Source: a virus
DNA: 64,000 nucleotides
Strand: one strand, 5' to 3'
Virus record (IMG/VR): IMGVR_UViG_3300030098_006179
Span: 64,001-128,000 of that record
Shown: positions 1-64,000 of the stretch, piece after piece
How the letters are laid out: the number at the start of each line of letters is the position of its first letter
Numbering within the stretch: position 1 is the first letter of the stretch
Made by a program: the position numbers and the translations under genes
Notes under the pieces: model-generated
The model's input: the letters and a program-made list of their open reading frames with translations, nothing else
Databases searched by the model: none
What the model was told of the DNA's origin: nothing

Positions 1-2220
1 TTGATTCAAAAAGCAGTACCAAAAATTGGGTCTGGATTGGCAAGTGGCGCTAGAAGAACTCCATTTTCCGCAGCGGTAGATCCAGAAACAGCGAGGGCCA
101 TTGCTAGAACGCTTGGTTTTGAAATACCTAGATCTGGTAAAGCCAAAACAACCATAGCGCAGCACGCTGGAGAAAAGAAGCTTGATGCGGAAGCTAAATT
201 CCGCCATGAAAGGAAACAAGGGGCAGGTATTAGATATTGGAAAAGATCCGGCGGGAAGAGAGCACCTTACCAAGCCAAATATGTAGGCCAAGGCAAACAA
301 CTAGGCGAACTATTTCCAAAAGACGTTATGATTTCCGGAACGCCAGAAGAAGCCCTAGAACAATTGAAGCGTGAAGCTGCAATGAATGAATATTATGGTG
401 GAAATGTACGAGGTAACATCAAACAAGACTTGAAAAGAGGAGCATTCTTTGGAGAAATGGGATTGGGAGAAGGCTACGATAACCTAAGTAGGTCAGGAAA
501 ATTAGGATATGCGTACGGAGGAATTATCTCCGGAAGATTTTTGCAACAAGGTTTTTTGGGTGCTCAAAATAGATTTCAGGGAGCAACTTCAGCACTTGGA
601 AGAGGCGCAGGACAATTTTGGACAGGACTAAAAACAGGACATTCAGGCCAACACAGCCAAGGTTTTATGGGAAAGACTTCAAGAGTCACGCCGGGTCCGA
701 TACCACAGCAAATCGGTGCTGCACTTCGCAGATTTGGTCCGATGGGTCTTGGAATAGGAGCATCTATAGCTTTAGCTGGCGCTGACGGTGGCGCATTGGG
801 TATGGCAGGATTTTATGATCCGCGTAGTGGTAAACCAAATGAAGGGAAACCAGTTACTGGTAGAAAACTAAGAAGATATCTACAAAGCTTAAGTCCACAA
901 AAGAAAAGAATTGCAGAACATCAATTAAGAGCCCAAATAGTTAAAAGACTTAGAACAAGGGGCGTTAACATAAAAGGGGCAAAAATAAGTGAAATGTCTT
1001 TAAAAGACCTAATACAATTAGAAGAAAAATTTGAAAGAAGAGGAAGCCTAGGAAGAAAAGGTAAAGCTGTTCTTAGAGGAGCACAAAGAAAAGGCGGAAG
1101 ATTTTTAAGAGGAGTCGGAGAAAGAATCATAGGCGCAGGACAAGGAATTGCTCAAAGATTTTCCGACTTCAGAATGTCGGACAGCATCAGATTGGGAGAA
1201 AGTTTACCAACTCAATATTTAAGAGATAGCGCTCACATGTCATCACATCCCGGTAGCGAAAGAACCAAACAAATTTTATCAGAGAGACAAGAAAGACAAA
1301 GAAAAAGAAGAATAAGACGTGCGGCAGGCGGCGCTAAAGCAAGAAAATTTTTCCAACGCTGGATAGCTCAAGGAATGGTGGGTGAGTCTTTGCCTACAAT
1401 TAAATCACAAAAGGGAAGAACCGGCTTTGCAAGAAAAACTCCCAGATATAGCCCTGTTGTAAAAAGTGCCCGAGATATGAAACATAGAATTGCTAGAATG
1501 TCATTTGGAGCAGAAGCATTTTTAAGGCATCCGTTAGAAAGTTTAGGAGGAATGGGAGAAGGAATTTCTAATGTAGGAAAATATGCAAGAGGTAAATATA
1601 ATTTTTTCACGAAAAGTAAGTCGGGTGGTTTAGCATTAGGACGAAAAGCCTTTAGATTTCAACAAGCCAGAACTGCAGGCACTCCATTTACAATGAATTT
1701 TAATGTGGGTCGTAAGGGAGCCGCACAGTTTATGGCTCAGTATGGACGGGAAGGATCCATGGATCCGGGCTCGAGAAACGTTGAAAACATTGAAGCTTAT
1801 AACGAATATTTAAAAAATGCGTCACTAACAGAAAGAATTGGTTCACGCTTAGGTAAAATGACCGGCACAACGCAAAGATTTTTTAAAGGCGGAGTCAAGT
1901 TTCCAAAACCAACAGTTCCTGTGGATATGGAACAAATAAGAGAAAGAATTAAAAAAGGAAAAACAAAAGTCTCAGATGTTACAAAAACTCTAACCGAATC
2001 AATAAAAAATCAATTAATAAAATGGAAACCCCAATTTGAATTAAAAGACGTTTTAGGAGATGCACAAAGATCTTTCAGTAAATTTTTTGAAAATTTTTGG
2101 AAAAATTTGACTAAAAAGACATTACCAAAAATAGAACAAGCTCAGATTTTGTTAGAAGGAAAACAACTAGCTTATGAAAGAATGTGGAATGATTTTCTCA
2201 AAAGACTCGAAGGAGCTTAG
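1..2220 (+). CDS. N-terminal part (5'-truncated by window) of giant tape-measure-like virion protein; very Arg/Lys/Gly-rich
   Basis: Frame is open from base 1. Low-complexity basic/Gly-rich sequence with a hydrophobic stretch (GLGIGASIALAGADGGALG). Ends at TAG in the same frame as the next ORF. Confidence 0.5.
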   Translation: MIQKAVPKIGSGLASGARRTPFSAAVDPETARAIARTLGFEIPRSGKAKTTIAQHAGEKKLDAEAKFRHERKQGAGIRYWKRSGGKRAPYQAKYVGQGKQLGELFPKDVMISGTPEEALEQLKREAAMNEYYGGNVRGNIKQDLKRGAFFGEMGLGEGYDNLSRSGKLGYAYGGIISGRFLQQGFLGAQNRFQGATSALGRGAGQFWTGLKTGHSGQHSQGFMGKTSRVTPGPIPQQIGAALRRFGPMGLGIGASIALAGADGGALGMAGFYDPRSGKPNEGKPVTGRKLRRYLQSLSPQKKRIAEHQLRAQIVKRLRTRGVNIKGAKISEMSLKDLIQLEEKFERRGSLGRKGKAVLRGAQRKGGRFLRGVGERIIGAGQGIAQRFSDFRMSDSIRLGESLPTQYLRDSAHMSSHPGSERTKQILSERQERQRKRRIRRAAGGAKARKFFQRWIAQGMVGESLPTIKSQKGRTGFARKTPRYSPVVKSARDMKHRIARMSFGAEAFLRHPLESLGGMGEGISNVGKYARGKYNFFTKSKSGGLALGRKAFRFQQARTAGTPFTMNFNVGRKGAAQFMAQYGREGSMDPGSRNVENIEAYNEYLKNASLTERIGSRLGKMTGTTQRFFKGGVKFPKPTVPVDMEQIRERIKKGKTKVSDVTKTLTESIKNQLIKWKPQFELKDVLGDAQRSFSKFFENFWKNLTKKTLPKIEQAQILLEGKQLAYERMWNDFLKRLEGA

Positions 2221-2256
2221 CAAAAACGACAATGGGAAAAACAACAAGATAGACCC

Positions 2257-5200
2257 ATGACTCGTAAAGAGTGGGAACGAAGACAAAATATGAGAAGACA
2301 GGGCCCCGTTGTCGATGCTGAAATTATAGAACCGGGTTCTACCCAGAGAACTCCATTATGGGAAAAGCTATCATTAAAATTCTTGAAAAAAATAGCAGAC
2401 GCTTATAGGGGTGGACGAACAAGCCACCTTGATTTTATGAGGGGAATAAGGACTGGCAGAGGAACCAATGCGGTTCGACCAATGGGAGCTCCATCGGACG
2501 TTAGAATAGAGGTACCGGGTTCAAGAAGTCAAAGATTAGGTGCCGCAATTGGTTCAAGATTCGGACAACAAAGAGCTTTGTGGCAAAATCCAAGCCGCAT
2601 TTACGGAACACCAACAGTACAATCCGAATTTGGATTTATGGAAGGTATTCCAAAAGCACCAACGTCAACAGCCTTAACAACAACAAAACCAACAACTTCT
2701 ATTGGTCCAAAACAGGGAGAACTTTGGTTCGGAACCACGAAACATGGGGCGCCCATCAATGTGGATCAGCCGGTTAACCAAATTGATCCCGAAGTACAAA
2801 AGATTCAAGAAGAGATAGCTCGTAGGAAAGCGGGCGGCTCTTCTCGGGAGCCACTGCGTTTAGCCGAGGTGTCTGAACAAGCGAAAATAGAGTCCAAAGC
2901 AGCTGCAGAAAAGTTGAAATTACAAAAACTTTTAGAAAACGTAAAAAGGCCCGGCACTTTGTCAGAAACAGAATTTAAAGCAAGGCAAAAAAGGATGGCT
3001 GAGAGGTTTGGTGCTACTGAACCGGTTACTCCCGAACAAGCAATTAAAGAATTAAGAGGTATTAGTAGGGTCAACACAATAGCGGACTTAGAAGCGCGCC
3101 AAAAGGAATACGAAAGACGCGTAAATGCAGAAGAGGCAGCGCGGCATAAACAACAGAAAATTACTCGTTCACCCAACCGAGTCAACCTTAAAGCAGAAGC
3201 AGCAGCAGCAGAAGCAGCAGCAGCAGAAGCAGCAGCAGCGACAGAAGCTTCCGAAGTCGAAGAAAAAAGCAGAACGCGCAAAGCTATAGAAAAAGTGTCT
3301 GGGTACGGCTCGGCAGCAGCAAAACGCATCTCAGGCCTTAAGTCAAGTGAGTTCCTCTTCAAAAGCTCGCCAACAACCGACTTGGTAAGAAGAGTGATCG
3401 GGGTAGAAAAAGTAGGACTCGAATCAAAATCTCAAATGGGAACTCTTGGCATTCCTAAAGTTTTTCAAGATATGCTAGATCCCAAAACTGTGCGTGCGTT
3501 AGAGGGAAGAGCACGCCCAGCAGGCCTTGGCTGGGAGAGGGGCCCGGCTACTTTTAGTGAAAAAACCGCTTTACAGGGTGGACGAGCTCTAACAGGCCTT
3601 TCTCATTTGGCAATATTGATGGGCGCGCATTACGGAGGCGAACAGTTAGGTGCGTTATTGTCTGGCGGCTTTGGTGGCTCTGATTATAAGGTAAACGATT
3701 TATCATTAGGAGAACATTTACAAGCGATGGTTGGATTACGAGAGGGAGCAGTTACGGGTGGAAGCGATACTGCTAGAGCAATAGGTGGATACGGTTTAGT
3801 TGCAAGGCTTATGGGCGCACCAGTAGCCCTAGGCTTGGGAGCGGCTTCAAAAACTCATCAATTTGTCGCAGGAAGTGGAATCGGTGGAGAAAGTGCAGAT
3901 GCGTTGGGCTTATATTCAAGTCTTTACTCCTTTGGAGCCACTCAACAATTGGCGTCAAATGCGTTTAATATGGCGGCTGCAAGTCGAGGAGTTCAAAGCG
4001 CGTCGAATGTATCCCAAACCGGAAGAATGGCTACTTTACTTAAAGGAGTACCAGCCGCCTCAAAAGCCGCCGGACAGTTTGGCGCGCTTTTAGTCCCACT
4101 GACAGCAGGCCTTGAAACCTATGCGGCTGGAATGATGAACGACATGGAAAATGAAATGAACAAAGTGTTACAATCATCAACCAAAGAAACTTGGGATACA
4201 TATTATGACAAAGTGTTAGAGGTTAGCAAAGCTAAAAAAGCTAATATTTTGTCCGAAGAAAGATTGACTCTTTTAGATTCTGAACTCAAACTGCATAAGC
4301 AAATTCATGACATGGCTTCAAGAAGAGAAAAAACTGGAGAACTGTATGGAGAGAAATGGATGTTTGAAGGGCAGCAAGGCAGACTAACAGATCGAACATT
4401 TAGAAAAACTACCGCTTTTCAAAGCAGCATGATGAATGCTTCTTTGAATTTACCGGGTAATATTGCAAACTGGGGATCAAAATGGGTTGGAAGTGCCTTT
4501 TTGAAGATGTTTAGTGGCATGGATGAAGAAGCTAGAAAACGAGCAAGAGCAGATTTTGACTACGAAGGTGGATTTAAAGCGTTTAGAGCGATCAGTTCTT
4601 TTGACCAAGGAACAGGAACTTTAAGTGTCGGAGAGTTTTATCAAAAATTCTGGGAACAAACCTTAAAAGACTTTAGAAAATTCCGTCCAGAAGTGGGCAA
4701 AAATATAATACAAGAAGACGATGAAGGACGAGTTAGTTTAAAAATGAATTTAAATAAAAAACAACTTGACACTTTCAGAGATTTTATTAATACAGAAGTC
4801 AAAGGCAGTAAACAATTAACTGATAGTATTTATGCATATAGAACAGGAAGACTTGCCCGCCAAGGTGAAACTGAGGGGTTAGATAGAAGTCTAATAATGG
4901 ACGAAGCAGTAAAACAGGGTTCATCTCAATTGTTGAAAGACCACCTTCGATTAAGAGAACTTAATTTGAATGCTCAAAGAGACACAAGAAGAGATGCTTT
5001 TTCTAGCGCTTTAGGAGAAGCCGTAACAAAAGATATACTACGCAGAACCACAGCAGAATCCACAAAGACTTATAGACCCGCAACGGAAGAAGAAATTAAT
5101 AAACTAGTTAAACAATTAAAAGAAAATGCAAAAGTTGAAAACTTATCTTATAAATCTAGAGAAGATTTAAATAGAATTCTTCAAAAAGCAAGAAGTGGCG

Positions 5201-7053
5201 GATTGTATGTTGAAGAACAAATTGGAATGAGCCGCGAAGAATACTTGAAAAATTTTCAACCAAAACCAAACGCGGGGGGAAGAGTACTTCCGACAATGAA
5301 TGCGGCAATAATACCATCTTTAAACGACCCATCGTCAAAACATTTCCAAAATCTTAAAGCTATAAATGAAGCTAGAATAATAGCAGATCAATTAGCGCGC
5401 GAGGCAGCCTTAACTCCCTTGACTCCTGAAGATGTTGTCGCAGGGCCCAATGCTCTAACGGGCTATCGTTTGCCAAAATTATTAACCGAAAAAATTAAAG
5501 AAAACCAATTTGGAGGAACAATTCAAAATTTCGAAAAATTTCTTGGACCATACCAATCGTTTCTTGATATGTCACGCAAAATAGGAGGCAGGCAAACTTT
5601 TCAGGAAATGTATGCAGAGTCATTTAGTCGCTATAGAAGCAATCTTGGGGGAAAAAACATGCCAAAAACACAAGGACAAATTTTAAGTAATTTTGGAAAA
5701 ATCGCACAAGGCAGTATAGACGCCACAAAACTACAAGAGGAACAAGCTTTTCAAACACGATTAAACGCAAATACTAGAATCGCAGGTTATATGCCGTTAT
5801 CAATAAACCAATCATGGGATCCCCGAATGAGGGCTCTTAAAAATCAGCAAAATGAATTAACAGATTTTGGAAACCGATTGGAGGGTGGCGCTAGGAGTTC
5901 TGCATATTTAGCAAACCACGAGCTTAAACTTGCGATCAAACACGCGATCACCGGAGGGTTTAAAGAAGGCTTTAAAAGTCTTGAACGTAGTGCAGATCAT
6001 GCCACCAAGCGAGAGTTTTTTGCAGGCTTGGCTCAAGATAAATTTAAACAAGCACAACAATTAGGTCAAGGACTTGGAGCAGATAGCTTGTTAGGATTTA
6101 CAAAATATTTTGGCAAAAGTAACCAAATGACTTATAATCCCGCTACTGGAAAATACCAGAGAGGAATAGTAAGACATGAAGAATTTATGAAACTTGCCCC
6201 CGGTGAAACAAGAGAATCTCCGATCGATCCGGGAGTATTTTTTAGACACAAAGATGGACAGATACAAACAGGAAGAGTAGAGGTTCCTGAAGGTACTGAA
6301 CGTGGTATGACGGATCCGACACGAGTTACAAATTGGACAGACTGGAAAAAGCCTAACGAGGTTGGTAGTCATGATGAGGGTTCTTTGTATGGCCCGGGAG
6401 GAAACAGAAGATTTTTAACTCTTCCTGATTATCAAAAATATTTATCAAGAATGGGCTTGGGACCGAAAAGCTCCAGACAAGACATTTTTGCTCAAACCGG
6501 AATCGATCCTTCAGAAATTGGTATGCCATTTGAAAAGGTAGGTCTTGGTGGTAGTAGCAAATTAAGTATGGAAATGCCAAAAGGTAAGAGTAAATTCTTC
6601 TCTGACGAGGTTCCTCGCGGACATGCATTATACACTGAGAACGGAATTATTTTTAATAAGGAAGATGTAGAAGCACACATTCAGTCAAGCACTCATGGAA
6701 TGAGTCCCGAAGCGAAACAAAAATTTTCTGAAGAATTTAAAGAATTTAAACGCAAAGAAGAAAAAACAGATTCAGTAGAATTAAATACAACTAATTTAGA
6801 TAAACTCGTTGGACAAGGCTCTGCATTGAATCAAAGTTTAAGTGATTTAAATGTTGGAGTCTATACCTTAAATGAGAGCATACTCAAGTTAAACACAGAA
6901 ACTCAAACATTAAACACTAATATGAAAGAATTTAGTGGATTAAAAGATGTAATTGCTAAAATAAGAGGTATTGCTGCAAATGTGAGACGAATAGAAGAGG
7001 CAGCTAACCAAGGAGTCGCTCCTAGAACTCTTCCAATACAAAAAGAAGAGTAA
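2257..7053 (+). CDS. Tape-measure-like / large tail-associated protein (C-terminal part)
   Basis: 1598 aa with helical/coiled-coil character, Ala/Gly-rich hydrophobic segments and a heptad-like C-terminus (LNQSLSDLNVGVYTLNESILKLN). Lies immediately upstream of tail/baseplate-like genes. Function inferred from size, composition and synteny. Confidence 0.55.
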   Translation: MTRKEWERRQNMRRQGPVVDAEIIEPGSTQRTPLWEKLSLKFLKKIADAYRGGRTSHLDFMRGIRTGRGTNAVRPMGAPSDVRIEVPGSRSQRLGAAIGSRFGQQRALWQNPSRIYGTPTVQSEFGFMEGIPKAPTSTALTTTKPTTSIGPKQGELWFGTTKHGAPINVDQPVNQIDPEVQKIQEEIARRKAGGSSREPLRLAEVSEQAKIESKAAAEKLKLQKLLENVKRPGTLSETEFKARQKRMAERFGATEPVTPEQAIKELRGISRVNTIADLEARQKEYERRVNAEEAARHKQQKITRSPNRVNLKAEAAAAEAAAAEAAAATEASEVEEKSRTRKAIEKVSGYGSAAAKRISGLKSSEFLFKSSPTTDLVRRVIGVEKVGLESKSQMGTLGIPKVFQDMLDPKTVRALEGRARPAGLGWERGPATFSEKTALQGGRALTGLSHLAILMGAHYGGEQLGALLSGGFGGSDYKVNDLSLGEHLQAMVGLREGAVTGGSDTARAIGGYGLVARLMGAPVALGLGAASKTHQFVAGSGIGGESADALGLYSSLYSFGATQQLASNAFNMAAASRGVQSASNVSQTGRMATLLKGVPAASKAAGQFGALLVPLTAGLETYAAGMMNDMENEMNKVLQSSTKETWDTYYDKVLEVSKAKKANILSEERLTLLDSELKLHKQIHDMASRREKTGELYGEKWMFEGQQGRLTDRTFRKTTAFQSSMMNASLNLPGNIANWGSKWVGSAFLKMFSGMDEEARKRARADFDYEGGFKAFRAISSFDQGTGTLSVGEFYQKFWEQTLKDFRKFRPEVGKNIIQEDDEGRVSLKMNLNKKQLDTFRDFINTEVKGSKQLTDSIYAYRTGRLARQGETEGLDRSLIMDEAVKQGSSQLLKDHLRLRELNLNAQRDTRRDAFSSALGEAVTKDILRRTTAESTKTYRPATEEEINKLVKQLKENAKVENLSYKSREDLNRILQKARSGGLYVEEQIGMSREEYLKNFQPKPNAGGRVLPTMNAAIIPSLNDPSSKHFQNLKAINEARIIADQLAREAALTPLTPEDVVAGPNALTGYRLPKLLTEKIKENQFGGTIQNFEKFLGPYQSFLDMSRKIGGRQTFQEMYAESFSRYRSNLGGKNMPKTQGQILSNFGKIAQGSIDATKLQEEQAFQTRLNANTRIAGYMPLSINQSWDPRMRALKNQQNELTDFGNRLEGGARSSAYLANHELKLAIKHAITGGFKEGFKSLERSADHATKREFFAGLAQDKFKQAQQLGQGLGADSLLGFTKYFGKSNQMTYNPATGKYQRGIVRHEEFMKLAPGETRESPIDPGVFFRHKDGQIQTGRVEVPEGTERGMTDPTRVTNWTDWKKPNEVGSHDEGSLYGPGGNRRFLTLPDYQKYLSRMGLGPKSSRQDIFAQTGIDPSEIGMPFEKVGLGGSSKLSMEMPKGKSKFFSDEVPRGHALYTENGIIFNKEDVEAHIQSSTHGMSPEAKQKFSEEFKEFKRKEEKTDSVELNTTNLDKLVGQGSALNQSLSDLNVGVYTLNESILKLNTETQTLNTNMKEFSGLKDVIAKIRGIAANVRRIEEAANQGVAPRTLPIQKEE
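3193..3240 (+). repeat. 15-bp tandem repeat (GCAGAAGCAGCAGCA)x3 encoding AEAAAAEAAAAEAAAA
   Basis: Directly visible in the sequence. Confidence 0.9.
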
Positions 7054-7083
7054 TAAGATTTAATAAGAATAAAAAGGTAAAAG

Positions 7084-8856
7084 GTGAATTTTAACGACGC
7101 AGAATTGTTAACATATACAAGTCAGAATAATTTTTTATCTGATGGAGATTTTAGATATGGATCTACAAAGGTTATATCAATAGATAGTTATATTGATACT
7201 AGATATTCCAATACCGACCAATCAGGGGTAAAAGAATTTCAGCAAGAAATTATGACTCTGATTTCTGGTGCTAATGATTTCGAAAAAATAATCATCAACG
7301 GTCACGATTTTGGCTACGGAAGAATTAAATCAATAAATTATAATGGTTCAAATTCATTTGACTCTAATCAAATTAGACTAGGTAAAAATACTTTTGAAAT
7401 AGAAATATCCGATTCTGGAGATCAAGATTTGCACAATATGGACGGAGATCATTTCGCTGGTCTTAAAAATAAATTTTCCAAACATCACTTATTAGAAGAC
7501 TTTGGCGAAAGCTTTTCTTTTTCAAATTCAGAAGATGGAACCTATTCATACACACATAATGTTAATGCAAAATATTTTTCCGGAGCAGAAGTAACAGACC
7601 CTATTGAAGAAGCTAAAAGTTTGGCTGAAGGAATATTTGAGTTAGATCCAAGCTTCGGCTTTTTAAACTCTCAAAGGTCTGGATTTTATAATGCCGATGG
7701 TAAAAAACGTTTTTCAGAATCATATAATCTAAGAAACAACAGTTGTTCTTTTACTAAAAATTTTACTTGTCACCCCAAATACAATAAAGGAGACACCTTT
7801 TGTTCTGATATAAGTCACGTATTGACTTCGGACGAAAATGGAATAATTTCAGTAACTGAAAGCGCAACAGTAATGGGTCTTGATGATGACGGAGGAGAAG
7901 AATTATATACTTCCGTATTGAATGGATTAGAAAACGAAATAATAAACTCTTACAGTAGGTGTACAGGAGTTTTAAGCGGATATTCTGGATTCTATGGAGG
8001 AGATAATACTGATGGGGCCATTTTAAATGATTTAAATAAAAATTATATTAGCCTACAAAAAAACTTAAATAAAACAACATCTAATTTGTCATACGAGGTT
8101 GTTTATAATAATAACAATAACATATCTGGTAATTTGGGCCAACACTCCTTATCGTTATCTTTAGACACATCTACAGAGGGAATAACTAGTGTTGTTGAAC
8201 AGGGCTCAATTACTTCTTTGTCTCAAAAGGGTAATGTAACTCCCATGACTTTATATAATTCATTTTATATTGATGAGAATTCTCCACATAAATGTGGAAA
8301 ATTTTATAGCGGCACAATAGACAATAATAGAAATGAATATAATTTTTTCCAACAAAAAAGATTTAATTTAATTGATTCTGATATTAGTTATTCCCGAAAA
8401 GGAAATAAGGTTTCTTATTCTAAATTATACACAGATGATCCTTCAGTAATAAACACGAGCAACATCTCATCGTTAAAAATAGATTGTTCTGACGTATTTG
8501 AAATTGAAATTAACAACCAATACTTTATTCCAAATCAACCAGACCAAAAAGTTATACTACAGAAAAAGGGATTAACTACTTTATCTAGCCGAAACGTTAA
8601 CGCGTCTTGCATATATCAAAAACCATCAACTAATTTTTGGACAGATTCAACCTATGCACCAATAGCGCCAGAGAGTAATACTGATTTTTATAACGCTTTA
8701 AAATTTATAAAAAATAAAATGCTTGAAAAAGCCTTTGATGATGAATGGGTATCAATAGATGAGATTAATTCTATGTATGTAAGTGACTTTTCATACAATG
8801 TGTCATCTGATCAAAACCTAAGCGCAACAATGAACATAGTATACGAAAGCAAATAA
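7084..8856 (+). CDS. Putative tail/baseplate structural protein
   Basis: GTG start preceded by AAGG. S/N/D/Y-rich, beta-like composition. Shares the motif EDGxxxxTH-x(n)-IExAK with the next ORF. Confidence 0.5.
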   Translation: MNFNDAELLTYTSQNNFLSDGDFRYGSTKVISIDSYIDTRYSNTDQSGVKEFQQEIMTLISGANDFEKIIINGHDFGYGRIKSINYNGSNSFDSNQIRLGKNTFEIEISDSGDQDLHNMDGDHFAGLKNKFSKHHLLEDFGESFSFSNSEDGTYSYTHNVNAKYFSGAEVTDPIEEAKSLAEGIFELDPSFGFLNSQRSGFYNADGKKRFSESYNLRNNSCSFTKNFTCHPKYNKGDTFCSDISHVLTSDENGIISVTESATVMGLDDDGGEELYTSVLNGLENEIINSYSRCTGVLSGYSGFYGGDNTDGAILNDLNKNYISLQKNLNKTTSNLSYEVVYNNNNNISGNLGQHSLSLSLDTSTEGITSVVEQGSITSLSQKGNVTPMTLYNSFYIDENSPHKCGKFYSGTIDNNRNEYNFFQQKRFNLIDSDISYSRKGNKVSYSKLYTDDPSVINTSNISSLKIDCSDVFEIEINNQYFIPNQPDQKVILQKKGLTTLSSRNVNASCIYQKPSTNFWTDSTYAPIAPESNTDFYNALKFIKNKMLEKAFDDEWVSIDEINSMYVSDFSYNVSSDQNLSATMNIVYESK

Positions 8857-8857
8857 T

Positions 8858-10975
8858 ATGAGTACAACCGTTACATATGACACGTTTAGCTTTCATAAAG
8901 AAGGTTTTAGTACTCCTTATGTTTCTAGAAGCGATCAAATTCTTTCTTATGGAAACAGATGGGGTCAAGGAACATCGTATAATTTAAATGGGCAAATTAC
9001 AGGGTATAGTTTTTCTGACATAATAGAAAAACAAGGAATGTTGATTACTGGATTTCAAAGAGATTTTAAAAGCTTAGATATTACAGAAGACGGTCAATCC
9101 GTTGCGGGTTTTCCGATTTCTAATTGTAAAATAAATAATATATCTTTTAATACAAGTAAATATATACCAGTTATAGATTACGACATTTCTATTGACGCCT
9201 ATGATGAAGGTTTATTTTCCGGATCGTTTGGAGTTACAGAGCCTTCTGATCAGGTTAATATATCTGAGGGTGAAGATGGCGCAATAACACTAACACACGA
9301 TATTTCAGCACGCGGTTTTACAACAGATGGTAAAACGGCAATTGAAAACGCAAAAGATTTTGTTCACTCAAATACAGGATGGAATGAGCAAGTTTTTCCA
9401 AAATTTATAACTTATCAACAGTTTGACAAAACTGTATATGACTCAGATTTTTCTTCTAGTGTTGATAGTTGGGCCCCAACAAATGGTTCGACATCTTTTT
9501 CAACAATATCATCAAAACGATCTTTAAAATTTATAGCGACTGAAGAAATTGGTTCTCATAATGTGTACCAAACTTTTTCTGAAATAGAAGTAGGAAAAGA
9601 ATATAAAATAGAGGCTGAAATTTTTATTGGCAATACAGTGCCTTTGGAATATCAAAATGTAACAATTGTAGAGTTGTCTAACAATTCATCTGACGGAAGC
9701 GATGTCATTGTTGAAGGTGGAACACAAGGACAGTGGGTAAAAGTTGAAAAAGTTTTTATTGCAACAACTCAAAACATATATATTAAAGCAAAAGAATCTT
9801 CGGGTGATTATACTTTTCAAGGAGACTCTACATATGATTGGTTCGCAGTTTCTAACATTCGACTAAGAAGACATTATGGATTTAAGCCACTTTTAACATC
9901 ACAAAACGAAAACATAGATAGATTGAATGGAGTTTATTCCGTTAATGAAACTTATGTTATGTCCAACACGGGAGAACAAAAATTATTTAGCGGATATAAT
10001 ATAGATATAAGTTCTGGCATAGGAGAAGATTTTTTAAATGTAGATTTTTCGGCATCCTACAGAGGAGCATTTGGAGAAGATATTTCTGAAACTAGAAATA
10101 AAATTCCAGAATTAAATTGTCAATATTATTACAACTTGGTAAAAAATATATCAAATATATCAGACTTAAATAGTGGAGCATCAAACTTTTCTGTTTCTGA
10201 AAACTCTGGTTCGAGAATGATTGATTTATCAGTTTCGTTTAATAATAATAATTTATATACTGGATCTAATGCTTATTTTGATTATGAAATATCGGCTAAG
10301 ACAAATGAATTAACATCTAATACAACCTTGTCTATAAACGGAACTATAAAAGCAATAGGACACAAAAAAGACAGGTTTCAAATAGCGCAAAATTTTTTAC
10401 AAAATACTATTTATGCTGAATCAGTCGATTGCAAAAATGAAAATAAATTTGCGTGCTATTTATACAATTTAGCCAATTCTGAATATGTTAGCATGTCAAA
10501 AGGGTATACCTTAAATAAATATCCATTATCTACAAATATTTCAGAAAACGAATCACAAGGAACAATTACATTGTCTGCGCAATTTAATGACAATTATAAT
10601 TATTCAAACGATATAAAAATTTCTAACTGGTCTATAAGCGTTAAACCTCCTCTTAGAAAATATTTTTCAACAATGGATGTTTTGACGTACCCTAAACATA
10701 TTTTTTGGAATTCTCAGGTTTTAGATAGATCAAGTATTAAAGTTAATGCCAGCGCTATTAGTTATAGCTCTATACATAAATCTTACGGATTAACAAGTGT
10801 TGATAATTTTATTGAAAATGTTTATAATGTATATGTGAGCCCTAATTCTAGCATAGCAGAAGAATCGAACGAATTATCTTTTAGCGAAACCTCTTTATCT
10901 TATAATAGAAACAAAAGTTGGAGTTTCCACAACGACACAGAATGGGTAATTCTTCCAGCGCCACCTAAGCCATGA
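8858..10975 (+). CDS. Putative tail/baseplate structural protein with inserted carbohydrate-binding-like domain
   Basis: 705 aa. Internal segment YDSDFSSSVDSW...VGKEYKI...GQWVKV...NIRL resembles CBM4/9-like jelly-roll modules. Confidence 0.5.
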   Translation: MSTTVTYDTFSFHKEGFSTPYVSRSDQILSYGNRWGQGTSYNLNGQITGYSFSDIIEKQGMLITGFQRDFKSLDITEDGQSVAGFPISNCKINNISFNTSKYIPVIDYDISIDAYDEGLFSGSFGVTEPSDQVNISEGEDGAITLTHDISARGFTTDGKTAIENAKDFVHSNTGWNEQVFPKFITYQQFDKTVYDSDFSSSVDSWAPTNGSTSFSTISSKRSLKFIATEEIGSHNVYQTFSEIEVGKEYKIEAEIFIGNTVPLEYQNVTIVELSNNSSDGSDVIVEGGTQGQWVKVEKVFIATTQNIYIKAKESSGDYTFQGDSTYDWFAVSNIRLRRHYGFKPLLTSQNENIDRLNGVYSVNETYVMSNTGEQKLFSGYNIDISSGIGEDFLNVDFSASYRGAFGEDISETRNKIPELNCQYYYNLVKNISNISDLNSGASNFSVSENSGSRMIDLSVSFNNNNLYTGSNAYFDYEISAKTNELTSNTTLSINGTIKAIGHKKDRFQIAQNFLQNTIYAESVDCKNENKFACYLYNLANSEYVSMSKGYTLNKYPLSTNISENESQGTITLSAQFNDNYNYSNDIKISNWSISVKPPLRKYFSTMDVLTYPKHIFWNSQVLDRSSIKVNASAISYSSIHKSYGLTSVDNFIENVYNVYVSPNSSIAEESNELSFSETSLSYNRNKSWSFHNDTEWVILPAPPKP

Positions 10976-13419
10976 ACAGAGAATTTGTAAATACTTATAT
11001 GCAAGAAAAAAATATCCCATCGGGGTATTTAAAGGCTTGGTATAATTTTGAAAGTGGTATAGCCACAGGCTCTGCGGGTTTGATTTACAATCAGGTATAT
11101 ACTACGGGTAATCACTTTTTTGATCCGGCAAATTATGATGGAAATTTAAAATCTGGAGTAATGGCAGGAATTTCTATAGGTAATGACACCGAACTGACTT
11201 CTACCACAGCATACGCTTCAGATTTTAGCTCTGGAAGAGATAGTTGGGGTAGTGGAGTAAGTGTTACTGATCCGGTCACTGGATCAGGCCAAGTTTTAAA
11301 AAAGGGGTGTGTGGGATCGGGGTATCACTTTACAAGAAGATATAGTTTGGGCATGACTATTGGCAAAAAATACAATATCACAGGGAAGGTTTTCATAGAC
11401 CCACTAGCTTCTAACATACAAAAAGTTTTAATATATCACATGGACGGTTGGTATGGTCTTTTTGTAGATAAACCAAGTACAGCACAATGGGTGGAATTTT
11501 CTTTAGATTTTGAAGCAAAGGGAGATTATATGACCCTTTACGCTCATAATGGTTCTGGTATTAGTTTTACAGCAGGATCAAATGATGATTTTTACATAAA
11601 AGATTTTGTAATCAAAGAAACAACTTCTCCTTTTTCTGGAAATTTTGATCACAATGAAATGGTTCAAATTTCAGACGATGTAAATTATAATAATTGGACT
11701 GTTTTTTTAGACGTAAATATTACAAACCAACAAAATTTAACTGGACAAAGTAAAATTCTTTTATCTTCTATGAAAAATTCAGGTGATACATCTGGATTTT
11801 ATGTAGGATTAAATGGGTACAATAAACCTTTTGTAAGGTATTGTTCAACGGATGGAGAACAGTATATTCACACGTTATCCAAAGAAGCCTCTAATAGAGA
11901 TTTAATAAGCGTATCTTTTCATAGCGAAGGCAAAAATCTAACAATAAATAAACATTCCCCAAAAGAAGATTATTATGAATCTTTCGTTACTAAAGAACTA
12001 ACACCTTCTTTAACTTGGACTTTGGGAGGATTCAAAGAATATCTTAATGATAGCGCGCCGGGAAATCATATTAGACAATTTGATGGAACAATGAATCACT
12101 TTATGTTATTTAGTCCGTCGTTGAAAGGAAGAAAAGAGCAAGAGTTCGCAGACTTTTTATTCATAAGCGATTACGAAAAATCACAAGTAAAACAAAGACA
12201 AATATCTTCAACCGTTAATTCTACTGGGGCTTCCATAACTCAAGGAGTAGTAGGTCAGGGAGTTGTTGGTTATGAAAAAACATTGAGTCATACAATTGAT
12301 GGAGTCGAAGTTTATAAAAATGCAGAAGTAATAGGAGACATTTATGGAGACGTAATAACATATACCACTACTCCAGAAACTATTTATTCTTATGAAAGCT
12401 ATGTTAGTAATGAGATAAAAACTTTTGACAATACAATATCTCAAAACTTTTTTAATAAAAAAATACAATTTATAAAAAATAAAGATAATTTTACTTTACC
12501 AGCGAGTGGGTCTTTATATGTTGATTCAACAAGACACTTAATTTCAAAAACAAGTTCAAGCAAATATGAAGTTAGAGCTTCGGTAGATGCTAATAAAAAT
12601 TTAAACAAAATTGCAAATTGGAATGGTTTATCTGGATCATTTGTATTAAAGTCTGGAATCTCTGGAAAATATCTTAATCTCTACAGAAATGGTTTATTAC
12701 AAAGGTCTGGAACTTTGGAAGAAGTTAATTCTACAAATACAGAAGGCACAGGATTTGCGGATTATACATTGCTTGATTTTAAGTATATTTATTCAAACGA
12801 TAGATATGATAAAAGCGACTTTTTAACTTATGAAGAATGCACGTTACCTAATATAGTTGGCGGATATGAAGATGGAGAAGATGCATTTTATATGCATAAT
12901 GGAAATCAAGGAAGTTCTTTTTTAATAAACGCGGCAACGTATCTTGACGGAAGGGATATGTTTATAGGCGGAACAAAGTTAATTTATGGAATAGACTATG
13001 TATACTTTAGTAGTACTATAGCTGCGGTATACACGGCTGGATTAAATAAGGGGGTATTGTCGTGGGTTCAATCTTTTGATACAAACTCAAACTATAACTC
13101 TGTCGGAAATTCAGAAAATGGAGATTTTAAATATCACATAACAACTGATAAAAATTTAATGGATGAAATAGTTTGGGTAAGTGGAGTAAGACAACAGAGA
13201 GATGTAGATTATATAAAAACTGCAAACTTTAGCGTTCTAAATAATGCTAGAATAAATAAATACGGAGAAGGCGGAGAAAATTACCAAGGAACATGGGGTG
13301 GCAGTCTTGCTGGTAGCGTACCAAATGGAATTAGTGACACAACTTACAATCCTTTTGATAAATATCAAGAAAATGACAGTATAATATATAATGGAAAAAC
13401 AGGATTTTTTAATTCATGA
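10972..13419 (+). CDS. LamG/concanavalin-A-like domain virion protein with CBM-like insert
   Basis: LamG-like elements LKAWYNFE, WTVFLDVN, GFYVGLNG, WTLGG, FDGTMNHFMLF. Repeated phage structural motifs LYRNGLLQ / FIGGTKLIYGIDY / WVSGVRQQRDVDY. Confidence 0.6.
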   Translation: MNREFVNTYMQEKNIPSGYLKAWYNFESGIATGSAGLIYNQVYTTGNHFFDPANYDGNLKSGVMAGISIGNDTELTSTTAYASDFSSGRDSWGSGVSVTDPVTGSGQVLKKGCVGSGYHFTRRYSLGMTIGKKYNITGKVFIDPLASNIQKVLIYHMDGWYGLFVDKPSTAQWVEFSLDFEAKGDYMTLYAHNGSGISFTAGSNDDFYIKDFVIKETTSPFSGNFDHNEMVQISDDVNYNNWTVFLDVNITNQQNLTGQSKILLSSMKNSGDTSGFYVGLNGYNKPFVRYCSTDGEQYIHTLSKEASNRDLISVSFHSEGKNLTINKHSPKEDYYESFVTKELTPSLTWTLGGFKEYLNDSAPGNHIRQFDGTMNHFMLFSPSLKGRKEQEFADFLFISDYEKSQVKQRQISSTVNSTGASITQGVVGQGVVGYEKTLSHTIDGVEVYKNAEVIGDIYGDVITYTTTPETIYSYESYVSNEIKTFDNTISQNFFNKKIQFIKNKDNFTLPASGSLYVDSTRHLISKTSSSKYEVRASVDANKNLNKIANWNGLSGSFVLKSGISGKYLNLYRNGLLQRSGTLEEVNSTNTEGTGFADYTLLDFKYIYSNDRYDKSDFLTYEECTLPNIVGGYEDGEDAFYMHNGNQGSSFLINAATYLDGRDMFIGGTKLIYGIDYVYFSSTIAAVYTAGLNKGVLSWVQSFDTNSNYNSVGNSENGDFKYHITTDKNLMDEIVWVSGVRQQRDVDYIKTANFSVLNNARINKYGEGGENYQGTWGGSLAGSVPNGISDTTYNPFDKYQENDSIIYNGKTGFFNS

Positions 13420-15872
13420 GCCATAAATTTAACAATATAGAAAAAGTATATTTTGACGACGGAGAAGCCGGAAAAATAGGCGATGCTTTTATATTTAATA
13501 TGAGCTTTAGTCAATCATATAGCTCTGGACCTTCATCGCTGTCTATACAAGCCATATCTGAAGACGGTAATTATGCGTCTGTTCCTGCTCCTAATTTTGA
13601 TAATGTTTATGTTGTAAAAATTGGAAATAAAATAGTATTTAGAGGATACATTCTTTCAAAAGAGATATCAACGAGCGTTCAAGATAAAAGTTTATCCATT
13701 ACAATGGTTGACAAGTCTTTAATTTTAGATCAATATGGAATAGGGTTGGTTAACAGGCATGGTAATGTAGCAACTCAAAAAACAAGTATTTCAAATATAA
13801 AAGTTCGTAGACAAGACCCTCTTTCTGATGGACAATCAACAGAAACGACGGTGTCTGTTGAAAGAGATATCGCCAATACTGAAGTAACGGGAGTTAAATT
13901 AATTAATAATGTTTTTATAATAGGAAGAGAAAAATATACTTCTAATAAGTGCGAAATACCAGATGTTGAATATTTTGGTTCTCATTTTTCCGCAGCGATA
14001 AATGCTTTTTCTTCAATAAGTGGTATATCTTTTTCGAGCCTTCCACCGATTTTATCTGGAAGAAATTATACTGGAACAATTAGAGAGGTATTAAATTCTT
14101 TATGTTCAGACGCGGGAATGTCTTTTTATTATGATTCATCAAATGATAAAATAGAAATATTTTCTCTCAACTCTAAGAGTATTGATGATTCTATAATAGA
14201 AGAATTAAAAAATGACGAAAATATCACAATAAATAGTTTTAATGAATCTGAATCTTTGGAAGGAACTTTCGCAAACTTTTTTTCAGTAAGAGAAATGAGA
14301 CCCGGAAGAGGAGGAGTTTCAGAACAAAATTTAGAATGTGCTACATCATTTATTAATTCTCCAGCCTTTAGGGGGCCATCTGGATTACCAAATATTTTTT
14401 ATATAGATAGGGCAGCAATACTTGGAAAAGTTTCTCCATCCTTAAGAAGTCGTTATTGTTATGAAGCAGCACAATATGAAAGAATTGGTTGGACAAATGT
14501 ATCTCATCTATGGGATCAAAGCTCTACAATAGACCCCGATTTAATCAGCAACACCCCCGGAGGAACAAGTGTAGATAGATTTTCTAATTTTATTGGTTTA
14601 GCACAAGAAGAAGTAAGACAATTTATTAGAAATAATCCACAATTACAAAATGGATTTAACCTTTATGCAGTAAATTTAAATGACAGATTAAAAGAAGATT
14701 ACGAAGTTCAAGAATTATCAAGTTTAGGGGCGTGGGGTCCATATTATGAAGCCATATTTGACCCAATGTCAGTCATGATAAACACTCCAGAAGCTACTTC
14801 TTGTAATGTAAAAAACATAACTCAAGAACCTCAACCTCAATGGTACGAAGTGGAGGGATATGGTTTTTGGGGATTTAAAGGAGAAGAATCTTGGGAATTT
14901 AATAACTTAGATATGGATAAGTTTTCGGCTGATACTAGTATAGCGCTAATGGATATAACGGCTCCAGTGCAGGAAGCAGTCAACGGAGGTTTCTATGGTA
15001 ACCAGATTAGTTCACAAACGGTTTTAGCTTTTGTTCCAAGAGGTAATTACGTTGGCTCAATCTCAAATGAAGAGTGGAAACCCTCTAAGTGGTCGCAAGA
15101 TTTTTTGGGCGATTATTTTAATTCTGGATACGACGACGAAAACTGTGTTCCGTATATGACAGTAAGAATAGCAGGAAAAACAAAAACGAGCCCGTGTGGA
15201 GCAACACCTTGCACCGACGCCACAATTGAGCGCGCGTTTGACGGTATTACAACATCCCAATGTTCAACTGAACGATTACCAACTGGAGAAGTTTGCCAAA
15301 GAAAAAGATATGGAATTTCAGTTAACTTGCAAGGAATAGGAACTTTAATAGTCGGAGGGCCTTGGATATCTAATACTGGATATAGAAGCAATATAATTAC
15401 GCAATATGTAAGAAATAAATCAACAGAGATTTCTCGATCAATAAACATTATTAATGGAGCACATGGATTGCACACTAATAATTTTGCAAAATTAAATATA
15501 AATGACATTGACGCTACTGCGGAAATTTTCGACCCCAAATCAAGTAACTCAAATTACATTACCCCCCAAACAATTAACACAACTTTGGGAAGTACTTTTG
15601 ATAGTGCTTCGGCAATATTTAGTTCATTTACCGAGGGTTCTTCTGTAAATGGTTTGCCAAGATCTATTAGCTTGCAAATAGACGGAATACCATCAAATTT
15701 AGATAAATCCTTAAATTCTAAAGATATAAAAGATTGGAATATTAATTTTGGACCAGAAGGTATATCTATGAATTTAAATTATGCAGATGCACCATCTACA
15801 CCTCCATCTATGGACTATTTACAATCAAGATTACATAATCAATTTCACTATACAACAATACTTGGACAATGA
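13416..15872 (+). CDS. Putative baseplate hub / tail-tip protein
   Basis: N-terminal pattern typical of hub proteins (VFRGYILSKEI..., YTGTIREVLNSLCSDAGMSFYYD). Cys-rich C-terminal half. Confidence 0.45.
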   Translation: MSHKFNNIEKVYFDDGEAGKIGDAFIFNMSFSQSYSSGPSSLSIQAISEDGNYASVPAPNFDNVYVVKIGNKIVFRGYILSKEISTSVQDKSLSITMVDKSLILDQYGIGLVNRHGNVATQKTSISNIKVRRQDPLSDGQSTETTVSVERDIANTEVTGVKLINNVFIIGREKYTSNKCEIPDVEYFGSHFSAAINAFSSISGISFSSLPPILSGRNYTGTIREVLNSLCSDAGMSFYYDSSNDKIEIFSLNSKSIDDSIIEELKNDENITINSFNESESLEGTFANFFSVREMRPGRGGVSEQNLECATSFINSPAFRGPSGLPNIFYIDRAAILGKVSPSLRSRYCYEAAQYERIGWTNVSHLWDQSSTIDPDLISNTPGGTSVDRFSNFIGLAQEEVRQFIRNNPQLQNGFNLYAVNLNDRLKEDYEVQELSSLGAWGPYYEAIFDPMSVMINTPEATSCNVKNITQEPQPQWYEVEGYGFWGFKGEESWEFNNLDMDKFSADTSIALMDITAPVQEAVNGGFYGNQISSQTVLAFVPRGNYVGSISNEEWKPSKWSQDFLGDYFNSGYDDENCVPYMTVRIAGKTKTSPCGATPCTDATIERAFDGITTSQCSTERLPTGEVCQRKRYGISVNLQGIGTLIVGGPWISNTGYRSNIITQYVRNKSTEISRSINIINGAHGLHTNNFAKLNINDIDATAEIFDPKSSNSNYITPQTINTTLGSTFDSASAIFSSFTEGSSVNGLPRSISLQIDGIPSNLDKSLNSKDIKDWNINFGPEGISMNLNYADAPSTPPSMDYLQSRLHNQFHYTTILGQ

Positions 15873-17302
15873 TATTTTCTGGACACAATTTTATTTCTTT
15901 GCCTGAAGTTGATACTTTAAGTTTTAACGTTCCAATATCCTTAAACTCTATTTATGGCTCAGGCTCTTTTGGATTTTCTGGCTCTGGATCAAATGGAGAA
16001 GGCCAAATAATCAAATTTGAATTTATCTCAGGAGAAGTAAGAGATTTTAATGGTAATTATGTATACTCTTATTTTCCCAACAGAGAGGTTGTTGTTTCTG
16101 GAGATATATTTTCTAGGGGCCATCACTATTACATAAACCAAGATCCTGTTTCTTTATCTGGAACTCAAGAATATTTTAGATTTAAAAGATTTTTTTATGA
16201 AACTTCTAGTGAAGTAAGTATAGAATCTGAAGCGTCAATTTCTATTAAGAAGCCATCTATAACATTTTCTTCACCGATGTATATTGATATATCCGGAACA
16301 TATACGGGATCTTTTGAAAAAAGCGTAGAACATAAAGTTTATTCTTTAGAATTAGATGGTTTAAATCATCAAATGTTTGATATTAGTTCTACAGATTTGA
16401 ATCCCGGAAATAAAACGGGTTCTTACATTTTTGAACCAAGCGCAAACACTACTTTATATGCAACCAAAAATTACGAATTAACTTTATTGTTAGAAACAGA
16501 TTTTGGAGAAGTAGATGAACAGATCAAATTTACTGGATATAATCCTTCTGATGGACAAGTTGTTACAAAAAATTTAACAACTATTGCAAATCCAATAAAC
16601 ACATATAGATCTTATCCAAAAACTAAAAGGTCAAATACTTATAGTTTATTATACAGTGTGATGGAAAGCGGTTTAGAACAAGATAAGCCAATTGGAGTAG
16701 AGTTAAGTTATTACGATGGAGGAACAGGGCACAGAAGTGGATATAAAGGTGATATAAATATTATTGATAGCGGTAGTGGGTTTTTTACTGGAGATGCTTG
16801 GTTGTACGTTACAGGAGCAGGAGGGTCTGGATTTATTGGAAATATTTTATCCGAATGGACTTATCCATCTCCGGGGCCAGAAAGGGGAACTGGCAATATA
16901 AATGGAATTGAAGTTTCAATGTTTGGCCAAGATTATAAGGGTCCGGAAGAAATGTTGGCATTTATTTCAGGCAATCAAGGTTCTGGAAACGCTCAAATAA
17001 AACCTATTCCTTATGAGTACAATAAGCCATTTTTTGAAACTTGGGATTTGAGTACTGGCATTACTCAAAGTGATATATATTCATTTAGTGGAAATTCATT
17101 GTCTGGTGCACCATTAACAGATACTTCTGTTTATTCTGATTCTAACTTTAGTGGAGGACATGAGTTATTACCCTCAACAACTACGAGTTTATATATACAA
17201 GTAGATTTTGAACCTCTTTATGATTCAGATCCAGTAATTGCAAAATTAGAAGTAACGGGGCAAGGATTTTCTTTAGTAGAATATATAACAGGAATAAAAT
17301 AA
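15869..17302 (+). CDS. Structural protein strongly enriched in Ser-Gly/Thr-Gly
   Basis: 477 aa in the structural operon, with about 28 SG/TG dipeptides counted by eye. Confidence 0.5.
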   Translation: MIFSGHNFISLPEVDTLSFNVPISLNSIYGSGSFGFSGSGSNGEGQIIKFEFISGEVRDFNGNYVYSYFPNREVVVSGDIFSRGHHYYINQDPVSLSGTQEYFRFKRFFYETSSEVSIESEASISIKKPSITFSSPMYIDISGTYTGSFEKSVEHKVYSLELDGLNHQMFDISSTDLNPGNKTGSYIFEPSANTTLYATKNYELTLLLETDFGEVDEQIKFTGYNPSDGQVVTKNLTTIANPINTYRSYPKTKRSNTYSLLYSVMESGLEQDKPIGVELSYYDGGTGHRSGYKGDINIIDSGSGFFTGDAWLYVTGAGGSGFIGNILSEWTYPSPGPERGTGNINGIEVSMFGQDYKGPEEMLAFISGNQGSGNAQIKPIPYEYNKPFFETWDLSTGITQSDIYSFSGNSLSGAPLTDTSVYSDSNFSGGHELLPSTTTSLYIQVDFEPLYDSDPVIAKLEVTGQGFSLVEYITGIK

Positions 17303-17303
17303 T

Positions 17304-18053
17304 ATGGCTTATACAGTAACAGGTTTACCACGTTTTCAATTAACGTTAATTGGAAATACTTTTTTTGAAGGTTTTCCAGTAAATGCCGGACAAAGAATTG
17401 GATCATCAGTTAGAATAAATCTTCCTAGCAATTTACAAATTACAAACAGTGACACTCAAGAATGGTGTCCATCCACGTTTTCAATTGGCGATTTTGTTTC
17501 AGCAATAGGTCCAGATATGAATGGAGAGTATGTTTTAATAGATGGAGCCAAAACTGTAGAGTTAAAAACTTTAAGTTGTCAAAAATACAAAACAGAAACA
17601 CAAAGTAGCACTGGTCCTGCTGGAGAAAAAGGAGAAAAAGGCAATAGCGGAACAGGTTCCGCTGGAGAAAAAGGAGACGTAGGAGAAAAAGGAGACGTAG
17701 GAGAAAAAGGGGCGGTTGGTTCCCAAGGAAGCAAAGGTCAACCCGGAGAAAAAGGAGAAGGGGGAGATGAAGGTCCAAAAGGCGGAGTCGGATCAACTGG
17801 CGGCACTGGACCAAAAGGAGAAATCGGAAGTGATGGATCTCAAGGAGATCAGGGCGATACAGGAGCTACCGGAAACACCGGCAGTAAAGGAGAACCCGGA
17901 GAAAAAGGATCAAAAGGTGAGGGTCTTGACTGGAACGACACACAGCAAAGTATATTGATTGGCGGAACAAAATTTGGACCAAGATTAATTGGAGTTTGTC
18001 AAAACGGAACTTATAAATATGTTTATGTTTTTGCCTCAGATCCAACATCATAA
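17304..18053 (+). CDS. Collagen-like (Gly-X-Y) fibre protein
   Basis: GEKGEKG/GPKGE repeats at ~17613-17924. Confidence 0.85.
   Translation: MAYTVTGLPRFQLTLIGNTFFEGFPVNAGQRIGSSVRINLPSNLQITNSDTQEWCPSTFSIGDFVSAIGPDMNGEYVLIDGAKTVELKTLSCQKYKTETQSSTGPAGEKGEKGNSGTGSAGEKGDVGEKGDVGEKGAVGSQGSKGQPGEKGEGGDEGPKGGVGSTGGTGPKGEIGSDGSQGDQGDTGATGNTGSKGEPGEKGSKGEGLDWNDTQQSILIGGTKFGPRLIGVCQNGTYKYVYVFASDPTS
17613..17924 (+). repeat. Collagen Gly-X-Y repeat region
   Basis: GPAGEKGEKG...GEKGSKGEG. Includes the DNA repeat GGAGAAAAAGGAGACGTA x2. Confidence 0.9.
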
Positions 18054-18055
18054 AC

Positions 18056-20314
18056 ATGGCTCACACACTTTCAAATAATAGAATTTACAGAATGAGGATC
18101 GAGGAACATTACGATCCTCAAAGGCCAAGTTGGGCAGAAACTTCAACTGTATTTTTTTGGGATCATCCACAAACCAAGGCTGGATATTTAACAAGACACT
18201 TTTTTTCAAAAAAAATTAATGTTAATGAAACCATTCCAGCTTGGACATACGACACTATACAAAGTTATGGATATGATTCTTCAGCTTGGTCCATGTCTAA
18301 TCCTCCACCAATAACCGGACCCGTTCCAAACACTCAAGGAGTTTATTTTGGACAAAGAAATTTATTTGGTAAGGGTCTTATTGAAGGTTATAACATCGCA
18401 GATATTGATGTATTAAGATTTTGGCCTGTCGGAAGACCCGGTGCGCAAGGAGGTTTAGAAGCTTTTGCGATAGGGGGCGATGGTGATGATGATACTATTT
18501 TTGCAGATGCTGGATCAATAATTACAAACGGACCTTTGTATACAGACTCTTCTAGTTGGACTCTTATATACAAAGAGGCTTGGTTATATAGCAGAAAAAA
18601 TAGAGCAAAAACACTTCCCTCTTATACTGATTATTACGATTCAAAAAATTACATTTATCCGCCATTACCAGAAATAGGATACTGGAATCAACCCAGAGAT
18701 ATTGGTATCACATCTTGGACTTGGACTACTTATAGCGCATCTAACATGTATGTAGAATTTACTGATAGTTGGTATCAAAATAGATCAAGTTCAAATGCGC
18801 CCGGTACATTTACAAATCCACTTATATATACAAACACACACACATCTGCACCATACGCTGATGATTGTTCGTACACTCACGAAATTACTTCAAGACAAAA
18901 AGGAAATTCAGAATTAACCTCTGCTCCAGCTACAAATTCAACAGGAATTAATTTAACTAGCGAAACTGGAATAGTTTGGGATCCATTATTTAATGTTGAA
19001 GGAGTAGAAACTTCTATTTATATAAATTATTGCGATGATGGAACCGATTTAGACAATGATCAAAAAATGCTTTTAGCAGATCAAATTTGGGGAGGGAATT
19101 ATTACGAAGGAGGATTTTATATTGAAAACAGAGGATTGGCATATCATTTAGCAAACGCTGTAAAATGGAACGAGTTATCTTCCATGACTCAGCCCTTTAT
19201 AGGAAACTTAACAGATCCAACCCTTTATGGTTCTTATGGAAGAGATGAGGATGGAAATTATGGCCCTATACCTCCATTAATGAATTTTAATGGAGGAGGA
19301 GAACAAACTTGGCAAAGTGATCCGAGTTGGAAAGATACCGAACCGTATGCTTCGTATCTCGATTGGGATACAGAATATAACAATTTAGAACAATATTATT
19401 CAAACACTTCAGAATATATAGTGTGTTCTTTTGTGGATTATCCAAATAATAGCTGGGTTAAAGTTTATAAACCAGCAGAGTTATTGGTTGATAATGCGCA
19501 AAATGAAAGAATTTGCCCTGAATATAATAAGGGAGATATTATCTTAGCCACGCAAAAAGAAAGCCCAGATATCTGGGAGTTTATAGATTTAAATTCAGAA
19601 GGAAGACAGAAAATAAATTATAGTACACGAGGGACGCTAATACCATATCATGATTATTTTCCAAATCCTTATATACCTTTTGAAACTAGCTTTTTAATTC
19701 CTTCTGGACAACAAATTCCACCTTATAGTTTTAATTGTTCTAAATATACATATAGTAATGAAATACATAGAGACAGTGAGGGAACACAAGGAGCAAAAGG
19801 AGATCAGGGTGATAGCGCTGCAGGTTTCGAAGGTTCTAAAGGAGAGAAAGGTAGTTCTGGAGAAAAAGGGGGCGAGGGCGAACCTTTAAATGGAGACCCC
19901 GGAGACCAAGGAGAGAAAGGAGAGAAAGGTGGAGAAGGGCCAGCGGGAGAAACGGGATTAACTGGAGGTACAGGCCCGAAGGGAGAAGTCGGAAACAAGG
20001 GTCAACAAGGCTTTGATGGAGCTAAAGGAGAAAAAGGAGGTGTTGGTTCTAAAGGCGAACCTACGCCGGGAGACGCTGGCGAATCAATAATAACCGGAAG
20101 TAGTTGGGGAACTGTAAATGGAGACCCATCTAATTATACAACCAGCACCAATGGAACTATGGAAATTCAGCTTGGAGACGCGGCACACACGGCAGGAAAC
20201 GAAAGTACAACAATTCAATTTTCAAGAAAACATTTTGGAGTTTGTGTTGAAAATACTAGCGATCAACCCACATACAAGGGAATTTATATTTACGCTTCGG
20301 ATTTTATAGATTAA
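18056..20314 (+). CDS. Collagen-like fibre protein with large aromatic-rich N-terminal domain
   Basis: Gly-X-Y region at ~19781-20086. C-terminal third is paralogous to the preceding ORF. Confidence 0.8.
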   Translation: MAHTLSNNRIYRMRIEEHYDPQRPSWAETSTVFFWDHPQTKAGYLTRHFFSKKINVNETIPAWTYDTIQSYGYDSSAWSMSNPPPITGPVPNTQGVYFGQRNLFGKGLIEGYNIADIDVLRFWPVGRPGAQGGLEAFAIGGDGDDDTIFADAGSIITNGPLYTDSSSWTLIYKEAWLYSRKNRAKTLPSYTDYYDSKNYIYPPLPEIGYWNQPRDIGITSWTWTTYSASNMYVEFTDSWYQNRSSSNAPGTFTNPLIYTNTHTSAPYADDCSYTHEITSRQKGNSELTSAPATNSTGINLTSETGIVWDPLFNVEGVETSIYINYCDDGTDLDNDQKMLLADQIWGGNYYEGGFYIENRGLAYHLANAVKWNELSSMTQPFIGNLTDPTLYGSYGRDEDGNYGPIPPLMNFNGGGEQTWQSDPSWKDTEPYASYLDWDTEYNNLEQYYSNTSEYIVCSFVDYPNNSWVKVYKPAELLVDNAQNERICPEYNKGDIILATQKESPDIWEFIDLNSEGRQKINYSTRGTLIPYHDYFPNPYIPFETSFLIPSGQQIPPYSFNCSKYTYSNEIHRDSEGTQGAKGDQGDSAAGFEGSKGEKGSSGEKGGEGEPLNGDPGDQGEKGEKGGEGPAGETGLTGGTGPKGEVGNKGQQGFDGAKGEKGGVGSKGEPTPGDAGESIITGSSWGTVNGDPSNYTTSTNGTMEIQLGDAAHTAGNESTTIQFSRKHFGVCVENTSDQPTYKGIYIYASDFID
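19781..20086 (+). repeat. Collagen Gly-X-Y repeat region with short interruptions
   Basis: GTQGAKGDQG...GEPTPGDAGES. Confidence 0.9.
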
Positions 20315-20322
20315 TATATATT

Positions 20323-21186
20323 ATGGCCCAACATTCATACATAATATCTGACCCAAGCGAAGGAGGCACTTACGACGCTCTTTTAACGAGTTGTACTACA
20401 TGCATGGCCAATGACACTTGTCCAGATTGTTCGTTGGACGCAACAATAACAATAGATGGCGTAGATCCAGATAGCGCTCCAACACCGGGATGGGCCTCTC
20501 AAGACATAACACAGGCAGCAACAAGAACTGCTAAAACTGATAGGTGGCCATATCAAATAATAACAAAAACACAATCTATAAGCTGCAATTCGAATTGTGT
20601 ATATTTAATAAGAATACAATACGCATTACAAACTTCTAGCGCAAGAAGGTCATTTTTTCAATGCGGACTTTCTGACATATGGCTAGTAGAAAGATGGAAT
20701 AATGCAGGAGTAATTCAGGAATTATTTAATCCAGCCTCATCTTTAGTTTTTGATTATGATAACTCTCAATTAGCTGACGATTATTCTGATATTAATTCAA
20801 AGAAAGCTGCTGGTTTCGGTGGATCTGCGTCAACTTATTTTAATCCTTATGGATTAAGAGAGGCTTATGATGATAATTTAAATGACTTTGAAAGACACTG
20901 TGGAACACTTATGTTTTTTGCTAGGGGCAACGATACAATTAAATTTAGATTAGCTCAACATACAAATATCAATAGTAATATAGATATAAATCCAGATTCA
21001 TTTAATGATTTCGGTGGAGTCACAGAAGCTCCCACTTCAGACTATTCTGACTCTCATGGAAATTATACTGCTCAAGGAGTTTTTAAAGTAAAGGCTTATA
21101 TAAGGCCAATCCCCGGAGATTTAAAATTGTCTAAAAAAACTTCAAACAATTTACAAACAGTAAAATACCACCCTAAGCTTTATTAA
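20323..21186 (+). CDS. Hypothetical virion-associated protein, Cys-rich N-terminus
   Basis: Last gene of the + operon. Contains CTTC-x5-CPDC. Confidence 0.5.
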   Translation: MAQHSYIISDPSEGGTYDALLTSCTTCMANDTCPDCSLDATITIDGVDPDSAPTPGWASQDITQAATRTAKTDRWPYQIITKTQSISCNSNCVYLIRIQYALQTSSARRSFFQCGLSDIWLVERWNNAGVIQELFNPASSLVFDYDNSQLADDYSDINSKKAAGFGGSASTYFNPYGLREAYDDNLNDFERHCGTLMFFARGNDTIKFRLAQHTNINSNIDINPDSFNDFGGVTEAPTSDYSDSHGNYTAQGVFKVKAYIRPIPGDLKLSKKTSNNLQTVKYHPKLY

Positions 21187-21871
21187 CCTTTTTCAATCTT
21201 TCAACAAGCTCAAACATTTTAAATTTAGGCAAATCAGAAACTGAAGTTAGTTTTTCTGCATCTTCATATTTTTCTTTAATGAGTTTCTTTTTGATTTGCT
21301 CAAAAGTAACACCCTTGTCTTTCATAACGTTTTCTAAAACATTATAAGGATCTGACTTGTTTTCTGATGAGGTCTCTGGAACAAATTTTGTATCTCCAAG
21401 TTCTTCCGCGCTAACAATGTTAATTTTAAGAAAGTTTCTAACGCAGCGCACAAAAGCTCTATTCTCAGCAATTGGTCCAAGATATAGTTTTGCAAAGCTT
21501 TTTGTGTTTTCGTGAGACGCGTCACCAATAGATGAAAAAGTTACCTCTTCTCCTTCTGTTTCATAATTTGGTTTCCAAGTAATACTACAAGTAGCTATCA
21601 CATAATTTGGTGAAGGAGATACCACATCGTACTTAACGTCTGTATACCCTCTAATTTGAGCTAGATCTTTGATCCCCCCAAGAAGAATAATTAATTGGTT
21701 ATCTTTAAGTTTGGTTACGTCAGTTTCGCTTGTACGGTCTTTGTTTGGAACAAGGTGTTCTGTTTTAATCATCTTGCGCCAATCAATTAGGCCATCTTCG
21801 TTGAAAACGTAATCTATACCTTTAATAAGACCATCTGTGTCACGCGTAATTTTATTCTTTTTGGAACTCAT
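21173..21871 (-). CDS. Putative Rad52/RecT-like single-strand annealing protein
   Basis: SIGDA...IAENRAFVRCVR resembles the (M)AETRAxxRAxR helix of Rad52-fold annealing proteins. Sits in the replication/recombination operon. Confidence 0.4.
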   Translation of the reverse strand: MSSKKNKITRDTDGLIKGIDYVFNEDGLIDWRKMIKTEHLVPNKDRTSETDVTKLKDNQLIILLGGIKDLAQIRGYTDVKYDVVSPSPNYVIATCSITWKPNYETEGEEVTFSSIGDASHENTKSFAKLYLGPIAENRAFVRCVRNFLKINIVSAEELGDTKFVPETSSENKSDPYNVLENVMKDKGVTFEQIKKKLIKEKYEDAEKLTSVSDLPKFKMFELVERLKKVNKA

Positions 21872-21877
21872 AATTTA

Positions 21878-21906
21878 ATTAAAACACTAATTTGAATTAG
21901 TGTCAA
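21878..21906 (-). promoter_or_regulatory. sigma70-type promoter TTGACA-17-TTTAAT (extended -10), 6 nt before ATG, with a 9-bp inverted repeat in the spacer
   Basis: Minus strand TTGACActaattcaaattagtgtTTTAATtaaattATG. Palindrome ACACTAATT-2-AATTAGTGT at 21884-21903. Confidence 0.65.
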
Positions 21907-23110
21907 GCATTTTTAATATGTGAAAGTTTTGAACTTCTTTCCAGAAATCTTCGTTTTGTTTTATTTGTGTTGGTTGCTGTGGATTTTCAACATCGTTTCT
22001 GTTTTCATAATCACATATACTTTTATAAACTTTAAAATTTGATAAAACTGGACCATTAGAAATGTAATATAGAGAATCTATATCTAAATCTTTTAATTCT
22101 TCTATGTCTTCTTTTTTGGGAATTTTAATATTATTTATAATATCGTTATCTAAATAATTAATCTTTTTTAAATTTGTTTCCTCTTCGCTTAAATAAGTCA
22201 TTATGTTGTATTGAATGCCCATGCTTTGAATTTCATCAATAAAATCTGGATCATCATTCTTCTCTAGAAAAAACGCCATGTGGTGTACGTTTTGTTTAAA
22301 CTGATTTAATAAATTTAAATTAATTCTTTTATTAGTTACAATAACGCATTTAAATTTAGACAATTGTTTTGCTAAATTTTGTTCATTAAAATATTTATCC
22401 ATTCTTACAAGAATCACGTTTCCGCTATCGGCATCAATATCTGCTTGTTGGTCGGGGACAAACTGTATACTTTTATTTTGATAATTGTCTCCAATGAATA
22501 CTGTTTCAAAATTAATTTTGAATTTTAAATTTAAAAAATTAAATATAGATTTTGAAATTTCTTCTGGTTTAATTTTGTTTATGTCGCCACTAAAACGGTC
22601 ATAGCTTGATTCTTTATTCCAATATGGATAATTATTATTGTTTTCTGTGTCTATGTAAACAATATTTTTATCATGCATTGAAGCAATTTCTAGATCTATT
22701 CCATTCTCAGAAACGTGAAGAAGGGAATTTTTAATTATATAAGACAAAGAACTATGATCTAATGCATTTTCAAAATTAATACAATTATTAAATTTATGTT
22801 TTATATTTGAATTAAGTAAAATTATTTTAATTCCTTCTTTTTCAAGAATAGGAAAACACAAATTAATTACATCAGCCCAGTTTCTGTAAAAGGGTAAATC
22901 TCTTCCTTCTCCCAAATATACAGTTATAAACTTATCGTAAGACATTGGATAATACTTTTCATATATCTCTGGTCTATCAATTTTTAAGCTAAGGTTATTA
23001 GCGTATGATTCAATTTCGTGCATGATAAATTTATTCTTTTGAAATTTTGTAAAAGTTTTTATTGTCAAAGAAAGAAGAGCTATACACCACCTTGAAATAG
23101 TCCGTAGCAT
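21887..23110 (-). CDS. Divergent GT9 (heptosyltransferase-like, GT-B) protein; true start probably MHEIESY (~23023)
   Basis: YRNWADVI...SLSYIIKNSLLHVSENGIDLEIASMHDKNIV...IKPEEI resembles a degenerate GT9 C-terminal lobe. Confidence 0.4.
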   Translation of the reverse strand: MLRTISRWCIALLSLTIKTFTKFQKNKFIMHEIESYANNLSLKIDRPEIYEKYYPMSYDKFITVYLGEGRDLPFYRNWADVINLCFPILEKEGIKIILLNSNIKHKFNNCINFENALDHSSLSYIIKNSLLHVSENGIDLEIASMHDKNIVYIDTENNNNYPYWNKESSYDRFSGDINKIKPEEISKSIFNFLNLKFKINFETVFIGDNYQNKSIQFVPDQQADIDADSGNVILVRMDKYFNEQNLAKQLSKFKCVIVTNKRINLNLLNQFKQNVHHMAFFLEKNDDPDFIDEIQSMGIQYNIMTYLSEEETNLKKINYLDNDIINNIKIPKKEDIEELKDLDIDSLYYISNGPVLSNFKVYKSICDYENRNDVENPQQPTQIKQNEDFWKEVQNFHILKMLDTNSN

Positions 23111-24917
23111 TAACTAAATTTTTCAACCAATTCATATCATCCATCTCGTTTGAAAATGGAATAACTTTATGAACATTTTCATTACTGTGAAAAAGGTCTT
23201 GATTTTCGTTTTGACAGGCTACATAAACATCATGATCTTTATAATCGTCTTTTATAGACTTTAATAAACTAGTTGAAATTAATGATCCTCTACCACTCTT
23301 GGGGGCAATAAATAAAATTCTATTTTCATTTTCACTCAAAACGTCTTGCATTTTTACCGTTCTGCTCTCTGAGTTTTCTTTGATCGCAACTTGCCTAAAA
23401 TAATTTTCAATACTTTTTCTGTCTGAACCTTTGGATAGCTCTGTCATCCAATATCTATGCCCTTCATCATCATCCAGAACATTTTCTCTTTTTAGAATTT
23501 TTTCATACAAGCAGGTTATCCATTTCGCGTTATCCTCTACTTGTGGTATTTCTGCATTTGGGTCTTTTTTTATGTTTTCAAAATTAAAATCATAATTAGT
23601 ATAATCGCAAGAATCTATGAAATCTTCTAAAAATTTTCCAACTGTATTTTTTGAAAAGTTTTTAATTGTCCATTCTCTAGCCCTTTTGCCAAGCTCTTGC
23701 TTCTCTGAATCGCTCATTTCTAAAACTTTTGATAATTGTTTTTGAATTGATTTTGGACACGTGGAAGCTTTTTTGAATTCTGTATTATGTTCTCTGTATT
23801 CAGACCATTCTAGAGGTAGTGAGCAAGCTTCTTCTTCGCACATTTCTTCTCCGCAGGAATAGTTTGTGACCAAGGTTATTAGCTCTGCAAGTTTTGCTTC
23901 TTGTATTGGAATTTCTTGACCACCGCTTGTGAATGGGTGACAATATACATCCATAACATTATATACCTCATTAAGTTCTTTTTCGGAAACGCCTAAATTG
24001 ATACTAGTTGTATGAACCCCGTCCTTTTTACCACAGTTAGAACAGGGCGCGCCTTGCCCTTTAAAAACTCTTATTGTGTAGTCTCCACAAGCGTCACATT
24101 TATGAGTTGTTAATATATCTGAATGATCAACTCCATATTCGTCTGCAAGCTTATGAATATTCCAACCTTCAGAAAAATTAGTGTGAAGTAATAATTTTAA
24201 ATTTTTATTTGTTTGTTGTTTTTTTAATAAAGAAAATCCTTCAAGTAGATTGGGTACAGATTTTCTAAGTTGGTTTCTAAAAACAAAACCTATAACAAAA
24301 TCGTTAGGAGTTAAGCCAGCCTTGCTTCTTAAAAGCATTCTTTGATTATGGTCAAGCTTGTAAAAAAACTTTTCATCTAATGCTCCATGTAAGGTCTTTA
24401 CATTTTCTAGACCTTGTTTTTTCATATCTTTTTCTGCAAAATTACTCCATACCCAAAAGTTATCAACTTTTTTAGCAGCATTAATAGCCGTCGGTAAAAT
24501 TGGAAGTGAATCAAGTGTTGTCCAAAGGGCTGATTCTATTTTGTTAAACCAAGGTCTAGGTATAGCAAAATCTATTCCCCATATATCTTGGACGGCAATA
24601 TAAACATCAGGCTTAAATTCTTTTACAACCTGATCAAGAAGATGGCTTCCGTATGCTGCCATTCTAGCTACCTGTGGGTCTCTAGAAAGCTCTTCCATTT
24701 GTCTTTCGTCTGATGGTAAAGTGCCAACAGATTTCCAAGGAGTTCTTTTTAAGGCTGGATTACTTTGAGGTATTCCACAGCAGTAATGTAGTATTTCGTA
24801 TTTGTTTGTAGAATACAAATAAGATAGAACCGCTCTGGCATTTCTACCAAAGCCTGTTTTGGCCAAAGAGAAATCGCTTTGAAACAATAATTTTTTCTTT
24901 TTTTCCGCCATTACCAA
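23031..24917 (-). CDS. GT4-like glycosyltransferase with CxxC-CxxC insert and GT9-like C-terminal domain
   Basis: TGFGR N-terminus, GFVFRNQLRK, LNEVYNVMDVYCHPFTSGGQEIPIQEAK. Contains CDAC-x14-CSNC. Confidence 0.75.
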   Translation of the reverse strand: MVMAEKKKKLLFQSDFSLAKTGFGRNARAVLSYLYSTNKYEILHYCCGIPQSNPALKRTPWKSVGTLPSDERQMEELSRDPQVARMAAYGSHLLDQVVKEFKPDVYIAVQDIWGIDFAIPRPWFNKIESALWTTLDSLPILPTAINAAKKVDNFWVWSNFAEKDMKKQGLENVKTLHGALDEKFFYKLDHNQRMLLRSKAGLTPNDFVIGFVFRNQLRKSVPNLLEGFSLLKKQQTNKNLKLLLHTNFSEGWNIHKLADEYGVDHSDILTTHKCDACGDYTIRVFKGQGAPCSNCGKKDGVHTTSINLGVSEKELNEVYNVMDVYCHPFTSGGQEIPIQEAKLAELITLVTNYSCGEEMCEEEACSLPLEWSEYREHNTEFKKASTCPKSIQKQLSKVLEMSDSEKQELGKRAREWTIKNFSKNTVGKFLEDFIDSCDYTNYDFNFENIKKDPNAEIPQVEDNAKWITCLYEKILKRENVLDDDEGHRYWMTELSKGSDRKSIENYFRQVAIKENSESRTVKMQDVLSENENRILFIAPKSGRGSLISTSLLKSIKDDYKDHDVYVACQNENQDLFHSNENVHKVIPFSNEMDDMNWLKNLVNATDYFKVVYSSSFFDNKNFYKISKE

Positions 24918-25423
24918 CTGTCAAATGATTCAGTTTCTTTGGTTTGTGTTTCTCCATCTTCCTTGGGGGTATAGAATGAAAATGAAGAATCTAAAGCTTT
25001 CATAAGATACTGTTTCAACAGCCTAGCTTCTCCAAAAGTAAATCCAATGATGAAAGAAGTTTTATCAGTAGAGTCCTCTTTGTTTTCTTTATTTACCGCA
25101 TAAGAAAAACCCACCTGTTTTCCTTCTCTTTCATATACTCCAAATTTGATTTTAGTAATTTGGTTTTTGCTTGAGTGGTACGCGCTAAACTCTCGGTTTG
25201 ATTCAATGGAATCAAGAATTCCTCCTACTTCACCGGCACTTAATTTTACAATAACGTTCTTGTCTGGAATTTTTTTATTTTTGACAAATGAACCCTGTCG
25301 CTTGGAAGAGTCCCAAGATGCCTGTTTGATCATTGATGAGAAGAAGGCCTTCTCGTTTGTGTTGTACCAAAAAGAACAGGCTGTTCCGGTTACTTTTGCA
25401 TTTGGTTTATAAAAATGTATCAT
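24911..25423 (-). CDS. Hypothetical protein, possibly PC4/Whirly-like ssDNA-binding
   Basis: Two beta-beta-beta-helix-like units (VKLSAGEVGGIL; IGFTFGEARLL) and an acidic tail ending FDSW. Located downstream of dnaE, with an AAGGA RBS. Confidence 0.35.
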   Translation of the reverse strand: MIHFYKPNAKVTGTACSFWYNTNEKAFFSSMIKQASWDSSKRQGSFVKNKKIPDKNVIVKLSAGEVGGILDSIESNREFSAYHSSKNQITKIKFGVYEREGKQVGFSYAVNKENKEDSTDKTSFIIGFTFGEARLLKQYLMKALDSSFSFYTPKEDGETQTKETESFDSW

Positions 25424-25440
25424 ATCTTTTTCCTTGTATT

Positions 25441-25469
25441 ATATTAAGTTTTTTTTGGGTGATTGTCAA
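25441..25469 (-). promoter_or_regulatory. sigma70-type promoter TTGACA-17-TAATAT
   Basis: Minus strand TTGACAatcacccaaaaaaaactTAATAT, followed by AAGGA and ATG at 25423. Confidence 0.6.
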
Positions 25470-28036
25470 GCTTTCTTTAGCTCTGATAATTTGGTATATA
25501 CTTTATTATCTTGGACTGTAATGATGTCTGCAAATACCGCGTCATCCATTTTTCTCCCTTTTACAAAAACAATCTCGTTCTCTTTGGGGAGTCCGTTGTT
25601 TGAAAATTTACATTCATCAATTTTATCATTAAAAATTAAAACATTCATTGATCCGTGTTCGTCGGAACAGTTTACTTTGAAATACTTTGTCTTTTTTGCA
25701 CTTCTGGAAACTCCAGAAATTGGTTTGCCGTCAATAGTTGAGACAAACGCAACGTAATTTCCCGCTGGTGTTTCTGAAACTTGTCTTAGATTAATTAGAT
25801 TATCAACATTTGAGCTAAAAATGTCTTGCAGGGTTTTGCCATAAGTATATCCCAGCAAACTTTTTTCATAATACCAGTTAGCAAAACTTTCAGATTTTCT
25901 GTTTATCTCATAAATCTCTTTATATTTTTCACACTTTCTTCTGATCGTTTGCATTCTGGAATCTTTAATAAAGACTTTACCTTTTTCGTCTTTTGTGGTA
26001 TTTAATTTTTTAATTAAAGATACAAGATCATAATTATTTTCTTTCCCAACTTTTAGTGCCATTACCTTTTCTCTTGGAGTCAAAAGGTTCCACAACTGAG
26101 CTTCGTAAACCACCTTGGTTCTTGATTGCTTAAAGTCTTCTTCTAATGCTCCCGCTTGAATCAAGGCGCACAATATACCAACGTTAAGTCCAGACTCATT
26201 GGCAGACTCAAATACCTCAAATTTATTTGAGAACGTATTTCTAAAATTATTTAACTTGTCTATTGATTTTTCAGATATACCTTTGATTGAAAGTAGTCCA
26301 AATCGGATATTGTTACCTTCAATTGAAAAGTCTAAAGAAGACTTTATGAGGTGAGGCGGCAATAATTTAATTTTAAAATAATCCAACTCTTTTTGAATCT
26401 TAGATATTTCAGCAATAGGATCTGGCTCAAACCTAGTCATTTTCAAAAGAGACAAGAAAAACTCTTTTGGATGTTTAAATTTAAGATAGGTAGTTGCTGC
26501 GGCAAGAGCAGCGTAAGCAATAGAGTGGCTTTTATTAAATGAGTAATTCGCTGAGTCCTCAAGAATTTGCCAAAGAACATCGCCAATCTTTGGGTCAAGA
26601 TTGTTTTCTTTTACTTTGTCTTTGATTTTCTTTTTCCATTTTCTAACTTCGCTCACCTTCTTTTTGCCAACAATGCGTCTTAAAATTTCCGCTTCATCAA
26701 GAGTGAATCCAATTTTATTTGCCATCTTCATTAATTGCTCTTGATACAATGCAACTCCACCCGTTTGCTTTAAGATGTCGTCAAAGAAAGAGTGGATTGG
26801 CTCGTATACCTCATGTCTTGTATACAGGGCGTATTTATTTAAAAAGCTGAGTGCCCCGGGTCTAGCAATAGCTAAAACGGCACTGAGTTGCTCTAAATTT
26901 TGTGGCCTCACTCTTTGACATACTCTAAAGTTTGTATCAGCCTCAATTTGAAAAAGACCGTGGGGAGTTTTTAAATTTTGTAATTGTTGATATATAAATG
27001 GTTCATTTAAATTTATATCATTAATAGAAATACCAATACTTTTACAAGCGTCTTCAACAACAGAAACACTTCTAAGTCCAAGAATGTCAAGTTTTACATT
27101 GGACATTGATACCCAATTCATATCAAAAGAAGTTACAGAATTCTTTTGGGAATCTAGTTCTGTCGGACAGTTTTCATTAAGTTTGCCGTGAGAAATTGCA
27201 ATAGCTGAAGGGTGAACGCCTTTGTTTTTTGCAAGACCCCTAAGCTTTAAAGCGGTTTTATATATGCTCGTGTTTTTATCACTCCACTTTCTAAAACTTT
27301 CTGACTCTTCATACGCTGATTCAATGTCTTTAATAATGCCATGAACTTTTGGGATGTATGATGTAACCTCATTCATCTCTGTTTCACTTTTTTCTTTAAT
27401 AATTTTTCCACACTCTTTAATTAATAATTTAGTATTAAGAGTGTTAAATGTAAGAATCTTTGAAGTCTTACCTTTGAATTTTCTTTCAAGATATTCTAGG
27501 ACTTTCTTTCTGTTGTAATAACAGACATCAATATCAACATCACACATCAATGAACCGTCAAGATATGTTATTCCATCAACCTCCTGTTTCTTTGCTCGGA
27601 TTTTAGATACAAACCTCTCAAAATAAAGATCATGTTTAACTGGATCAATTCCGGTTGCTCCAATTAAATACAATGTAAGGCTTCCAGCGGCAGAGCCGCG
27701 TCCAAGTCCAATTGGGATATCGTTTCTTTTACAAAAGTTAATTACATCCCACACAAGTAAAATATAATCAACAAACCCTAATTCTCTAAGTGTTGTAATT
27801 TCGTACTTAGCCCTTTCTCTGTAAAGTTGATGATCCTTGGCTGGTATATTATTTTTAATTTTATTAAAACCAGTTCTCATTAAAGCTTTGAGAAAGTCTA
27901 TGTTGCTAACGTCGGTCTTTACTCCCGCTTCTTTTTTATACTTCTCTTCAATTTTAAAAGAGGGCAATCTTACCCCATGTAATGGGATATCTAATTTTTT
28001 AAAATCTTTTATAAAATTTACAGTTCTATCATGCAT
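25466..28036 (-). CDS. dnaE: DNA polymerase III alpha subunit (family C) lacking the N-terminal PHP domain
   Basis: GRGSAAGSL, LYFERF, CDVDID, KLDILGL, RPG, LYQEQLM, YSFNKSHS, IRFGLLSIKGI, and a C-terminal OB fold. Confidence 0.95.
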   Translation of the reverse strand: MHDRTVNFIKDFKKLDIPLHGVRLPSFKIEEKYKKEAGVKTDVSNIDFLKALMRTGFNKIKNNIPAKDHQLYRERAKYEITTLRELGFVDYILLVWDVINFCKRNDIPIGLGRGSAAGSLTLYLIGATGIDPVKHDLYFERFVSKIRAKKQEVDGITYLDGSLMCDVDIDVCYYNRKKVLEYLERKFKGKTSKILTFNTLNTKLLIKECGKIIKEKSETEMNEVTSYIPKVHGIIKDIESAYEESESFRKWSDKNTSIYKTALKLRGLAKNKGVHPSAIAISHGKLNENCPTELDSQKNSVTSFDMNWVSMSNVKLDILGLRSVSVVEDACKSIGISINDINLNEPFIYQQLQNLKTPHGLFQIEADTNFRVCQRVRPQNLEQLSAVLAIARPGALSFLNKYALYTRHEVYEPIHSFFDDILKQTGGVALYQEQLMKMANKIGFTLDEAEILRRIVGKKKVSEVRKWKKKIKDKVKENNLDPKIGDVLWQILEDSANYSFNKSHSIAYAALAAATTYLKFKHPKEFFLSLLKMTRFEPDPIAEISKIQKELDYFKIKLLPPHLIKSSLDFSIEGNNIRFGLLSIKGISEKSIDKLNNFRNTFSNKFEVFESANESGLNVGILCALIQAGALEEDFKQSRTKVVYEAQLWNLLTPREKVMALKVGKENNYDLVSLIKKLNTTKDEKGKVFIKDSRMQTIRRKCEKYKEIYEINRKSESFANWYYEKSLLGYTYGKTLQDIFSSNVDNLINLRQVSETPAGNYVAFVSTIDGKPISGVSRSAKKTKYFKVNCSDEHGSMNVLIFNDKIDECKFSNNGLPKENEIVFVKGRKMDDAVFADIITVQDNKVYTKLSELKKA

Positions 28037-28656
28037 TTTAATTTATTCCATACTTTAAGGTTCAATTCAAGGTCATATAAAGCCTCATGTAGCTTATCTG
28101 GGTCAAAATCTATCTCAAATTCCTCTCCCAAGGCCTTCAGATTCGTTCTAACGCCTCTTTTGTGGGTGTGCAGTACTTTGTACTGATAGAGAAGAAAGTC
28201 CTCTCTGGGGCTAAATTTGAAGCCGTATTTGACACCCTTGGCAACACAGTTGGTATCAATGATTTTTGGCAATAAGTGCTTGTAATCGGCACCCATATAA
28301 TTGTAATAATCTTTAAGGAGGTAGATGTCAAATCCAAGGATATTATGTCCAATGATATAGTCTGCATTATCAAGCCACTCCTGCATTATTGGAAATAGTT
28401 TCTTGGCATCTTTTGCTCTTTCTTTGTAGGTGTCGTAATTAAAATGAGTGATTCGCGCCGCATCTTTGCTAACGTCAATATCTCTATTCCAAGTTAACCA
28501 AAGGTCTTGTTCGTCAATTTTGTTTTCTCCTTTGGCTTTTATCATGCCAATCTGCCAAGGCAAGTTATTCATTGAGTGAAGGCAAAGGTTTTCTGTCTCG
28601 CAATCAATAAGAACATAATTGGTGTCTTTTTTAAATCTTAATAAATGGTCATCCAT
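28018..28656 (-). CDS. DEDDh 3'-5' exonuclease (DnaQ/epsilon-like)
   Basis: ExoI IDCETE, ExoII GHNILGFD, IDT, ExoIII HEALYD. Confidence 0.85.
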   Translation of the reverse strand: MDDHLLRFKKDTNYVLIDCETENLCLHSMNNLPWQIGMIKAKGENKIDEQDLWLTWNRDIDVSKDAARITHFNYDTYKERAKDAKKLFPIMQEWLDNADYIIGHNILGFDIYLLKDYYNYMGADYKHLLPKIIDTNCVAKGVKYGFKFSPREDFLLYQYKVLHTHKRGVRTNLKALGEEFEIDFDPDKLHEALYDLELNLKVWNKLKCMIEL

Positions 28657-29003
28657 TATCGTTTAATCCTTTTGCTGTCTGAGTCTTTGTGGAACGTGCT
28701 TATTTCAATAAATTCTACGTCTCCATCGTATGCAATCAATTGATGCGGTTGCCCTCTATCTATTTCAAATGTACATCCTTCTAGTACCATATGGTGGCGC
28801 TCTTTACCCTGCTCTGTATCTATTAATATAACTTGTAGTGTTCCGTCTGTAACGTAAAAAGTTTCGTGCTTCTCCATGTGAAAATGCATGGAAGAAGTAT
28901 GTCCTTGGTTTATGTGTAGAATTTTACCGCAGTAATTTTCTTTTTCGTTATTAGCTAACCAGATTTCGTGGCCCCACTCTTTTTCTACAAATTTAGCTTT
29001 CAT
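28656..29003 (-). CDS. Cupin (mannose-6-phosphate isomerase-like)
   Basis: VEKEWGHEIW...YCGKILH...SMHFH..KHETFYV...H..., EIST. Start taken at MKAKF. Confidence 0.75.
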   Translation of the reverse strand: MKAKFVEKEWGHEIWLANNEKENYCGKILHINQGHTSSMHFHMEKHETFYVTDGTLQVILIDTEQGKERHHMVLEGCTFEIDRGQPHQLIAYDGDVEFIEISTFHKDSDSKRIKR

Positions 29004-29757
29004 TTTTTTCTTTCCAGTTTTCAAAACAAAATGTATCACTGCACATGTGTTCTAAGTTTGGTTTGTTAAGAGTTGTTCGCTTGCTAATGCACCTAAATGT
29101 TAGGTATGCTTTAAAATCTTCTTTGTTTTTATAAAACACGCTTTGGCTTTCAACTAATGGATAATCGTTTCCGTCGTTTGTAAATTCTAAGACTGACTTT
29201 TTGATCAATTCATCAAATGGCAGATTGTTATCTTCAATAAAAAATGCAACATCATTTACAAATTCAAATTCAGGAATGCAACTTTTCCCTTGTAAAATAT
29301 TTTTAAAAATAAATGAATCATAAAAAGGTACGCACAGTTTAAGATTTTTAGTCCATAAACTTTGAAGATGTTTGAAGTCTATTCTTGGTTCATAATAGAA
29401 GCCCTCCTTGGCTGCTAAATCATTAATCTTGATAAGGTCTTTATAACCTTGAGAGTTTTTAATAAAAATTACATACTTGCAATTTGTAGAAAGAGACTCC
29501 TCGTCTTTAGTTAGCATGTCTGCGCAGACCGTAAGACGTAACCCGTACATTAATTTTAAATTATTTTCTTTTGAGTTTTTATAAGCCTCAAGAAATCCAC
29601 CCATTGAATCTTCAACTAAAAAGAATTCGTTAAGTTTATTTTTTCTACATATATCAATAATAGAATCTGGAGCCACTTTATCTCCATTATCTTCATTAGA
29701 TAATGTTAAAATACTTTTTCCTAAAGAGTAGTGACTTTTAAAAAGTGGAATTATCAT
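28993..29757 (-). CDS. Stand-alone PHP domain of DNA polymerase III alpha
   Basis: KSHYSLGKSIL, VEDSMGGF, LKLMYGLRL, KNSQGYKDLIKI, GFYYEPRID match the DnaE N-terminus. Confidence 0.8.
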   Translation of the reverse strand: MIIPLFKSHYSLGKSILTLSNEDNGDKVAPDSIIDICRKNKLNEFFLVEDSMGGFLEAYKNSKENNLKLMYGLRLTVCADMLTKDEESLSTNCKYVIFIKNSQGYKDLIKINDLAAKEGFYYEPRIDFKHLQSLWTKNLKLCVPFYDSFIFKNILQGKSCIPEFEFVNDVAFFIEDNNLPFDELIKKSVLEFTNDGNDYPLVESQSVFYKNKEDFKAYLTFRCISKRTTLNKPNLEHMCSDTFCFENWKEKNES

Positions 29758-29769
29758 ATCGTTGACTTA

Positions 29770-29798
29770 ACAATAACCGCTTTATGCAAGCGAGTCAA
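29770..29798 (-). promoter_or_regulatory. sigma70-type promoter TTGACT-17-TATTGT upstream of the PHP/exo/pol genes
   Basis: Minus strand TTGACTcgcttgcataaagcggtTATTGT. The region also forms an imperfect inverted repeat (TTGACT..CGCTT/AAGCG..AGTCAA). Confidence 0.5.
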
Positions 29799-30532
29799 GA
29801 ATAAAAATGTTTAAACTGATGCACCATTGGTGCAAAAACTAATCTGTGTTCGTTTTCTGGGTGGTATATTTCTACAACTTGATCCCAGTCTTTAATTTCG
29901 TACCCATTTATAAAAAATAAAAAACTCATAAAAGCATCTAAAGCTCTTAATTCAAGGAAAGTATTTTTAGGACAGTTGTCTAAAGCGTATTGTATTTTTT
30001 CTTCAATGTCTGTTTTGAGTATTTTTTTTAAAATATCTCTATTGTATATCATCGGCGCGCTAAAAACATATTTATCTTTTAATGGTAATTTTTTTTCTTT
30101 TCTGTACTTGTTTATTGTTTGAGTCTCAAAAGGTTCAAATGTATTAAAGTCGTGAATATTGCCTCCAGCCGCAAAATTTTCTTCGGGTACATTTTCAATA
30201 TGGTTTCTGATTACAATGTCGGGTTCAAGATAAACCAACCATTTGCTTTCACATAAATCGCAGACCGTATTTAATTGATTTAATAAAATTTTAAAATCTT
30301 CTAAATCTGACATTAAAACGTATTTGCTTTCAGGGGTTATCTTTTGATAATTAATTGGCTCGTAAAAATATTGACAGTCATATTTGTGGCATATAGATTC
30401 AAGCTGATTAGATCCGCTTTCAAAGACAATAATTTTATTGTTATAAAATTTACGCACACTTCTCAAGCAGAACTCTGTAGCTTTAGGAAGCTTGTGAGCA
30501 AGCATAAAGAATGAAATATCACTAGAATTCAA
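29795..30532 (-). CDS. Putative GT-A fold glycosyltransferase
   Basis: CLRSVRKFY, WLVYLEPDIV (DxD-like), C-terminal VHQFKHFY. Confidence 0.45.
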   Translation of the reverse strand: MNSSDISFFMLAHKLPKATEFCLRSVRKFYNNKIIVFESGSNQLESICHKYDCQYFYEPINYQKITPESKYVLMSDLEDFKILLNQLNTVCDLCESKWLVYLEPDIVIRNHIENVPEENFAAGGNIHDFNTFEPFETQTINKYRKEKKLPLKDKYVFSAPMIYNRDILKKILKTDIEEKIQYALDNCPKNTFLELRALDAFMSFLFFINGYEIKDWDQVVEIYHPENEHRLVFAPMVHQFKHFYS

Positions 30533-31538
30533 AATCGTCGGTGCTTTTAGAATTGTGTGCGGGGCAACCTTCGTAATGTTTCTTTACTATTTTTTGACCC
30601 CTTTTCTTTTTTGATTTTAGTTCTTTTTCATCTTTTGATGAAGCTATTTGTTTTCCATTTTTATCTTGAAGAACATAATAATCATATGCAAACTTATAAG
30701 CACAATGCCACATGGGAGAACCGTCTTTTTTAAGTTGTCCCGGATGTTTCGCAAATCCGCATTGTAGAGGGCCTTTAAATCCAGCGTCTTTGTCTGGGAA
30801 TGGTTGGTGAGCCGCTAGGTTAGATTCGGAGGCTTCCTTGTCAAAGGACTCCATTTGTTTGTAAATACCTTCTAAGTAATATTCAAAACCTTTAAGTGCT
30901 TCTTCGCTATATTGAAGTTCTTGAATTGGATTTTCTCCAAATTTTAAATGTATGAACCTTACAACTGGTTTGAGGTCGGGCCATATTTTTTTTGAGGCAA
31001 GAGAATAAACCATTGCTTGAATATTTGATTTTAAATCTTCTCCTTCAAATTTCTTTTTGCCACTTTTGTAGTCAGCAATAAGCATTCTTTTATCTTTTTT
31101 ATAACTTATAGCTTTATCTATATACCCCATGACGCAATACTTGGGGTCTTCGTTTTCAATTCTGAATTCATATTCGGGGCTTTCCAGCTTTCCACCCTTT
31201 CCAAAAAAGTCATAGTTTAACCCAACTAGTATCATGTACCTTATGTCTTCGTAGTGTTCTTCTTCATATATCCCCTGTTTCTTAAGGTGCTTGATAACTA
31301 GTCGGGTTACTGGTTCTGACGCTTCCATGTCAGAAAGCTTTGTAATGGCTGTGAAATGTTTTTTGTGTTTGGGATCTAATAGAAGTTCCAAAACTAAGTG
31401 GCATATACTGCCTTTTTGTGCTCCAGCATTTGTTGTGTCTGGCAGCTTTAATACGTATTTGCACCAATAGAGCCAACTACACGCTTCTAAAGTTTTCATT
31501 CTGGAAGCGGACAAGTAATTTATATCTTTTTTTGCCAT
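30522..31538 (-). CDS. RecB/AddB/Cas4-like PD-(D/E)xK exonuclease
   Basis: LSASR..C..Y, GSICHLVLE, E..F, GYID, ADYKSG, QAMVY. C-terminal Cys residues could bind an Fe-S cluster. Confidence 0.85.
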   Translation of the reverse strand: MAKKDINYLSASRMKTLEACSWLYWCKYVLKLPDTTNAGAQKGSICHLVLELLLDPKHKKHFTAITKLSDMEASEPVTRLVIKHLKKQGIYEEEHYEDIRYMILVGLNYDFFGKGGKLESPEYEFRIENEDPKYCVMGYIDKAISYKKDKRMLIADYKSGKKKFEGEDLKSNIQAMVYSLASKKIWPDLKPVVRFIHLKFGENPIQELQYSEEALKGFEYYLEGIYKQMESFDKEASESNLAAHQPFPDKDAGFKGPLQCGFAKHPGQLKKDGSPMWHCAYKFAYDYYVLQDKNGKQIASSKDEKELKSKKKRGQKIVKKHYEGCPAHNSKSTDDFEF

Positions 31539-32425
31539 TTTAAAATTTCTTCTTGATTCATTTCTCCAAAGTCTTTTTTGTCTGGTAGGATTATTTTTAT
31601 TTGTTTGGAGTCAAAATATTTATTTAATTTATTAAAAGCCTTATTTGCTGCTTTGTTTCCAGCACTATTATTGGCTTCATCATTATTGAAAGATAATATA
31701 ACTTCATTTGGATCAATTTTCAAGAGGAAGTTTAATAACTGGGAACTTATATCTAAACCAAATGAAACAATAACATTTTTAATACCTGCATCCCACAATG
31801 CTAAAAGGTCTCCAATGCTTTCAACAATAATAATTTTTTTATTTTTTAAAAGTATGTCAGAATTTAAAAAGGCTGGATATACCCAAGTAGATTTAGAACC
31901 AATATGTTTCCATTTGGGTCTATGTGAATTTTTATAATTCATTAAATCTCTACCGGAAAATCCTACAATTTTATTTTTAGAATTAAAAATAGGAAAAACA
32001 TATCTATCTTTCATTTTTCCAGAGCGCACAATTCCGCCGTTAAATTCTTTTAGGGTCTCTACTGAGACTCCTCTATTTACCCAATAGGATTCATCTTTTT
32101 CAATTTTATCTAAAAGGTTTTCATCAAATATTTTTTGTTCTGAAATCTTTACTTCATATTTTGGAGCTTCTGTATAATGGGTAGTTTTATCAGAGAGCCA
32201 TTCTTTAGCATCTTCTATCTTGTCTACCCGTAAAGAAAGTCTTACTAATTCTTCAAAAGAACCTTTTATGTTTCTTCCAAAGTCAACAAATCTGCCCGTG
32301 ATTTTATTCACGGACAGAGATGTTTCGTTATCGGAATCTCTATAGATTGGTTTTGTTCTATAGAAATCACCAGAGTCTTTTATGTTAGAATAACCCAACT
32401 CTAATAATGTTTGTTTTACATCCAT
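31520..32425 (-). CDS. dnaG: DNA primase (TOPRIM)
   Basis: YWVNRG, RYVFPI, VGFSGR, PKW, IVESIGD, SFNND, KDFGEM. Confidence 0.85.
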   Translation of the reverse strand: MDVKQTLLELGYSNIKDSGDFYRTKPIYRDSDNETSLSVNKITGRFVDFGRNIKGSFEELVRLSLRVDKIEDAKEWLSDKTTHYTEAPKYEVKISEQKIFDENLLDKIEKDESYWVNRGVSVETLKEFNGGIVRSGKMKDRYVFPIFNSKNKIVGFSGRDLMNYKNSHRPKWKHIGSKSTWVYPAFLNSDILLKNKKIIIVESIGDLLALWDAGIKNVIVSFGLDISSQLLNFLLKIDPNEVILSFNNDEANNSAGNKAANKAFNKLNKYFDSKQIKIILPDKKDFGEMNQEEILKWQKKI

Positions 32426-33982
32426 TTAGATTAAATCACCATCGTTTGAGTTTTCGTCATTTAACGTAGCTCTACCCTGTTGTCTGCGTATGATGTGTTC
32501 TAAAGAACCCTTTTCTTCAACCTTAAAATTATTTATTTCTAAGTTTAAATAATTGTTTTCATATCTAAAGCTTCCATCTGACAGAGTTCTTCTGTGTAGG
32601 TCGTGATGCCCCGGAGCATTTTCTCCTTGAAACCTAGATTTAAACACTGTCAGTTTATGAGTGCCAAACCTTAAGTTGTTCATACCTCTTTGCTCGTTAG
32701 CGTTCTCCGCCTCTTCTTGTGATAACCCTTCATCTTCAGCAATCTCTTCAATGGTTTTTCTTCTGATTCCCGCAGTTAAAGAACAGAACCATTGAATTCG
32801 GTCAGACACAGCCATTGAAGAACTATCGTCAGATATTTGAGAAGACTTTTTGTTAAAGCTTTCTCCAGTTCTATTTGCTTGTACTGCTGTTAAAACTGGA
32901 ATGTTTGCTTCCATTGACAATTGGTGAAACAGGCTAACTTTTTCACCCATCGCTTGATACTCTGCCCAATTTTGTCCAACTTTTTCTCCAGTAAGTTTGA
33001 GGTAGTCGTATAAAACAATAGCTGGATTTCCTCTACCAACGTCAGATAGAATCCACCTTCTAACCTTTGACATTATTTGCTCAACAGATCTGTTTCCAGC
33101 TTGGTAATGTTTAACTTTCGTTTTAACTTTTTCTAATTCTTCGGCAGCTTTTCTTACCTTATCGTACATATCTTTGTTTCGTTTATATTGTCCAGTTTCA
33201 ATGATATGCATTGGAACACCAGATAGAGCGGTTAACATACGGGTTCTAATATCTTTGGTTTGCATTTCTGTGTCAATAATTAAAACTGGTACGTCGTACT
33301 GAGAACCTACTGACATTGCAAGATGGTTAAGTAATGTACTTTTACCTTGTCCGGGTCTTGCGGCAAAACAATATACGTTTCCGGGCCTAAAGCCCCCATA
33401 CAATCTATTAAATTCTGGAAACGGAGTTAAGTATCCAAAATTTTCTACAACATCAGCTTCGTCAACATCTTTTAATATGTCTTCATACAGGTCTTGAGGT
33501 TTATCTTCAACATTTGTATAAGAAAGCATTCTTTCGTGATAAATTGCATCTGCCTCTGATATAAAATCTCCTAGATTATCTACATTTCCTGAAGCTGCAA
33601 GCTTTTTAATTTCTTCGGCGCTTTGAGAAACCTCTCTTCTTACTCTCATATATACAAGCTCTTGGGCTGCTTTTATAACACCGTTATTTGTGATTTGTAT
33701 GTAGCTTAAATTATCTAAATAATCAAATATTGAAATATCATTACCAAAGCATTCCCTAAAAGAATTCTCTGCTCCACAGCTTTTAATTTTCTGTGAAACA
33801 ATTACGCTATCTACATTATCTCCTTTTAAAATTGAGTTTTTTAAAATTTTGTAGATTGTTGCATGAGCTTTTACATAAAAGTCTTTTTCTGAAATGAATG
33901 GTTCTATGTCCGCTAATACAGAAGGGTTTCGTAGTAAACCCCCCAATACATGTTTTTCTAATTGAATTGATACGTTTGTCAT
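32426..33982 (-). CDS. dnaB: Replicative DNA helicase
   Basis: EKHVLGGLL, AARPGQGKS Walker A, DTEM, YDYLKL, QANR, KSR. Confidence 0.92.
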   Translation of the reverse strand: MTNVSIQLEKHVLGGLLRNPSVLADIEPFISEKDFYVKAHATIYKILKNSILKGDNVDSVIVSQKIKSCGAENSFRECFGNDISIFDYLDNLSYIQITNNGVIKAAQELVYMRVRREVSQSAEEIKKLAASGNVDNLGDFISEADAIYHERMLSYTNVEDKPQDLYEDILKDVDEADVVENFGYLTPFPEFNRLYGGFRPGNVYCFAARPGQGKSTLLNHLAMSVGSQYDVPVLIIDTEMQTKDIRTRMLTALSGVPMHIIETGQYKRNKDMYDKVRKAAEELEKVKTKVKHYQAGNRSVEQIMSKVRRWILSDVGRGNPAIVLYDYLKLTGEKVGQNWAEYQAMGEKVSLFHQLSMEANIPVLTAVQANRTGESFNKKSSQISDDSSSMAVSDRIQWFCSLTAGIRRKTIEEIAEDEGLSQEEAENANEQRGMNNLRFGTHKLTVFKSRFQGENAPGHHDLHRRTLSDGSFRYENNYLNLEINNFKVEEKGSLEHIIRRQQGRATLNDENSNDGDLI

Positions 33983-33988
33983 GCTTTA

Positions 33989-34017
33989 TTTATAGCACGA
34001 ATCACTTTTTTGGTAAA
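33989..34017 (-). promoter_or_regulatory. Putative promoter TTTACC-17-TATAAA (TGn extended), 6 nt before the dnaB ATG
   Basis: Minus strand TTTACCaaaaaagtgattcgtgcTATAAAtaaagcATG. Confidence 0.45.
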
Positions 34018-34023
34018 GACTTT

Positions 34024-34317
34024 TTATTCTATTTCTTCGTCGTCCTCATCTGGCCAATCTGGTTCTTCGGGCTCTTCTTGAATTTCAAAATCGTCAGAGA
34101 AAAATTCAACAGAAGTTTCTAAATTCATGACTTCTAAAGTTTTTATATAATGATTTATATAATATTCTAAAGCCATGGCGTTCATGGGCGTATCAAAGTT
34201 AGAGTGAACAACTGGTTGTCCTGCAGAATTGAATGTAAACAACACGTATCCCCCGTTTGAGCATTCATTTATTTGTGCCAATAAGGAAGGAGGTATTTTA
34301 AATGGCTCCTGATCCAT
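34024..34317 (-). CDS. Hypothetical protein with acidic C-terminus (start at MDQEPF)
   Basis: ORF track and operon position. Confidence 0.6.
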   Translation of the reverse strand: MDQEPFKIPPSLLAQINECSNGGYVLFTFNSAGQPVVHSNFDTPMNAMALEYYINHYIKTLEVMNLETSVEFFSDDFEIQEEPEEPDWPDEDDEEIE

Positions 34318-34336
34318 AACAATTATTACACCATAA

Positions 34337-34753
34337 TTATAAAATAATATCAAACTCTTTTTTAAACCATTCTTTGCTTAGTTTATCTACTTCATTTTGT
34401 TCTATTTCTACTATTAAAAAATTATTTAATTCTAGCCATTCTCTTTTTTTAACGTCTCGTTTTATTGATTCAAGATAGTTGGCTCTTGAGTTATTGTGGA
34501 AAAATTTATTAAATTTATTATGTTGAGTGCCATTGACTTCTATGGCTATTCTTTTGGTAGCGTTAATGAAGTCTACCTTTAGTTTTGTGCCATATACGGG
34601 GAATTCTTCATAAACAATATGGTTTTGCCAATAAGATTTAAGAAACTGTTTGGTTTTGAACTGTATTTTAGATTTGGATTTATCATCCCAATCTATAAGG
34701 TATTTGCTAACCTTTCTACTTTGGAGCTTTCCATATACATTGTATAACCTCAT
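34337..34753 (-). CDS. DUF559/Vsr-like PD-(D/E)xK endonuclease
   Basis: EEFPV..KVDF..IAIEVNGTQH...RDVKKREWLELN. Confidence 0.75.
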   Translation of the reverse strand: MRLYNVYGKLQSRKVSKYLIDWDDKSKSKIQFKTKQFLKSYWQNHIVYEEFPVYGTKLKVDFINATKRIAIEVNGTQHNKFNKFFHNNSRANYLESIKRDVKKREWLELNNFLIVEIEQNEVDKLSKEWFKKEFDIIL

Positions 34754-35841
34754 GCTTTTTTGAGGGCTTCTCTGAATTTATTAAAGATATACTTGCCAAT
34801 TTCTTTATTTTCTTCAAAGTATTTTCGTAAATTATCCATGCCTTGATGTTGTTTTTTGAGTTCTACCTTTAATTCTTTTTGAACTTCTTCTACCAACTCA
34901 TCTGAAATTGTAACCCAAGCTCCCTTGGCTACAGCCATGTCCCAAGCCAGCATCATATCTACAATTTCATATTCAACCCAAATGCTTTTGCCTCCTGTCC
35001 TGCCGTATCTAATTGGATACCTGACTTCTAGTCCTGTTTTTTCATTAGAGGTTTTTCTAAAGATTATCTTACACCAGTGTCCAAGCATATCGCCTTTACC
35101 GGCGGCTTGAGTTGTGATTAAATCTTTAACATATCTAGGCTGAAACTCTAAAATCCAATCGCTGTAGTGAAGTATTGCATTGCCCCCAGAAGCATTGGTA
35201 ACTTTTGGGTCTGATTTTGCATAAGGATTAATTTGAACAGAACTCCTTACCTGAGAAATCATATAACATATATGCCCTCTGGTTGCTAAACCTAGAGCCA
35301 TCTTTCTTAGGAAATCTGAACTTAGTAATGATCCACCAGCAACTTTTAATGCTTCGTCTGAGCTTTTTTCCAAATCTCCCCTAGGTACAAGCGCATCCAT
35401 TGAATCAATAACAAACATATATCTTGTATCTGTCGGGTTATTAGCCACTAATTCCCTCATGAAGTCAATTACTGATTCATAAACGTTAGATTTATACACA
35501 AACCATTTTTCTTCACTTGTGTCTATACCAGACCTTTCAATCATATCTTTTGAAAGTCTACCTTCTGATTTGATATAAATGACCATTGAGTTATCCATCT
35601 TTTGAAAGTTTCTAGCAAAAGATAAAGCGCATGAAGTTTTGCCACCCTCAGTTACTCCTGAAGCTCGCACAATCCCCGGTTTGATTCCGCCACCCATTTC
35701 AATATCTAAAAGCAAACTACCGCTAGATACCGTATAGGTTCTTTCTTCTTCAAAATTATAATGATCTCCGCTATGTTGTTTGAGGTATGCGCCTATTTGA
35801 TCTAGTGGAGATGTTCCTTCAGTTTTCGTTTTCTTCTTCAT
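34750..35841 (-). CDS. recA: RecA/UvsX-like recombinase
   Basis: SSGSLLLDIEMGGG, GVTEGGKT, IKSE, VIDSMDAL, ISQVR, SGGNAILHYS, GAW. Confidence 0.9.
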   Translation of the reverse strand: MKKKTKTEGTSPLDQIGAYLKQHSGDHYNFEEERTYTVSSGSLLLDIEMGGGIKPGIVRASGVTEGGKTSCALSFARNFQKMDNSMVIYIKSEGRLSKDMIERSGIDTSEEKWFVYKSNVYESVIDFMRELVANNPTDTRYMFVIDSMDALVPRGDLEKSSDEALKVAGGSLLSSDFLRKMALGLATRGHICYMISQVRSSVQINPYAKSDPKVTNASGGNAILHYSDWILEFQPRYVKDLITTQAAGKGDMLGHWCKIIFRKTSNEKTGLEVRYPIRYGRTGGKSIWVEYEIVDMMLAWDMAVAKGAWVTISDELVEEVQKELKVELKKQHQGMDNLRKYFEENKEIGKYIFNKFREALKKA

Positions 35842-36184
35842 TATTATCTATAAAATCTATTATTGTTTTTGGTTTTCTGGACGTTTTGCCTTTGGGGCCA
35901 AGAACCTTATCCCCTAAAGTATACTTCTTTTTTTCTGGTAAAGCAAGCCTAAAAAGGCTTTGTTGTTTATATAGAAACTTTAAGCCGTCTTTGGTTAAAA
36001 ACCAAGCTAGTGAATTTAATTTAAAATCTAATTTTAAAGAAGTAAAAAAATTATCATCTTGAAATTTATCAAAAAGCTTTTTGGCTATAGCAACCTCTCT
36101 TCTCCATCCGGGAACCTTTAAGGATTTTGGATCTTTTAAAAACCTTTCAACAAATATTTGATACTTATTCTTCTTTCTGGGCAT
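35819..36184 (-). CDS. Hypothetical basic protein
   Basis: Fills the gap between gmd and recA with overlaps at both ends. Confidence 0.6.
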   Translation of the reverse strand: MPRKKNKYQIFVERFLKDPKSLKVPGWRREVAIAKKLFDKFQDDNFFTSLKLDFKLNSLAWFLTKDGLKFLYKQQSLFRLALPEKKKYTLGDKVLGPKGKTSRKPKTIIDFIDNNEEENEN

Positions 36185-37220
36185 CTAGGTCAAATTCTAC
36201 CATTCTTTTTACAAGTTTGTCAAATGTAATTTTTGGTTTCCAACCAAGATTTTCTTTTGCTGCGGTGGGATCGCCAAGAAGCAGGTCTACTTCTGCGGGT
36301 CTATAAAATTTTTCATTTATTACAACCAAACTATGTTTATGACTGCTACCTTTATAAACGTACCTTTCGTCTAGTCCTTCTCCTTCCCAGTAGCCATCTA
36401 TTTTAGCAGCTTTAAATGCTAGTTCAACAAATTCTTTTATTGTGTGGGTTTCGCCGCTTGCCAAAAGGTAATCTTTAGGTTCTTCTTGGTTGACCATTAA
36501 CCAAACACCTTCAACAAAATCTTCACTGTCGCTCCAATCTCGCTTTGAATGAATGTTTCCTAATTCAATTGGAGTTGGGGCTTCTATGTCAATACCTGTA
36601 CCTAGTTCTTTTTTAATTCTAGCAACGCCTTTGGTAATTTTTCTTGTAACAAATTCTTCCCCACGCTTTGTTCCTTCGTGATTAAAAAGTGTTCCATGTA
36701 CGGCGTACATATTATAAGATTCCCTGTATACTTTCACAAGATGCCTAGCAGCGCACTTAGAGGCTCCATATGGACTGCGAGGTTTGAGTGGGTGCTTCAT
36801 GTCTTGTGGAGCATAATCAACGTCTCCAAACTCCTCACTGCTTCCCGCACTATAAAATCTACAATTCGGCTGATATGCCCTAACCGCTTCTAAACAACGC
36901 ATGACACCCACTGCGTTAGCGTCAAATACTTGCATGGGCATGTCCCAGCTACAACCAACAAAAGAGTTGGCGGCAAAGTTGATAAAATAATCTGGTTGAA
37001 TATCCTGAACTAATTTAGCTATACTGTATTCGTCTACTAAATCACCATATACTAATTGAAAATTTGGGTGATCTAAAAAGTTTTCACAATTTGAAAAGTT
37101 TGGATTTGATACTCTGCGAATCATACCAAAGACTTTATTCTCTGGGTTTTTTAAAAGGTATTCGCACATATTGGCCCCATCTTGACCAAGTACTCCAGTT
37201 ACAAGAATTTTTTTACTCAT
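36165..37220 (-). CDS. gmd: GDP-mannose 4,6-dehydratase
   Basis: TGVLGQDG, SSEEFG, PRSPYGASK, LFNHE..RGEEFVTRKI, LGN..KRDW, YRPAEVDLLLGD. Confidence 0.95.
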   Translation of the reverse strand: MSKKILVTGVLGQDGANMCEYLLKNPENKVFGMIRRVSNPNFSNCENFLDHPNFQLVYGDLVDEYSIAKLVQDIQPDYFINFAANSFVGCSWDMPMQVFDANAVGVMRCLEAVRAYQPNCRFYSAGSSEEFGDVDYAPQDMKHPLKPRSPYGASKCAARHLVKVYRESYNMYAVHGTLFNHEGTKRGEEFVTRKITKGVARIKKELGTGIDIEAPTPIELGNIHSKRDWSDSEDFVEGVWLMVNQEEPKDYLLASGETHTIKEFVELAFKAAKIDGYWEGEGLDERYVYKGSSHKHSLVVINEKFYRPAEVDLLLGDPTAAKENLGWKPKITFDKLVKRMVEFDLDAQKEE

Positions 37221-38185
37221 TAAAATGACCTTAAATTATCTTCGTTAGCTCTATACCAATTATATGTACTTTTCAAGCCTTCTTCTAAAGAAATCGTAGG
37301 CTTCCACCCAAAGCTTTTTATTCTTGAATTGTCCATTAATTTTCTTAATGTTCCATCCGGCTTATTTAATTCAAATTGAATTTCACCTTCGTACATGACT
37401 GTGTTAGATATTGTTTTTGCTAAATCTGCAATAGAAATATCTTCACCACTACCAACGTTTAAATGTGAAATATTTTTACTATAAATATCTTCTGCATCAA
37501 CATTTTCTAAAACAAAAACAGCAGCTTTAGCCAAATCGTCTACGTGTAAAAATTCTCTTTTTGCTTTTCCTGTACCCCAAACATTAACCACGGAACAGAT
37601 AGCCTGTTTGGCTTCATGGAATTTTCTTAATAATGCTGGTAACACGTGAGAATTATCGGGGTGAAAATTATCATTTGGGCCATATAGATTAGTTGGCATT
37701 ATTGAAATAAAATTACATCCATGTTGTTTATAATAGCTTTCGCACATTTTAATGCCTGCAATTTTTGCTATAGCATATGGTTCATTTGTATACTCTAATG
37801 GAGAAGTTAAGAGGTATTCTTCTTTAATTGGCTGATCTGCAAATTTTGGATATATACAAGAACTCCCCAAGAATAATAGTTTCTTTACTCCATGTTTGTG
37901 GGATGAATTAATTAAGTTGTTTTGTATTTGTAAGTTTTCATAAATGAAATCTGCTCTATAGGTGTTATTTGAATGAATGCCCCCGACTTTCGCCGCGGCA
38001 TCTATAACAACGTCAACGTCATTTTCTTTAAACCATTTATCTACCGACTGTTGATTTAATAAATCAAGATGTTGCCTATCTGCAAAATAGATAGTCTTAT
38101 ATCCATTGCTTGATAAATTTCTCATTATTGCTGAACCTACCATTCCATTATGTCCAGCTATAAAAATCTTGGCATTTTTATTCAC
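37220..38185 (-). CDS. fcl: GDP-L-fucose synthase
   Basis: AGHNGMVGSA, AAAKVGGI, LGSSCIYP, YAIAK, PTNLYGPNDNF, WGTG..REFLHVDD, KPDG. Confidence 0.95.
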   Translation of the reverse strand: MNKNAKIFIAGHNGMVGSAIMRNLSSNGYKTIYFADRQHLDLLNQQSVDKWFKENDVDVVIDAAAKVGGIHSNNTYRADFIYENLQIQNNLINSSHKHGVKKLLFLGSSCIYPKFADQPIKEEYLLTSPLEYTNEPYAIAKIAGIKMCESYYKQHGCNFISIMPTNLYGPNDNFHPDNSHVLPALLRKFHEAKQAICSVVNVWGTGKAKREFLHVDDLAKAAVFVLENVDAEDIYSKNISHLNVGSGEDISIADLAKTISNTVMYEGEIQFELNKPDGTLRKLMDNSRIKSFGWKPTISLEEGLKSTYNWYRANEDNLRSF

Positions 38186-38190
38186 GGTAA

Positions 38191-38219
38191 AGTATAATAT
38201 ATATAATTAGGTATGTCAA
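38191..38219 (-). promoter_or_regulatory. Near-consensus sigma70 promoter TTGACA-17-TATACT, 5 nt before the GTG of fcl; overlaps a divergent + strand TATAAT
   Basis: Minus strand TTGACAtacctaattatatatatTATACTttaccGTG. Confidence 0.75.
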
Positions 38220-38941
38220 ATTTAAATGAAATCTGTGTTGGTTTAATAACTTCTTGCTCTAAAAATTACGCAGAACGTTCAAAAAACATTTTAAATACTT
38301 GGGGTAAGGACATTGAACACATTTACTTTTTTACAGATTGCGAAAATAAAGATTACAGATATTTAAATCTAACCAAAAATAATTTTCTATCTTCAAACAA
38401 AGAAAAGATGATAAAAGGAATTTTAAATTTATATGAAATGAATCTTGATTGTAAATATTATCTTTTGGGAGACGACGACAATTATTTTTTTATTAAAAAT
38501 ATTTTAAATTTTTGTAAAAAAAACATTACAGAAAACGAATTAACTTTTTATGGTAGAGATATTTTTAATTGGAAAATAGGATACTATGACAATGCTAGAG
38601 CTATGAATCACGGCGCACACTCTGCTGGAGATACATTAGATTATTGCGGAGGTGGGGGTATTTTGTTTAACTGTAAATCTTTTAAAAAGATGGGGGAATA
38701 TATTAAAAATAATTATAATAAAATTATGGAAAAATTTCCTAGGTATGCTGATGTATGCATGGGTTATATATGTAAATATTCTAGTATTAAATTTATTCCA
38801 GAAGATAGATTTCACACTCATTGCTATGTATCTTTTTATGAAGAAGACTATAAAGAAGAAAAAATAAAGTCATATTTAGAAGATCAATTTAGTTTTCATA
38901 GAATTACTCACGAAGACCACTATAAATTTTTAAATATTTAA
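38213..38941 (+). CDS. GT31 Fringe / core-1 beta-1,3-galactosyltransferase-like glycosyltransferase
   Basis: R..I..TW, FFTD, YYLLGDDDNY, YCGGGG, ADVCMG, RFH, FSFH. Confidence 0.8.
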   Translation: MSNLNEICVGLITSCSKNYAERSKNILNTWGKDIEHIYFFTDCENKDYRYLNLTKNNFLSSNKEKMIKGILNLYEMNLDCKYYLLGDDDNYFFIKNILNFCKKNITENELTFYGRDIFNWKIGYYDNARAMNHGAHSAGDTLDYCGGGGILFNCKSFKKMGEYIKNNYNKIMEKFPRYADVCMGYICKYSSIKFIPEDRFHTHCYVSFYEEDYKEEKIKSYLEDQFSFHRITHEDHYKFLNI

Positions 38942-38942
38942 C

Positions 38943-39878
38943 ATGAAAATAAATTTAATTATTACAAAAAGTCAATTAGTTAAAGATTTAGATTCTGAGA
39001 AAGAAAAAACAAATCTTAGAGGCCCTAGATCAGCAGTAACTAATTTAATTAAAGGCCTAAATGATCATGGTGCAAATTATGGAATAACTTTTGACGAAGA
39101 GAAGGCAAGTGGAAAAATTGGAGAAGTAAATATTCCTTTAAATATAAATTCGTTAAATATTCTATATAAACAATCCGAAGAAATTTTAAAAACTTCTGTG
39201 ATCGGACCCATGGGGGTTGGTAATGCGTCTGATCGTTTGCCTATATTTCAAAAAATAAAAAAATGTTTAATTCATAGCAATTGGGTTAAAACATTATATT
39301 TAAAACAGCTTGGAGATGCAAAAATTTTTGATGTTGATTTTTACTTATGGGCTGCGGGTATAGATACAGATTTTTTCAAACCAGAAAATATAAAAAAAGA
39401 TTTAGATTGTTTTATTTACCATAAAAGTGGACCTATTGAATTATCGTGGCTAAAGGAAAGTTTGGATAAATATAAAATAAAATATGAAATATTACAATAT
39501 GGAAAATATACCCAAAAAGAATTAAAAAATATTTCTAATAGATCTAATTTTTGTATACATTCATCTTTAGATGAAACTCAAAACATGGCTGCAATGGAAA
39601 TTTTAAGTTGTAATGTACCAATGATTATTTTTGATTCTAATTATCGACACCATGTAGATTTTTGTACGTCTTTGGAATACTTCGATGAAACTTGCGGAAT
39701 AAAAGTAAACCAAAATGACTTTTATGATCATCGCCCCGACGCTATTGACAAGCCCTTAAATGAAATGATAGAAAATTATTCTAAATATACTCCTAGAGAT
39801 TATATTTTAAAAAATCATACAATAGAAAAATCAACCAAACAGTTTTTAAAAGCTGCAGATTGGGTGGCTAATGATTAA
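38943..39878 (+). CDS. GT-B (GT4-like) glycosyltransferase
   Basis: AGIDTDFFKP, ETQNMAAMEILSCNVP. Paralogue of 54905-55792. Confidence 0.6.
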   Translation: MKINLIITKSQLVKDLDSEKEKTNLRGPRSAVTNLIKGLNDHGANYGITFDEEKASGKIGEVNIPLNINSLNILYKQSEEILKTSVIGPMGVGNASDRLPIFQKIKKCLIHSNWVKTLYLKQLGDAKIFDVDFYLWAAGIDTDFFKPENIKKDLDCFIYHKSGPIELSWLKESLDKYKIKYEILQYGKYTQKELKNISNRSNFCIHSSLDETQNMAAMEILSCNVPMIIFDSNYRHHVDFCTSLEYFDETCGIKVNQNDFYDHRPDAIDKPLNEMIENYSKYTPRDYILKNHTIEKSTKQFLKAADWVAND

Positions 39879-40720
39879 AATGGACTCTCGTGTTCTAGAA
39901 TTTGAGAGATTTGTTTTGTCATTTTTTCTTGTTTTTTAAAGTTAAAATCTTTAGACAGAAAGGATTCTATTGAATTTATTAGCGGGGATTTGAATTTTAT
40001 GTCTATTCTTTGATTATTAAATTTTAAAACCTGAGTTACGTCATCCCAATATAGGAAACCCTTTTCAAACTCAAAAATACAATCCCTATCTTTCTTTCCA
40101 TAGTACCAGCTTGAATTTATTTGAACTAACGTGCCCCCAAAATCCAATAGCCCTATTGCGCTATCGCTTTTTACAGAATTTTTGTTTCTTTTATAGTTTA
40201 TCCATAAAGTTTTAGATGGCATTTTTTCCAAAACGTGAAGCATAATACTAACGTCGTGAGACGATAAGTCATATCTAGCGTTAACGTCTTTTCTTTCTGG
40301 CCCCATGTTTAACCTGTTCATTGTAACGCTTAATAGCTTTCCGTATTGTTTTGATTTACATATAGACTTTATAAATTTAACATGATCGTTAAAAGTAAAA
40401 ATCCAATCTACGAATAATTTTTTCTTGTTATTTTTTGCAATTTTATATAAATGTTCTGTTTCTGTGTAGGATGCAGTTAATGGTTTTTCGCAAAAAACAT
40501 TTGAACCAGAATTTAAAAAATGATAACAAATTTCATAATGCCTGCTTGTGGGAACGCATACGAATACATTTTTGCATTCAATATCTTGATAGTTTTTAAC
40601 TATGTTTTTTTCTTTACAAAAGGGGTCGCAAATTATTACATCATCTACATTTAAACTTTTTAGATTATTGTGTACAACTTTACCCCAATATCCATATCCA
40701 ATAATGGCCATTTCATTCAT
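39875..40720 (-). CDS. Gfo/Idh/MocA NAD-dependent oxidoreductase (WbpB/WlbA-like)
   Basis: [21 protein letters not shown]. Confidence 0.9.
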
Positions 40721-41166
40721 TTTGCGGGAACTCCTTTGACTAGCGTATTGTCAGGAACGTCTTTTGTAACGACTGAACCTGCTCCTATTATACAATTATC
40801 TCCAATATTTACTGGAAGTATGGTGGCGTTAGATCCTATTCTTACGTTATTTCCTATTTTTGTTTTTTTCATTTTCCATTCTTTGAATTCCTTTGAGTCG
40901 GTAAATAAATCATTAACAAACATTACTCCATGAGCAATGAAACAATTTTCTCCAATCTCCACTCCAGAACATATAAAAGAATGACTGCTTATTCTGGAAT
41001 TTTTTCCTACGCTTGACCCGCTTTGAATTTCTACAAATGGACCTACAAATACTCCATCTTTTAATTCGCATTCATATAAATTGCACGGCTCTATGAGAGA
41101 AATATTTTTTCCAAATTTACATTTTAAAAAAAATAATCTAAATAATTTTCTGACCATTTTTATCAT
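40717..41166 (-). CDS. Hexapeptide-repeat sugar N-acetyltransferase (WbpD/FdtC-like)
   Basis: [38 protein letters not shown]. Confidence 0.9.
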
Positions 41167-43573
41167 ACGGCAATATAAGAGTATAATTTTCTTTTATCAA
41201 GGTATGTCTACCCAAATCTATAGAAATTTCTTTACAAAGAATTTTAAAATCGGGATTGTTTGTGTTTTCTACAACAATTAAGTTCTTATAATCTTTTAAT
41301 TTTTTACAAATTTCTTTTGAAGTTTTGTATTCGTTAATAATAATGCAATCTATAGAGTTATCTATTTTTTTAATTGATTTATATTTTTTAATGCTTGGAT
41401 TTAATGGTAGCCAAACTGCCAAGGTTTTTATTAATGAAGAGGAGTTTTTGTGTCGTATTTTATTAATCCAATATTTAATATGAAGTTTATATTTTGTCGT
41501 TTTGAATTTGTTAAAAATTTTTTCATATTTTTTACTTAATAAATCTTCTGAAATTTCATTCCAATCTTCGATAATTAAGATCGGAAGATCTTTATAGAAA
41601 GATACATTGTGGCAGTTTTTAACAATAGGAATAGTTTCCAAATATAAGCATTCCCAAATTCTATGGCAATCTGTACCCATCCCCTCTGGAGATACAGCGT
41701 ATTTACATTTAGAAAGATCCTCTAAATATTCTTTAAATGGTTTTCTTTCTGAAAAATGTACATAGTTTAGATCTTTTAAATCTTCTAATATCTTTCTTCT
41801 ACTAGAATTTGTTTTAGTGTCAAAATTTAAATATAATAATTCTTTTTTGTAATTTTTTTGATCGATTATTTCATTTAATAATTTAATGTCTCCGTGAGGC
41901 CACCTTGCATTTGCAATTCCAAGGGGAATAGATTCTAATTTTTCATGTTCTACATTAGCATTTTGTGCGTACCAATTTATAATTTTGTCATTATCTAAAT
42001 ATTTTTTGTAATTGTCTGATATTTTATGAGCGCTATTGTGAGTAATTATATTTATTTTGTATTTTATATTTGGTAAAACTTTTTCAAAAAAATTAGAAAT
42101 ATAATCAGTTTTAATAAAAATTATTTTGCCGTCTTCTTCTATCAAATTAGAAAAATCACTCTTTTCAAAATCATCATATACAAAATCTGAATATTTTCTG
42201 AATCCCATTCCAGTTATAATTGGATATGAATCAAGAATTATTTTGGGATCAACTTTAACTTTTTTCTTTATTAAAGCGCACCCCTTTCCGTTTTTGTTCC
42301 ATTTATCGCATGTTATTGAATTCTCTAAACAGAAATCATCTACAGCATTATTTACTTCTGGTATAGAGCATCCATCTGGAGGACCGGAATAGTAATCATC
42401 TATTATCATTAATGCTCCGTCGTTCATTTGAGAATAAATTCTTTCTATATCTTCTTTTGCGCCTTCATAAGTGTGATCTCCGTCTACAAAAGCATAATCT
42501 ATTCCATTTTTAAAATTTTTATTAAAAAACTCTTTATTTAAAATCTTTTTACTGTCACCTTCTATTACTAAATAATTTTCAAAATCATTTTGTAATTTAT
42601 CAGCTATTTTCCAGCCCTCTTTCCCTGCATAATTTAAATTTATATCAATCGATATAAATTTTTCTGGCTTAATTGTGCATAAGGTTGTTGCTGCACTTCT
42701 CCCCGTGGCAAATCCTGTTTCTAAGCAATATTTGGGTTTTAATTTTTTTAATTGTTCAATTAAAAAGTCTCTTTCGTTTTCATTCAAATGTCCCCAAGGA
42801 TGCCAGTAATTTTCAATAGTTTTTTCATTAAGTGCGGCTTTGCATATAGAATCAATATCTTTTTTGTATTTTTCATAAGGTCTAGCGCTATGGCAGTCAT
42901 AATAATACTCAGATTTTACTTTTTCTAAATCAAACTTCCAGTTACTTCTATCTATTCTTCTTCCATTTTGACCGCCAGTTCTTGGCATGTATAAAATATC
43001 TAATGGGTTAGATTCTTTATATTTCGGAATAACTAAACTTGGATAATCCTCATCCAAAAACCAATATGTTTGAGTTAATTTTTCTTTTGGATTTTTAAAA
43101 TCTTGATGAAGCATAGATAAGGAGTCTTCCCATCTTTCTGGCAAGTTCAAAACTTTTTTAAAAGTTCTACCTAAAGCTATATGATAACAAGATGGAATTC
43201 TTCCGTAAGATTCTATACATGGATTTATATGTACGTATTTATTTTCTGAAACATTTTTAATTTGATCTATAAAGTAATGTTTTGAAAGTGGAAGCATGTC
43301 TATATCAGATATAATAGAAACTTTATTGGGAAACAGGGTTGGAAACCAATATCTTATCCATAAAACTTGAATAGAAATTGGTATATTTTTTATATATTTC
43401 CACCTAAAGACTTTACCGTATTCTTCTGATAATTCAACGTCTTGTTTTTCGTCTATATAAATTAAAATGGGTTCTACTCCAATTTTTTCTTTCCAAAGTT
43501 TGGATACTATTGGCCAAAAATCTAAATAGGAAGAATCAGAATTAGAACTTAGTATTGCTTGGTCTATTTTCAT
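41138..43573 (-). CDS. Multidomain protein: GT-A-like + class I SAM methyltransferase + exostosin/GT47-like
   Basis: ISDIDMLP; [11 protein letters not shown]...[14 protein letters not shown]...IIDD; [31 protein letters not shown]. Confidence 0.75.
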
Positions 43574-44301
43574 TAGAACTCTCTTTGTATTTTAGCTAAT
43601 TGGTCGTACCACAAAACATTTATTTTTTCTAACATACAATATTCTCTTTTTTTTATGAGAGATAAATCTAAAGGTGGAGCCCAATTTCCTTTTGGTTTAT
43701 ATCTATCGTCTAAACCATTAAAAAAGTCATATAAATCAGCTTCTATTGTAATATTATTTTCAGACATACTCTCGGCATTTCTATATGTTATGTATTCTTT
43801 TAATGTTTTAATTTCCATAAACCAAGAACCAGTATTAAATTGTCTCGGAACATATTTACCAAATGTATTTGTTGGGTTTTGTAAAAAATTTTTATATAAA
43901 TTAAAATTTAACATTTTTTGTCTAGGTTCATGAAAAAATACATATTTATAATTTCGAAATACAGGCCAATTAGCTTCCCACGATTCTATTAGTCCTGCGC
44001 CCTTGTTATTTTGGCCATGTTTATTTTTTGTTTTTTTGTACGAAAAAATTATATTTGCCTCGCTAGGTATAGCGTTCAAAATTCGCTTATCTACTTCAGA
44101 CTTATCGTTGACTGTATTATCTATAACATAAACGTTTTCATAAAAACCAACATGTTTATTAAAATGGTAAAAAAACGATTTAAAACCTTCAACAAATTGA
44201 AGAACTCTTTCTTCTCCGTCGTTAACATAAGACTTGTGTTTAAATTCTTTTGAATTGAAAGCGCATCTAAGTTCAAAAATTATATCTTTTTTAGGTTCCA
44301 T
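43573..44301 (-). CDS. Hypothetical glycan-related protein (paralogue of 54258-54908)
   Basis: Shares GEER.LQ..EGFK.F, IDNT, NKGAG..E.W, F.EPR, LW.D with 54258-54908. Confidence 0.55.
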   Translation of the reverse strand: MEPKKDIIFELRCAFNSKEFKHKSYVNDGEERVLQFVEGFKSFFYHFNKHVGFYENVYVIDNTVNDKSEVDKRILNAIPSEANIIFSYKKTKNKHGQNNKGAGLIESWEANWPVFRNYKYVFFHEPRQKMLNFNLYKNFLQNPTNTFGKYVPRQFNTGSWFMEIKTLKEYITYRNAESMSENNITIEADLYDFFNGLDDRYKPKGNWAPPLDLSLIKKREYCMLEKINVLWYDQLAKIQREF

Positions 44302-44304
44302 GTC

Positions 44305-45396
44305 TTAAATTGTACTGAGTATTTTACATGTATATCCAATTTCTTTTTTTGTCATTTCGGCATTAATAGGCAGGCTTATTTCTGAAAAAGCTTGTTGTTC
44401 AGAAAATGGAAAGTCTCCTTTTTTGTGGTTCAAATACTTATAAGCTCTTTGTAAATGTATTGGTTTGGGGTAGTGAAATCCGGTTTGAATACCTTTGTCG
44501 TTTAATGTTTTTTGTAGTTTATTTTTATCTTTTGTAAAAATTGGGAATAAGTGATAAACACATTTATTACCCCTTTCTACTTTTAGAGTTTTGACATTTT
44601 TATTTTCCGATAGAGCTTCCATGTATTTATTTGCTATGAAAATTCTTTTATTATTCCATTCGTCTAGATAGGGAAGTTTTAAATTTAACATTACAGCTTC
44701 TATTTCGCTCATTCTATAATTAAAGCCCACTATATCGTGATGATATTTTTTACTTTGCCCGTGATTTATGAGCTTTTTCATTTTATCGTAAAGTTTTTTA
44801 GAGTTCGTTACTACCGCTCCTCCCTCCCCACAGGTTCCTAAATTCTTGCCGGGATAAAAACTAAAACATGTTAGATCAGAAAATGAAGCTATGGGTTTGT
44901 CGTTAAACAAACTTCCGTGCGCTTGCGCTGCATCATTTATTAAAATAGATTTAGAGCTTTTGCTTAAGCATTTTAATCCAACTAAATCACAAGGATTTCC
45001 ATACATGCTGGTGGGTAAAATAATTTTTGTATTGCGAGTAGTTAATTTTATAGCTTGATCAACGTTCATATTACAGGTTTCGTCAACGTCAACAAATTTA
45101 TGCTTAAGATGACGACAATGAGATACAGCTTCGCTAGTTGCAATATAGCTATTGGGACAAGTTAAAACTTCTCCTTCTGAATCAAAAAGATGTAGTGCTG
45201 TATGCAGTGCTGTAGTACCACTACTTGTGGCAACACAGTATTTAACGCCACAATATTTTGCAAAATCTTGTTCAAATTTTTCTACGTTTTCTCCAGATAT
45301 AAAATTAGAAGAATTTACAATGGATGAAACCTTGGATAAAAAACGCCTTTTAATTTTTTTATTTTGTTTTGAAATATTAGAAAAATGAATTTTCAT
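44305..45396 (-). CDS. DegT/DnrJ/EryC1/StrS PLP-dependent sugar aminotransferase (WbpE/FdtB-like)
   Basis: SSGTTAL, DAAQAHG, SFYPGKNLG..GEGG, GFNYRM, HYP.PIHLQ. Start taken at MKIHF. Confidence 0.92.
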   Translation of the reverse strand: MKIHFSNISKQNKKIKRRFLSKVSSIVNSSNFISGENVEKFEQDFAKYCGVKYCVATSSGTTALHTALHLFDSEGEVLTCPNSYIATSEAVSHCRHLKHKFVDVDETCNMNVDQAIKLTTRNTKIILPTSMYGNPCDLVGLKCLSKSSKSILINDAAQAHGSLFNDKPIASFSDLTCFSFYPGKNLGTCGEGGAVVTNSKKLYDKMKKLINHGQSKKYHHDIVGFNYRMSEIEAVMLNLKLPYLDEWNNKRIFIANKYMEALSENKNVKTLKVERGNKCVYHLFPIFTKDKNKLQKTLNDKGIQTGFHYPKPIHLQRAYKYLNHKKGDFPFSEQQAFSEISLPINAEMTKKEIGYTCKILSTI

Positions 45397-46223
45397 TAAA
45401 ATTCTCCTACTCCTGATATTTTTGGACATATTTGTTTGCCGTTAGAAAACTTTTCAGCATTAAAGAAAGCTATTTTATATCCTTCTTTTAAATAAACATT
45501 AGAAAATTTTACTTCTCCCTCTCGCTCAAAACATATATAATTTATTTTGGAACCATCTTGACTTGCGGGTTCTTTGCAGTATGGTAGGTGTCCATATTTT
45601 TCAACTATCATATTTAAAAATTTTTTATGAGTAAATCCTGCTCCTCCATGGCAATGTAGGCCAACTTGAAAATCTTTTGACATTCTTTCTTCGCAATTTT
45701 CATCTCCTTTAATGGAAATAATTCGATCATTTATTCCGCTTACATGGCATCCACCAAAATAAAGTGATCCATGTTTACCCACGCAAAGATACGCTACATT
45801 TTCTTTAATTAATTCTTTTAAATTTGTTTTGCCATATAAAAAATAATTTGGTATATTAATTTTTACGTCATCTTCAACAAAAAACCAATAGTCGTATTCA
45901 TTTTTAAATTTTTTAAACGCATAATCAAAAGATTTGAAACTTCCCCCAACTCCATTTTCCCAAGGCCTATTTATAACTTTTATTATTCCATTTTTAGTTT
46001 TTGAATTATTAAATTTAGAAATAAATTTTAAAGATTCAGATTCTGGATCAGAAGATTTCTCACAACAATGATTAACTAAAATAATATCAGAAGATAAACC
46101 GGAGTCTAATTTTTGCAGATATGGTATATATTTGTTAAGATAGTTTATTGTTTCTTCTGTGTTCTTAGGATATGTTCTCCTTTTTCCAAAAAAAGTTGAT
46201 ATAACTGTGCAATTTTTAGACAT
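45396..46223 (-). CDS. Putative GT-A glycosyltransferase (paralogue of 52588-53367)
   Basis: GGSFKSFDYAF..FKNEYDYWFFVEDD, HCHGG.G.TH, EGEVKFSNVY. Confidence 0.55.
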   Translation of the reverse strand: MSKNCTVISTFFGKRRTYPKNTEETINYLNKYIPYLQKLDSGLSSDIILVNHCCEKSSDPESESLKFISKFNNSKTKNGIIKVINRPWENGVGGSFKSFDYAFKKFKNEYDYWFFVEDDVKINIPNYFLYGKTNLKELIKENVAYLCVGKHGSLYFGGCHVSGINDRIISIKGDENCEERMSKDFQVGLHCHGGAGFTHKKFLNMIVEKYGHLPYCKEPASQDGSKINYICFEREGEVKFSNVYLKEGYKIAFFNAEKFSNGKQICPKISGVGEF

Positions 46224-46224
46224 T

Positions 46225-46758
46225 TTATTTTTTTATTATTGTTAAAGAGGGAAACTGTTCTAAGACTAATGTTTTGTATTTCGTTTTATTTATAACTGGT
46301 TGTATTTTTGGAAAATTAAATTTATTCATCCATTCTACGCTGTCTCTTTCTTTTGATCCGCCTTCGAGTAAAACAATTCCTCCTTGTGATATTTTAGGCA
46401 TATATTTATCCAAACAATATTCGTATGTATCTCCATTATTACTTATGTCAATATGTAAAATGTCTATAGAATCATCGGCGTGAAATTTGTATATATTTTT
46501 ATAATTTGCTTTTTTAATATATATATTTTTTCGTTTTAAAAATTTTAATTCTATATCATCGTATCTAGAGCCAGAGTATTCATAGTCTTCAAATAAATCA
46601 TATGCATAAATTTGACATTCCTCGTTGACTGTGGAAGATAGAGCTTCTAAAGAAAAGCCGTCTAGGATTCCTATTTCAACTATTTTTCTTGGAGAATTTA
46701 AAAATGCTACAGTTTTAAAAACTAAGTCGTAATTATTTTGCATGTATGAAGAGTTCAT
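46225..46758 (-). CDS. Class I SAM-dependent methyltransferase
   Basis: IVEIGILDGFS, AYDLF, IDILHID, GGIVLLEG. Confidence 0.8.
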   Translation of the reverse strand: MNSSYMQNNYDLVFKTVAFLNSPRKIVEIGILDGFSLEALSSTVNEECQIYAYDLFEDYEYSGSRYDDIELKFLKRKNIYIKKANYKNIYKFHADDSIDILHIDISNNGDTYEYCLDKYMPKISQGGIVLLEGGSKERDSVEWMNKFNFPKIQPVINKTKYKTLVLEQFPSLTIIKK

Positions 46759-47666
46759 TATATTTTAAAATTTTTTTTATCAGAAAACCAATCGCTTCTA
46801 TTCTCTAAAATTTCTTGTAAATATTCTTTGTATTCACTGTCGGGAATATTTTTTATTTGTCTGGATAGTTGTCTGTATGTCATGAACCCCTGCTTAATGC
46901 ATACCTCCTCTACACATCCAATCTTGTATCTTTGTTGTTGTTCGATTGTTCTTATAAATTCGCTAGCTTTTTGTAAATCTGAACAGTTACCCGTATCAAA
47001 CCAAACTACCCCTCTTCCTAAATCTTCAATGGTTATATTTTTTTGTTGTAAATATAGTTTATTTAAATCTGTTATTTCCAACTCTCCTCTTTTGGAAGGT
47101 TTTAATGATTTCGTGTTTTCAATAACGGAGTTGTCGTAGATATATAAACCGGGGATCATATGATTTGAAGTAGGTTTTTTTGGTTTTTCTTTTATGTCTA
47201 CAACTTTGTTTCTGTTAATTTCTAAAACTCCGAAATTTTGTGGGTCAGAAACAAAATATGTAAATATGTGGGCTCCAGTTGAGAAGTTGTTTATAATTTT
47301 ATCTAATCCAATATAACCATAAAATACATTGTCTCCAAGAATCAAGCACACGTTATCTTGACCAATAAATTCTTCGCAAATTAAAAAAGCTTCTGAAATA
47401 CCTTTTGGTTCTGCTTGTTCGAAATATTCTATATTTATTCCCCACTGAGATCCATCCTTTAATAATGTCTTATATTTATCCAAATACTCTGGAGAACTAA
47501 TTATAGCTATATCTTTTATTCCTCCAAGCAACAAAGTGCTTAGTGGATAATATATCATAGGTTTATCATGAACGGGTTGAAGCTGCTTGTTAGAAACTAC
47601 GGTTAGGGGATAAAGTCTAGAACCAGATCCTCCAGCTAAAATAATTCCTTTGGTTTTTTTTGACAT
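46758..47666 (-). CDS. rmlA: Glucose-1-phosphate thymidylyltransferase
   Basis: GIILAGGSGSRLYP, KPMIYYPL, LILGDN, EKP, RGELEITD, WFDTG. Confidence 0.95.
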   Translation of the reverse strand: MSKKTKGIILAGGSGSRLYPLTVVSNKQLQPVHDKPMIYYPLSTLLLGGIKDIAIISSPEYLDKYKTLLKDGSQWGINIEYFEQAEPKGISEAFLICEEFIGQDNVCLILGDNVFYGYIGLDKIINNFSTGAHIFTYFVSDPQNFGVLEINRNKVVDIKEKPKKPTSNHMIPGLYIYDNSVIENTKSLKPSKRGELEITDLNKLYLQQKNITIEDLGRGVVWFDTGNCSDLQKASEFIRTIEQQQRYKIGCVEEVCIKQGFMTYRQLSRQIKNIPDSEYKEYLQEILENRSDWFSDKKNFKI

Positions 47667-48610
47667 TAAAAATTTTCAACATACCAATTTACAGTCTTCT
47701 TCATTCCTTGACTTATAGAATACATAGGTTTCCATCCTAATTTTGTAATTTTTGTATTGTCTATTGCATATCTAAAATCGTGAGCAAGTCTATCATTTAC
47801 GTACTCAATGTGATCTTTAGATCTCACCTTCATTAGTCTGCAAATTTGTTGGACAATTTGAATATTTGTTTTTTCAGTATTTGCTCCAATGTTGTATACT
47901 TCCCCAACATTTCCATCAATAGCAACTTTCCAAAGTGCTCTACAGTGATCCATTACATATATCCAATCCCTTACGTTTAACCCTTTTCCATATACTGGAA
48001 TTTTTTCATCTTGATAAATAGAGTTTATAACTGTTGGAATAAATTTTTCTAAATGCTGTCTAGGGCCATAGTTATTAGAACATCTAGTTACAACTACTGG
48101 GAAATTATATGTCTTAAAATAAGAGAAGCATATTAAATCTGAAGCCGCTTTTGTAGAAGAATATGGAGAGGTTGGGTCAATAATGGTTTCCTCTGTAAAT
48201 TTACCTTCTTCGCCCAGCGCTCCATAGACTTCATCTGTTGATACATGAACAAACCTTTTGATTCCGCATCGTCTACAAGCTTCTAACATGCTCATTGTTC
48301 CAACAACATTAGCTTGAACAAATGGAAATGGATTATTTATAGAATTATCAACGTGAGATTCTGCAGCCAAGTGAAAAACTATATCTATATTAAATCTTGC
48401 AAAGATATCTATAATTTCTCCAGTACTTCTGACATCTACTTGTTCAAAGAAGTAATTTGGATTATCTAAGTATTCTTTATTATTGCCCCCTGAACCCGCA
48501 TAAGATAAGCAGTCTACATTAATAACCTTATCTACATTTTTCTTACTTAATAAAAATTCTATTAAATTAGAACCAATGAAACCTGATCCACCTGTAACTA
48601 AAATATTCAT
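47666..48610 (-). CDS. rmlB: dTDP-glucose 4,6-dehydratase
   Basis: TGGSGFIGS, HLAAESHVD, HVSTDEVYG, SPYSSTK, CSNNYGP, DR..HD.RYA. Confidence 0.95.
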   Translation of the reverse strand: MNILVTGGSGFIGSNLIEFLLSKKNVDKVINVDCLSYAGSGGNNKEYLDNPNYFFEQVDVRSTGEIIDIFARFNIDIVFHLAAESHVDNSINNPFPFVQANVVGTMSMLEACRRCGIKRFVHVSTDEVYGALGEEGKFTEETIIDPTSPYSSTKAASDLICFSYFKTYNFPVVVTRCSNNYGPRQHLEKFIPTVINSIYQDEKIPVYGKGLNVRDWIYVMDHCRALWKVAIDGNVGEVYNIGANTEKTNIQIVQQICRLMKVRSKDHIEYVNDRLAHDFRYAIDNTKITKLGWKPMYSISQGMKKTVNWYVENF

Positions 48611-48990
48611 TTATTTTCTGTGCTCCATTTTTCTCCAAAATGACCTATTTCTGCCCTTATTTCGTCATTGGGGTCATACTTCCTATTAACATAATACAAC
48701 AAAATTGATCCCGGTTCCAAACATTTATATCCATGATAAACTCCGGGGATAATTTTTAATACTCTTGGGTTTTTGTCTGACAAATATTCAAATCTACATC
48801 CATTTTCCTCTGTTGCTAAACCCACTTTAAATGATCCTTTGATGCATGTCCAATAATCTGTTTGAAGATCGTGCTTATGCCAAGCTACAATATGTTCGGT
48901 TGAATTAACAACCGATACGTTAATTTGTCCATCTAAAATGTCAAAAACATCAATTAGCCTTTGGGCTCTGTCATCTTCGTGAAATTTCAT
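48607..48990 (-). CDS. RmlC-like cupin (dTDP-4-keto-6-deoxyglucose epimerase/isomerase)
   Basis: EDDRA, AWHKH..QTD, IPGVYHGY, YDP.DE. Adjacent to rmlB. Confidence 0.75.
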   Translation of the reverse strand: MKFHEDDRAQRLIDVFDILDGQINVSVVNSTEHIVAWHKHDLQTDYWTCIKGSFKVGLATEENGCRFEYLSDKNPRVLKIIPGVYHGYKCLEPGSILLYYVNRKYDPNDEIRAEIGHFGEKWSTENK

Positions 48991-49393
48991 TTTTTATTTT
49001 GGTTGTAGATATTGCTTCTGTATATGGAAAAAATATAATTTTGGCACCATAACTTTTTAATTCGTTTTCATAGTCAGACCATTTCTGATCGTCGTACCAG
49101 TCGTCCCCAACGAAAAGAATATCATACTTTAATTTCCTATGTGCTTTGATTTTGTCAAGATCATTTTGTGGAATGACAGTGTCAACATATTTAATATTTC
49201 TAACTATTTCTATTCTATGTTCAAAGGAAATGATGGGGTTTGTGTTTTTTTTAGATTTTATTAGCTTATCTGTGCTTACGGACACTATGAGGTGGTCACA
49301 CATTGATTTTGCATTTCTCAATATGTTTAAGTGGCCAACATGGAACATGTCGAAAGCGCCACAGGTATAGCCTACTACTGTTTTTTTATTCAT
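48971..49393 (-). CDS. tagD: Glycerol-3-phosphate cytidylyltransferase-like
   Basis: GAFDMFHVGHLN, VSTD, FVGDDW, PYTEAISTT. Confidence 0.85.
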   Translation of the reverse strand: MNKKTVVGYTCGAFDMFHVGHLNILRNAKSMCDHLIVSVSTDKLIKSKKNTNPIISFEHRIEIVRNIKYVDTVIPQNDLDKIKAHRKLKYDILFVGDDWYDDQKWSDYENELKSYGAKIIFFPYTEAISTTKIKNEISRR

Positions 49394-50195
49394 TGGTAAT
49401 AAGATTGATTAGTTTATCTCTATCTTTTCTAAAATCTAAAACTTCGGAAACAACATGATTGTCTCCGGGTCCATACGCATTAGCGTAAGCGGGAGTAGAA
49501 AGTTTCTTTTCAAAAACTATTATACCATTATGGATAGATATATTATATAAGTAATCCAATAAGTAAACAATTTCTTCTTTATTGAAATTCTCTTTTATTA
49601 TTGAGGCGTCCCATGGCGAAGCGTCAGATACCCAATGATCGGTGGATGTTTTGGGAGAAAAAAAGGAATCTAAATGCATCAAATCTATTAACATTTTTGT
49701 AAAATCAATAAATGAAGGTTGGGAAAAAGTGCCCGAGGGCTGATTGGGCCAATAGCTAGTATGGATGTCCTCACATATATATACTCCGTTATCAGCTACA
49801 TGTGGAAATAATTTTAGAAAAGTTTTAATCTGGTCATGACACGCGTGAGAGCCATCGTCAAGTATCACATCTAATTTTGGGGTTTCTTCTATAATTTTTT
49901 GAAGAATTTTTTGGTCAGCTTGTGATCCCACAAACATTTTAAGATTGTTAAAATCGTTTTCGTATGACCTCAGATCATCTATATCTAAACCATAAATTTC
50001 ACATTCTTCAAAAACGTAATTAAGCATTGCGAGTCCGCCCCCGCCTAGGTTGCCTATTTCTAGTATTTTGGGGTGTGTGCCTTTGAATTTTTGTAAATGT
50101 CTATCGTAAACCTCTGGGTAATTTGACCATTTGCCTACCCTGTGGGTTTTAACTATTTTTTTATCTGTAATGTATTGTTGGAATGTTTTATCCAT
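49386..50195 (-). CDS. Sugar O-methyltransferase (MycE-like class I SAM)
   Basis: KWSNY..Y, ILEIG, GLDI, GSQAD, ILDDGSH, GVYICEDIHTSYW. Confidence 0.85.
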   Translation of the reverse strand: MDKTFQQYITDKKIVKTHRVGKWSNYPEVYDRHLQKFKGTHPKILEIGNLGGGGLAMLNYVFEECEIYGLDIDDLRSYENDFNNLKMFVGSQADQKILQKIIEETPKLDVILDDGSHACHDQIKTFLKLFPHVADNGVYICEDIHTSYWPNQPSGTFSQPSFIDFTKMLIDLMHLDSFFSPKTSTDHWVSDASPWDASIIKENFNKEEIVYLLDYLYNISIHNGIIVFEKKLSTPAYANAYGPGDNHVVSEVLDFRKDRDKLINLITNE

Positions 50196-51108
50196 TACTT
50201 TTCCTTATTTCTTTTAAAATCATTTCACAATTAGAATCATAAGTAAAGTCTTTTTTTGATTTTTCGTGTCCTTTACCCGCAATTTCTTTTGCTTCCTCTT
50301 GATTCTCTAAATAATAAGCAAGCATTTCATGTAATTCATTTAAATTTTTATAATAAATTAAATGCTCTTTGTGTTTTAGCCCCTTATCTTTTGTTACCAT
50401 CATGTCGTCCACAAAAACTAAAGCTTTTCCAGCTAGAGCTTCAAACAGTCTAAAATCTCCCTCCCAACCATCGGGATTACAGGAAACAAGTATTTTACTA
50501 TTCTTTATTTGATCAAAATAATGTTTTGAGGAGTTATAGCTGTACCCTCCTCCAATTCTGCCTACATGAATTTCATATTTTGTGTTTTGCTCTTTAAACC
50601 TTTGCATAAATTGCGCTACCGCACTTCTGTTTCCCCCGTTGTCATGATGATTAAAAAGGCAGCTTGCATCTATATTCCTATTTTCGTTTTCTGAAATATT
50701 ATTTAGGTAAGACTCTTTTATACCATAAGTGATTGGGGTATATGGAGAATTATATTTTCTATATTCATATGGATTTTTCGTTTTATCTACGCAGCTTCTT
50801 TTAAAATACAGTAAGGGATTGCGACTCATTATGCAATTAGTGTCACAGCCCAAAACATTAGACATTTGATTATCTGAATCAAAATAGTCAATAATAATTT
50901 CTCTTTCTGGGTTAAGTGGTTCGTTTTGTATTCCAATATCTGGATGTCTGATTATATAATCAGCTTCATCTATGTTTAAAACCATTTCTACGTTTTCATT
51001 CTTTGAAAAAGCGTATGCCATGTGATCGGTACTGTTTTCAAATTCTTCTGGTTTTTGTTTGCCTAAAGCATTTTCGGCATTTTGAAAATATATTTTTATT
51101 TTTTTCAT
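50188..51108 (-). CDS. GT-B glycosyltransferase (Glyco_trans_1_2/CgeB-like)
   Basis: SKI.VSCNP..WEGDFRLFEALA, YYLEN.EE...IA..G. Confidence 0.7.
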   Translation of the reverse strand: MKKIKIYFQNAENALGKQKPEEFENSTDHMAYAFSKNENVEMVLNIDEADYIIRHPDIGIQNEPLNPEREIIIDYFDSDNQMSNVLGCDTNCIMSRNPLLYFKRSCVDKTKNPYEYRKYNSPYTPITYGIKESYLNNISENENRNIDASCLFNHHDNGGNRSAVAQFMQRFKEQNTKYEIHVGRIGGGYSYNSSKHYFDQIKNSKILVSCNPDGWEGDFRLFEALAGKALVFVDDMMVTKDKGLKHKEHLIYYKNLNELHEMLAYYLENQEEAKEIAGKGHEKSKKDFTYDSNCEMILKEIRKSNG

Positions 51109-51110
51109 AT

Positions 51111-52601
51111 TTATATAAAATCATCTCTTAGAACGTCACCCCCGGGCTTTCCGTTTCTTATTGGGTTTCCGTTAATACAATCTTTTCCATATCTGGATTT
51201 TTGCGTCACGTATTCGTGGGGATTGGTTGGACATTTGAATGTATAACCTTCTAGCTTTATTTCTTCCAACTCTTTGTCAAAAAATTTTTCGTCAACGGCT
51301 CTTTTATTTACTAGGTCTGGTACTCCGTGAGCATCACTCACCAAATTATCTTTTGCTGAAATATATTTATTGTCTTTTTTTGTATATTCTCTAAACTCTG
51401 TGGCTGTTAACTGCTTTGAAGCAAACATGTAATTTATTTCTTCTATTTCTTTTACATGTCTGTGTAAATTACCAGCATAAAAATCCATTGGATTAAAATT
51501 AGTCAAAAAGTTAATGCTGTGATTATTGGTTGATTTAGCATTGCCCTGAAAAATTCCTATGTCTGCATCATCGTCAAATAAAGGTATTCTACCGTTCCTA
51601 ACTGCTCCTAATAAGGTTCCGCAATCTATCCACCATTTTATTCCCTGTTTTGAAAGCTCGTCTGTTACTTCTTTTAGATGTTTGGCTAATTCTTTTCTAA
51701 AAAATCTAGACGTATATGCTGACCAAGAATTATAATAACAATCATATAATCTTTTGGGTGACTTTATTGGTTGTGAAAGTTGGCTTGAAACTAATTCTTT
51801 GAAAACATTTTTTCCAAAAACTCTTATAAGATAAGGTATTGGATTTTCTAAGCTGTAAGCTTTTACGGGTCCATAACTATAAATTTTTCTATCTCCCAAC
51901 TCTTCATCTGTAACATCTGGATCAAATGATATTTTTATATATACTTCTTCTGTTAGATGTATTTTATCATCTTTAAAATTAAAATATTGACTGTTGTTGA
52001 TTAGCTCCCTGATTGCTTGCTTATCTTTTAAAGGACAACCAATATGAATATAGTCAGAATATACAATATGATTTCTATTTCTGACTGCCCCCAAGCACGA
52101 ACTCTTTATAAGAAAATAGTTTATATTAGCGTTGTCTAAAATGTCATGGACTCCCGCCATTAATTCATAAAAGTGATAAATATTTTTATGATCATTATTT
52201 TCATACTCTTCTGGGCTGTATTCTAATATATAACATTCTTCTTCTTCTGTTATTTTCCATTCTGCTAATTCTGGAATGGTCAGTCCATCAATTTTATTTA
52301 CAAAAATTACATCTATATTATTATCTAATGATTCTTGTAGTTTCTTTTCTGTAAAATCTAAATTGTTATTATCTATAACTAATAAATCATAATTAAAATC
52401 ATGAGGATTAACTTCAACGTGAGGGTTAATTCCTAGCTGTTGTAGGTGGGGGTAAATTTTTTTATTTAATAAATTGTCAAACGTATTTGTTCCATCTAAT
52501 ACTGCTTGAAGTATTGGGGAAAAGTCTTCCGAAAAAATACCCACGTTTACGGAGTCTACTGAGTAATATTTTATTAAATTTAAAGTTTTATTCGAAGTCA
52601 T
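51111..52601 (-). CDS. LicD-family phosphotransferase with two LicD-like domains
   Basis: Degenerate SCLGAVRN...SDYIHIG followed by intact GTLLGAVRN..FDDDADIG. Confidence 0.8.
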   Translation of the reverse strand: MTSNKTLNLIKYYSVDSVNVGIFSEDFSPILQAVLDGTNTFDNLLNKKIYPHLQQLGINPHVEVNPHDFNYDLLVIDNNNLDFTEKKLQESLDNNIDVIFVNKIDGLTIPELAEWKITEEEECYILEYSPEEYENNDHKNIYHFYELMAGVHDILDNANINYFLIKSSCLGAVRNRNHIVYSDYIHIGCPLKDKQAIRELINNSQYFNFKDDKIHLTEEVYIKISFDPDVTDEELGDRKIYSYGPVKAYSLENPIPYLIRVFGKNVFKELVSSQLSQPIKSPKRLYDCYYNSWSAYTSRFFRKELAKHLKEVTDELSKQGIKWWIDCGTLLGAVRNGRIPLFDDDADIGIFQGNAKSTNNHSINFLTNFNPMDFYAGNLHRHVKEIEEINYMFASKQLTATEFREYTKKDNKYISAKDNLVSDAHGVPDLVNKRAVDEKFFDKELEEIKLEGYTFKCPTNPHEYVTQKSRYGKDCINGNPIRNGKPGGDVLRDDFI

Positions 52602-53367
52602 GACAAGAAGTTACTCCTCCCCTTTTTAAATTATTGTTTGGATAATATTTATCAACATCTAGGGTTTCTATTTCATAACCCAATTCCAAATAAACATTAG
52701 TAAAAGCTACTTCGCCTTCTAATTCAAAAGAGTTATAAAAAGATTTGTTTTCTGCTCCAGATTGTTCGTGTTTGCTGTGTGGTAGTTCTTTATTTGTTTC
52801 AAACACTTCGTTTAAATATTTTACATGAGTACAACCTATGCCTCCATGACAATGTTTTGGGGCGGGTGGATCAGATAATACCCCACCAATATCTTTTCCC
52901 AAACAACATATATATGCAACATTTTTATTTTCTTCTAATTGTTCAATTGCATGCTTAAAATACATAGGAACATTTAATTTCACATCGTCTTCTAAAAAAA
53001 ACCAATAATCATATTCATTTTTAAAGTTTTCAAAAGCAAAAGAAAAAGATTTGAAACTGCCTCCGGAACCGTTTCCATGATCCCTATTTAAAACTTTAAC
53101 TGAACCATTAACACCCTCTGAATTATGAATTGAAGATAAGAATTTTAAAGATTTTTTATCAGCGTCATAATCGGGTCGGCAATCGTGATTTGCTATGATT
53201 ATGTCCATTGGAACTCCGCTGTCTAATTTTTTTATATGACTAAGAGTTTGACCCATCCATTCTATGCAATCATCTAAAGTTTCAGAAAAGCGATGCGCTT
53301 CCGGATAATCAGAACGAAATCTTCTAGCTCCAAAATATGTTGATACAACTAAACAATTCTTACTCAT
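52588..53367 (-). CDS. Putative GT-A glycosyltransferase (paralogue of 45396-46223)
   Basis: MSKNC.V.ST.FG.RR, GGSFKSF, YDYWFFLEDD, HCHGG. Confidence 0.55.
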   Translation of the reverse strand: MSKNCLVVSTYFGARRFRSDYPEAHRFSETLDDCIEWMGQTLSHIKKLDSGVPMDIIIANHDCRPDYDADKKSLKFLSSIHNSEGVNGSVKVLNRDHGNGSGGSFKSFSFAFENFKNEYDYWFFLEDDVKLNVPMYFKHAIEQLEENKNVAYICCLGKDIGGVLSDPPAPKHCHGGIGCTHVKYLNEVFETNKELPHSKHEQSGAENKSFYNSFELEGEVAFTNVYLELGYEIETLDVDKYYPNNNLKRGGVTSCHDFE

Positions 53368-54268
53368 AATATTGTTTTGATTTTATTTTAAGGTTTTGTT
53401 TCGTATATTTATACTGACCAAATAGGGATTTTATTTCATTAAAATTATATATATCTCCGGGTGTTATGTCTATTAAATTTAACTTGTTTAAAATATGAGG
53501 TTTAGTTATAGATTGGTAAAAATTTAAATCTTTATAGACGGGTGTGTTTTTGTTTTCTGTATGATAATTATCATGCCCTCCGTATATTAACACCTTGGAT
53601 ATACTCATGTTTACTATAGAAAGAAAAAGGTTATTTATTTTTTTTGTTAAAAATTCCTTGTCTTCTTCTTCAAAATCGCTATACGTGTGGGGGTAATCAC
53701 CTTTTGAAGTATTAATTTGTAATGATAATATTATTTTACATTCTTTTTTTAGGTGAGAAATTCTGCATTTGTAGTCTTCAATATGATTTGTTATAGTAAA
53801 AGCGTCATTCTCTTCAAAGGTGACAGCTTTATTACAGTGAAAAATCAAAGCGTCTTCAGTCTCAATGGAAATTGTTCCATTGTTGTGCGTTCTGTATTTT
53901 ATATTTGAAACTTCTTCTTTATTATTTACTTCTATAAGATTTTCAAAACCTAAATTTTTTAATCTTGTATAAGGCCATCTAGATTGAACCTTGGGAATAA
54001 TTAAATTTATATTTTTCGGAAAAAGTTTTAAAAAAATATCATCGCAATGATCGTCGTTAAAGTTTGATATTAAAATATTAAAATTTTGATTATTATTTTC
54101 AGCTAATGATGCTAAATATGCTGGATGTATAAACGGAGGGGGAGACGGAAGCCATTTTCCAAAAGCTTCAGATTCGCCCCAAGGGTCAGTCAAAATTAAA
54201 CTTTCACCATCGTCTATTAACAATGATGTATGATTTATGTACTGTATTGATGTATTTTTAGTATTCAA
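53360..54268 (-). CDS. Metallo-beta-lactamase-fold protein (UlaG/CMAH-like) with degenerate metal motif
   Basis: IQYINHTSLLI..ILTDPW...AFGKW. SNFNDDH replaces SHxHxDH. Confidence 0.6.
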   Translation of the reverse strand: MNTKNTSIQYINHTSLLIDDGESLILTDPWGESEAFGKWLPSPPPFIHPAYLASLAENNNQNFNILISNFNDDHCDDIFLKLFPKNINLIIPKVQSRWPYTRLKNLGFENLIEVNNKEEVSNIKYRTHNNGTISIETEDALIFHCNKAVTFEENDAFTITNHIEDYKCRISHLKKECKIILSLQINTSKGDYPHTYSDFEEEDKEFLTKKINNLFLSIVNMSISKVLIYGGHDNYHTENKNTPVYKDLNFYQSITKPHILNKLNLIDITPGDIYNFNEIKSLFGQYKYTKQNLKIKSKQYYE

Positions 54269-54908
54269 CCCAAGTATTTATTGCACTATCGTGCCATAAT
54301 ATATCAGGTTTATCTATCAATGTAAAGTTTTTTTTGTCTTTTTCAAAGAAGGAGTAAATGTCATCTTCTAAAGAGGTATATGGATAACATAAGTCAGAAG
54401 TTTTTCTTTGTGATAAATATTTTTTAAAATCTGACATCTTAAATATAATTAATCCCGTCTTAAATTGTTTAATTTTATGACTTAGGAATGTGGTTTTCTT
54501 TTCTTTCGCAAATTGATCAAAAATTTTTGTTGATTTAAGTTTGAGTCGTGGTTCAAAATGAAAAACAAATTCATAATTTGAGGCTAAACTTTCCACTTCC
54601 ATCCAATTCTCTAAGATTCCCGCGCCCTTATTTAGTTTGCCATGTTCATTTTTTTGAGTAAAAATGATATTGACATTCGCCGGTATTTCATTTTTTATTC
54701 TTTTATCTAAATGAGATATATCTTTTAATGTATTATCTACAATATATACATCTTCATATCTATCGTAATAGTTTTTATAAAAATTAAAAAAAATTTTAAA
54801 ACCTTCTGAATATTGAAGTATTCTTTCCTCTCCCGTACAAACAGAGTTTGCATTATGAAAACTAGAAGCGTCAAAGCTGCAGCTTAAATTAAAAAAAACA
54901 TTACTCAA
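54258..54908 (-). CDS. Hypothetical glycan-related protein (paralogue of 43573-44301)
   Basis: Shared motifs as listed for 43573-44301. Confidence 0.55.
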   Translation of the reverse strand: MSNVFFNLSCSFDASSFHNANSVCTGEERILQYSEGFKIFFNFYKNYYDRYEDVYIVDNTLKDISHLDKRIKNEIPANVNIIFTQKNEHGKLNKGAGILENWMEVESLASNYEFVFHFEPRLKLKSTKIFDQFAKEKKTTFLSHKIKQFKTGLIIFKMSDFKKYLSQRKTSDLCYPYTSLEDDIYSFFEKDKKNFTLIDKPDILWHDSAINTWVEY

Positions 54909-55792
54909 GACAATAACCCTTGCAGTTTATTCTCCCAAATTTCTAAGCATGGCTTTGCTGATAAATTTTTAACAATGAATTCTCTTGGAGCGTAATCTTT
55001 TGACAAAAACAAATCCCAATCTTCTTTCCATCTGTCTGGATAAGTTCTTAGCCCGCAACTGTCATCAAAATAAGACGCGGCTGTAGCTGTTAGTGGATGT
55101 TCTGGAAGGTATGTTGACCAAAAACTATTCAACTCTTCCCTGCAGCTTTTTACATCTATAACAAATATTGGAGTGTCTGAACTTAGGGTTTCTTGAAAAG
55201 CAAAACCTTGGCTTTCATGTCTACCTATCCATATAGCGTAAGGGGCTTTTGATATAGCATCAGCAAAATCTGACTCTTGATATCTTTTTTCATAATCAAA
55301 AACTATAAAGTCGTCACCCAAATGTTCAAGAACATCATTCAGTCTTTGTCTGTCTACTTGCTTAAAATAAATTACCGGCTTACCGTCTTTCTTTTGTGGT
55401 TGAAATTGTTCTATGTTAACCGCAAAAGGTAAAGCTATAGCATTAAAGTTTTTATTGATGTCTGTAGCTAAATCACAATTCCAAGGTGATAAAAAATTAA
55501 ATAAAGTTTTTTTATTAAAAATTTTTGAGGCAAAATCTTCCGTTACTTCTGGAAACATTATGTGTGGCCCGTATATTACCCCTCCTTCATGACCTTTAAA
55601 GGATTTAAATTGACCCAAACTAATCACCCAATCGTACTTATTGTTGCTGTTATAGATGGGAATAGCGTCCCAGTGTTCTCCGTTTTTGTAGCACTGAAAA
55701 TCTACATCCATTCCTTCTTGGACCATTAAATCTAATCCAAGTTTGTTTTTGTTGTGAAACCAACCTTCAAAATAATACTTCATAATTACCAA
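54905..55792 (-). CDS. GT-B (GT4-like) glycosyltransferase
   Basis: PFAVNIEQFQP, HESQGFAFQETLSSDTP, YFDDSCG, YAPREFI. Confidence 0.6.
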   Translation of the reverse strand: MVIMKYYFEGWFHNKNKLGLDLMVQEGMDVDFQCYKNGEHWDAIPIYNSNNKYDWVISLGQFKSFKGHEGGVIYGPHIMFPEVTEDFASKIFNKKTLFNFLSPWNCDLATDINKNFNAIALPFAVNIEQFQPQKKDGKPVIYFKQVDRQRLNDVLEHLGDDFIVFDYEKRYQESDFADAISKAPYAIWIGRHESQGFAFQETLSSDTPIFVIDVKSCREELNSFWSTYLPEHPLTATAASYFDDSCGLRTYPDRWKEDWDLFLSKDYAPREFIVKNLSAKPCLEIWENKLQGLLS

Positions 55793-56898
55793 CCTTCTTC
55801 TATTGATCCTATAATATATTCTCTATCTTCTTCTGTTACCCACCACCCGTTAGGTATGCAAATCATTTCGTTGCATAATTTATCTAAATTTGGTAGAGAA
55901 CTTTTATACTGAGAAACGCATGAATGAATATCGTTTCTTTCATGAACTCTGCTAACCATTATTTCTTTTTCTTGCATGAGTTGCATAAAGCCATCTCTAT
56001 CTTCCACCTTGATTGTATGTATCCAAGATGCGGATTTTCTGTCGTTTTCTTTATTTAAAATTGTTATACCTTCTCTATTTTGTAATGCCTTGTCGTAGTA
56101 TATTGAGTTTTCTGTAAATTTATTTCCTCTTTCCAAGAATAATGGAAAATTATGTATGCCAATTGTGGCGTTTATATCATTCATGTGATACTTGTATCCC
56201 CACTCTGGGACATCTTCTTCACACCTAAAGTCTTTTTTGTTTGTGTTTCTGTCTATTCCATACCACCTGAGAACTTTTGCTCTTTCGTATAGTTCTTCAG
56301 AGGGGAGTAGCATAACTCCTCCATCTCCAGTGGTAAAATGTTTGATTGCTTGAAAACTGTAAACCGCAATGTTTCCGTGATTACCTAATTTCTTTCCTTT
56401 ATATTCGCTACCCATTGAGTGAGCACAGTCTTCTACAATAGGTATAAAATGACCAAAAAGGTCTTGAGCTTCTTTCTGTATGTTAGATAGCTCGTCTAAA
56501 TCTAAGGGGTATCCTCCCCAATGAACAACGCAAATAGCTTTAGTGTCTTTAGAAATTTTTCTTCTAAGATCGTCTAAATCCATATTACATGTGTTAGGGT
56601 CAACGTCTACCCATTTAATTTTTAAACCATTAGCTAGTATAGGCCAGTTTGTTGCGGTACATGTTAAAGCTGATGTTAAAACTTCGTCTCCCGGCTGCAG
56701 TCCGAGTAGTCTATAAGCCAGCGTAAGTCCAGATGTGGCAGAGTTTAATGTCGCACAGTATGGGTTATTAAAATAATTAGATAATAGAGATTCAAACTCC
56801 TCAACTTTTGGTCCTTGTCCTATAAAGCCAGATGTCATAACCTCTCCAAGAGGTTTTACAACGTCTTTACTCATTGAAACTTTAAATAAAGGAATCAT
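55786..56898 (-). CDS. DegT-family sugar aminotransferase (perosamine-synthase-like)
   Basis: GQGPKVEEFE, NSATSGL, EDCAH, SFQAIKH.TTGDGG, GYKYHMND. Confidence 0.92.
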   Translation of the reverse strand: MIPLFKVSMSKDVVKPLGEVMTSGFIGQGPKVEEFESLLSNYFNNPYCATLNSATSGLTLAYRLLGLQPGDEVLTSALTCTATNWPILANGLKIKWVDVDPNTCNMDLDDLRRKISKDTKAICVVHWGGYPLDLDELSNIQKEAQDLFGHFIPIVEDCAHSMGSEYKGKKLGNHGNIAVYSFQAIKHFTTGDGGVMLLPSEELYERAKVLRWYGIDRNTNKKDFRCEEDVPEWGYKYHMNDINATIGIHNFPLFLERGNKFTENSIYYDKALQNREGITILNKENDRKSASWIHTIKVEDRDGFMQLMQEKEIMVSRVHERNDIHSCVSQYKSSLPNLDKLCNEMICIPNGWWVTEEDREYIIGSIEEGW

Positions 56899-57025
56899 AA
56901 GTTCTTATTTTTTAATAATACATCTGTGCCACCGCTTTCATTACCCTGTTAGAGTACTCTGTATATATATAATGAATTTTGTCATTTGTCAATAAATATT
57001 CTCCCCCTTTGAACACTATAAATAA
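56895..57025 (-). pseudogene. Remnant of an FkbM-family methyltransferase
   Basis: Two frames give VFKGGEYLLTNDKIHYIYTEYSN and GNESGGTDVLLKNKNL*. The TGA overlaps the DegT ATG. Confidence 0.55.
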
Positions 57026-57712
57026 TTAAATATCTTCATTGTATTTATTTAGTAGGTCTCCTATGTCCCACTGTTTGGAATTAAATCTACTTTTCTCATA
57101 AACTCTATGGCACACTAATATTTCATCAAGATTATAAAAACTGCATTTCATGCTCATTAATTTTAACCACATGTCCATGTCTTCGTAGCCCGGATATTGC
57201 GCGTCCCACCCCCCGCTTTCAATAATTTTAGATTTTTTAATTATAGAAGTACTGTTTGCTATTTGGTTTTGACCTTTTTTTGTTAGCCTTTTTATAAATT
57301 CATTTGTTGTTTCTAATGTTGGTCCGGGTCCGTACTTTGTTGGAGTTTTGCCTTCTTCGTCTATATATAAAATTTGAGACCCAATAACATCATAATCCCC
57401 AATTAGCGGTAATTGTTTTTCTAGTTTATTTTCCATCCAGACATCATCATCGTCCTGTATTGCAACGTTTGAGTATTTAGATTCTTCTACTAAAAGGTTT
57501 AAAGTTTTTGAAACACCTAAAGGTTTTTCTCCGAAGTTAAAAATTTTAATTCTCGAGTCATTAAATGAAGAAAGAATATTTTGAGTGTTGTCTTTTGATC
57601 CGTTAATTCCAACTAGAAGTTCTAGATCTTTAATTGATTGATTTAAAACTGATTTTACAGATTCTTCTATAAATCTTTCTCCATTGTACGTTGGTAATAA
57701 TACAGATATCAT
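57026..57712 (-). CDS. GT2 glycosyltransferase
   Basis: ISVLLPTYNGE, QDDDDVW..KLEKQ, EDMDMW. Confidence 0.9.
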   Translation of the reverse strand: MISVLLPTYNGERFIEESVKSVLNQSIKDLELLVGINGSKDNTQNILSSFNDSRIKIFNFGEKPLGVSKTLNLLVEESKYSNVAIQDDDDVWMENKLEKQLPLIGDYDVIGSQILYIDEEGKTPTKYGPGPTLETTNEFIKRLTKKGQNQIANSTSIIKKSKIIESGGWDAQYPGYEDMDMWLKLMSMKCSFYNLDEILVCHRVYEKSRFNSKQWDIGDLLNKYNEDI

Positions 57713-58422
57713 AATACTTCACTTGCCCCTTCTCCATGATTACCAAAAGCTTGGTGATCTTTATCTATAGCAATAAGTTTAGGCTTGTGATTTCTTGGAT
57801 GGCTATAAGAATAACAATATCCACAGTCTAATACTTTAGTTGGGGGATTATCTAAAAACCATCTATTAAGATGGGATTCGTCATGCCACTTTGCTACGAT
57901 TTGATTTGCTCTATCAATATCAACATTTGTTGATATCATTTCAGACATTCTTAAAAACTCATTAGTTGATCCCCCATTAAACCCTCCAGCAAAATATAAG
58001 ACTTGCTCATTTGGGGCAATGTAAGCTAGGCTGTTTGGATTGGTTTCAACATTACCTCTTCCTCCATATATGCCGGGATGTACTGTGGCTACTCTATCGC
58101 TAAGTATTTCATTACCAACTTCATTTTCAAAAATCATGTCTGCATCGGTATAGAATAAATAATCCTGAGTTGTTAATAGTTCTTTATTTTGAAAAAACGT
58201 ATGATACCTCTCTAGAGTAATATATGGCCACTGCTTGTGCTCTTGGGGAACTTTAACAACGTTGTGTTCGGGAAATTCTTTTGCCGTATCAGTAAATAAA
58301 AAATAAGTTACATCACAGTCTTTAAGAAAGTATTGGTCAGCAGTTTCAAAAAGAGCTTTTAAAAAAGTGTCGTATTTTTGTGTGGCAATTATAAGTAAAC
58401 CAACTTTTATATTATTTTCCAT
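57709..58422 (-). CDS. GT6 (ABO-like) alpha-1,3-GalNAc/Gal transferase
   Basis: IATQKY, FTD, WPYITLERY, YTDADM, HPG, YFAGGFNGG, AKWHDESHLN. Confidence 0.9.
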   Translation of the reverse strand: MENNIKVGLLIIATQKYDTFLKALFETADQYFLKDCDVTYFLFTDTAKEFPEHNVVKVPQEHKQWPYITLERYHTFFQNKELLTTQDYLFYTDADMIFENEVGNEILSDRVATVHPGIYGGRGNVETNPNSLAYIAPNEQVLYFAGGFNGGSTNEFLRMSEMISTNVDIDRANQIVAKWHDESHLNRWFLDNPPTKVLDCGYCYSYSHPRNHKPKLIAIDKDHQAFGNHGEGASEVL

Positions 58423-59252
58423 GACGCGGGTATCCTGTGTTCTAAATAGTTTTCTTTGTCTTGGTAGGTTTGCTCAACTCTTTCTCTTGAAAACCAGTTA
58501 CTTGGGGCTACGATTTTTTTATTGTTGTTTTTATTTAAATATGCTGCCCACCAACTGAAAGAAGAGTTTGCTATAATGTTATTTTTGCAGAAAGACATTA
58601 AAAATAATTCTAATATATCCTCTTTTATATATTTTTTTGAGTTGGCTTCCCTTTTGTTTTCGTTTAAAGTGACCACTTCTTCTTTGTTGTGTTCTCTGAA
58701 CTCAATATATTTACAATTGTAATCTTTAAAATTTTCTTTGCACCAATCTATGTCGTCAGAAAACACATAGTATTCTTCATTCTTTCCAATGTAATCTATA
58801 GCTCTGGAGTAGTATTGCATGTTTTGTACTGGATGATAGTTCTCTAACAAAAGATAATCTCCTCTTCTTACATGGATAGAGTTTGAATGATTTACGTTGG
58901 GGTATTTATCATACAATTCTTTAATAAGCTTTGGTTTTAAATTAAAAAAACTTAAAATTTCATCTCTACAGTAATCAAAATATAGATGGGATTGAAAATA
59001 ACCATTTATGTTTATATTTATAGCTGGATTAATTATTCCCCTCATGTCTCTATAGTCAGACTTGCCTTCGTCTCCGGAAACTTGTGGAGTAATGACCATT
59101 TCTTGCAACGGTTTAGTAAAAAATGATTGGTATTCCCAGTGTGGAAAACAGGCCTTTATTCCACATTTTCTAGCTATACCCAAAGTGGAAGCAATTTGAA
59201 ACATTTGATTTCCAAGCCTACCTAATTTACCTAAATTGACAAAACTTAACAT
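58407..59252 (-). CDS. GT11 alpha-1,2-fucosyltransferase
   Basis: GRLGNQMFQ, GYFQS, IHVRRGDY, FSDDIDWC, IIANSSFSWWAAYL. Confidence 0.92.
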   Translation of the reverse strand: MLSFVNLGKLGRLGNQMFQIASTLGIARKCGIKACFPHWEYQSFFTKPLQEMVITPQVSGDEGKSDYRDMRGIINPAINININGYFQSHLYFDYCRDEILSFFNLKPKLIKELYDKYPNVNHSNSIHVRRGDYLLLENYHPVQNMQYYSRAIDYIGKNEEYYVFSDDIDWCKENFKDYNCKYIEFREHNKEEVVTLNENKREANSKKYIKEDILELFLMSFCKNNIIANSSFSWWAAYLNKNNNKKIVAPSNWFSRERVEQTYQDKENYLEHRIPASWKII

Positions 59253-60355
59253 AAATTATATCTACTTTCTAATTCTTCTTTGTTTAAGTTGAATTGATCA
59301 TAAAATGATAACTCTGGGTTTGAGGCATCAAAGTTGCTGGAGTTTTCGGCTAATAAGCCCACGCCAATAAACTTATATTGATTTTTGAATGATTCCATAT
59401 AATAATTCATTCCTTGTTCGTCGTTTTCTATTGGCAGTACTTTTACATTTTTTACATCTTCTATCATTTTAGATACAAGTTCTACATGTTTTGATGGAAT
59501 AATAACTTCACTATATTGTTCTGCAAAATATCTTATTAAAGCATTACAAGATTTAAAATCATTTTCTGATTGATGAGCAAACAAGAAGACTCTATTTGAT
59601 TCTTGGCTATAAGAGTAGACCTTATTTTTTCCAGTTTGAAAAGGAGATACTCTATCGCCAACGAATAATCCATATTTATTTTTAGATTCGTTTGGAAAAG
59701 GAATAGAGTGTTTCCATTTTATTTTTTCGTGAGATGAATGATCAACGCAGTCTTCTTCAAAAAGTTTGTATATAATTTGCTCTAAAAAATTTTGATCCTG
59801 ACTGTATTGCCATTCATAATTAAATTTTTTTGCGTATAAGTTTATTAAATTGGTTATTCCATAAAATTTTTTACATTTTAATCCCCACATTCCCCCCATT
59901 ACTATTTTAGAATGAGCTTCTGGGGAATCAAAGTCATGCATTGTGTGAAGCGATTCTTTTCTGTTTAACCAGTCTTCTACTGCACCTTTTTCTTTTTCTC
60001 CAACTATAGAATCTGAATCTCTACTAATCATAGTTTCAACCATTGGATCATCTATGGCAAAAAATCTCCAATACATAGGCCATATTTTCGACTCTAATAC
60101 TAAAACCTCACACCTCTCATCTGATAAGAGCGTATTTAAATTTTTTATATCTTTAGTACAGTAAAATCTGCAAGTCCATTCTGGATAAATTTCTACAGCT
60201 TCATCTATATTTGTTTCCGCGCCGTTTAAAAAAATGCTTCTATCTCCATATAACGAAAAAGAGATGATCTTTTTGTTTTCTTGTGGCTTTAGGGTGTGTT
60301 TTAATATTTTATATTCTTGATTTTTTGCACCCAATAGATGTTCAAAGCTATTCAT
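59246..60355 (-). CDS. Putative glycosyltransferase-like protein
   Basis: KIISFSLYG, YPEW.CR.Y, WRF, SRDSDS, MGGMWG, DQNFL..IY; a family seen in phage glycan clusters. Confidence 0.5.
   Translation of the reverse strand: MNSFEHLLGAKNQEYKILKHTLKPQENKKIISFSLYGDRSIFLNGAETNIDEAVEIYPEWTCRFYCTKDIKNLNTLLSDERCEVLVLESKIWPMYWRFFAIDDPMVETMISRDSDSIVGEKEKGAVEDWLNRKESLHTMHDFDSPEAHSKIVMGGMWGLKCKKFYGITNLINLYAKKFNYEWQYSQDQNFLEQIIYKLFEEDCVDHSSHEKIKWKHSIPFPNESKNKYGLFVGDRVSPFQTGKNKVYSYSQESNRVFLFAHQSENDFKSCNALIRYFAEQYSEVIIPSKHVELVSKMIEDVKNVKVLPIENDEQGMNYYMESFKNQYKFIGVGLLAENSSNFDASNPELSFYDQFNLNKEELESRYNLC

Positions 60356-64000: not shown

What the first reader, a model, noticed from the sequence alone, without database searches (positions are those of the whole stretch)
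7084..17302. Ser-Gly/Thr-Gly enrichment in virion proteins: candidate O-glycosylation sequon for the phage's own glycan island
Seen: the 477-aa protein at 15869 has about 28 SG/TG dipeptides (FSG, ISG, YTG, VTG, LSG...), roughly three times my rough compositional expectation. 10972-13419 has about 25, while the similar-length 13416 protein has about 9. They are dispersed rather than in linker runs, and often follow a hydrophobic/aromatic residue. Established: Ser-Gly is the attachment site of eukaryotic glycosaminoglycans, whose synthesis uses GT31 and GT47 enzymes, and both families appear to be encoded here. Inference: a glycan-shielded virion system with a simple [hydrophobic]-S/T-G sequon.
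Basis: partly seen in the sequence, partly recalled or inferred. Interest (0 to 1): 0.78.

Follow-up and report, generated by a model that had tools for sequence, protein, structure and literature searches.

The report
Ser/Thr-Gly tag on phage tail proteins
Several unrelated outer tail proteins of an uncultured marine phage place serine or threonine in front of glycine far more often than chance or their folds require, which may mark where the phage attaches its own sugars, though no sugar has been seen.

Summary
The counts are right: 28 S/T-G in the 477-aa protein against 10.9 expected (z 6.2), 25 against 14.5 in the 815-aa protein, and 9 in the 818-aa neighbour. The excess is specific to S/T and directional. 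It recurs in 112 relatives (3631 against 1345) and in six mutually non-homologous tail/fibre proteins of this 162-kb phage, while its other 140 ORFs sit at expectation (358 against 359.9).

The folds do not require it. T4 tail proteins are flat. Of 79 relatives of one enriched fibre-tip domain, none reaches z 3, and this phage's copy scores 5.8. A weakly enriched sub-clade keeps the glycines but has K/Q/V/I/A before them.

There is no GT14, GT47 is only sub-threshold, there are no acidic clusters, and Thr is as enriched as Ser.

Best reading (about 0.42): a lineage-specific hydroxyl tag, most likely an O-glycosylation acceptor served by soluble phage transferases. A purely structural signature is close behind (about 0.33). 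The positive side rests on one phage lineage, and no chemistry exists.

Earlier notes of this scan describe other short motif "tags" on other phages' outer virion proteins. I did not test them.

The parts
7084..8856 (+). Tail-tip/baseplate module, position 1 (590 aa); not enriched
   Evidence: 10 S/T-G against 7.9 expected. Orthologues in G002 and in marine loci have z from -2.3 to 2.1. No Pfam or PHROG hit.
8858..10975 (+). Module position 2 (705 aa); not enriched
   Evidence: 11 against 9.2. Orthologues found in G002 and G003.
10972..13419 (+). Module position 3 (815 aa); S/T-G enriched
   Evidence: 25 against 14.5, z 3.15. Orthologues are enriched in 8 of 8 marine loci where present (z 6.95-11.1) and in G002 and G003 (z 5.9 and 10.5). 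Alignment A5 shows conserved S/T-G columns and a 'VTGxxLNYTGVTGTGVTGY' tract in the orthologues.
13416..15872 (+). Module position 4 (818 aa), baseplate-hub-like; not enriched
   Evidence: 9 against 11.4. PHROG 196 'baseplate hub', E 1.2e-5. Orthologues have z from -2.4 to -0.3 in 8 loci.
15869..17302 (+). Module position 5 (477 aa): ConA-like jelly-roll (1-127) followed by beta-sandwich domains, including about two 'GSGY'-type repeat units (about 286-385); the most enriched protein in the window
   Evidence: 28 against 10.9, z 6.2. 126 relatives. AF2 model with pLDDT 86.9, all-beta. Residues 1-127 match sialidase CBM, galectin and PL7 jelly-rolls at Z 10-13.5, e.g. 5mqs_A Z 13.5, rmsd 2.2, 125 aligned.
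17304..20314 (+). Two collagen-like tail-fibre proteins (249 and 752 aa); not S/T-G enriched; G-x-K-rich triplets
   Evidence: PF01391 (E 1.8e-13 and 4.4e-6) and tail-fibre PHROGs. z -0.13 and -1.64. Lys at the Y position in 9 of 23 and 7 of 12 triplets.
21173..25423 (-). Lineage-conserved cluster beside the tail module: 232-aa, 407-aa, 628-aa GT-B-like (with DUF4214) and 170-aa proteins; the candidate initiating transferase is the 628-aa protein
   Evidence: The 628-aa protein hits PHROG 2170 glycosyltransferase at E 9.5e-18 and has weak Glycos_transf_1 and DUF4214 hits. It is 51-54% identical in G002 and G003, the 232-aa protein is 67% identical, and both keep the same position. It belongs to a virus-only family. 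No TM-like segments.
36165..38185 (-). GDP-mannose 4,6-dehydratase and GDP-fucose synthase; the only sugar-nucleotide pathway shared with G002 at high identity
   Evidence: PF16363 E 1e-108 and PF01370 E 2e-68. 67% and 66% identical to G002.
38213..38941 (+). Fringe-like GT31, next to the GDP-fucose genes
   Evidence: PF02434 E 3.2e-12.
36165..63660 (.). Glycan island of about 27 kb (sugar-nucleotide enzymes, GT2, GT4-like, GT6, GT11, LicD, cytidylyltransferases, methyltransferases); all proteins predicted soluble
   Evidence: No TM-like segment in any of the 36 proteins examined. No Wzx, Wzy, WecA or WbaP family among the Pfam hits.

Best explanation
S/T-G is a lineage-specific tag written onto the outer tail and fibre proteins of this marine phage lineage. 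A hydroxyl residue sits immediately before a glycine at strand ends, turns and surface loops. The most likely reader is a soluble, phage-encoded O-glycosyltransferase acting on the proteins in the cytoplasm before or during tail assembly.

SHOWN: the excess is real, specific to S/T, directional and acts at protein level. It occurs in six non-homologous proteins while the rest of the proteome is flat. The folds do not need it. The lineage carries a large, entirely soluble glycan island, plus a conserved virus-specific GT-B-like gene beside the tail module.

INFERRED: the tag is read by an enzyme; the enzyme is a glycosyltransferase (candidate: the 628-aa GT-B-like protein); the first sugar could be fucose, because GDP-fucose synthesis is the conserved pathway; the variable island enzymes then extend the glycan.

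A minority of sites are probably structural in any case. FGFSG, ISGD and positions 367 and 396 are kept even in the weakly enriched sub-clade.
For: (a) Specificity. SG is 2.59x and TG 2.85x expectation, every other x-G is 0.40-0.83x (including the turn-formers NG at 0.49x and DG at 0.73x), and GS and GT are 1.05x and 0.90x. S/T codons from all three codon families are used before G.

(b) Six enriched proteins in G000 (z 3.3-8.3) give no cross-hits by HMM or BLASTP. The other 140 ORFs total 358 against 359.9.

(c) Not generic. 19 T4 virion proteins have z from -1.6 to 2.1, and 7 S-RIM2 baseplate proteins have z 1.0-2.4.

(d) Not required by the fold, first line of evidence. Residues 324-674 of the 774-aa protein have 21 against 7.2 (z 5.8). 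Homologous fibres score z 0.97 and 1.21 in Alfacinha1 and WH11-B. Among 79 viral-contig relatives, domain z has mean 0.70 and maximum 2.96, none reaches 3, and the pooled count is 462 against 373. There is no GC effect (rho 0.016, n = 70). At aligned sites the homologs carry A-G, N-G, V-G, P-G or no glycine, and the G000 copy has extra S/T-G-rich loop insertions.

(e) Not required by the fold, second line of evidence. A weak sub-clade of the 477-aa family keeps the Gly but has K/Q/A at position 54, V/I/A at position 286 and E/N at position 4.

(f) GT content. None of the 21 non-enriched relatives on contigs of at least 25 kb has a GT2 or GT1 hit over the cut-off. G000, G002 and G003 have enriched tail proteins together with the conserved GT-B-like gene, and G000 and G002 also have glycan islands.

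(g) The island has no membrane proteins or lipid-carrier enzymes. This fits stepwise glycosylation of a soluble acceptor.

(h) Precedent for such a motif. The EOGT consensus is C5-x-x-G-(Y/F/L)-(T/S)-G on folded domains (PMC5388531, passages). Aah and TibC recognise structure rather than sequence on beta-rich proteins in the cytoplasm (PMC3835316, passages).
Against: No modification has been observed, and everything here is sequence statistics.

The positive side is a single phage lineage. G000, G002, G003 and the marine loci are syntenic, so the link with glycan islands has an effective n of 1.

In the well-aligned ConA-like domain the whole excess sits in 10 recurrent columns; outside them the count is 44 against 43. 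Individual sites also hold S or T specifically: position 37 has S 44 and T 1, and position 396 has T 42 and S 2. Both patterns also fit a structural role.

13 of 28 sites lie inside predicted strands.

The tandem (SGxx)n tracts of the 1850-aa protein account for all of its excess (the rest has z -0.14) and match a gp5-type beta-helix PHROG. That protein's enrichment looks structural.

No enzyme family known to read S/T-G was found. GT61 is absent from four genomes and GT14 is absent. The O-FucT search was uninformative.

The collagen-like fibres, module positions 1, 2 and 4 and the remaining ORFs are not enriched, so this is not a whole-virion shield.

The relatives on short contigs could not be checked for GT content, and 15 of the 21 larger records are under 90% complete.
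Confidence: 0.42

Rival explanations
1. A purely structural signature. S/T-G marks strand ends, bulges and tight turns of the beta-sandwich, beta-helix and repeat domains that this lineage uses for its outer tail proteins. The Gly allows the turn or packs against the core, and the S/T hydroxyl caps the backbone. Nothing is attached.
For: The sites are locked to positions: 10 columns explain the whole excess in the ConA-like domain, and each site fixes S or T. About 8 of the 13 in-strand sites lie at strand termini. The repeat unit of about 35-40 residues seen in longer relatives has three to four S/T-G positions in its consensus and also occurs in cyanophage gp7-like virion proteins. The (SGxx)n tracts match a gp5 beta-helix PHROG. 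Module positions 3 and 5 are enriched in every locus while their neighbours never are, so the property belongs to the protein families.
Against: The same folds manage without it. None of 79 fibre-tip relatives is enriched at domain level. The weak sub-clade has K/Q/V/I/A before the conserved Gly. T4 proteins are flat. Six non-homologous proteins in one genome share the bias while 140 others do not. Asn and Asp, the usual alternatives in capping turns, are not enriched before Gly.
Confidence: 0.33
2. Another lineage-specific pressure on the same dipeptide. Candidates are a different hydroxyl modification (phosphorylation, acylation, or phospho-ribitol or phosphocholine transfer by the LicD/cytidylyltransferase genes), recognition by a shared fibre-assembly chaperone, or replacement of chemically labile Asn-Gly and Asp-Gly turns in long-lived marine particles.
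For: The pressure is lineage-specific and hydroxyl-specific. The island encodes LicD, three cytidylyltransferases and several methyltransferases. A small gene like an L-shaped tail-fibre assembly protein precedes two enriched fibres (PHROG 1084 and 3304). NG is 0.49x expectation.
Against: All non-S/T x-G dipeptides are depleted to a similar degree, and DG (0.73x) is above their average, so there is no specific avoidance of labile pairs. A-G and V-G are also replaced, which chemical stability cannot explain. No kinase was seen in the Pfam hits apart from GHMP sugar kinases.
Confidence: 0.15
3. A chance or composition artefact, including low-complexity linkers.
For: Within the single 477-aa protein, SG (z 4.57) is no more extreme than EV (z 4.76) among 400 dipeptides.
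Against: The excess is replicated in 112 relatives (3631 against 1345), in syntenic loci and in G002 and G003. It is directional, since GS and GT are about 1.0x. The sites are dispersed, with only 2 gaps of 2 residues or fewer among 27. Mixed codons are used.
Confidence: 0.02

Closest known systems
Mycobacteriophage virion O-glycosylation by phage-encoded glycosyltransferases (Freeman et al. 2023). I saw it only as cited in passages of PMC12619734; the paper itself is not held.
   Same: A phage genome carries its own glycosyltransferases, some next to structural genes. The proposed target is the virion's own proteins, modified in the cytoplasm.
   Different: According to that passage the glycans sit at the C-termini of the capsid and tail-tube subunits. 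Here the candidate sites are dispersed dipeptides inside folded beta domains of baseplate and fibre proteins. The host and phage lineage are unrelated, and no chemistry exists.
EOGT (GT61) O-GlcNAc sequon C5-x-x-G-(Y/F/L)-(T/S)-G-x2-3-C6 on EGF repeats (PMC5388531, passages)
   Same: A (hydrophobic)-(T/S)-G motif is read on a folded, beta-rich domain. Ser and Thr are both accepted, and the hydrophobic -1 residue is preferred but not essential.
   Different: No GT61 is present in G000-G003. There is no Cys-framed EGF context: the printed 477-aa sequence contains no cysteine. EOGT works in the ER lumen.
Glycosaminoglycan priming at Ser-Gly
   Same: A Ser-Gly dipeptide at the attachment site.
   Different: It needs an acidic cluster, and here acidic residues are depleted near the sites. 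It uses Ser only, and here Thr is equally enriched. It is primed by a GT14 xylosyltransferase, which was not found. GT47 is only sub-threshold.
Heptosylation of self-associating autotransporters (AIDA-I and TibA by Aah and TibC; PMC3835316, passages)
   Same: Cytoplasmic O-glycosylation of many Ser/Thr on a beta-rich repetitive surface protein. [quoted passage not shown]
   Different: A different enzyme family (not searched for here), a bacterial rather than viral substrate, and no S/T-G rule reported in the passages read.
Concanavalin-A-like lectin/glucanase jelly-roll domains (galectins, sialidase CBMs, PL7 lyases)
   Same: Residues 1-127 of the 477-aa protein superpose at Z 10-13.5, rmsd 2.1-3.4, over 107-127 residues.
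   Different: Sequence identity is 3-15%. No sugar-binding residues were checked. The S/T-G signature is not a feature I know of this fold (recalled, not tested).

Membership tests
Glycosaminoglycan-type Ser-Gly attachment system | Acceptor is Ser, not Thr | tested here: not met
   TG (2.85x) is at least as enriched as SG (2.59x) across 112 relatives. The 477-aa protein has 10 TG among its 28 sites.
Glycosaminoglycan-type Ser-Gly attachment system | Acidic cluster next to the Ser-Gly (PMC13405426, passages) | tested here: not met
   Mean number of D/E in a 10-residue window around the sites is 0.82 against 1.17 expected (477 aa) and 0.48 against 1.09 (815 aa).
Glycosaminoglycan-type Ser-Gly attachment system | Priming xylosyltransferase (GT14, Pfam Branch PF02485) | tested here: not met
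   No match at E <= 0.01 in the 96%-complete genome. The control rang in 2 of 14 genomes.
Glycosaminoglycan-type Ser-Gly attachment system | GT47 exostosin polymerase | tested here: inconclusive
   One hit of 16.5 bits (cut-off 33.4, E 3e-4) inside the 811-aa protein at window 41549-41821. The same region has a borderline RXYLT1_C hit.
EOGT-type (Y/F/L)-(T/S)-G O-GlcNAc sequon | Hydrophobic or aromatic residue at -1 | tested here: inconclusive
   16 of 28 sites in the 477-aa protein (p 0.01) but 7 of 25 in the 815-aa protein (p 0.78). Family-wide, I and F are 1.9x and V 1.6x expectation at -1.
EOGT-type (Y/F/L)-(T/S)-G O-GlcNAc sequon | GT61 transferase (PF04577) | tested here: not met
   No match in G000, G001, G002 or G003. 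The control rang in 2 of 14 genomes.
EOGT-type (Y/F/L)-(T/S)-G O-GlcNAc sequon | Cys-framed EGF repeat context | tested here: not met
   The 477-aa sequence as printed has no cysteine. The model is beta-sandwich, not EGF.
Phage virion O-glycosylation (mycobacteriophage type) | Phage-encoded glycosyltransferase(s) adjacent to structural genes | tested here: met
   The 628-aa GT-B-like gene (PHROG 2170, E 9.5e-18) lies 2.7 kb from the last tail gene and keeps this position in G002 and G003.
Phage virion O-glycosylation (mycobacteriophage type) | Glycans on C-terminal tails of capsid and tail-tube subunits | not tested
   The capsid and tube genes of G000 were not identified with confidence. No head-module ORF is S/T-G enriched.
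Phage virion O-glycosylation (mycobacteriophage type) | Chemical detection of glycans on virion proteins | not testable with these tools
   The phage is uncultured, and no proteomic data were reachable.
Concanavalin-A-like lectin/glucanase fold (N-terminal domain of the 477-aa protein) | Two-sheet jelly-roll superposable on family members | tested here: met
   Z 13.5 (5mqs_A, rmsd 2.2, 125 aligned). Galectins give Z 10-12 and PL7 lyases Z 10-12. The model's pLDDT is 89-97 over residues 1-130.
Protein O-fucosylation (POFUT, PF10250) extended by Fringe | O-FucT family transferase | tested here: inconclusive
   No match in four genomes, but the control rang in none of the 14 genomes, so the search is uninformative. 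A Fringe-like GT31 and GDP-fucose synthesis genes are present.

The most novel reading that the evidence does not exclude
S/T-G is a true sequon. The conserved, virus-specific 628-aa GT-B-like enzyme beside the tail module recognises a hydroxyl residue followed by glycine at exposed strand ends of folded beta domains, and O-fucosylates it. GDP-fucose synthesis is the conserved sugar pathway of the lineage. The variable island enzymes then build strain-specific caps: the Fringe-like GT31 acts on fucose, then GT11 and GT6 add a blood-group-like end. The result would be a phage whose host-recognition apparatus carries a programmable glycan coat written by a two-residue code.
Probability: 0.12. 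Interest if true: 0.88.

Novelty: new variant of a known kind. Interest (0 to 1): 0.62.

Why it matters
Self-glycosylation of phage particles is so far documented only for actinobacteriophages. The large 'LPS-like' sugar gene islands of marine phages have no established target. If a two-residue tag marks the acceptor sites, three things follow. The targets of these islands could be read straight from sequence. Tail-fibre glycans would become a candidate layer of host-range and defence-evasion variation in the ocean. And a compact tag-plus-enzyme pair for site-directed O-glycosylation of folded proteins would be available for testing.

If the tag proves purely structural, it is still a strong and unusual family signature: about 54% of all glycines are preceded by S/T. 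That makes it useful for recognising the outer tail proteins of this uncultured lineage.

Tried and rejected
- **Generic fibre property:** rejected. T4 and S-RIM2 proteins are flat.
- **DNA-level or codon-pair cause:** rejected. All S/T codon families are used before G. The rise of TCT to 0.37 reflects the tandem tracts.
- **GC-driven effect:** rejected. rho is 0.016 over 70 relatives.
- **Low-complexity linkers:** rejected for the window proteins. It is true only for the (SGxx)n tracts of the 1850-aa protein outside the window.
- **Common ancestry of the six enriched proteins:** no cross-hits.
- **Drifting 'shield' density:** not seen in the ConA-like domain (44 against 43 outside 10 columns). 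A residual 1.6x excess in the poorly aligned middle region may be alignment noise.
- **Searches that found nothing:**
  - The 477-aa protein against cultured phages and against PDB sequences by profile.
  - The 628-aa protein against PDB sequences and NCBIfam.
  - Alignment A1 in viral contigs and alignment A7 in viral contigs.
  - Earlier notes of this scan, searched by sequence.
- **Alignments too diverse for locus fishing:**, replaced by a smaller alignment.
- **Full-length fold searches:** Foldseek against PDB and BFVD gave only low-TM multi-domain matches.
- **Solvent exposure of the sites:** could not be computed because model coordinates are not delivered.
- **Within-family contrast:** it is still unknown whether the weakly enriched sub-clade lacks the GT genes, because their contigs could not be reached.


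Full report
**What the window is.** The window is bases 64001-128000 of a 162,379-base IMG/VR phage record, about 96% complete by CheckV and with about 33% GC. The stated range holds five co-directional genes of 590, 705, 815, 818 and 477 aa. They are followed by two collagen-like tail-fibre genes. Only the 818-aa protein has a family hit (PHROG 196 'baseplate hub', E 1.2e-5), so calling the five proteins virion parts rests on position and synteny. Downstream, in order, lie a conserved GT-like cluster, a DnaE-type replication block and a sugar island of about 27 kb. No cultured phage is close; the DnaE protein is at most 32% identical to any.

**Observation.** The counts are exact:

| Protein | Window position | Observed S/T-G | Expected | z |
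|---|---|---|---|---|
| 477 aa | 15869-17302 | 28 (18 SG, 10 TG) | 10.9 | 6.2 |
| 815 aa | 10972-13419 | 25 (17 SG, 8 TG) | 14.5 | 3.15 |
| 818 aa | 13416-15872 | 9 | 11.4 | -0.84 |
| 590 aa | 7084-8856 | 10 | 7.9 | 0.89 |
| 705 aa | 8858-10975 | 11 | 9.2 | 0.67 |

For the 477-aa protein, none of 2000 shuffles reached 28. On one protein alone the signal would not stand out among 400 dipeptides, because EV scores z 4.76 against 4.57 for SG. Replication settles it:

- An exhaustive search found 126 relatives.
- The 112 relatives of at least 150 aa have a pooled 3631 S/T-G against 1345 expected, with mean z 6.65.
- SG is 2.59x and TG 2.85x expectation. Every other x-G is depleted to 0.40-0.83x. 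The reverse dipeptides GS and GT are 1.05x and 0.90x.
- About 54% of all glycines in the family therefore follow S or T.
- Codons of all S/T families are used, so selection acts on the protein.
- The hydrophobic -1 preference holds in the 477-aa protein (16 of 28, p 0.01) but not in the 815-aa protein (7 of 25).

**Anatomy of the 477-aa protein.**

- With a 56-sequence alignment, AlphaFold gave an all-beta model with pLDDT 86.9 and pTM 0.53.
- Residues 1-127 form a concanavalin-A-like jelly-roll. The best match is 5mqs_A at Z 13.5, rmsd 2.2, 125 aligned; galectins and PL7 lyases give Z 10-12.
- The rest is further beta-sandwich domains, for which full-length Foldseek gave only low-TM multi-domain matches.
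- Residues of about 286-385 hold about two copies of a repeat unit of about 35-40 residues, roughly phi-[ST]-G-phi-x-phi ... G-[ST]-G-Y ... [ST]-G-G-G-G-[ST]-G-A. Longer relatives multiply this unit, and it also occurs in cyanophage gp7-like virion proteins.
- Of the 28 sites, 13 have both residues in a strand, mostly at strand ends, and 10 lie in coil.

**Distribution in the genome and the lineage.**

- Of 146 ORFs of at least 100 aa in the genome, six are outliers with z 3.3-8.3. Two are the window proteins. The other four lie outside the window: a 450-aa and a 774-aa fibre protein at G000 47131-50809, and a 396-aa and an 1850-aa protein at G000 129218-135963.
- The other 140 ORFs total 358 against 359.9.
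- The six give no cross-hits by profile or BLASTP.
- In the 1850-aa protein the excess lies entirely in four tandem (SGxx)n tracts that match a gp5-type beta-helix PHROG. Its remainder has z -0.14. That case looks structural.
- In marine metagenome loci the five-gene module keeps its order:
  - Position 3 is enriched in 8 of 8 loci (z 6.95-11.1).
  - Position 5 is enriched in 9 of 10 loci (z 10.3-13.6). The exception is L034, a weak partial match with z 1.8.
  - Positions 1, 2 and 4 range from z -2.4 to 2.1.
- Two further viral records, G002 (GC 43%) and G003 (GC 39%), are syntenic and have enriched tail proteins with z 5.8-10.5.

**Is it the fold?** Several results say no.

- T4's 19 tail, baseplate, fibre and head proteins have z from -1.6 to 2.1. 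Seven S-RIM2 baseplate proteins have z 1.0-2.4.
- The C-terminal half of the 774-aa protein is homologous (25-28% identity) to tail fibres of a P2-like Acidovorax phage and a T7-like cyanopodovirus. Neither has an annotated glycosyltransferase. Those fibres score z 0.97 and 1.21, while the same region here has 21 against 7.2 (z 5.8).
- At the aligned sites the homologs have A-G, N-G, V-G, P-G or no glycine. This phage's copy has extra S/T-G-rich loop insertions, at similar S+T and G content.
- Of 230 viral-contig relatives of this domain, the best 80 were kept, giving 79 loci.
  - At domain level none reaches z 3 (mean 0.70, maximum 2.96, pooled 462 against 373).
  - At ORF level 1 of 79 reaches z 3.
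  - Nine loci gave short or interrupted ORFs in my extraction and were dropped before the GC test.
  - The GC test shows no dependence (rho 0.016, n = 70).
- Within the 477-aa family itself, a weakly enriched sub-clade (six members, 12-16 sites each) keeps the conserved glycines but precedes them with K/Q/A (position 54), V/I/A (position 286) or E/N (position 4). It retains S/T-G mainly at positions 37, 77, 367 and 396.
- A few sites are therefore probably structural. Most S/T residues before Gly are a clade-specific addition.

**Evidence that points the other way.**

- In the ConA-like domain the excess is fully explained by 10 recurrent columns, with 44 against 43 outside them.
- Sites fix S or T individually.
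- All positive cases belong to one lineage.

**Does it track sugar genes?**

- The 21 non-enriched fibre-tip relatives on contigs of at least 25 kb (6 of them at least 90% complete) have no GT2 and no GT1 hit over the cut-off. Only 3 have a single epimerase.
- The enriched lineage carries many glycosyltransferases. Most island GTs differ between G000 and G002.
- The shared glycan-related genes are the 628-aa GT-B-like protein (51-54% identical, better conserved than the tail proteins), its 232-aa neighbour (67%), its 170-aa neighbour, and the GDP-fucose pair (66-67%).
- The 628-aa protein belongs to a virus-only family.
- None of the 36 island or adjacent proteins has a TM-like segment, and no flippase, polymerase or lipid-carrier transferase family appears. 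This fits stepwise glycosylation of a soluble acceptor.
- The association is real but has one lineage on the positive side.

The glycosaminoglycan analogy fails four tests:

- Thr is as enriched as Ser.
- Acidic residues are depleted near the sites. An acidic cluster is required for chondroitin priming (PMC13405426, passages).
- No GT14 is found.
- GT47 is only a 16.5-bit hit.

A closer formal analogue is the EOGT sequon C5-x-x-G-(Y/F/L)-(T/S)-G (PMC5388531, passages). However, no GT61 exists in four lineage genomes, and the protein has no cysteine. The O-FucT search was uninformative because its control rang nowhere.

- **Most likely (about 0.42):** a lineage-specific hydroxyl tag on outer tail proteins, read by a soluble phage transferase.
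- **Close rival (about 0.33):** a structural signature with nothing attached.
- **Other pressures (about 0.15):** other modifications or selective pressures on the same dipeptide.

What is known about phage self-glycosylation I saw only as a passage citing Freeman et al. 2023 (PMC12619734). Earlier notes of this scan report different short motifs on outer virion proteins of other GT-rich phages. I did not test them and do not count them as support.

Noticed in passing
G000:C1:16741-18894 (outside the window), together with window 17304-20314: A 717-aa fusion of GT25 (the collagen galactosyltransferase family, E 6e-25) with a PLOD glycosyltransferase domain (PF25342, E 1.3e-65). The same phage has two collagen-like tail fibres whose triplets are rich in G-x-K (Lys at Y in 9 of 23 and 7 of 12 triplets). 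This looks like a collagen-type hydroxylysine glycosylation system for the fibres, as I recall being described for Mimivirus. No 2OG-FeII_Oxy_3 hydroxylase was found in G000, though G002 has one.
   Followed up: partly
G000:C1:130411-135963 (just past the window's end): An 1850-aa protein with four tandem (S-G-[ST]-x)n tracts (aa 187-206, 371-458, 473-504, 641-736) that match a gp5-type beta-helix PHROG. A glycosyltransferase-like gene (PHROG 2644) and an FkbM methyltransferase follow directly.
   Followed up: partly
window 21173-25423: A cluster conserved in position and sequence across the lineage: 232-aa (67% identical), 407-aa, 628-aa GT-B-like with a CxxC...CxxC insertion and DUF4214, and 170-aa proteins. 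Apart from the GT-like protein, none has a family hit.
   Followed up: partly
window 41138-43573, 48971-49393, 51111-52601, 61256-61690: The island combines a LicD-family transferase, several cytidylyltransferases and an RXYLT1_C/exostosin-like domain fused to a methyltransferase. From recall, these are the parts used for ribitol-phosphate glycans in teichoic acids and in dystroglycan.
   Followed up: no
window 57709-59252 and 36165-38185: Adjacent GT6 and GT11 genes together with GDP-fucose synthesis. The Pfam hits were seen again here.
   Followed up: partly
window 1-2220: The first ORF of the window is the C-terminal 739 aa of a 2902-aa protein (G000 57512-66220). It is followed by a 1598-aa protein (2257-7053). 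Neither has a family hit, and neither is S/T-G enriched.
   Followed up: no
L017:17365-18633 and other places in G002: The related phage G002 carries an IS605 OrfB/TnpB (Cas12f-like) gene, two SET-domain proteins, an arginine-tRNA-protein-transferase-like gene, a sulfotransferase with an APS kinase, and a 3274-aa collagen-like fibre next to a GT2 gene.
   Followed up: no
window 28656-29039: A small cupin-domain protein sits between the RNase T-like exonuclease and the PHP-domain gene of the DnaE replication block.
   Followed up: no

What the first reader, a model, noticed from the sequence alone, without database searches (positions are those of the whole stretch)
57709..59252. Phage-encoded histo-blood-group-like pathway: adjacent GT11 + GT6, with GDP-fucose synthesis
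Seen: an alpha-1,2-fucosyltransferase (HVRRGDY) overlaps a GT6 gene (WHDESHLN), flanked by a GT2 and a 4-epimerase-like SDR. gmd and fcl sit at 36165-38185 and a GT31 beta-1,3-transferase-like gene at 38213. Established: GT11 makes Fuc-a1,2-Gal (H antigen) from GDP-fucose, and GT6 adds a1,3-GalNAc/Gal to it (A/B antigens). This GT6 keeps the metal-binding DxD (DAD), whereas most bacterial GT6 have NxN. It has AGG at the donor-specificity site, which suggests GalNAc transfer. Inference: the phage carries donor synthesis and all transferases for an A-like epitope.
Basis: partly seen in the sequence, partly recalled or inferred. Interest (0 to 1): 0.85.

Follow-up and report, generated by a model that had tools for sequence, protein, structure and literature searches.

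The report
Phage fucosyltransferase plus ABO-type transferase pair
An uncultured 162-kb phage carries overlapping genes for a fucose-adding enzyme and a relative of the human ABO blood-group enzyme, plus genes for the fucose donor. By sequence the set should build a blood-group-A-like sugar cap, but the same gene set is already annotated in cyanophage P-SSM2 and recurs in many phages, so it is a new member of a known kind.

Summary
A GT6 gene (57709-58422, minus strand) and a GT11 gene (58407-59252) overlap by 16 nt. They sit in an eight-gene, translationally coupled string inside a ~27-kb glycan island of a 162-kb IMG/VR phage. gmd, fcl and a Fringe-like GT lie at 36165-38941.

The GT6 belongs to the minimal DxD clade described in 2012 (cyanophage P-SSM2, marine metagenomes, Parachlamydia PaGT6). 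PaGT6 was assayed as a metal-dependent GalNAc transferase acting on H antigen. All 162 clade members I collected have DxD and most have AGG, so neither feature is special to this phage. The acceptor-site residues match the fucose-accepting pattern of GTA, GTB and BoGT6a.

Linkage is strong. GT11 lies within 10 kb of GT6 in 50 of 80 viral loci, against 14 of 80 in the reverse direction. One giant-virus MAG ORF fuses GT6 to GT11. A distant relative of this phage keeps gmd, GT11, GT2 and GT6.

P-SSM2 already carries gmd, fcl, GT11, GT6 and the same epimerase. This scan has noted the pair in at least 38 other genomes. No activity has been tested, and the acceptor is unknown (host surface glycan or virion protein). 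The claim of "all transferases" goes too far.

The parts
57709..58422 (-). GT6 (ABO-family) retaining glycosyltransferase, minimal DxD type, 237 aa
   Evidence: Pfam PF03414 E 6e-46. PDB phmmer hits: BoGT6a 2e-43, human GTA/GTB ~5e-38. D93/D95, A145-G146-G147, W179, E182, A218 and K221 are conserved.
58407..59252 (-). GT11 alpha-1,2-fucosyltransferase-family gene, 281 aa, overlapping the GT6 start by 16 nt
   Evidence: Pfam PF01531 E 5e-23, above cut-off. Motifs IHVRRGDY, VFSDD and NSSFSWWAAYL. N15, Q19, R129, N229, S230, F232, W234 and W235 are invariant among 26 viral homologues.
57026..57712 (-). GT2 glycosyltransferase, 228 aa, overlaps the GT6 stop by 4 nt. It is a recurrent partner of GT6.
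   Evidence: Pfam PF00535 E 7e-23. Homologue next to GT6 in huge phage LR745206 (208 bits) and in G002 (46% identity). GT2-GT6 fusion ORFs in five IMG/VR loci.
59246..60355 (-). Unnamed glycosyltransferase: GT-A (GT8-like) N-terminal domain with a DSD motif, plus a C-terminal Rossmann-like domain, 369 aa
   Evidence: No Pfam or NCBIfam hit. AlphaFold2 pLDDT 93.9. Foldseek hits: GlyE 5gvw E 4e-8, LgtC, glycogenin. 3,707 representative homologues. Fused to GT2, GT25 or GT61 in relatives.
60348..61259 (-). GalE-like UDP-hexose 4-epimerase-type SDR, 303 aa; candidate supplier of UDP-Gal and/or UDP-GalNAc
   Evidence: Pfam Epimerase E 5e-62. Best NCBIfam hit is GalE, 186 bits, below the 262 cut-off. 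Best PDB hit is 4zrm UDP-glucose 4-epimerase, 6e-55. Matches P-SSM2 PSSM2_270 at 351 bits.
61256..62646 (-). Sugar-1-phosphate nucleotidyltransferase-like gene (61256-61690) and GHMP sugar kinase-like gene (61687-62646), in the same coupled string
   Evidence: PF01467 and TIGR02199 rfaE_dom_II, 83 bits; PF00288 and HddA-like, 97 bits. All are below the equivalog cut-offs.
62647..63660 (-). GT2-like glycosyltransferase, first gene of the coupled string
   Evidence: Pfam Glyco_tranf_2_3 E 5e-7.
36165..37220 (-). GDP-mannose 4,6-dehydratase (gmd)
   Evidence: PF16363 E 1e-108; TIGR01472 347 bits. 52% identical to the gmd of relative G002.
37220..38185 (-). GDP-L-fucose synthase (fcl)
   Evidence: NF047922 E 1.5e-143, 478 bits, cut-off 500. 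Matches P-SSM2 PSSM2_258 at 372 bits.
38213..38941 (+). Fringe-like (GT31-type) glycosyltransferase; candidate for a beta-1,3 linkage, role unassigned
   Evidence: Pfam Fringe E 3e-12; Galactosyl_T E 0.004, below cut-off.

Best explanation
The region is a phage-borne module for a fucosylated glycan, and one more member of the GT11 + GT6 + gmd/fcl clusters already annotated in cyanophages.

Inferred pathway:
1. Host GDP-mannose is converted by the phage Gmd and Fcl to GDP-L-fucose.
2. The GT11 enzyme adds Fuc alpha-1,2 to a terminal beta-galactose.
3. The DxD-type, metal-dependent GT6 then adds alpha-1,3-GalNAc to that same galactose. The donor is UDP-GalNAc, plausibly supplied by the adjacent GalE-like epimerase. 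The product is a blood-group-A-type cap.

The genes are translationally coupled (overlaps of 4 to 16 nt) in an eight-gene string within a ~27-kb island of soluble sugar enzymes.

Shown: gene presence, family membership, catalytic and specificity residues, linkage and fusion in relatives. Inferred: donor, acceptor, linkage and order of action.

What carries the glycan is unknown. The phage has no lipid-carrier or export genes. So it either feeds host undecaprenyl-linked surface-glycan assembly (about 45%) or glycosylates proteins such as virion proteins directly in the cytoplasm (about 40%).
For: Family membership:
- GT6 and GT11 score far above the Pfam cut-offs.
- The GT6 aligns end to end with BoGT6a and human GTA.
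- It keeps DxD, W179/E182 (human W300/E303) and K221.

Specificity residues:
- Donor site A145-G146-G147 equals AGG of BoGT6a, a GalNAc transferase. GTA has LGG; GTB has MGA (GTB from established literature).
- Acceptor positions A1 = His115, A2 = Gly117 and A7 = Ala218 match the enzymes that take 2'-fucosylated acceptors (GTA, GTB, BoGT6a). They do not match alpha3GT, which has Gln, Trp, Trp (PMC3516806 section 6; mapping).
- The assayed clade member PaGT6 transfers GalNAc to H trisaccharide and 2'-fucosyllactose. It needs Mn2+ or Mg2+ and is inactive on LacNAc.

Donor supply:
- gmd and fcl are present.
- The DegT gene at 55786-56898 resembles the TDP-sugar 4-aminotransferases AtmS13/CalS13 (397 bits) and keeps the Lys. 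It is therefore not a ColD-type dehydratase, and no colitose route is seen.

Linkage:
- GT11 lies within 10 kb of GT6 in 50 of 80 IMG/VR loci, always on the same strand. It is within 2 kb in 35 and adjacent in 14. Among loci with full flanks the figure is 23 of 36.
- In reverse, only 14 of 80 GT11-centred loci hold a GT6. GT11 is at least six times commoner in IMG/VR. This asymmetry is expected if GT6 depends on GT11's product.
- One 1,114-aa ORF in a giant-virus MAG fuses GT6 and GT11.
- G002, a complete 200-kb relative (DnaE 50% identical, 51 shared ORFs), has gmd, GT11, GT2 and GT6 in one block.
- L082, the nearest GT6 (56% identity), has the same order: GT8-like, GT11, GT6, GT2.
Against: - No enzyme of this phage, or of any phage, has been assayed. 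The product is inferred from residues and from one assayed bacterial clade member.
- The loop that carries Thr245 (GTA) or Thr134 (BoGT6a) is three residues shorter here, with Asn where most clade members have Thr. BoGT6a Trp218 is His208 here. Acceptor recognition may therefore differ.
- The enzyme that would make a beta-Gal acceptor is not identified.
- gmd and fcl lie 20 kb from the pair, with other donor pathways (dTDP-sugars, CDP- or ADP-activated sugars) in between. The island probably makes a larger or different glycan in which an A-type cap is at most one part.
- The relative G002 has gmd but no fcl.
- 30 of 80 viral GT6 loci show no GT11 within 10 kb. Some of these loci are truncated.
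Confidence: 0.62

Rival explanations
1. The two enzymes sit in one glycan operon but do not act on the same galactose. GT6 would add an alpha-linked hexose or HexNAc to an unfucosylated acceptor, and GT11 would fucosylate another position. No A- or H-type epitope would form.
For: - 30 of 80 viral and 52 of 80 cellular GT6 loci have no GT11 within 10 kb. This includes the closest GenBank phage hit, LR745206.
- Loop 1 of the acceptor site is three residues shorter than in GTA and BoGT6a, and Trp218 of BoGT6a is His here.
- The island holds at least ten other transferase-like genes.
Against: - Positions A1, A2 and A7 follow the fucose-accommodating pattern, not the alpha3GT pattern.
- PaGT6, from the same clade, is inactive on LacNAc.
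- A GT6-GT11 fusion ORF exists.
- Linkage is asymmetric: 62% against 17%.
Confidence: 0.22
2. The GT11 enzyme uses a GDP-6-deoxyhexose other than fucose (colitose, 6-deoxytalose, rhamnose, perosamine-derived). The cap would then not be fucosylated.
For: - From memory, not checked here: some GT11-family enzymes are reported as colitosyltransferases.
- The relative G002 has gmd but no fcl.
- Only 8 of 80 viral GT6 loci have an fcl within 10 kb, against 25 with gmd.
Against: - This phage has an fcl scoring 478 bits on the GDP-L-fucose synthase model, adjacent to gmd.
- No ColD- or ColC-type genes were found. The DegT at 55786-56898 is a Lys-bearing TDP-sugar 4-aminotransferase type.
- The other DegT sits with RmlA, RmlB and FdtA.
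Confidence: 0.08
3. The island is cellular DNA wrongly joined to a phage contig, or a recently captured host O-antigen cluster that is not used by the phage.
For: - Composition dips to 27-30% GC at 38-48 kb, against about 35% elsewhere.
- The nearest GT6 homologue with a name (L082) is filed under an 'archaeon' MAG.
Against: - The island is flanked on one contig by phage replication and tail genes on both sides.
- Its genes are tightly overlapping and intact.
- A complete relative phage carries the core genes between shared phage genes.
- Viral GT6 sequences cluster apart from cellular ones: 11 label changes against 55 expected.
- L082 is a 6.4-kb contig syntenic with this phage.
Confidence: 0.03

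Closest known systems
Prochlorococcus phage P-SSM2 'LPS' gene cluster (AY939844: PSSM2_257 gmd, _258 fcl-like, _265 GT11, _268 GT6, _270 epimerase)
   Same: It has the same enzyme set in one phage cluster: gmd, fcl (372 bits to the window's), GT11 (32% identity), GT6 (42.5% identity, DxD, minimal) and a GalE-like epimerase (351 bits), plus GT2 genes.
   Different: P-SSM2 is a T4-like cyanomyovirus. This phage has a DnaE-type polymerase and is unrelated in backbone. In P-SSM2 two genes separate GT11 and GT6; here they overlap. Here gmd and fcl lie 20 kb away, and the island is about twice as large, with dTDP-sugar and CDP/ADP-sugar routes.
PaGT6 of Parachlamydia acanthamoebae and the 'clade 1' minimal DxD GT6 enzymes (Thiyagarajan et al. 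2012, PMC3516806)
   Same: A minimal catalytic domain of about 230 aa, the DxD motif, and no membrane-binding C-terminal domain. PaGT6 was assayed as a metal-dependent GalNAc transferase on H antigen and 2'-fucosyllactose. The window's enzyme shares the invariant residues of this clade.
   Different: About 45-50% identity to Parachlamydiaceae sequences. The viral sequences form their own groups in the tree. The window's subgroup has Asn where most of the clade has Thr in loop 1.
Bacteroides ovatus BoGT6a (PDB 4ayj, 4ayl, 4cj8), blood-group-A synthase
   Same: It is the best structural-database match (E 2e-43). It has the same AGG donor-site triplet, the same His, Gly, Tyr, Trp, Glu and Lys substrate contacts, and a small residue at A7.
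   Different: BoGT6a has NxN and is metal-independent. It carries a C-terminal membrane-binding extension. Its loop 1 is three residues longer.
Escherichia coli O86 O-antigen cluster (gmd, fcl, GT2 WbnJ, GT11 WbnK, GT6 WbnI), blood-group-B mimic (named in papers found; details from established knowledge)
   Same: The same logic applies: GDP-fucose genes, a GT2 beta-galactosyltransferase, a GT11 and a GT6 build a histo-blood-group determinant on a microbial glycan.
   Different: O86 has the initiating transferase, Wzx, Wzy and manB/manC. The phage has none of these. The O86 enzyme transfers Gal; the phage enzyme is predicted to transfer GalNAc.

Membership tests
CAZy GT6 / Pfam PF03414 | Profile match above the curated cut-off over the catalytic domain | tested here: met
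   157 bits against a cut-off of 25; residues 3-219 match profile positions 73-301. NCBIfam NF041524 scores 191 bits, below its subfamily cut-off of 250.
CAZy GT6 / Pfam PF03414 | Catalytic Glu (GTA E303) and stacking Trp (W300) in the WHDESH motif; C-terminal Lys (alpha3GT K359) | tested here: met
   W179, E182 and K221 are present. They are invariant or nearly so in 162 clade sequences.
CAZy GT6 / Pfam PF03414 | Retaining alpha-1,3 transfer of Gal or GalNAc | not testable with these tools
   Needs an enzyme assay.
Minimal DxD GT6 clade (P-SSM2 / PaGT6; PMC3516806) | DxD metal-binding motif rather than NxN | tested here: met
   D93-A-D95. Asp at both positions in 162 of 162 collected relatives.
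Minimal DxD GT6 clade (P-SSM2 / PaGT6; PMC3516806) | Catalytic domain only: no N-terminal stem or TM segment and no C-terminal membrane-binding domain | tested here: met
   237 aa. The alignment to BoGT6a covers residues 6-229 and to GTA residues 4-228. No hydrophobic segment was found.
Minimal DxD GT6 clade (P-SSM2 / PaGT6; PMC3516806) | Phylogenetic placement with phage and marine sequences, apart from the NxN and vertebrate clades | tested here: inconclusive
   The tree places it with L082 and IMG/VR sequences. No NxN or vertebrate sequences were included, so separation between clades was not tested here.
CAZy GT11 / Pfam PF01531 (alpha-1,2-fucosyltransferase) | Profile match above the cut-off, with the HxRRGDY GDP-fucose motif | tested here: met
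   82 bits against 23.9. IHVRRGDY at 126-133; R129 is invariant, and D132 and Y133 are at least 90% conserved in 26 homologues.
CAZy GT11 / Pfam PF01531 (alpha-1,2-fucosyltransferase) | Uses GDP-L-fucose and makes Fuc-alpha1,2-Gal | not testable with these tools
   Only indirect support: gmd and fcl are in the genome and no colitose genes were found.
Histo-blood-group A-type synthesis pathway (as in B. ovatus or E. coli O86) | GT6 acceptor site fitted to a 2'-fucosylated galactose (A1 His, A2 Gly/Ser, A7 small) | tested here: met
   H115, G117 and A218.
Histo-blood-group A-type synthesis pathway (as in B. ovatus or E. coli O86) | Donor-site residues of a GalNAc transferase (Gly at GTA position 268) | tested here: met
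   A145-G146-G147, identical to BoGT6a A155-G156-G157.
Histo-blood-group A-type synthesis pathway (as in B. ovatus or E. coli O86) | An enzyme that supplies the beta-Gal-terminated acceptor | tested here: inconclusive
   The candidates are the GT2 at 57026, the Fringe-like GT at 38213 and the GT8-like GT at 59246. None could be assigned a linkage.
Histo-blood-group A-type synthesis pathway (as in B. ovatus or E. coli O86) | Lipid-carrier initiation and export (initiating transferase, Wzx, Wzy or ABC, ligase) | tested here: not met
   No ORF in the 162-kb genome has more than three hydrophobic segments, and none in the island has any, by a Kyte-Doolittle scan. The scan is crude. The host may supply these functions.

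The most novel reading that the evidence does not exclude
The phage uses this export-free, all-soluble island to glycosylate its own virion proteins in the cytoplasm, and the GT11/GT6 pair caps those glycans with a blood-group-A-like trisaccharide. Phage particles, and by the same module many aquatic phages and some giant viruses, would then display histo-blood-group-type sugars. That could affect adhesion to mucus or lectins, grazing, or recognition by hosts.
Probability: 0.15. Interest if true: 0.7.

Novelty: new member of a known kind. Interest (0 to 1): 0.3.

Why it matters
It extends the GT11 + GT6 + GDP-fucose module from T4-like cyanophages to an unrelated DnaE-type phage lineage. It also adds comparative evidence that the two enzymes work together: asymmetric linkage, a GT6-GT11 fusion and several GT2-GT6 fusions.

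If the product were shown to be an A-type cap, and especially if it sat on virions, this would be the first histo-blood-group-type glycan on a phage. It would also bear on the proposed prokaryote-to-vertebrate transfer of GT6.

As it stands the gene set is already on record. The open question is what the glycan decorates, and that is not answered by this window.

Tried and rejected
- Megablast of 56-62 kb against GenBank phages found no match.
- The search for related loci with the single GT6 protein found nothing. The alignment-based scan worked.
- So I could not read the contigs of the 79-88% identical GT6 homologues, find the environment, or look for expression.
- There are no tRNA genes in the window, so no host clue from that source.
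- The promoter and terminator scan of 53-64 kb gave counts equal to shuffles and says nothing about operon bounds.
- GT11 has no sequence match in the PDB.
- The 369-aa gene has no Pfam, NCBIfam or Atlas family. Only the fold search placed it.
- Colitose route: rejected for lack of ColD-type genes.
- DNA glycosylation as the target: considered and set aside. GT6 and GT11 act on galactose-terminated glycans, and no hydroxymethyl-base genes were looked for or seen.
- I did not add NxN or vertebrate GT6 sequences to the tree, because no reference to them was available without typing sequence.
Full report
**Context.** The window is bases 64001-128000 of a 162,379-bp IMG/VR virus record that CheckV rates 96% complete. 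Phage identity is clear.
- The plus-strand block at 1-21 kb encodes very large proteins, including one with tail-fibre domains.
- The minus-strand block from 21 to 36 kb encodes a DnaE-type polymerase, an exonuclease, a PHP protein, a PD-(D/E)XK nuclease, a primase, a DnaB-type helicase and a UvsX-type recombinase.
- The polymerase has only distant (27-32%) matches in GenBank phages, and none is a T4-like cyanophage.
- From 36 to 64 kb almost every gene is a sugar-nucleotide enzyme, glycosyltransferase or methyltransferase.

**Observation.**
- GT6 (57709-58422, minus strand) scores 157 bits on Pfam PF03414. GT11 (58407-59252) scores 82 bits on PF01531.
- The motifs quoted are in the translations: DAD, FAGGF and WHDESHLN, and IHVRRGDY.
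- The two genes overlap by 16 nt. The conserved MENNIKVGLL start in the 79-88% identical homologues supports the GT6 start.
- They are the sixth and seventh genes of a string of eight running from 63660 down to 57026, in which neighbours abut or overlap by 4-16 nt. The order is: GT2-like, GHMP kinase-like, nucleotidyltransferase-like, GalE-like SDR, an unnamed 369-aa gene, GT11, GT6, GT2.
- The epimerase is therefore one gene away from the pair, not adjacent.
- gmd and fcl (36165-38185) are the best-hit families, at 347 and 478 bits. Both fall just under NCBI's equivalog cut-offs.
- The divergent gene at 38213 is Fringe-like.

**The unnamed 369-aa gene.** It has no family match, but HMMER finds 3,707 representative homologues. 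In relatives it is often fused to GT2, GT25, GT61 or TPR domains. An AlphaFold2 model built with 67 sequences has pLDDT 93.9. Foldseek places its N-terminal half with GT-A, GT8-type retaining transferases (GlyE, LgtC, glycogenin). Its C-terminal half matches Rossmann-like domains. It is a further glycosyltransferase, with D113-S-D115 as its DxD.

**What kind of GT6.**
- The enzyme aligns over its whole length with BoGT6a (E 2e-43) and human GTA/GTB (about 5e-38).
- Thiyagarajan et al. 2012 (PMC3516806) divide GT6 into three clades. [quoted passage not shown]
- They report that PaGT6 transfers GalNAc to H trisaccharide and 2'-fucosyllactose, needs Mn2+ or Mg2+, and is inactive on LacNAc.
- The window's enzyme (237 aa, DxD, no extension) fits this clade.
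- I collected 80 IMG/VR loci, 80 loci from species genomes and four GenBank phage loci. In these, both Asp are present in 162 of 162 sequences and the donor-site triplet is AGG in most.
- So DxD and AGG are the clade's normal state, not a peculiarity of this phage.
- The cellular carriers are mostly Chlamydiota and Dependentiae, with some Verrucomicrobiota, Pseudomonadota and Flavobacterium. Several IMG/VR carriers are giant-virus bins.

**Specificity residues.** I used the residue list of PMC3516806 and the printed alignments.
- A1 is His115, A2 is Gly117, A5 is Glu182 and A7 is Ala218. Lys221 matches BoGT6a Lys231.
- This is the pattern of the enzymes that accept a 2'-fucosylated galactose (GTA, GTB, BoGT6a). 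Alpha-1,3-galactosyltransferase has Gln, Trp and Trp at A1, A2 and A7.
- The donor site A145-G146-G147 equals BoGT6a A155-G156-G157.
- Two differences remain. Loop 1 is three residues shorter, with Asn124 where most clade members have Thr. BoGT6a Trp218 aligns with His208.

**Do the genes travel together?**
- I searched the six-frame ORFs of the loci with a GT11 profile built by iteration. GT11 lies within 10 kb of GT6 in 50 of 80 viral loci, always on the same strand. It is within 2 kb in 35 and adjacent in 14. In cellular loci the figure is 28 of 80.
- Restricted to loci with full 9-kb flanks, the viral figure is 23 of 36.
- The reverse is not true. GT11 gives at least 557 IMG/VR matches against 87 for GT6. 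Only 14 of the 80 best GT11-centred loci hold a GT6.
- GT6 mostly needs GT11 nearby, but GT11 does not need GT6. That is what a two-step H-then-A pathway predicts. It is circumstantial, and the GT11 sample is biased towards relatives of this gene.
- Fusions add to this. One 1,114-aa ORF of a giant-virus MAG carries GT6 (588-832) and GT11 (916-1087) by Pfam. Five viral ORFs fuse GT2 to GT6.
- The nearest GT6 is L082, a 6.4-kb Tara contig filed under an archaeal MAG (56% identity, sister in the tree with support 99). It has the same order: GT8-like, GT11, GT6, GT2.
- G002 is a complete 200-kb IMG/VR phage. It shares 51 of 181 ORFs with this phage, including the polymerase (50% identity) and structural genes. 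It has gmd, GT11, GT2 and GT6 in a compact block, but no fcl anywhere.

**Already known.**
- P-SSM2 (GenBank AY939844) has gmd, an fcl homologue (372 bits to the window's), GT2 genes, GT11, GT6 and an epimerase that matches the window's SDR at 351 bits, all in one cluster. The record annotates 'glycosyltransferase family 11' and 'family 6'.
- Synechococcus phages B23 and DSL-LC02 have GT11 directly followed by GT6.
- 72 GenBank phage records hold a GT6 and 103 hold a GT11.
- S-SCSM1 was described with gmd, fcl and an alpha-1,2-fucosyltransferase (PMC9602691).
- I found no paper that assays a phage GT6 or GT11, or that shows the product.
- Earlier reports of this scan describe the same pairing in at least 38 other genomes and reach the same verdict. 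I had committed to my reading before looking them up.

**Mechanism and target.**
- The most likely chemistry is: GDP-mannose to GDP-fucose (Gmd, Fcl); Fuc alpha-1,2 to a beta-Gal (GT11); then GalNAc alpha-1,3 to the same Gal (GT6, metal-dependent).
- The GalE-like SDR is a plausible source of UDP-Gal or UDP-GalNAc. Its best structural match is the Thermotoga maritima UDP-hexose 4-epimerase, 4zrm. Its substrate range here is not known.
- A colitose route is unlikely. The DegT at 55786-56898 is 397 bits to the TDP-sugar 4-aminotransferases AtmS13/CalS13 and keeps the Lys. The other DegT sits with RmlA, RmlB and an FdtA-like gene.
- The acceptor is open. A Kyte-Doolittle scan finds no protein with more than three hydrophobic segments in the whole genome, and none in the island.
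- The phage therefore has no flippase, polymerase, ligase or polyprenyl-phosphate transferase of its own. It either loads host lipid-linked intermediates or glycosylates proteins directly. The latter is documented for mycobacteriophage virions (Freeman et al. 2023, cited). I cannot decide between these.

**Verdict.** The finding is a new member of a known kind, in a phage lineage unrelated to cyanomyoviruses. Interest is modest.

Noticed in passing
L080:5932-9276 (IMG/VR GVMAG-M-3300024261-33): One uninterrupted 1,114-aa ORF in a giant-virus MAG bin carries a GT6 domain (588-832) followed by a GT11 domain (916-1087) after about 590 aa of unknown sequence. This is a natural fusion of the two enzymes.
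   Followed up: partly
L024:5725-7716, L032:9188-10900, L059:8294-10702, L072:8027-10717, L075:7979-10702: GT2-GT6 fusion ORFs of 570-907 aa occur in uncultured phages; one also has an N-terminal methyltransferase. In three of them (L059, L072, L075) GT11 is the next gene downstream.
   Followed up: partly
L082-L161 (genome contigs) and L071, L076, L079-L081 (IMG/VR GVMAG): Among cellular genomes, the DxD-type minimal GT6 is concentrated in protist-associated lineages (Parachlamydiaceae, Simkaniaceae, Rhabdochlamydiaceae, Dependentiae/Babeliales). It also occurs in giant-virus bins. 297 species genomes matched.
   Followed up: no
window 59246-60355: The 369-aa GT8-like protein belongs to a very large family (3,707 representative clusters at E<=1e-3, mostly viral by the Atlas) that has no Pfam or NCBIfam model. 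D113, H137, H148, G155 and G158 are invariant.
   Followed up: partly
window 41138-43573, 48971-49393, 51111-52601: The island combines a LicD-family domain, an RXYLT1 C-terminal-like domain (fused to a methyltransferase) and a small cytidylyltransferase. This set recalls phospho-alditol (ribitol or glycerol phosphate) linked glycans.
   Followed up: no
window 55786-56898: This DegT-family gene scores 397 bits against the TDP-4-keto-6-deoxyglucose 4-aminotransferases AtmS13/CalS13 of actinomycete antibiotic pathways. That is far closer than to any LPS aminotransferase in the PDB.
   Followed up: no
G002:C1:88187-95305 (L170): The complete 200-kb relative has a much smaller island of about 7 kb with gmd, GT11, GT2 and GT6, but no fcl anywhere in the genome. 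The 27-kb island here is therefore an expansion around a shared core.
   Followed up: partly
whole genome G000 (162 kb): No ORF has more than three Kyte-Doolittle hydrophobic segments, and none of the island genes has any. The phage encodes no polytopic membrane protein.
   Followed up: partly
window 1-2220, continuing upstream of the window (genome 57512-66220): The first ORF of the window is the end of a 2,902-aa open frame that starts 6.5 kb upstream of the window. It is followed in the same frame by the 1,598-aa ORF at 2257-7053.
   Followed up: no
window 23031-24917: A 628-aa protein with weak GT1-type and DUF4214 matches lies between the tail genes and the replication genes. It is 47% identical to a protein of the relative G002. 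It is a conserved glycosyltransferase-like gene outside the island.
   Followed up: no
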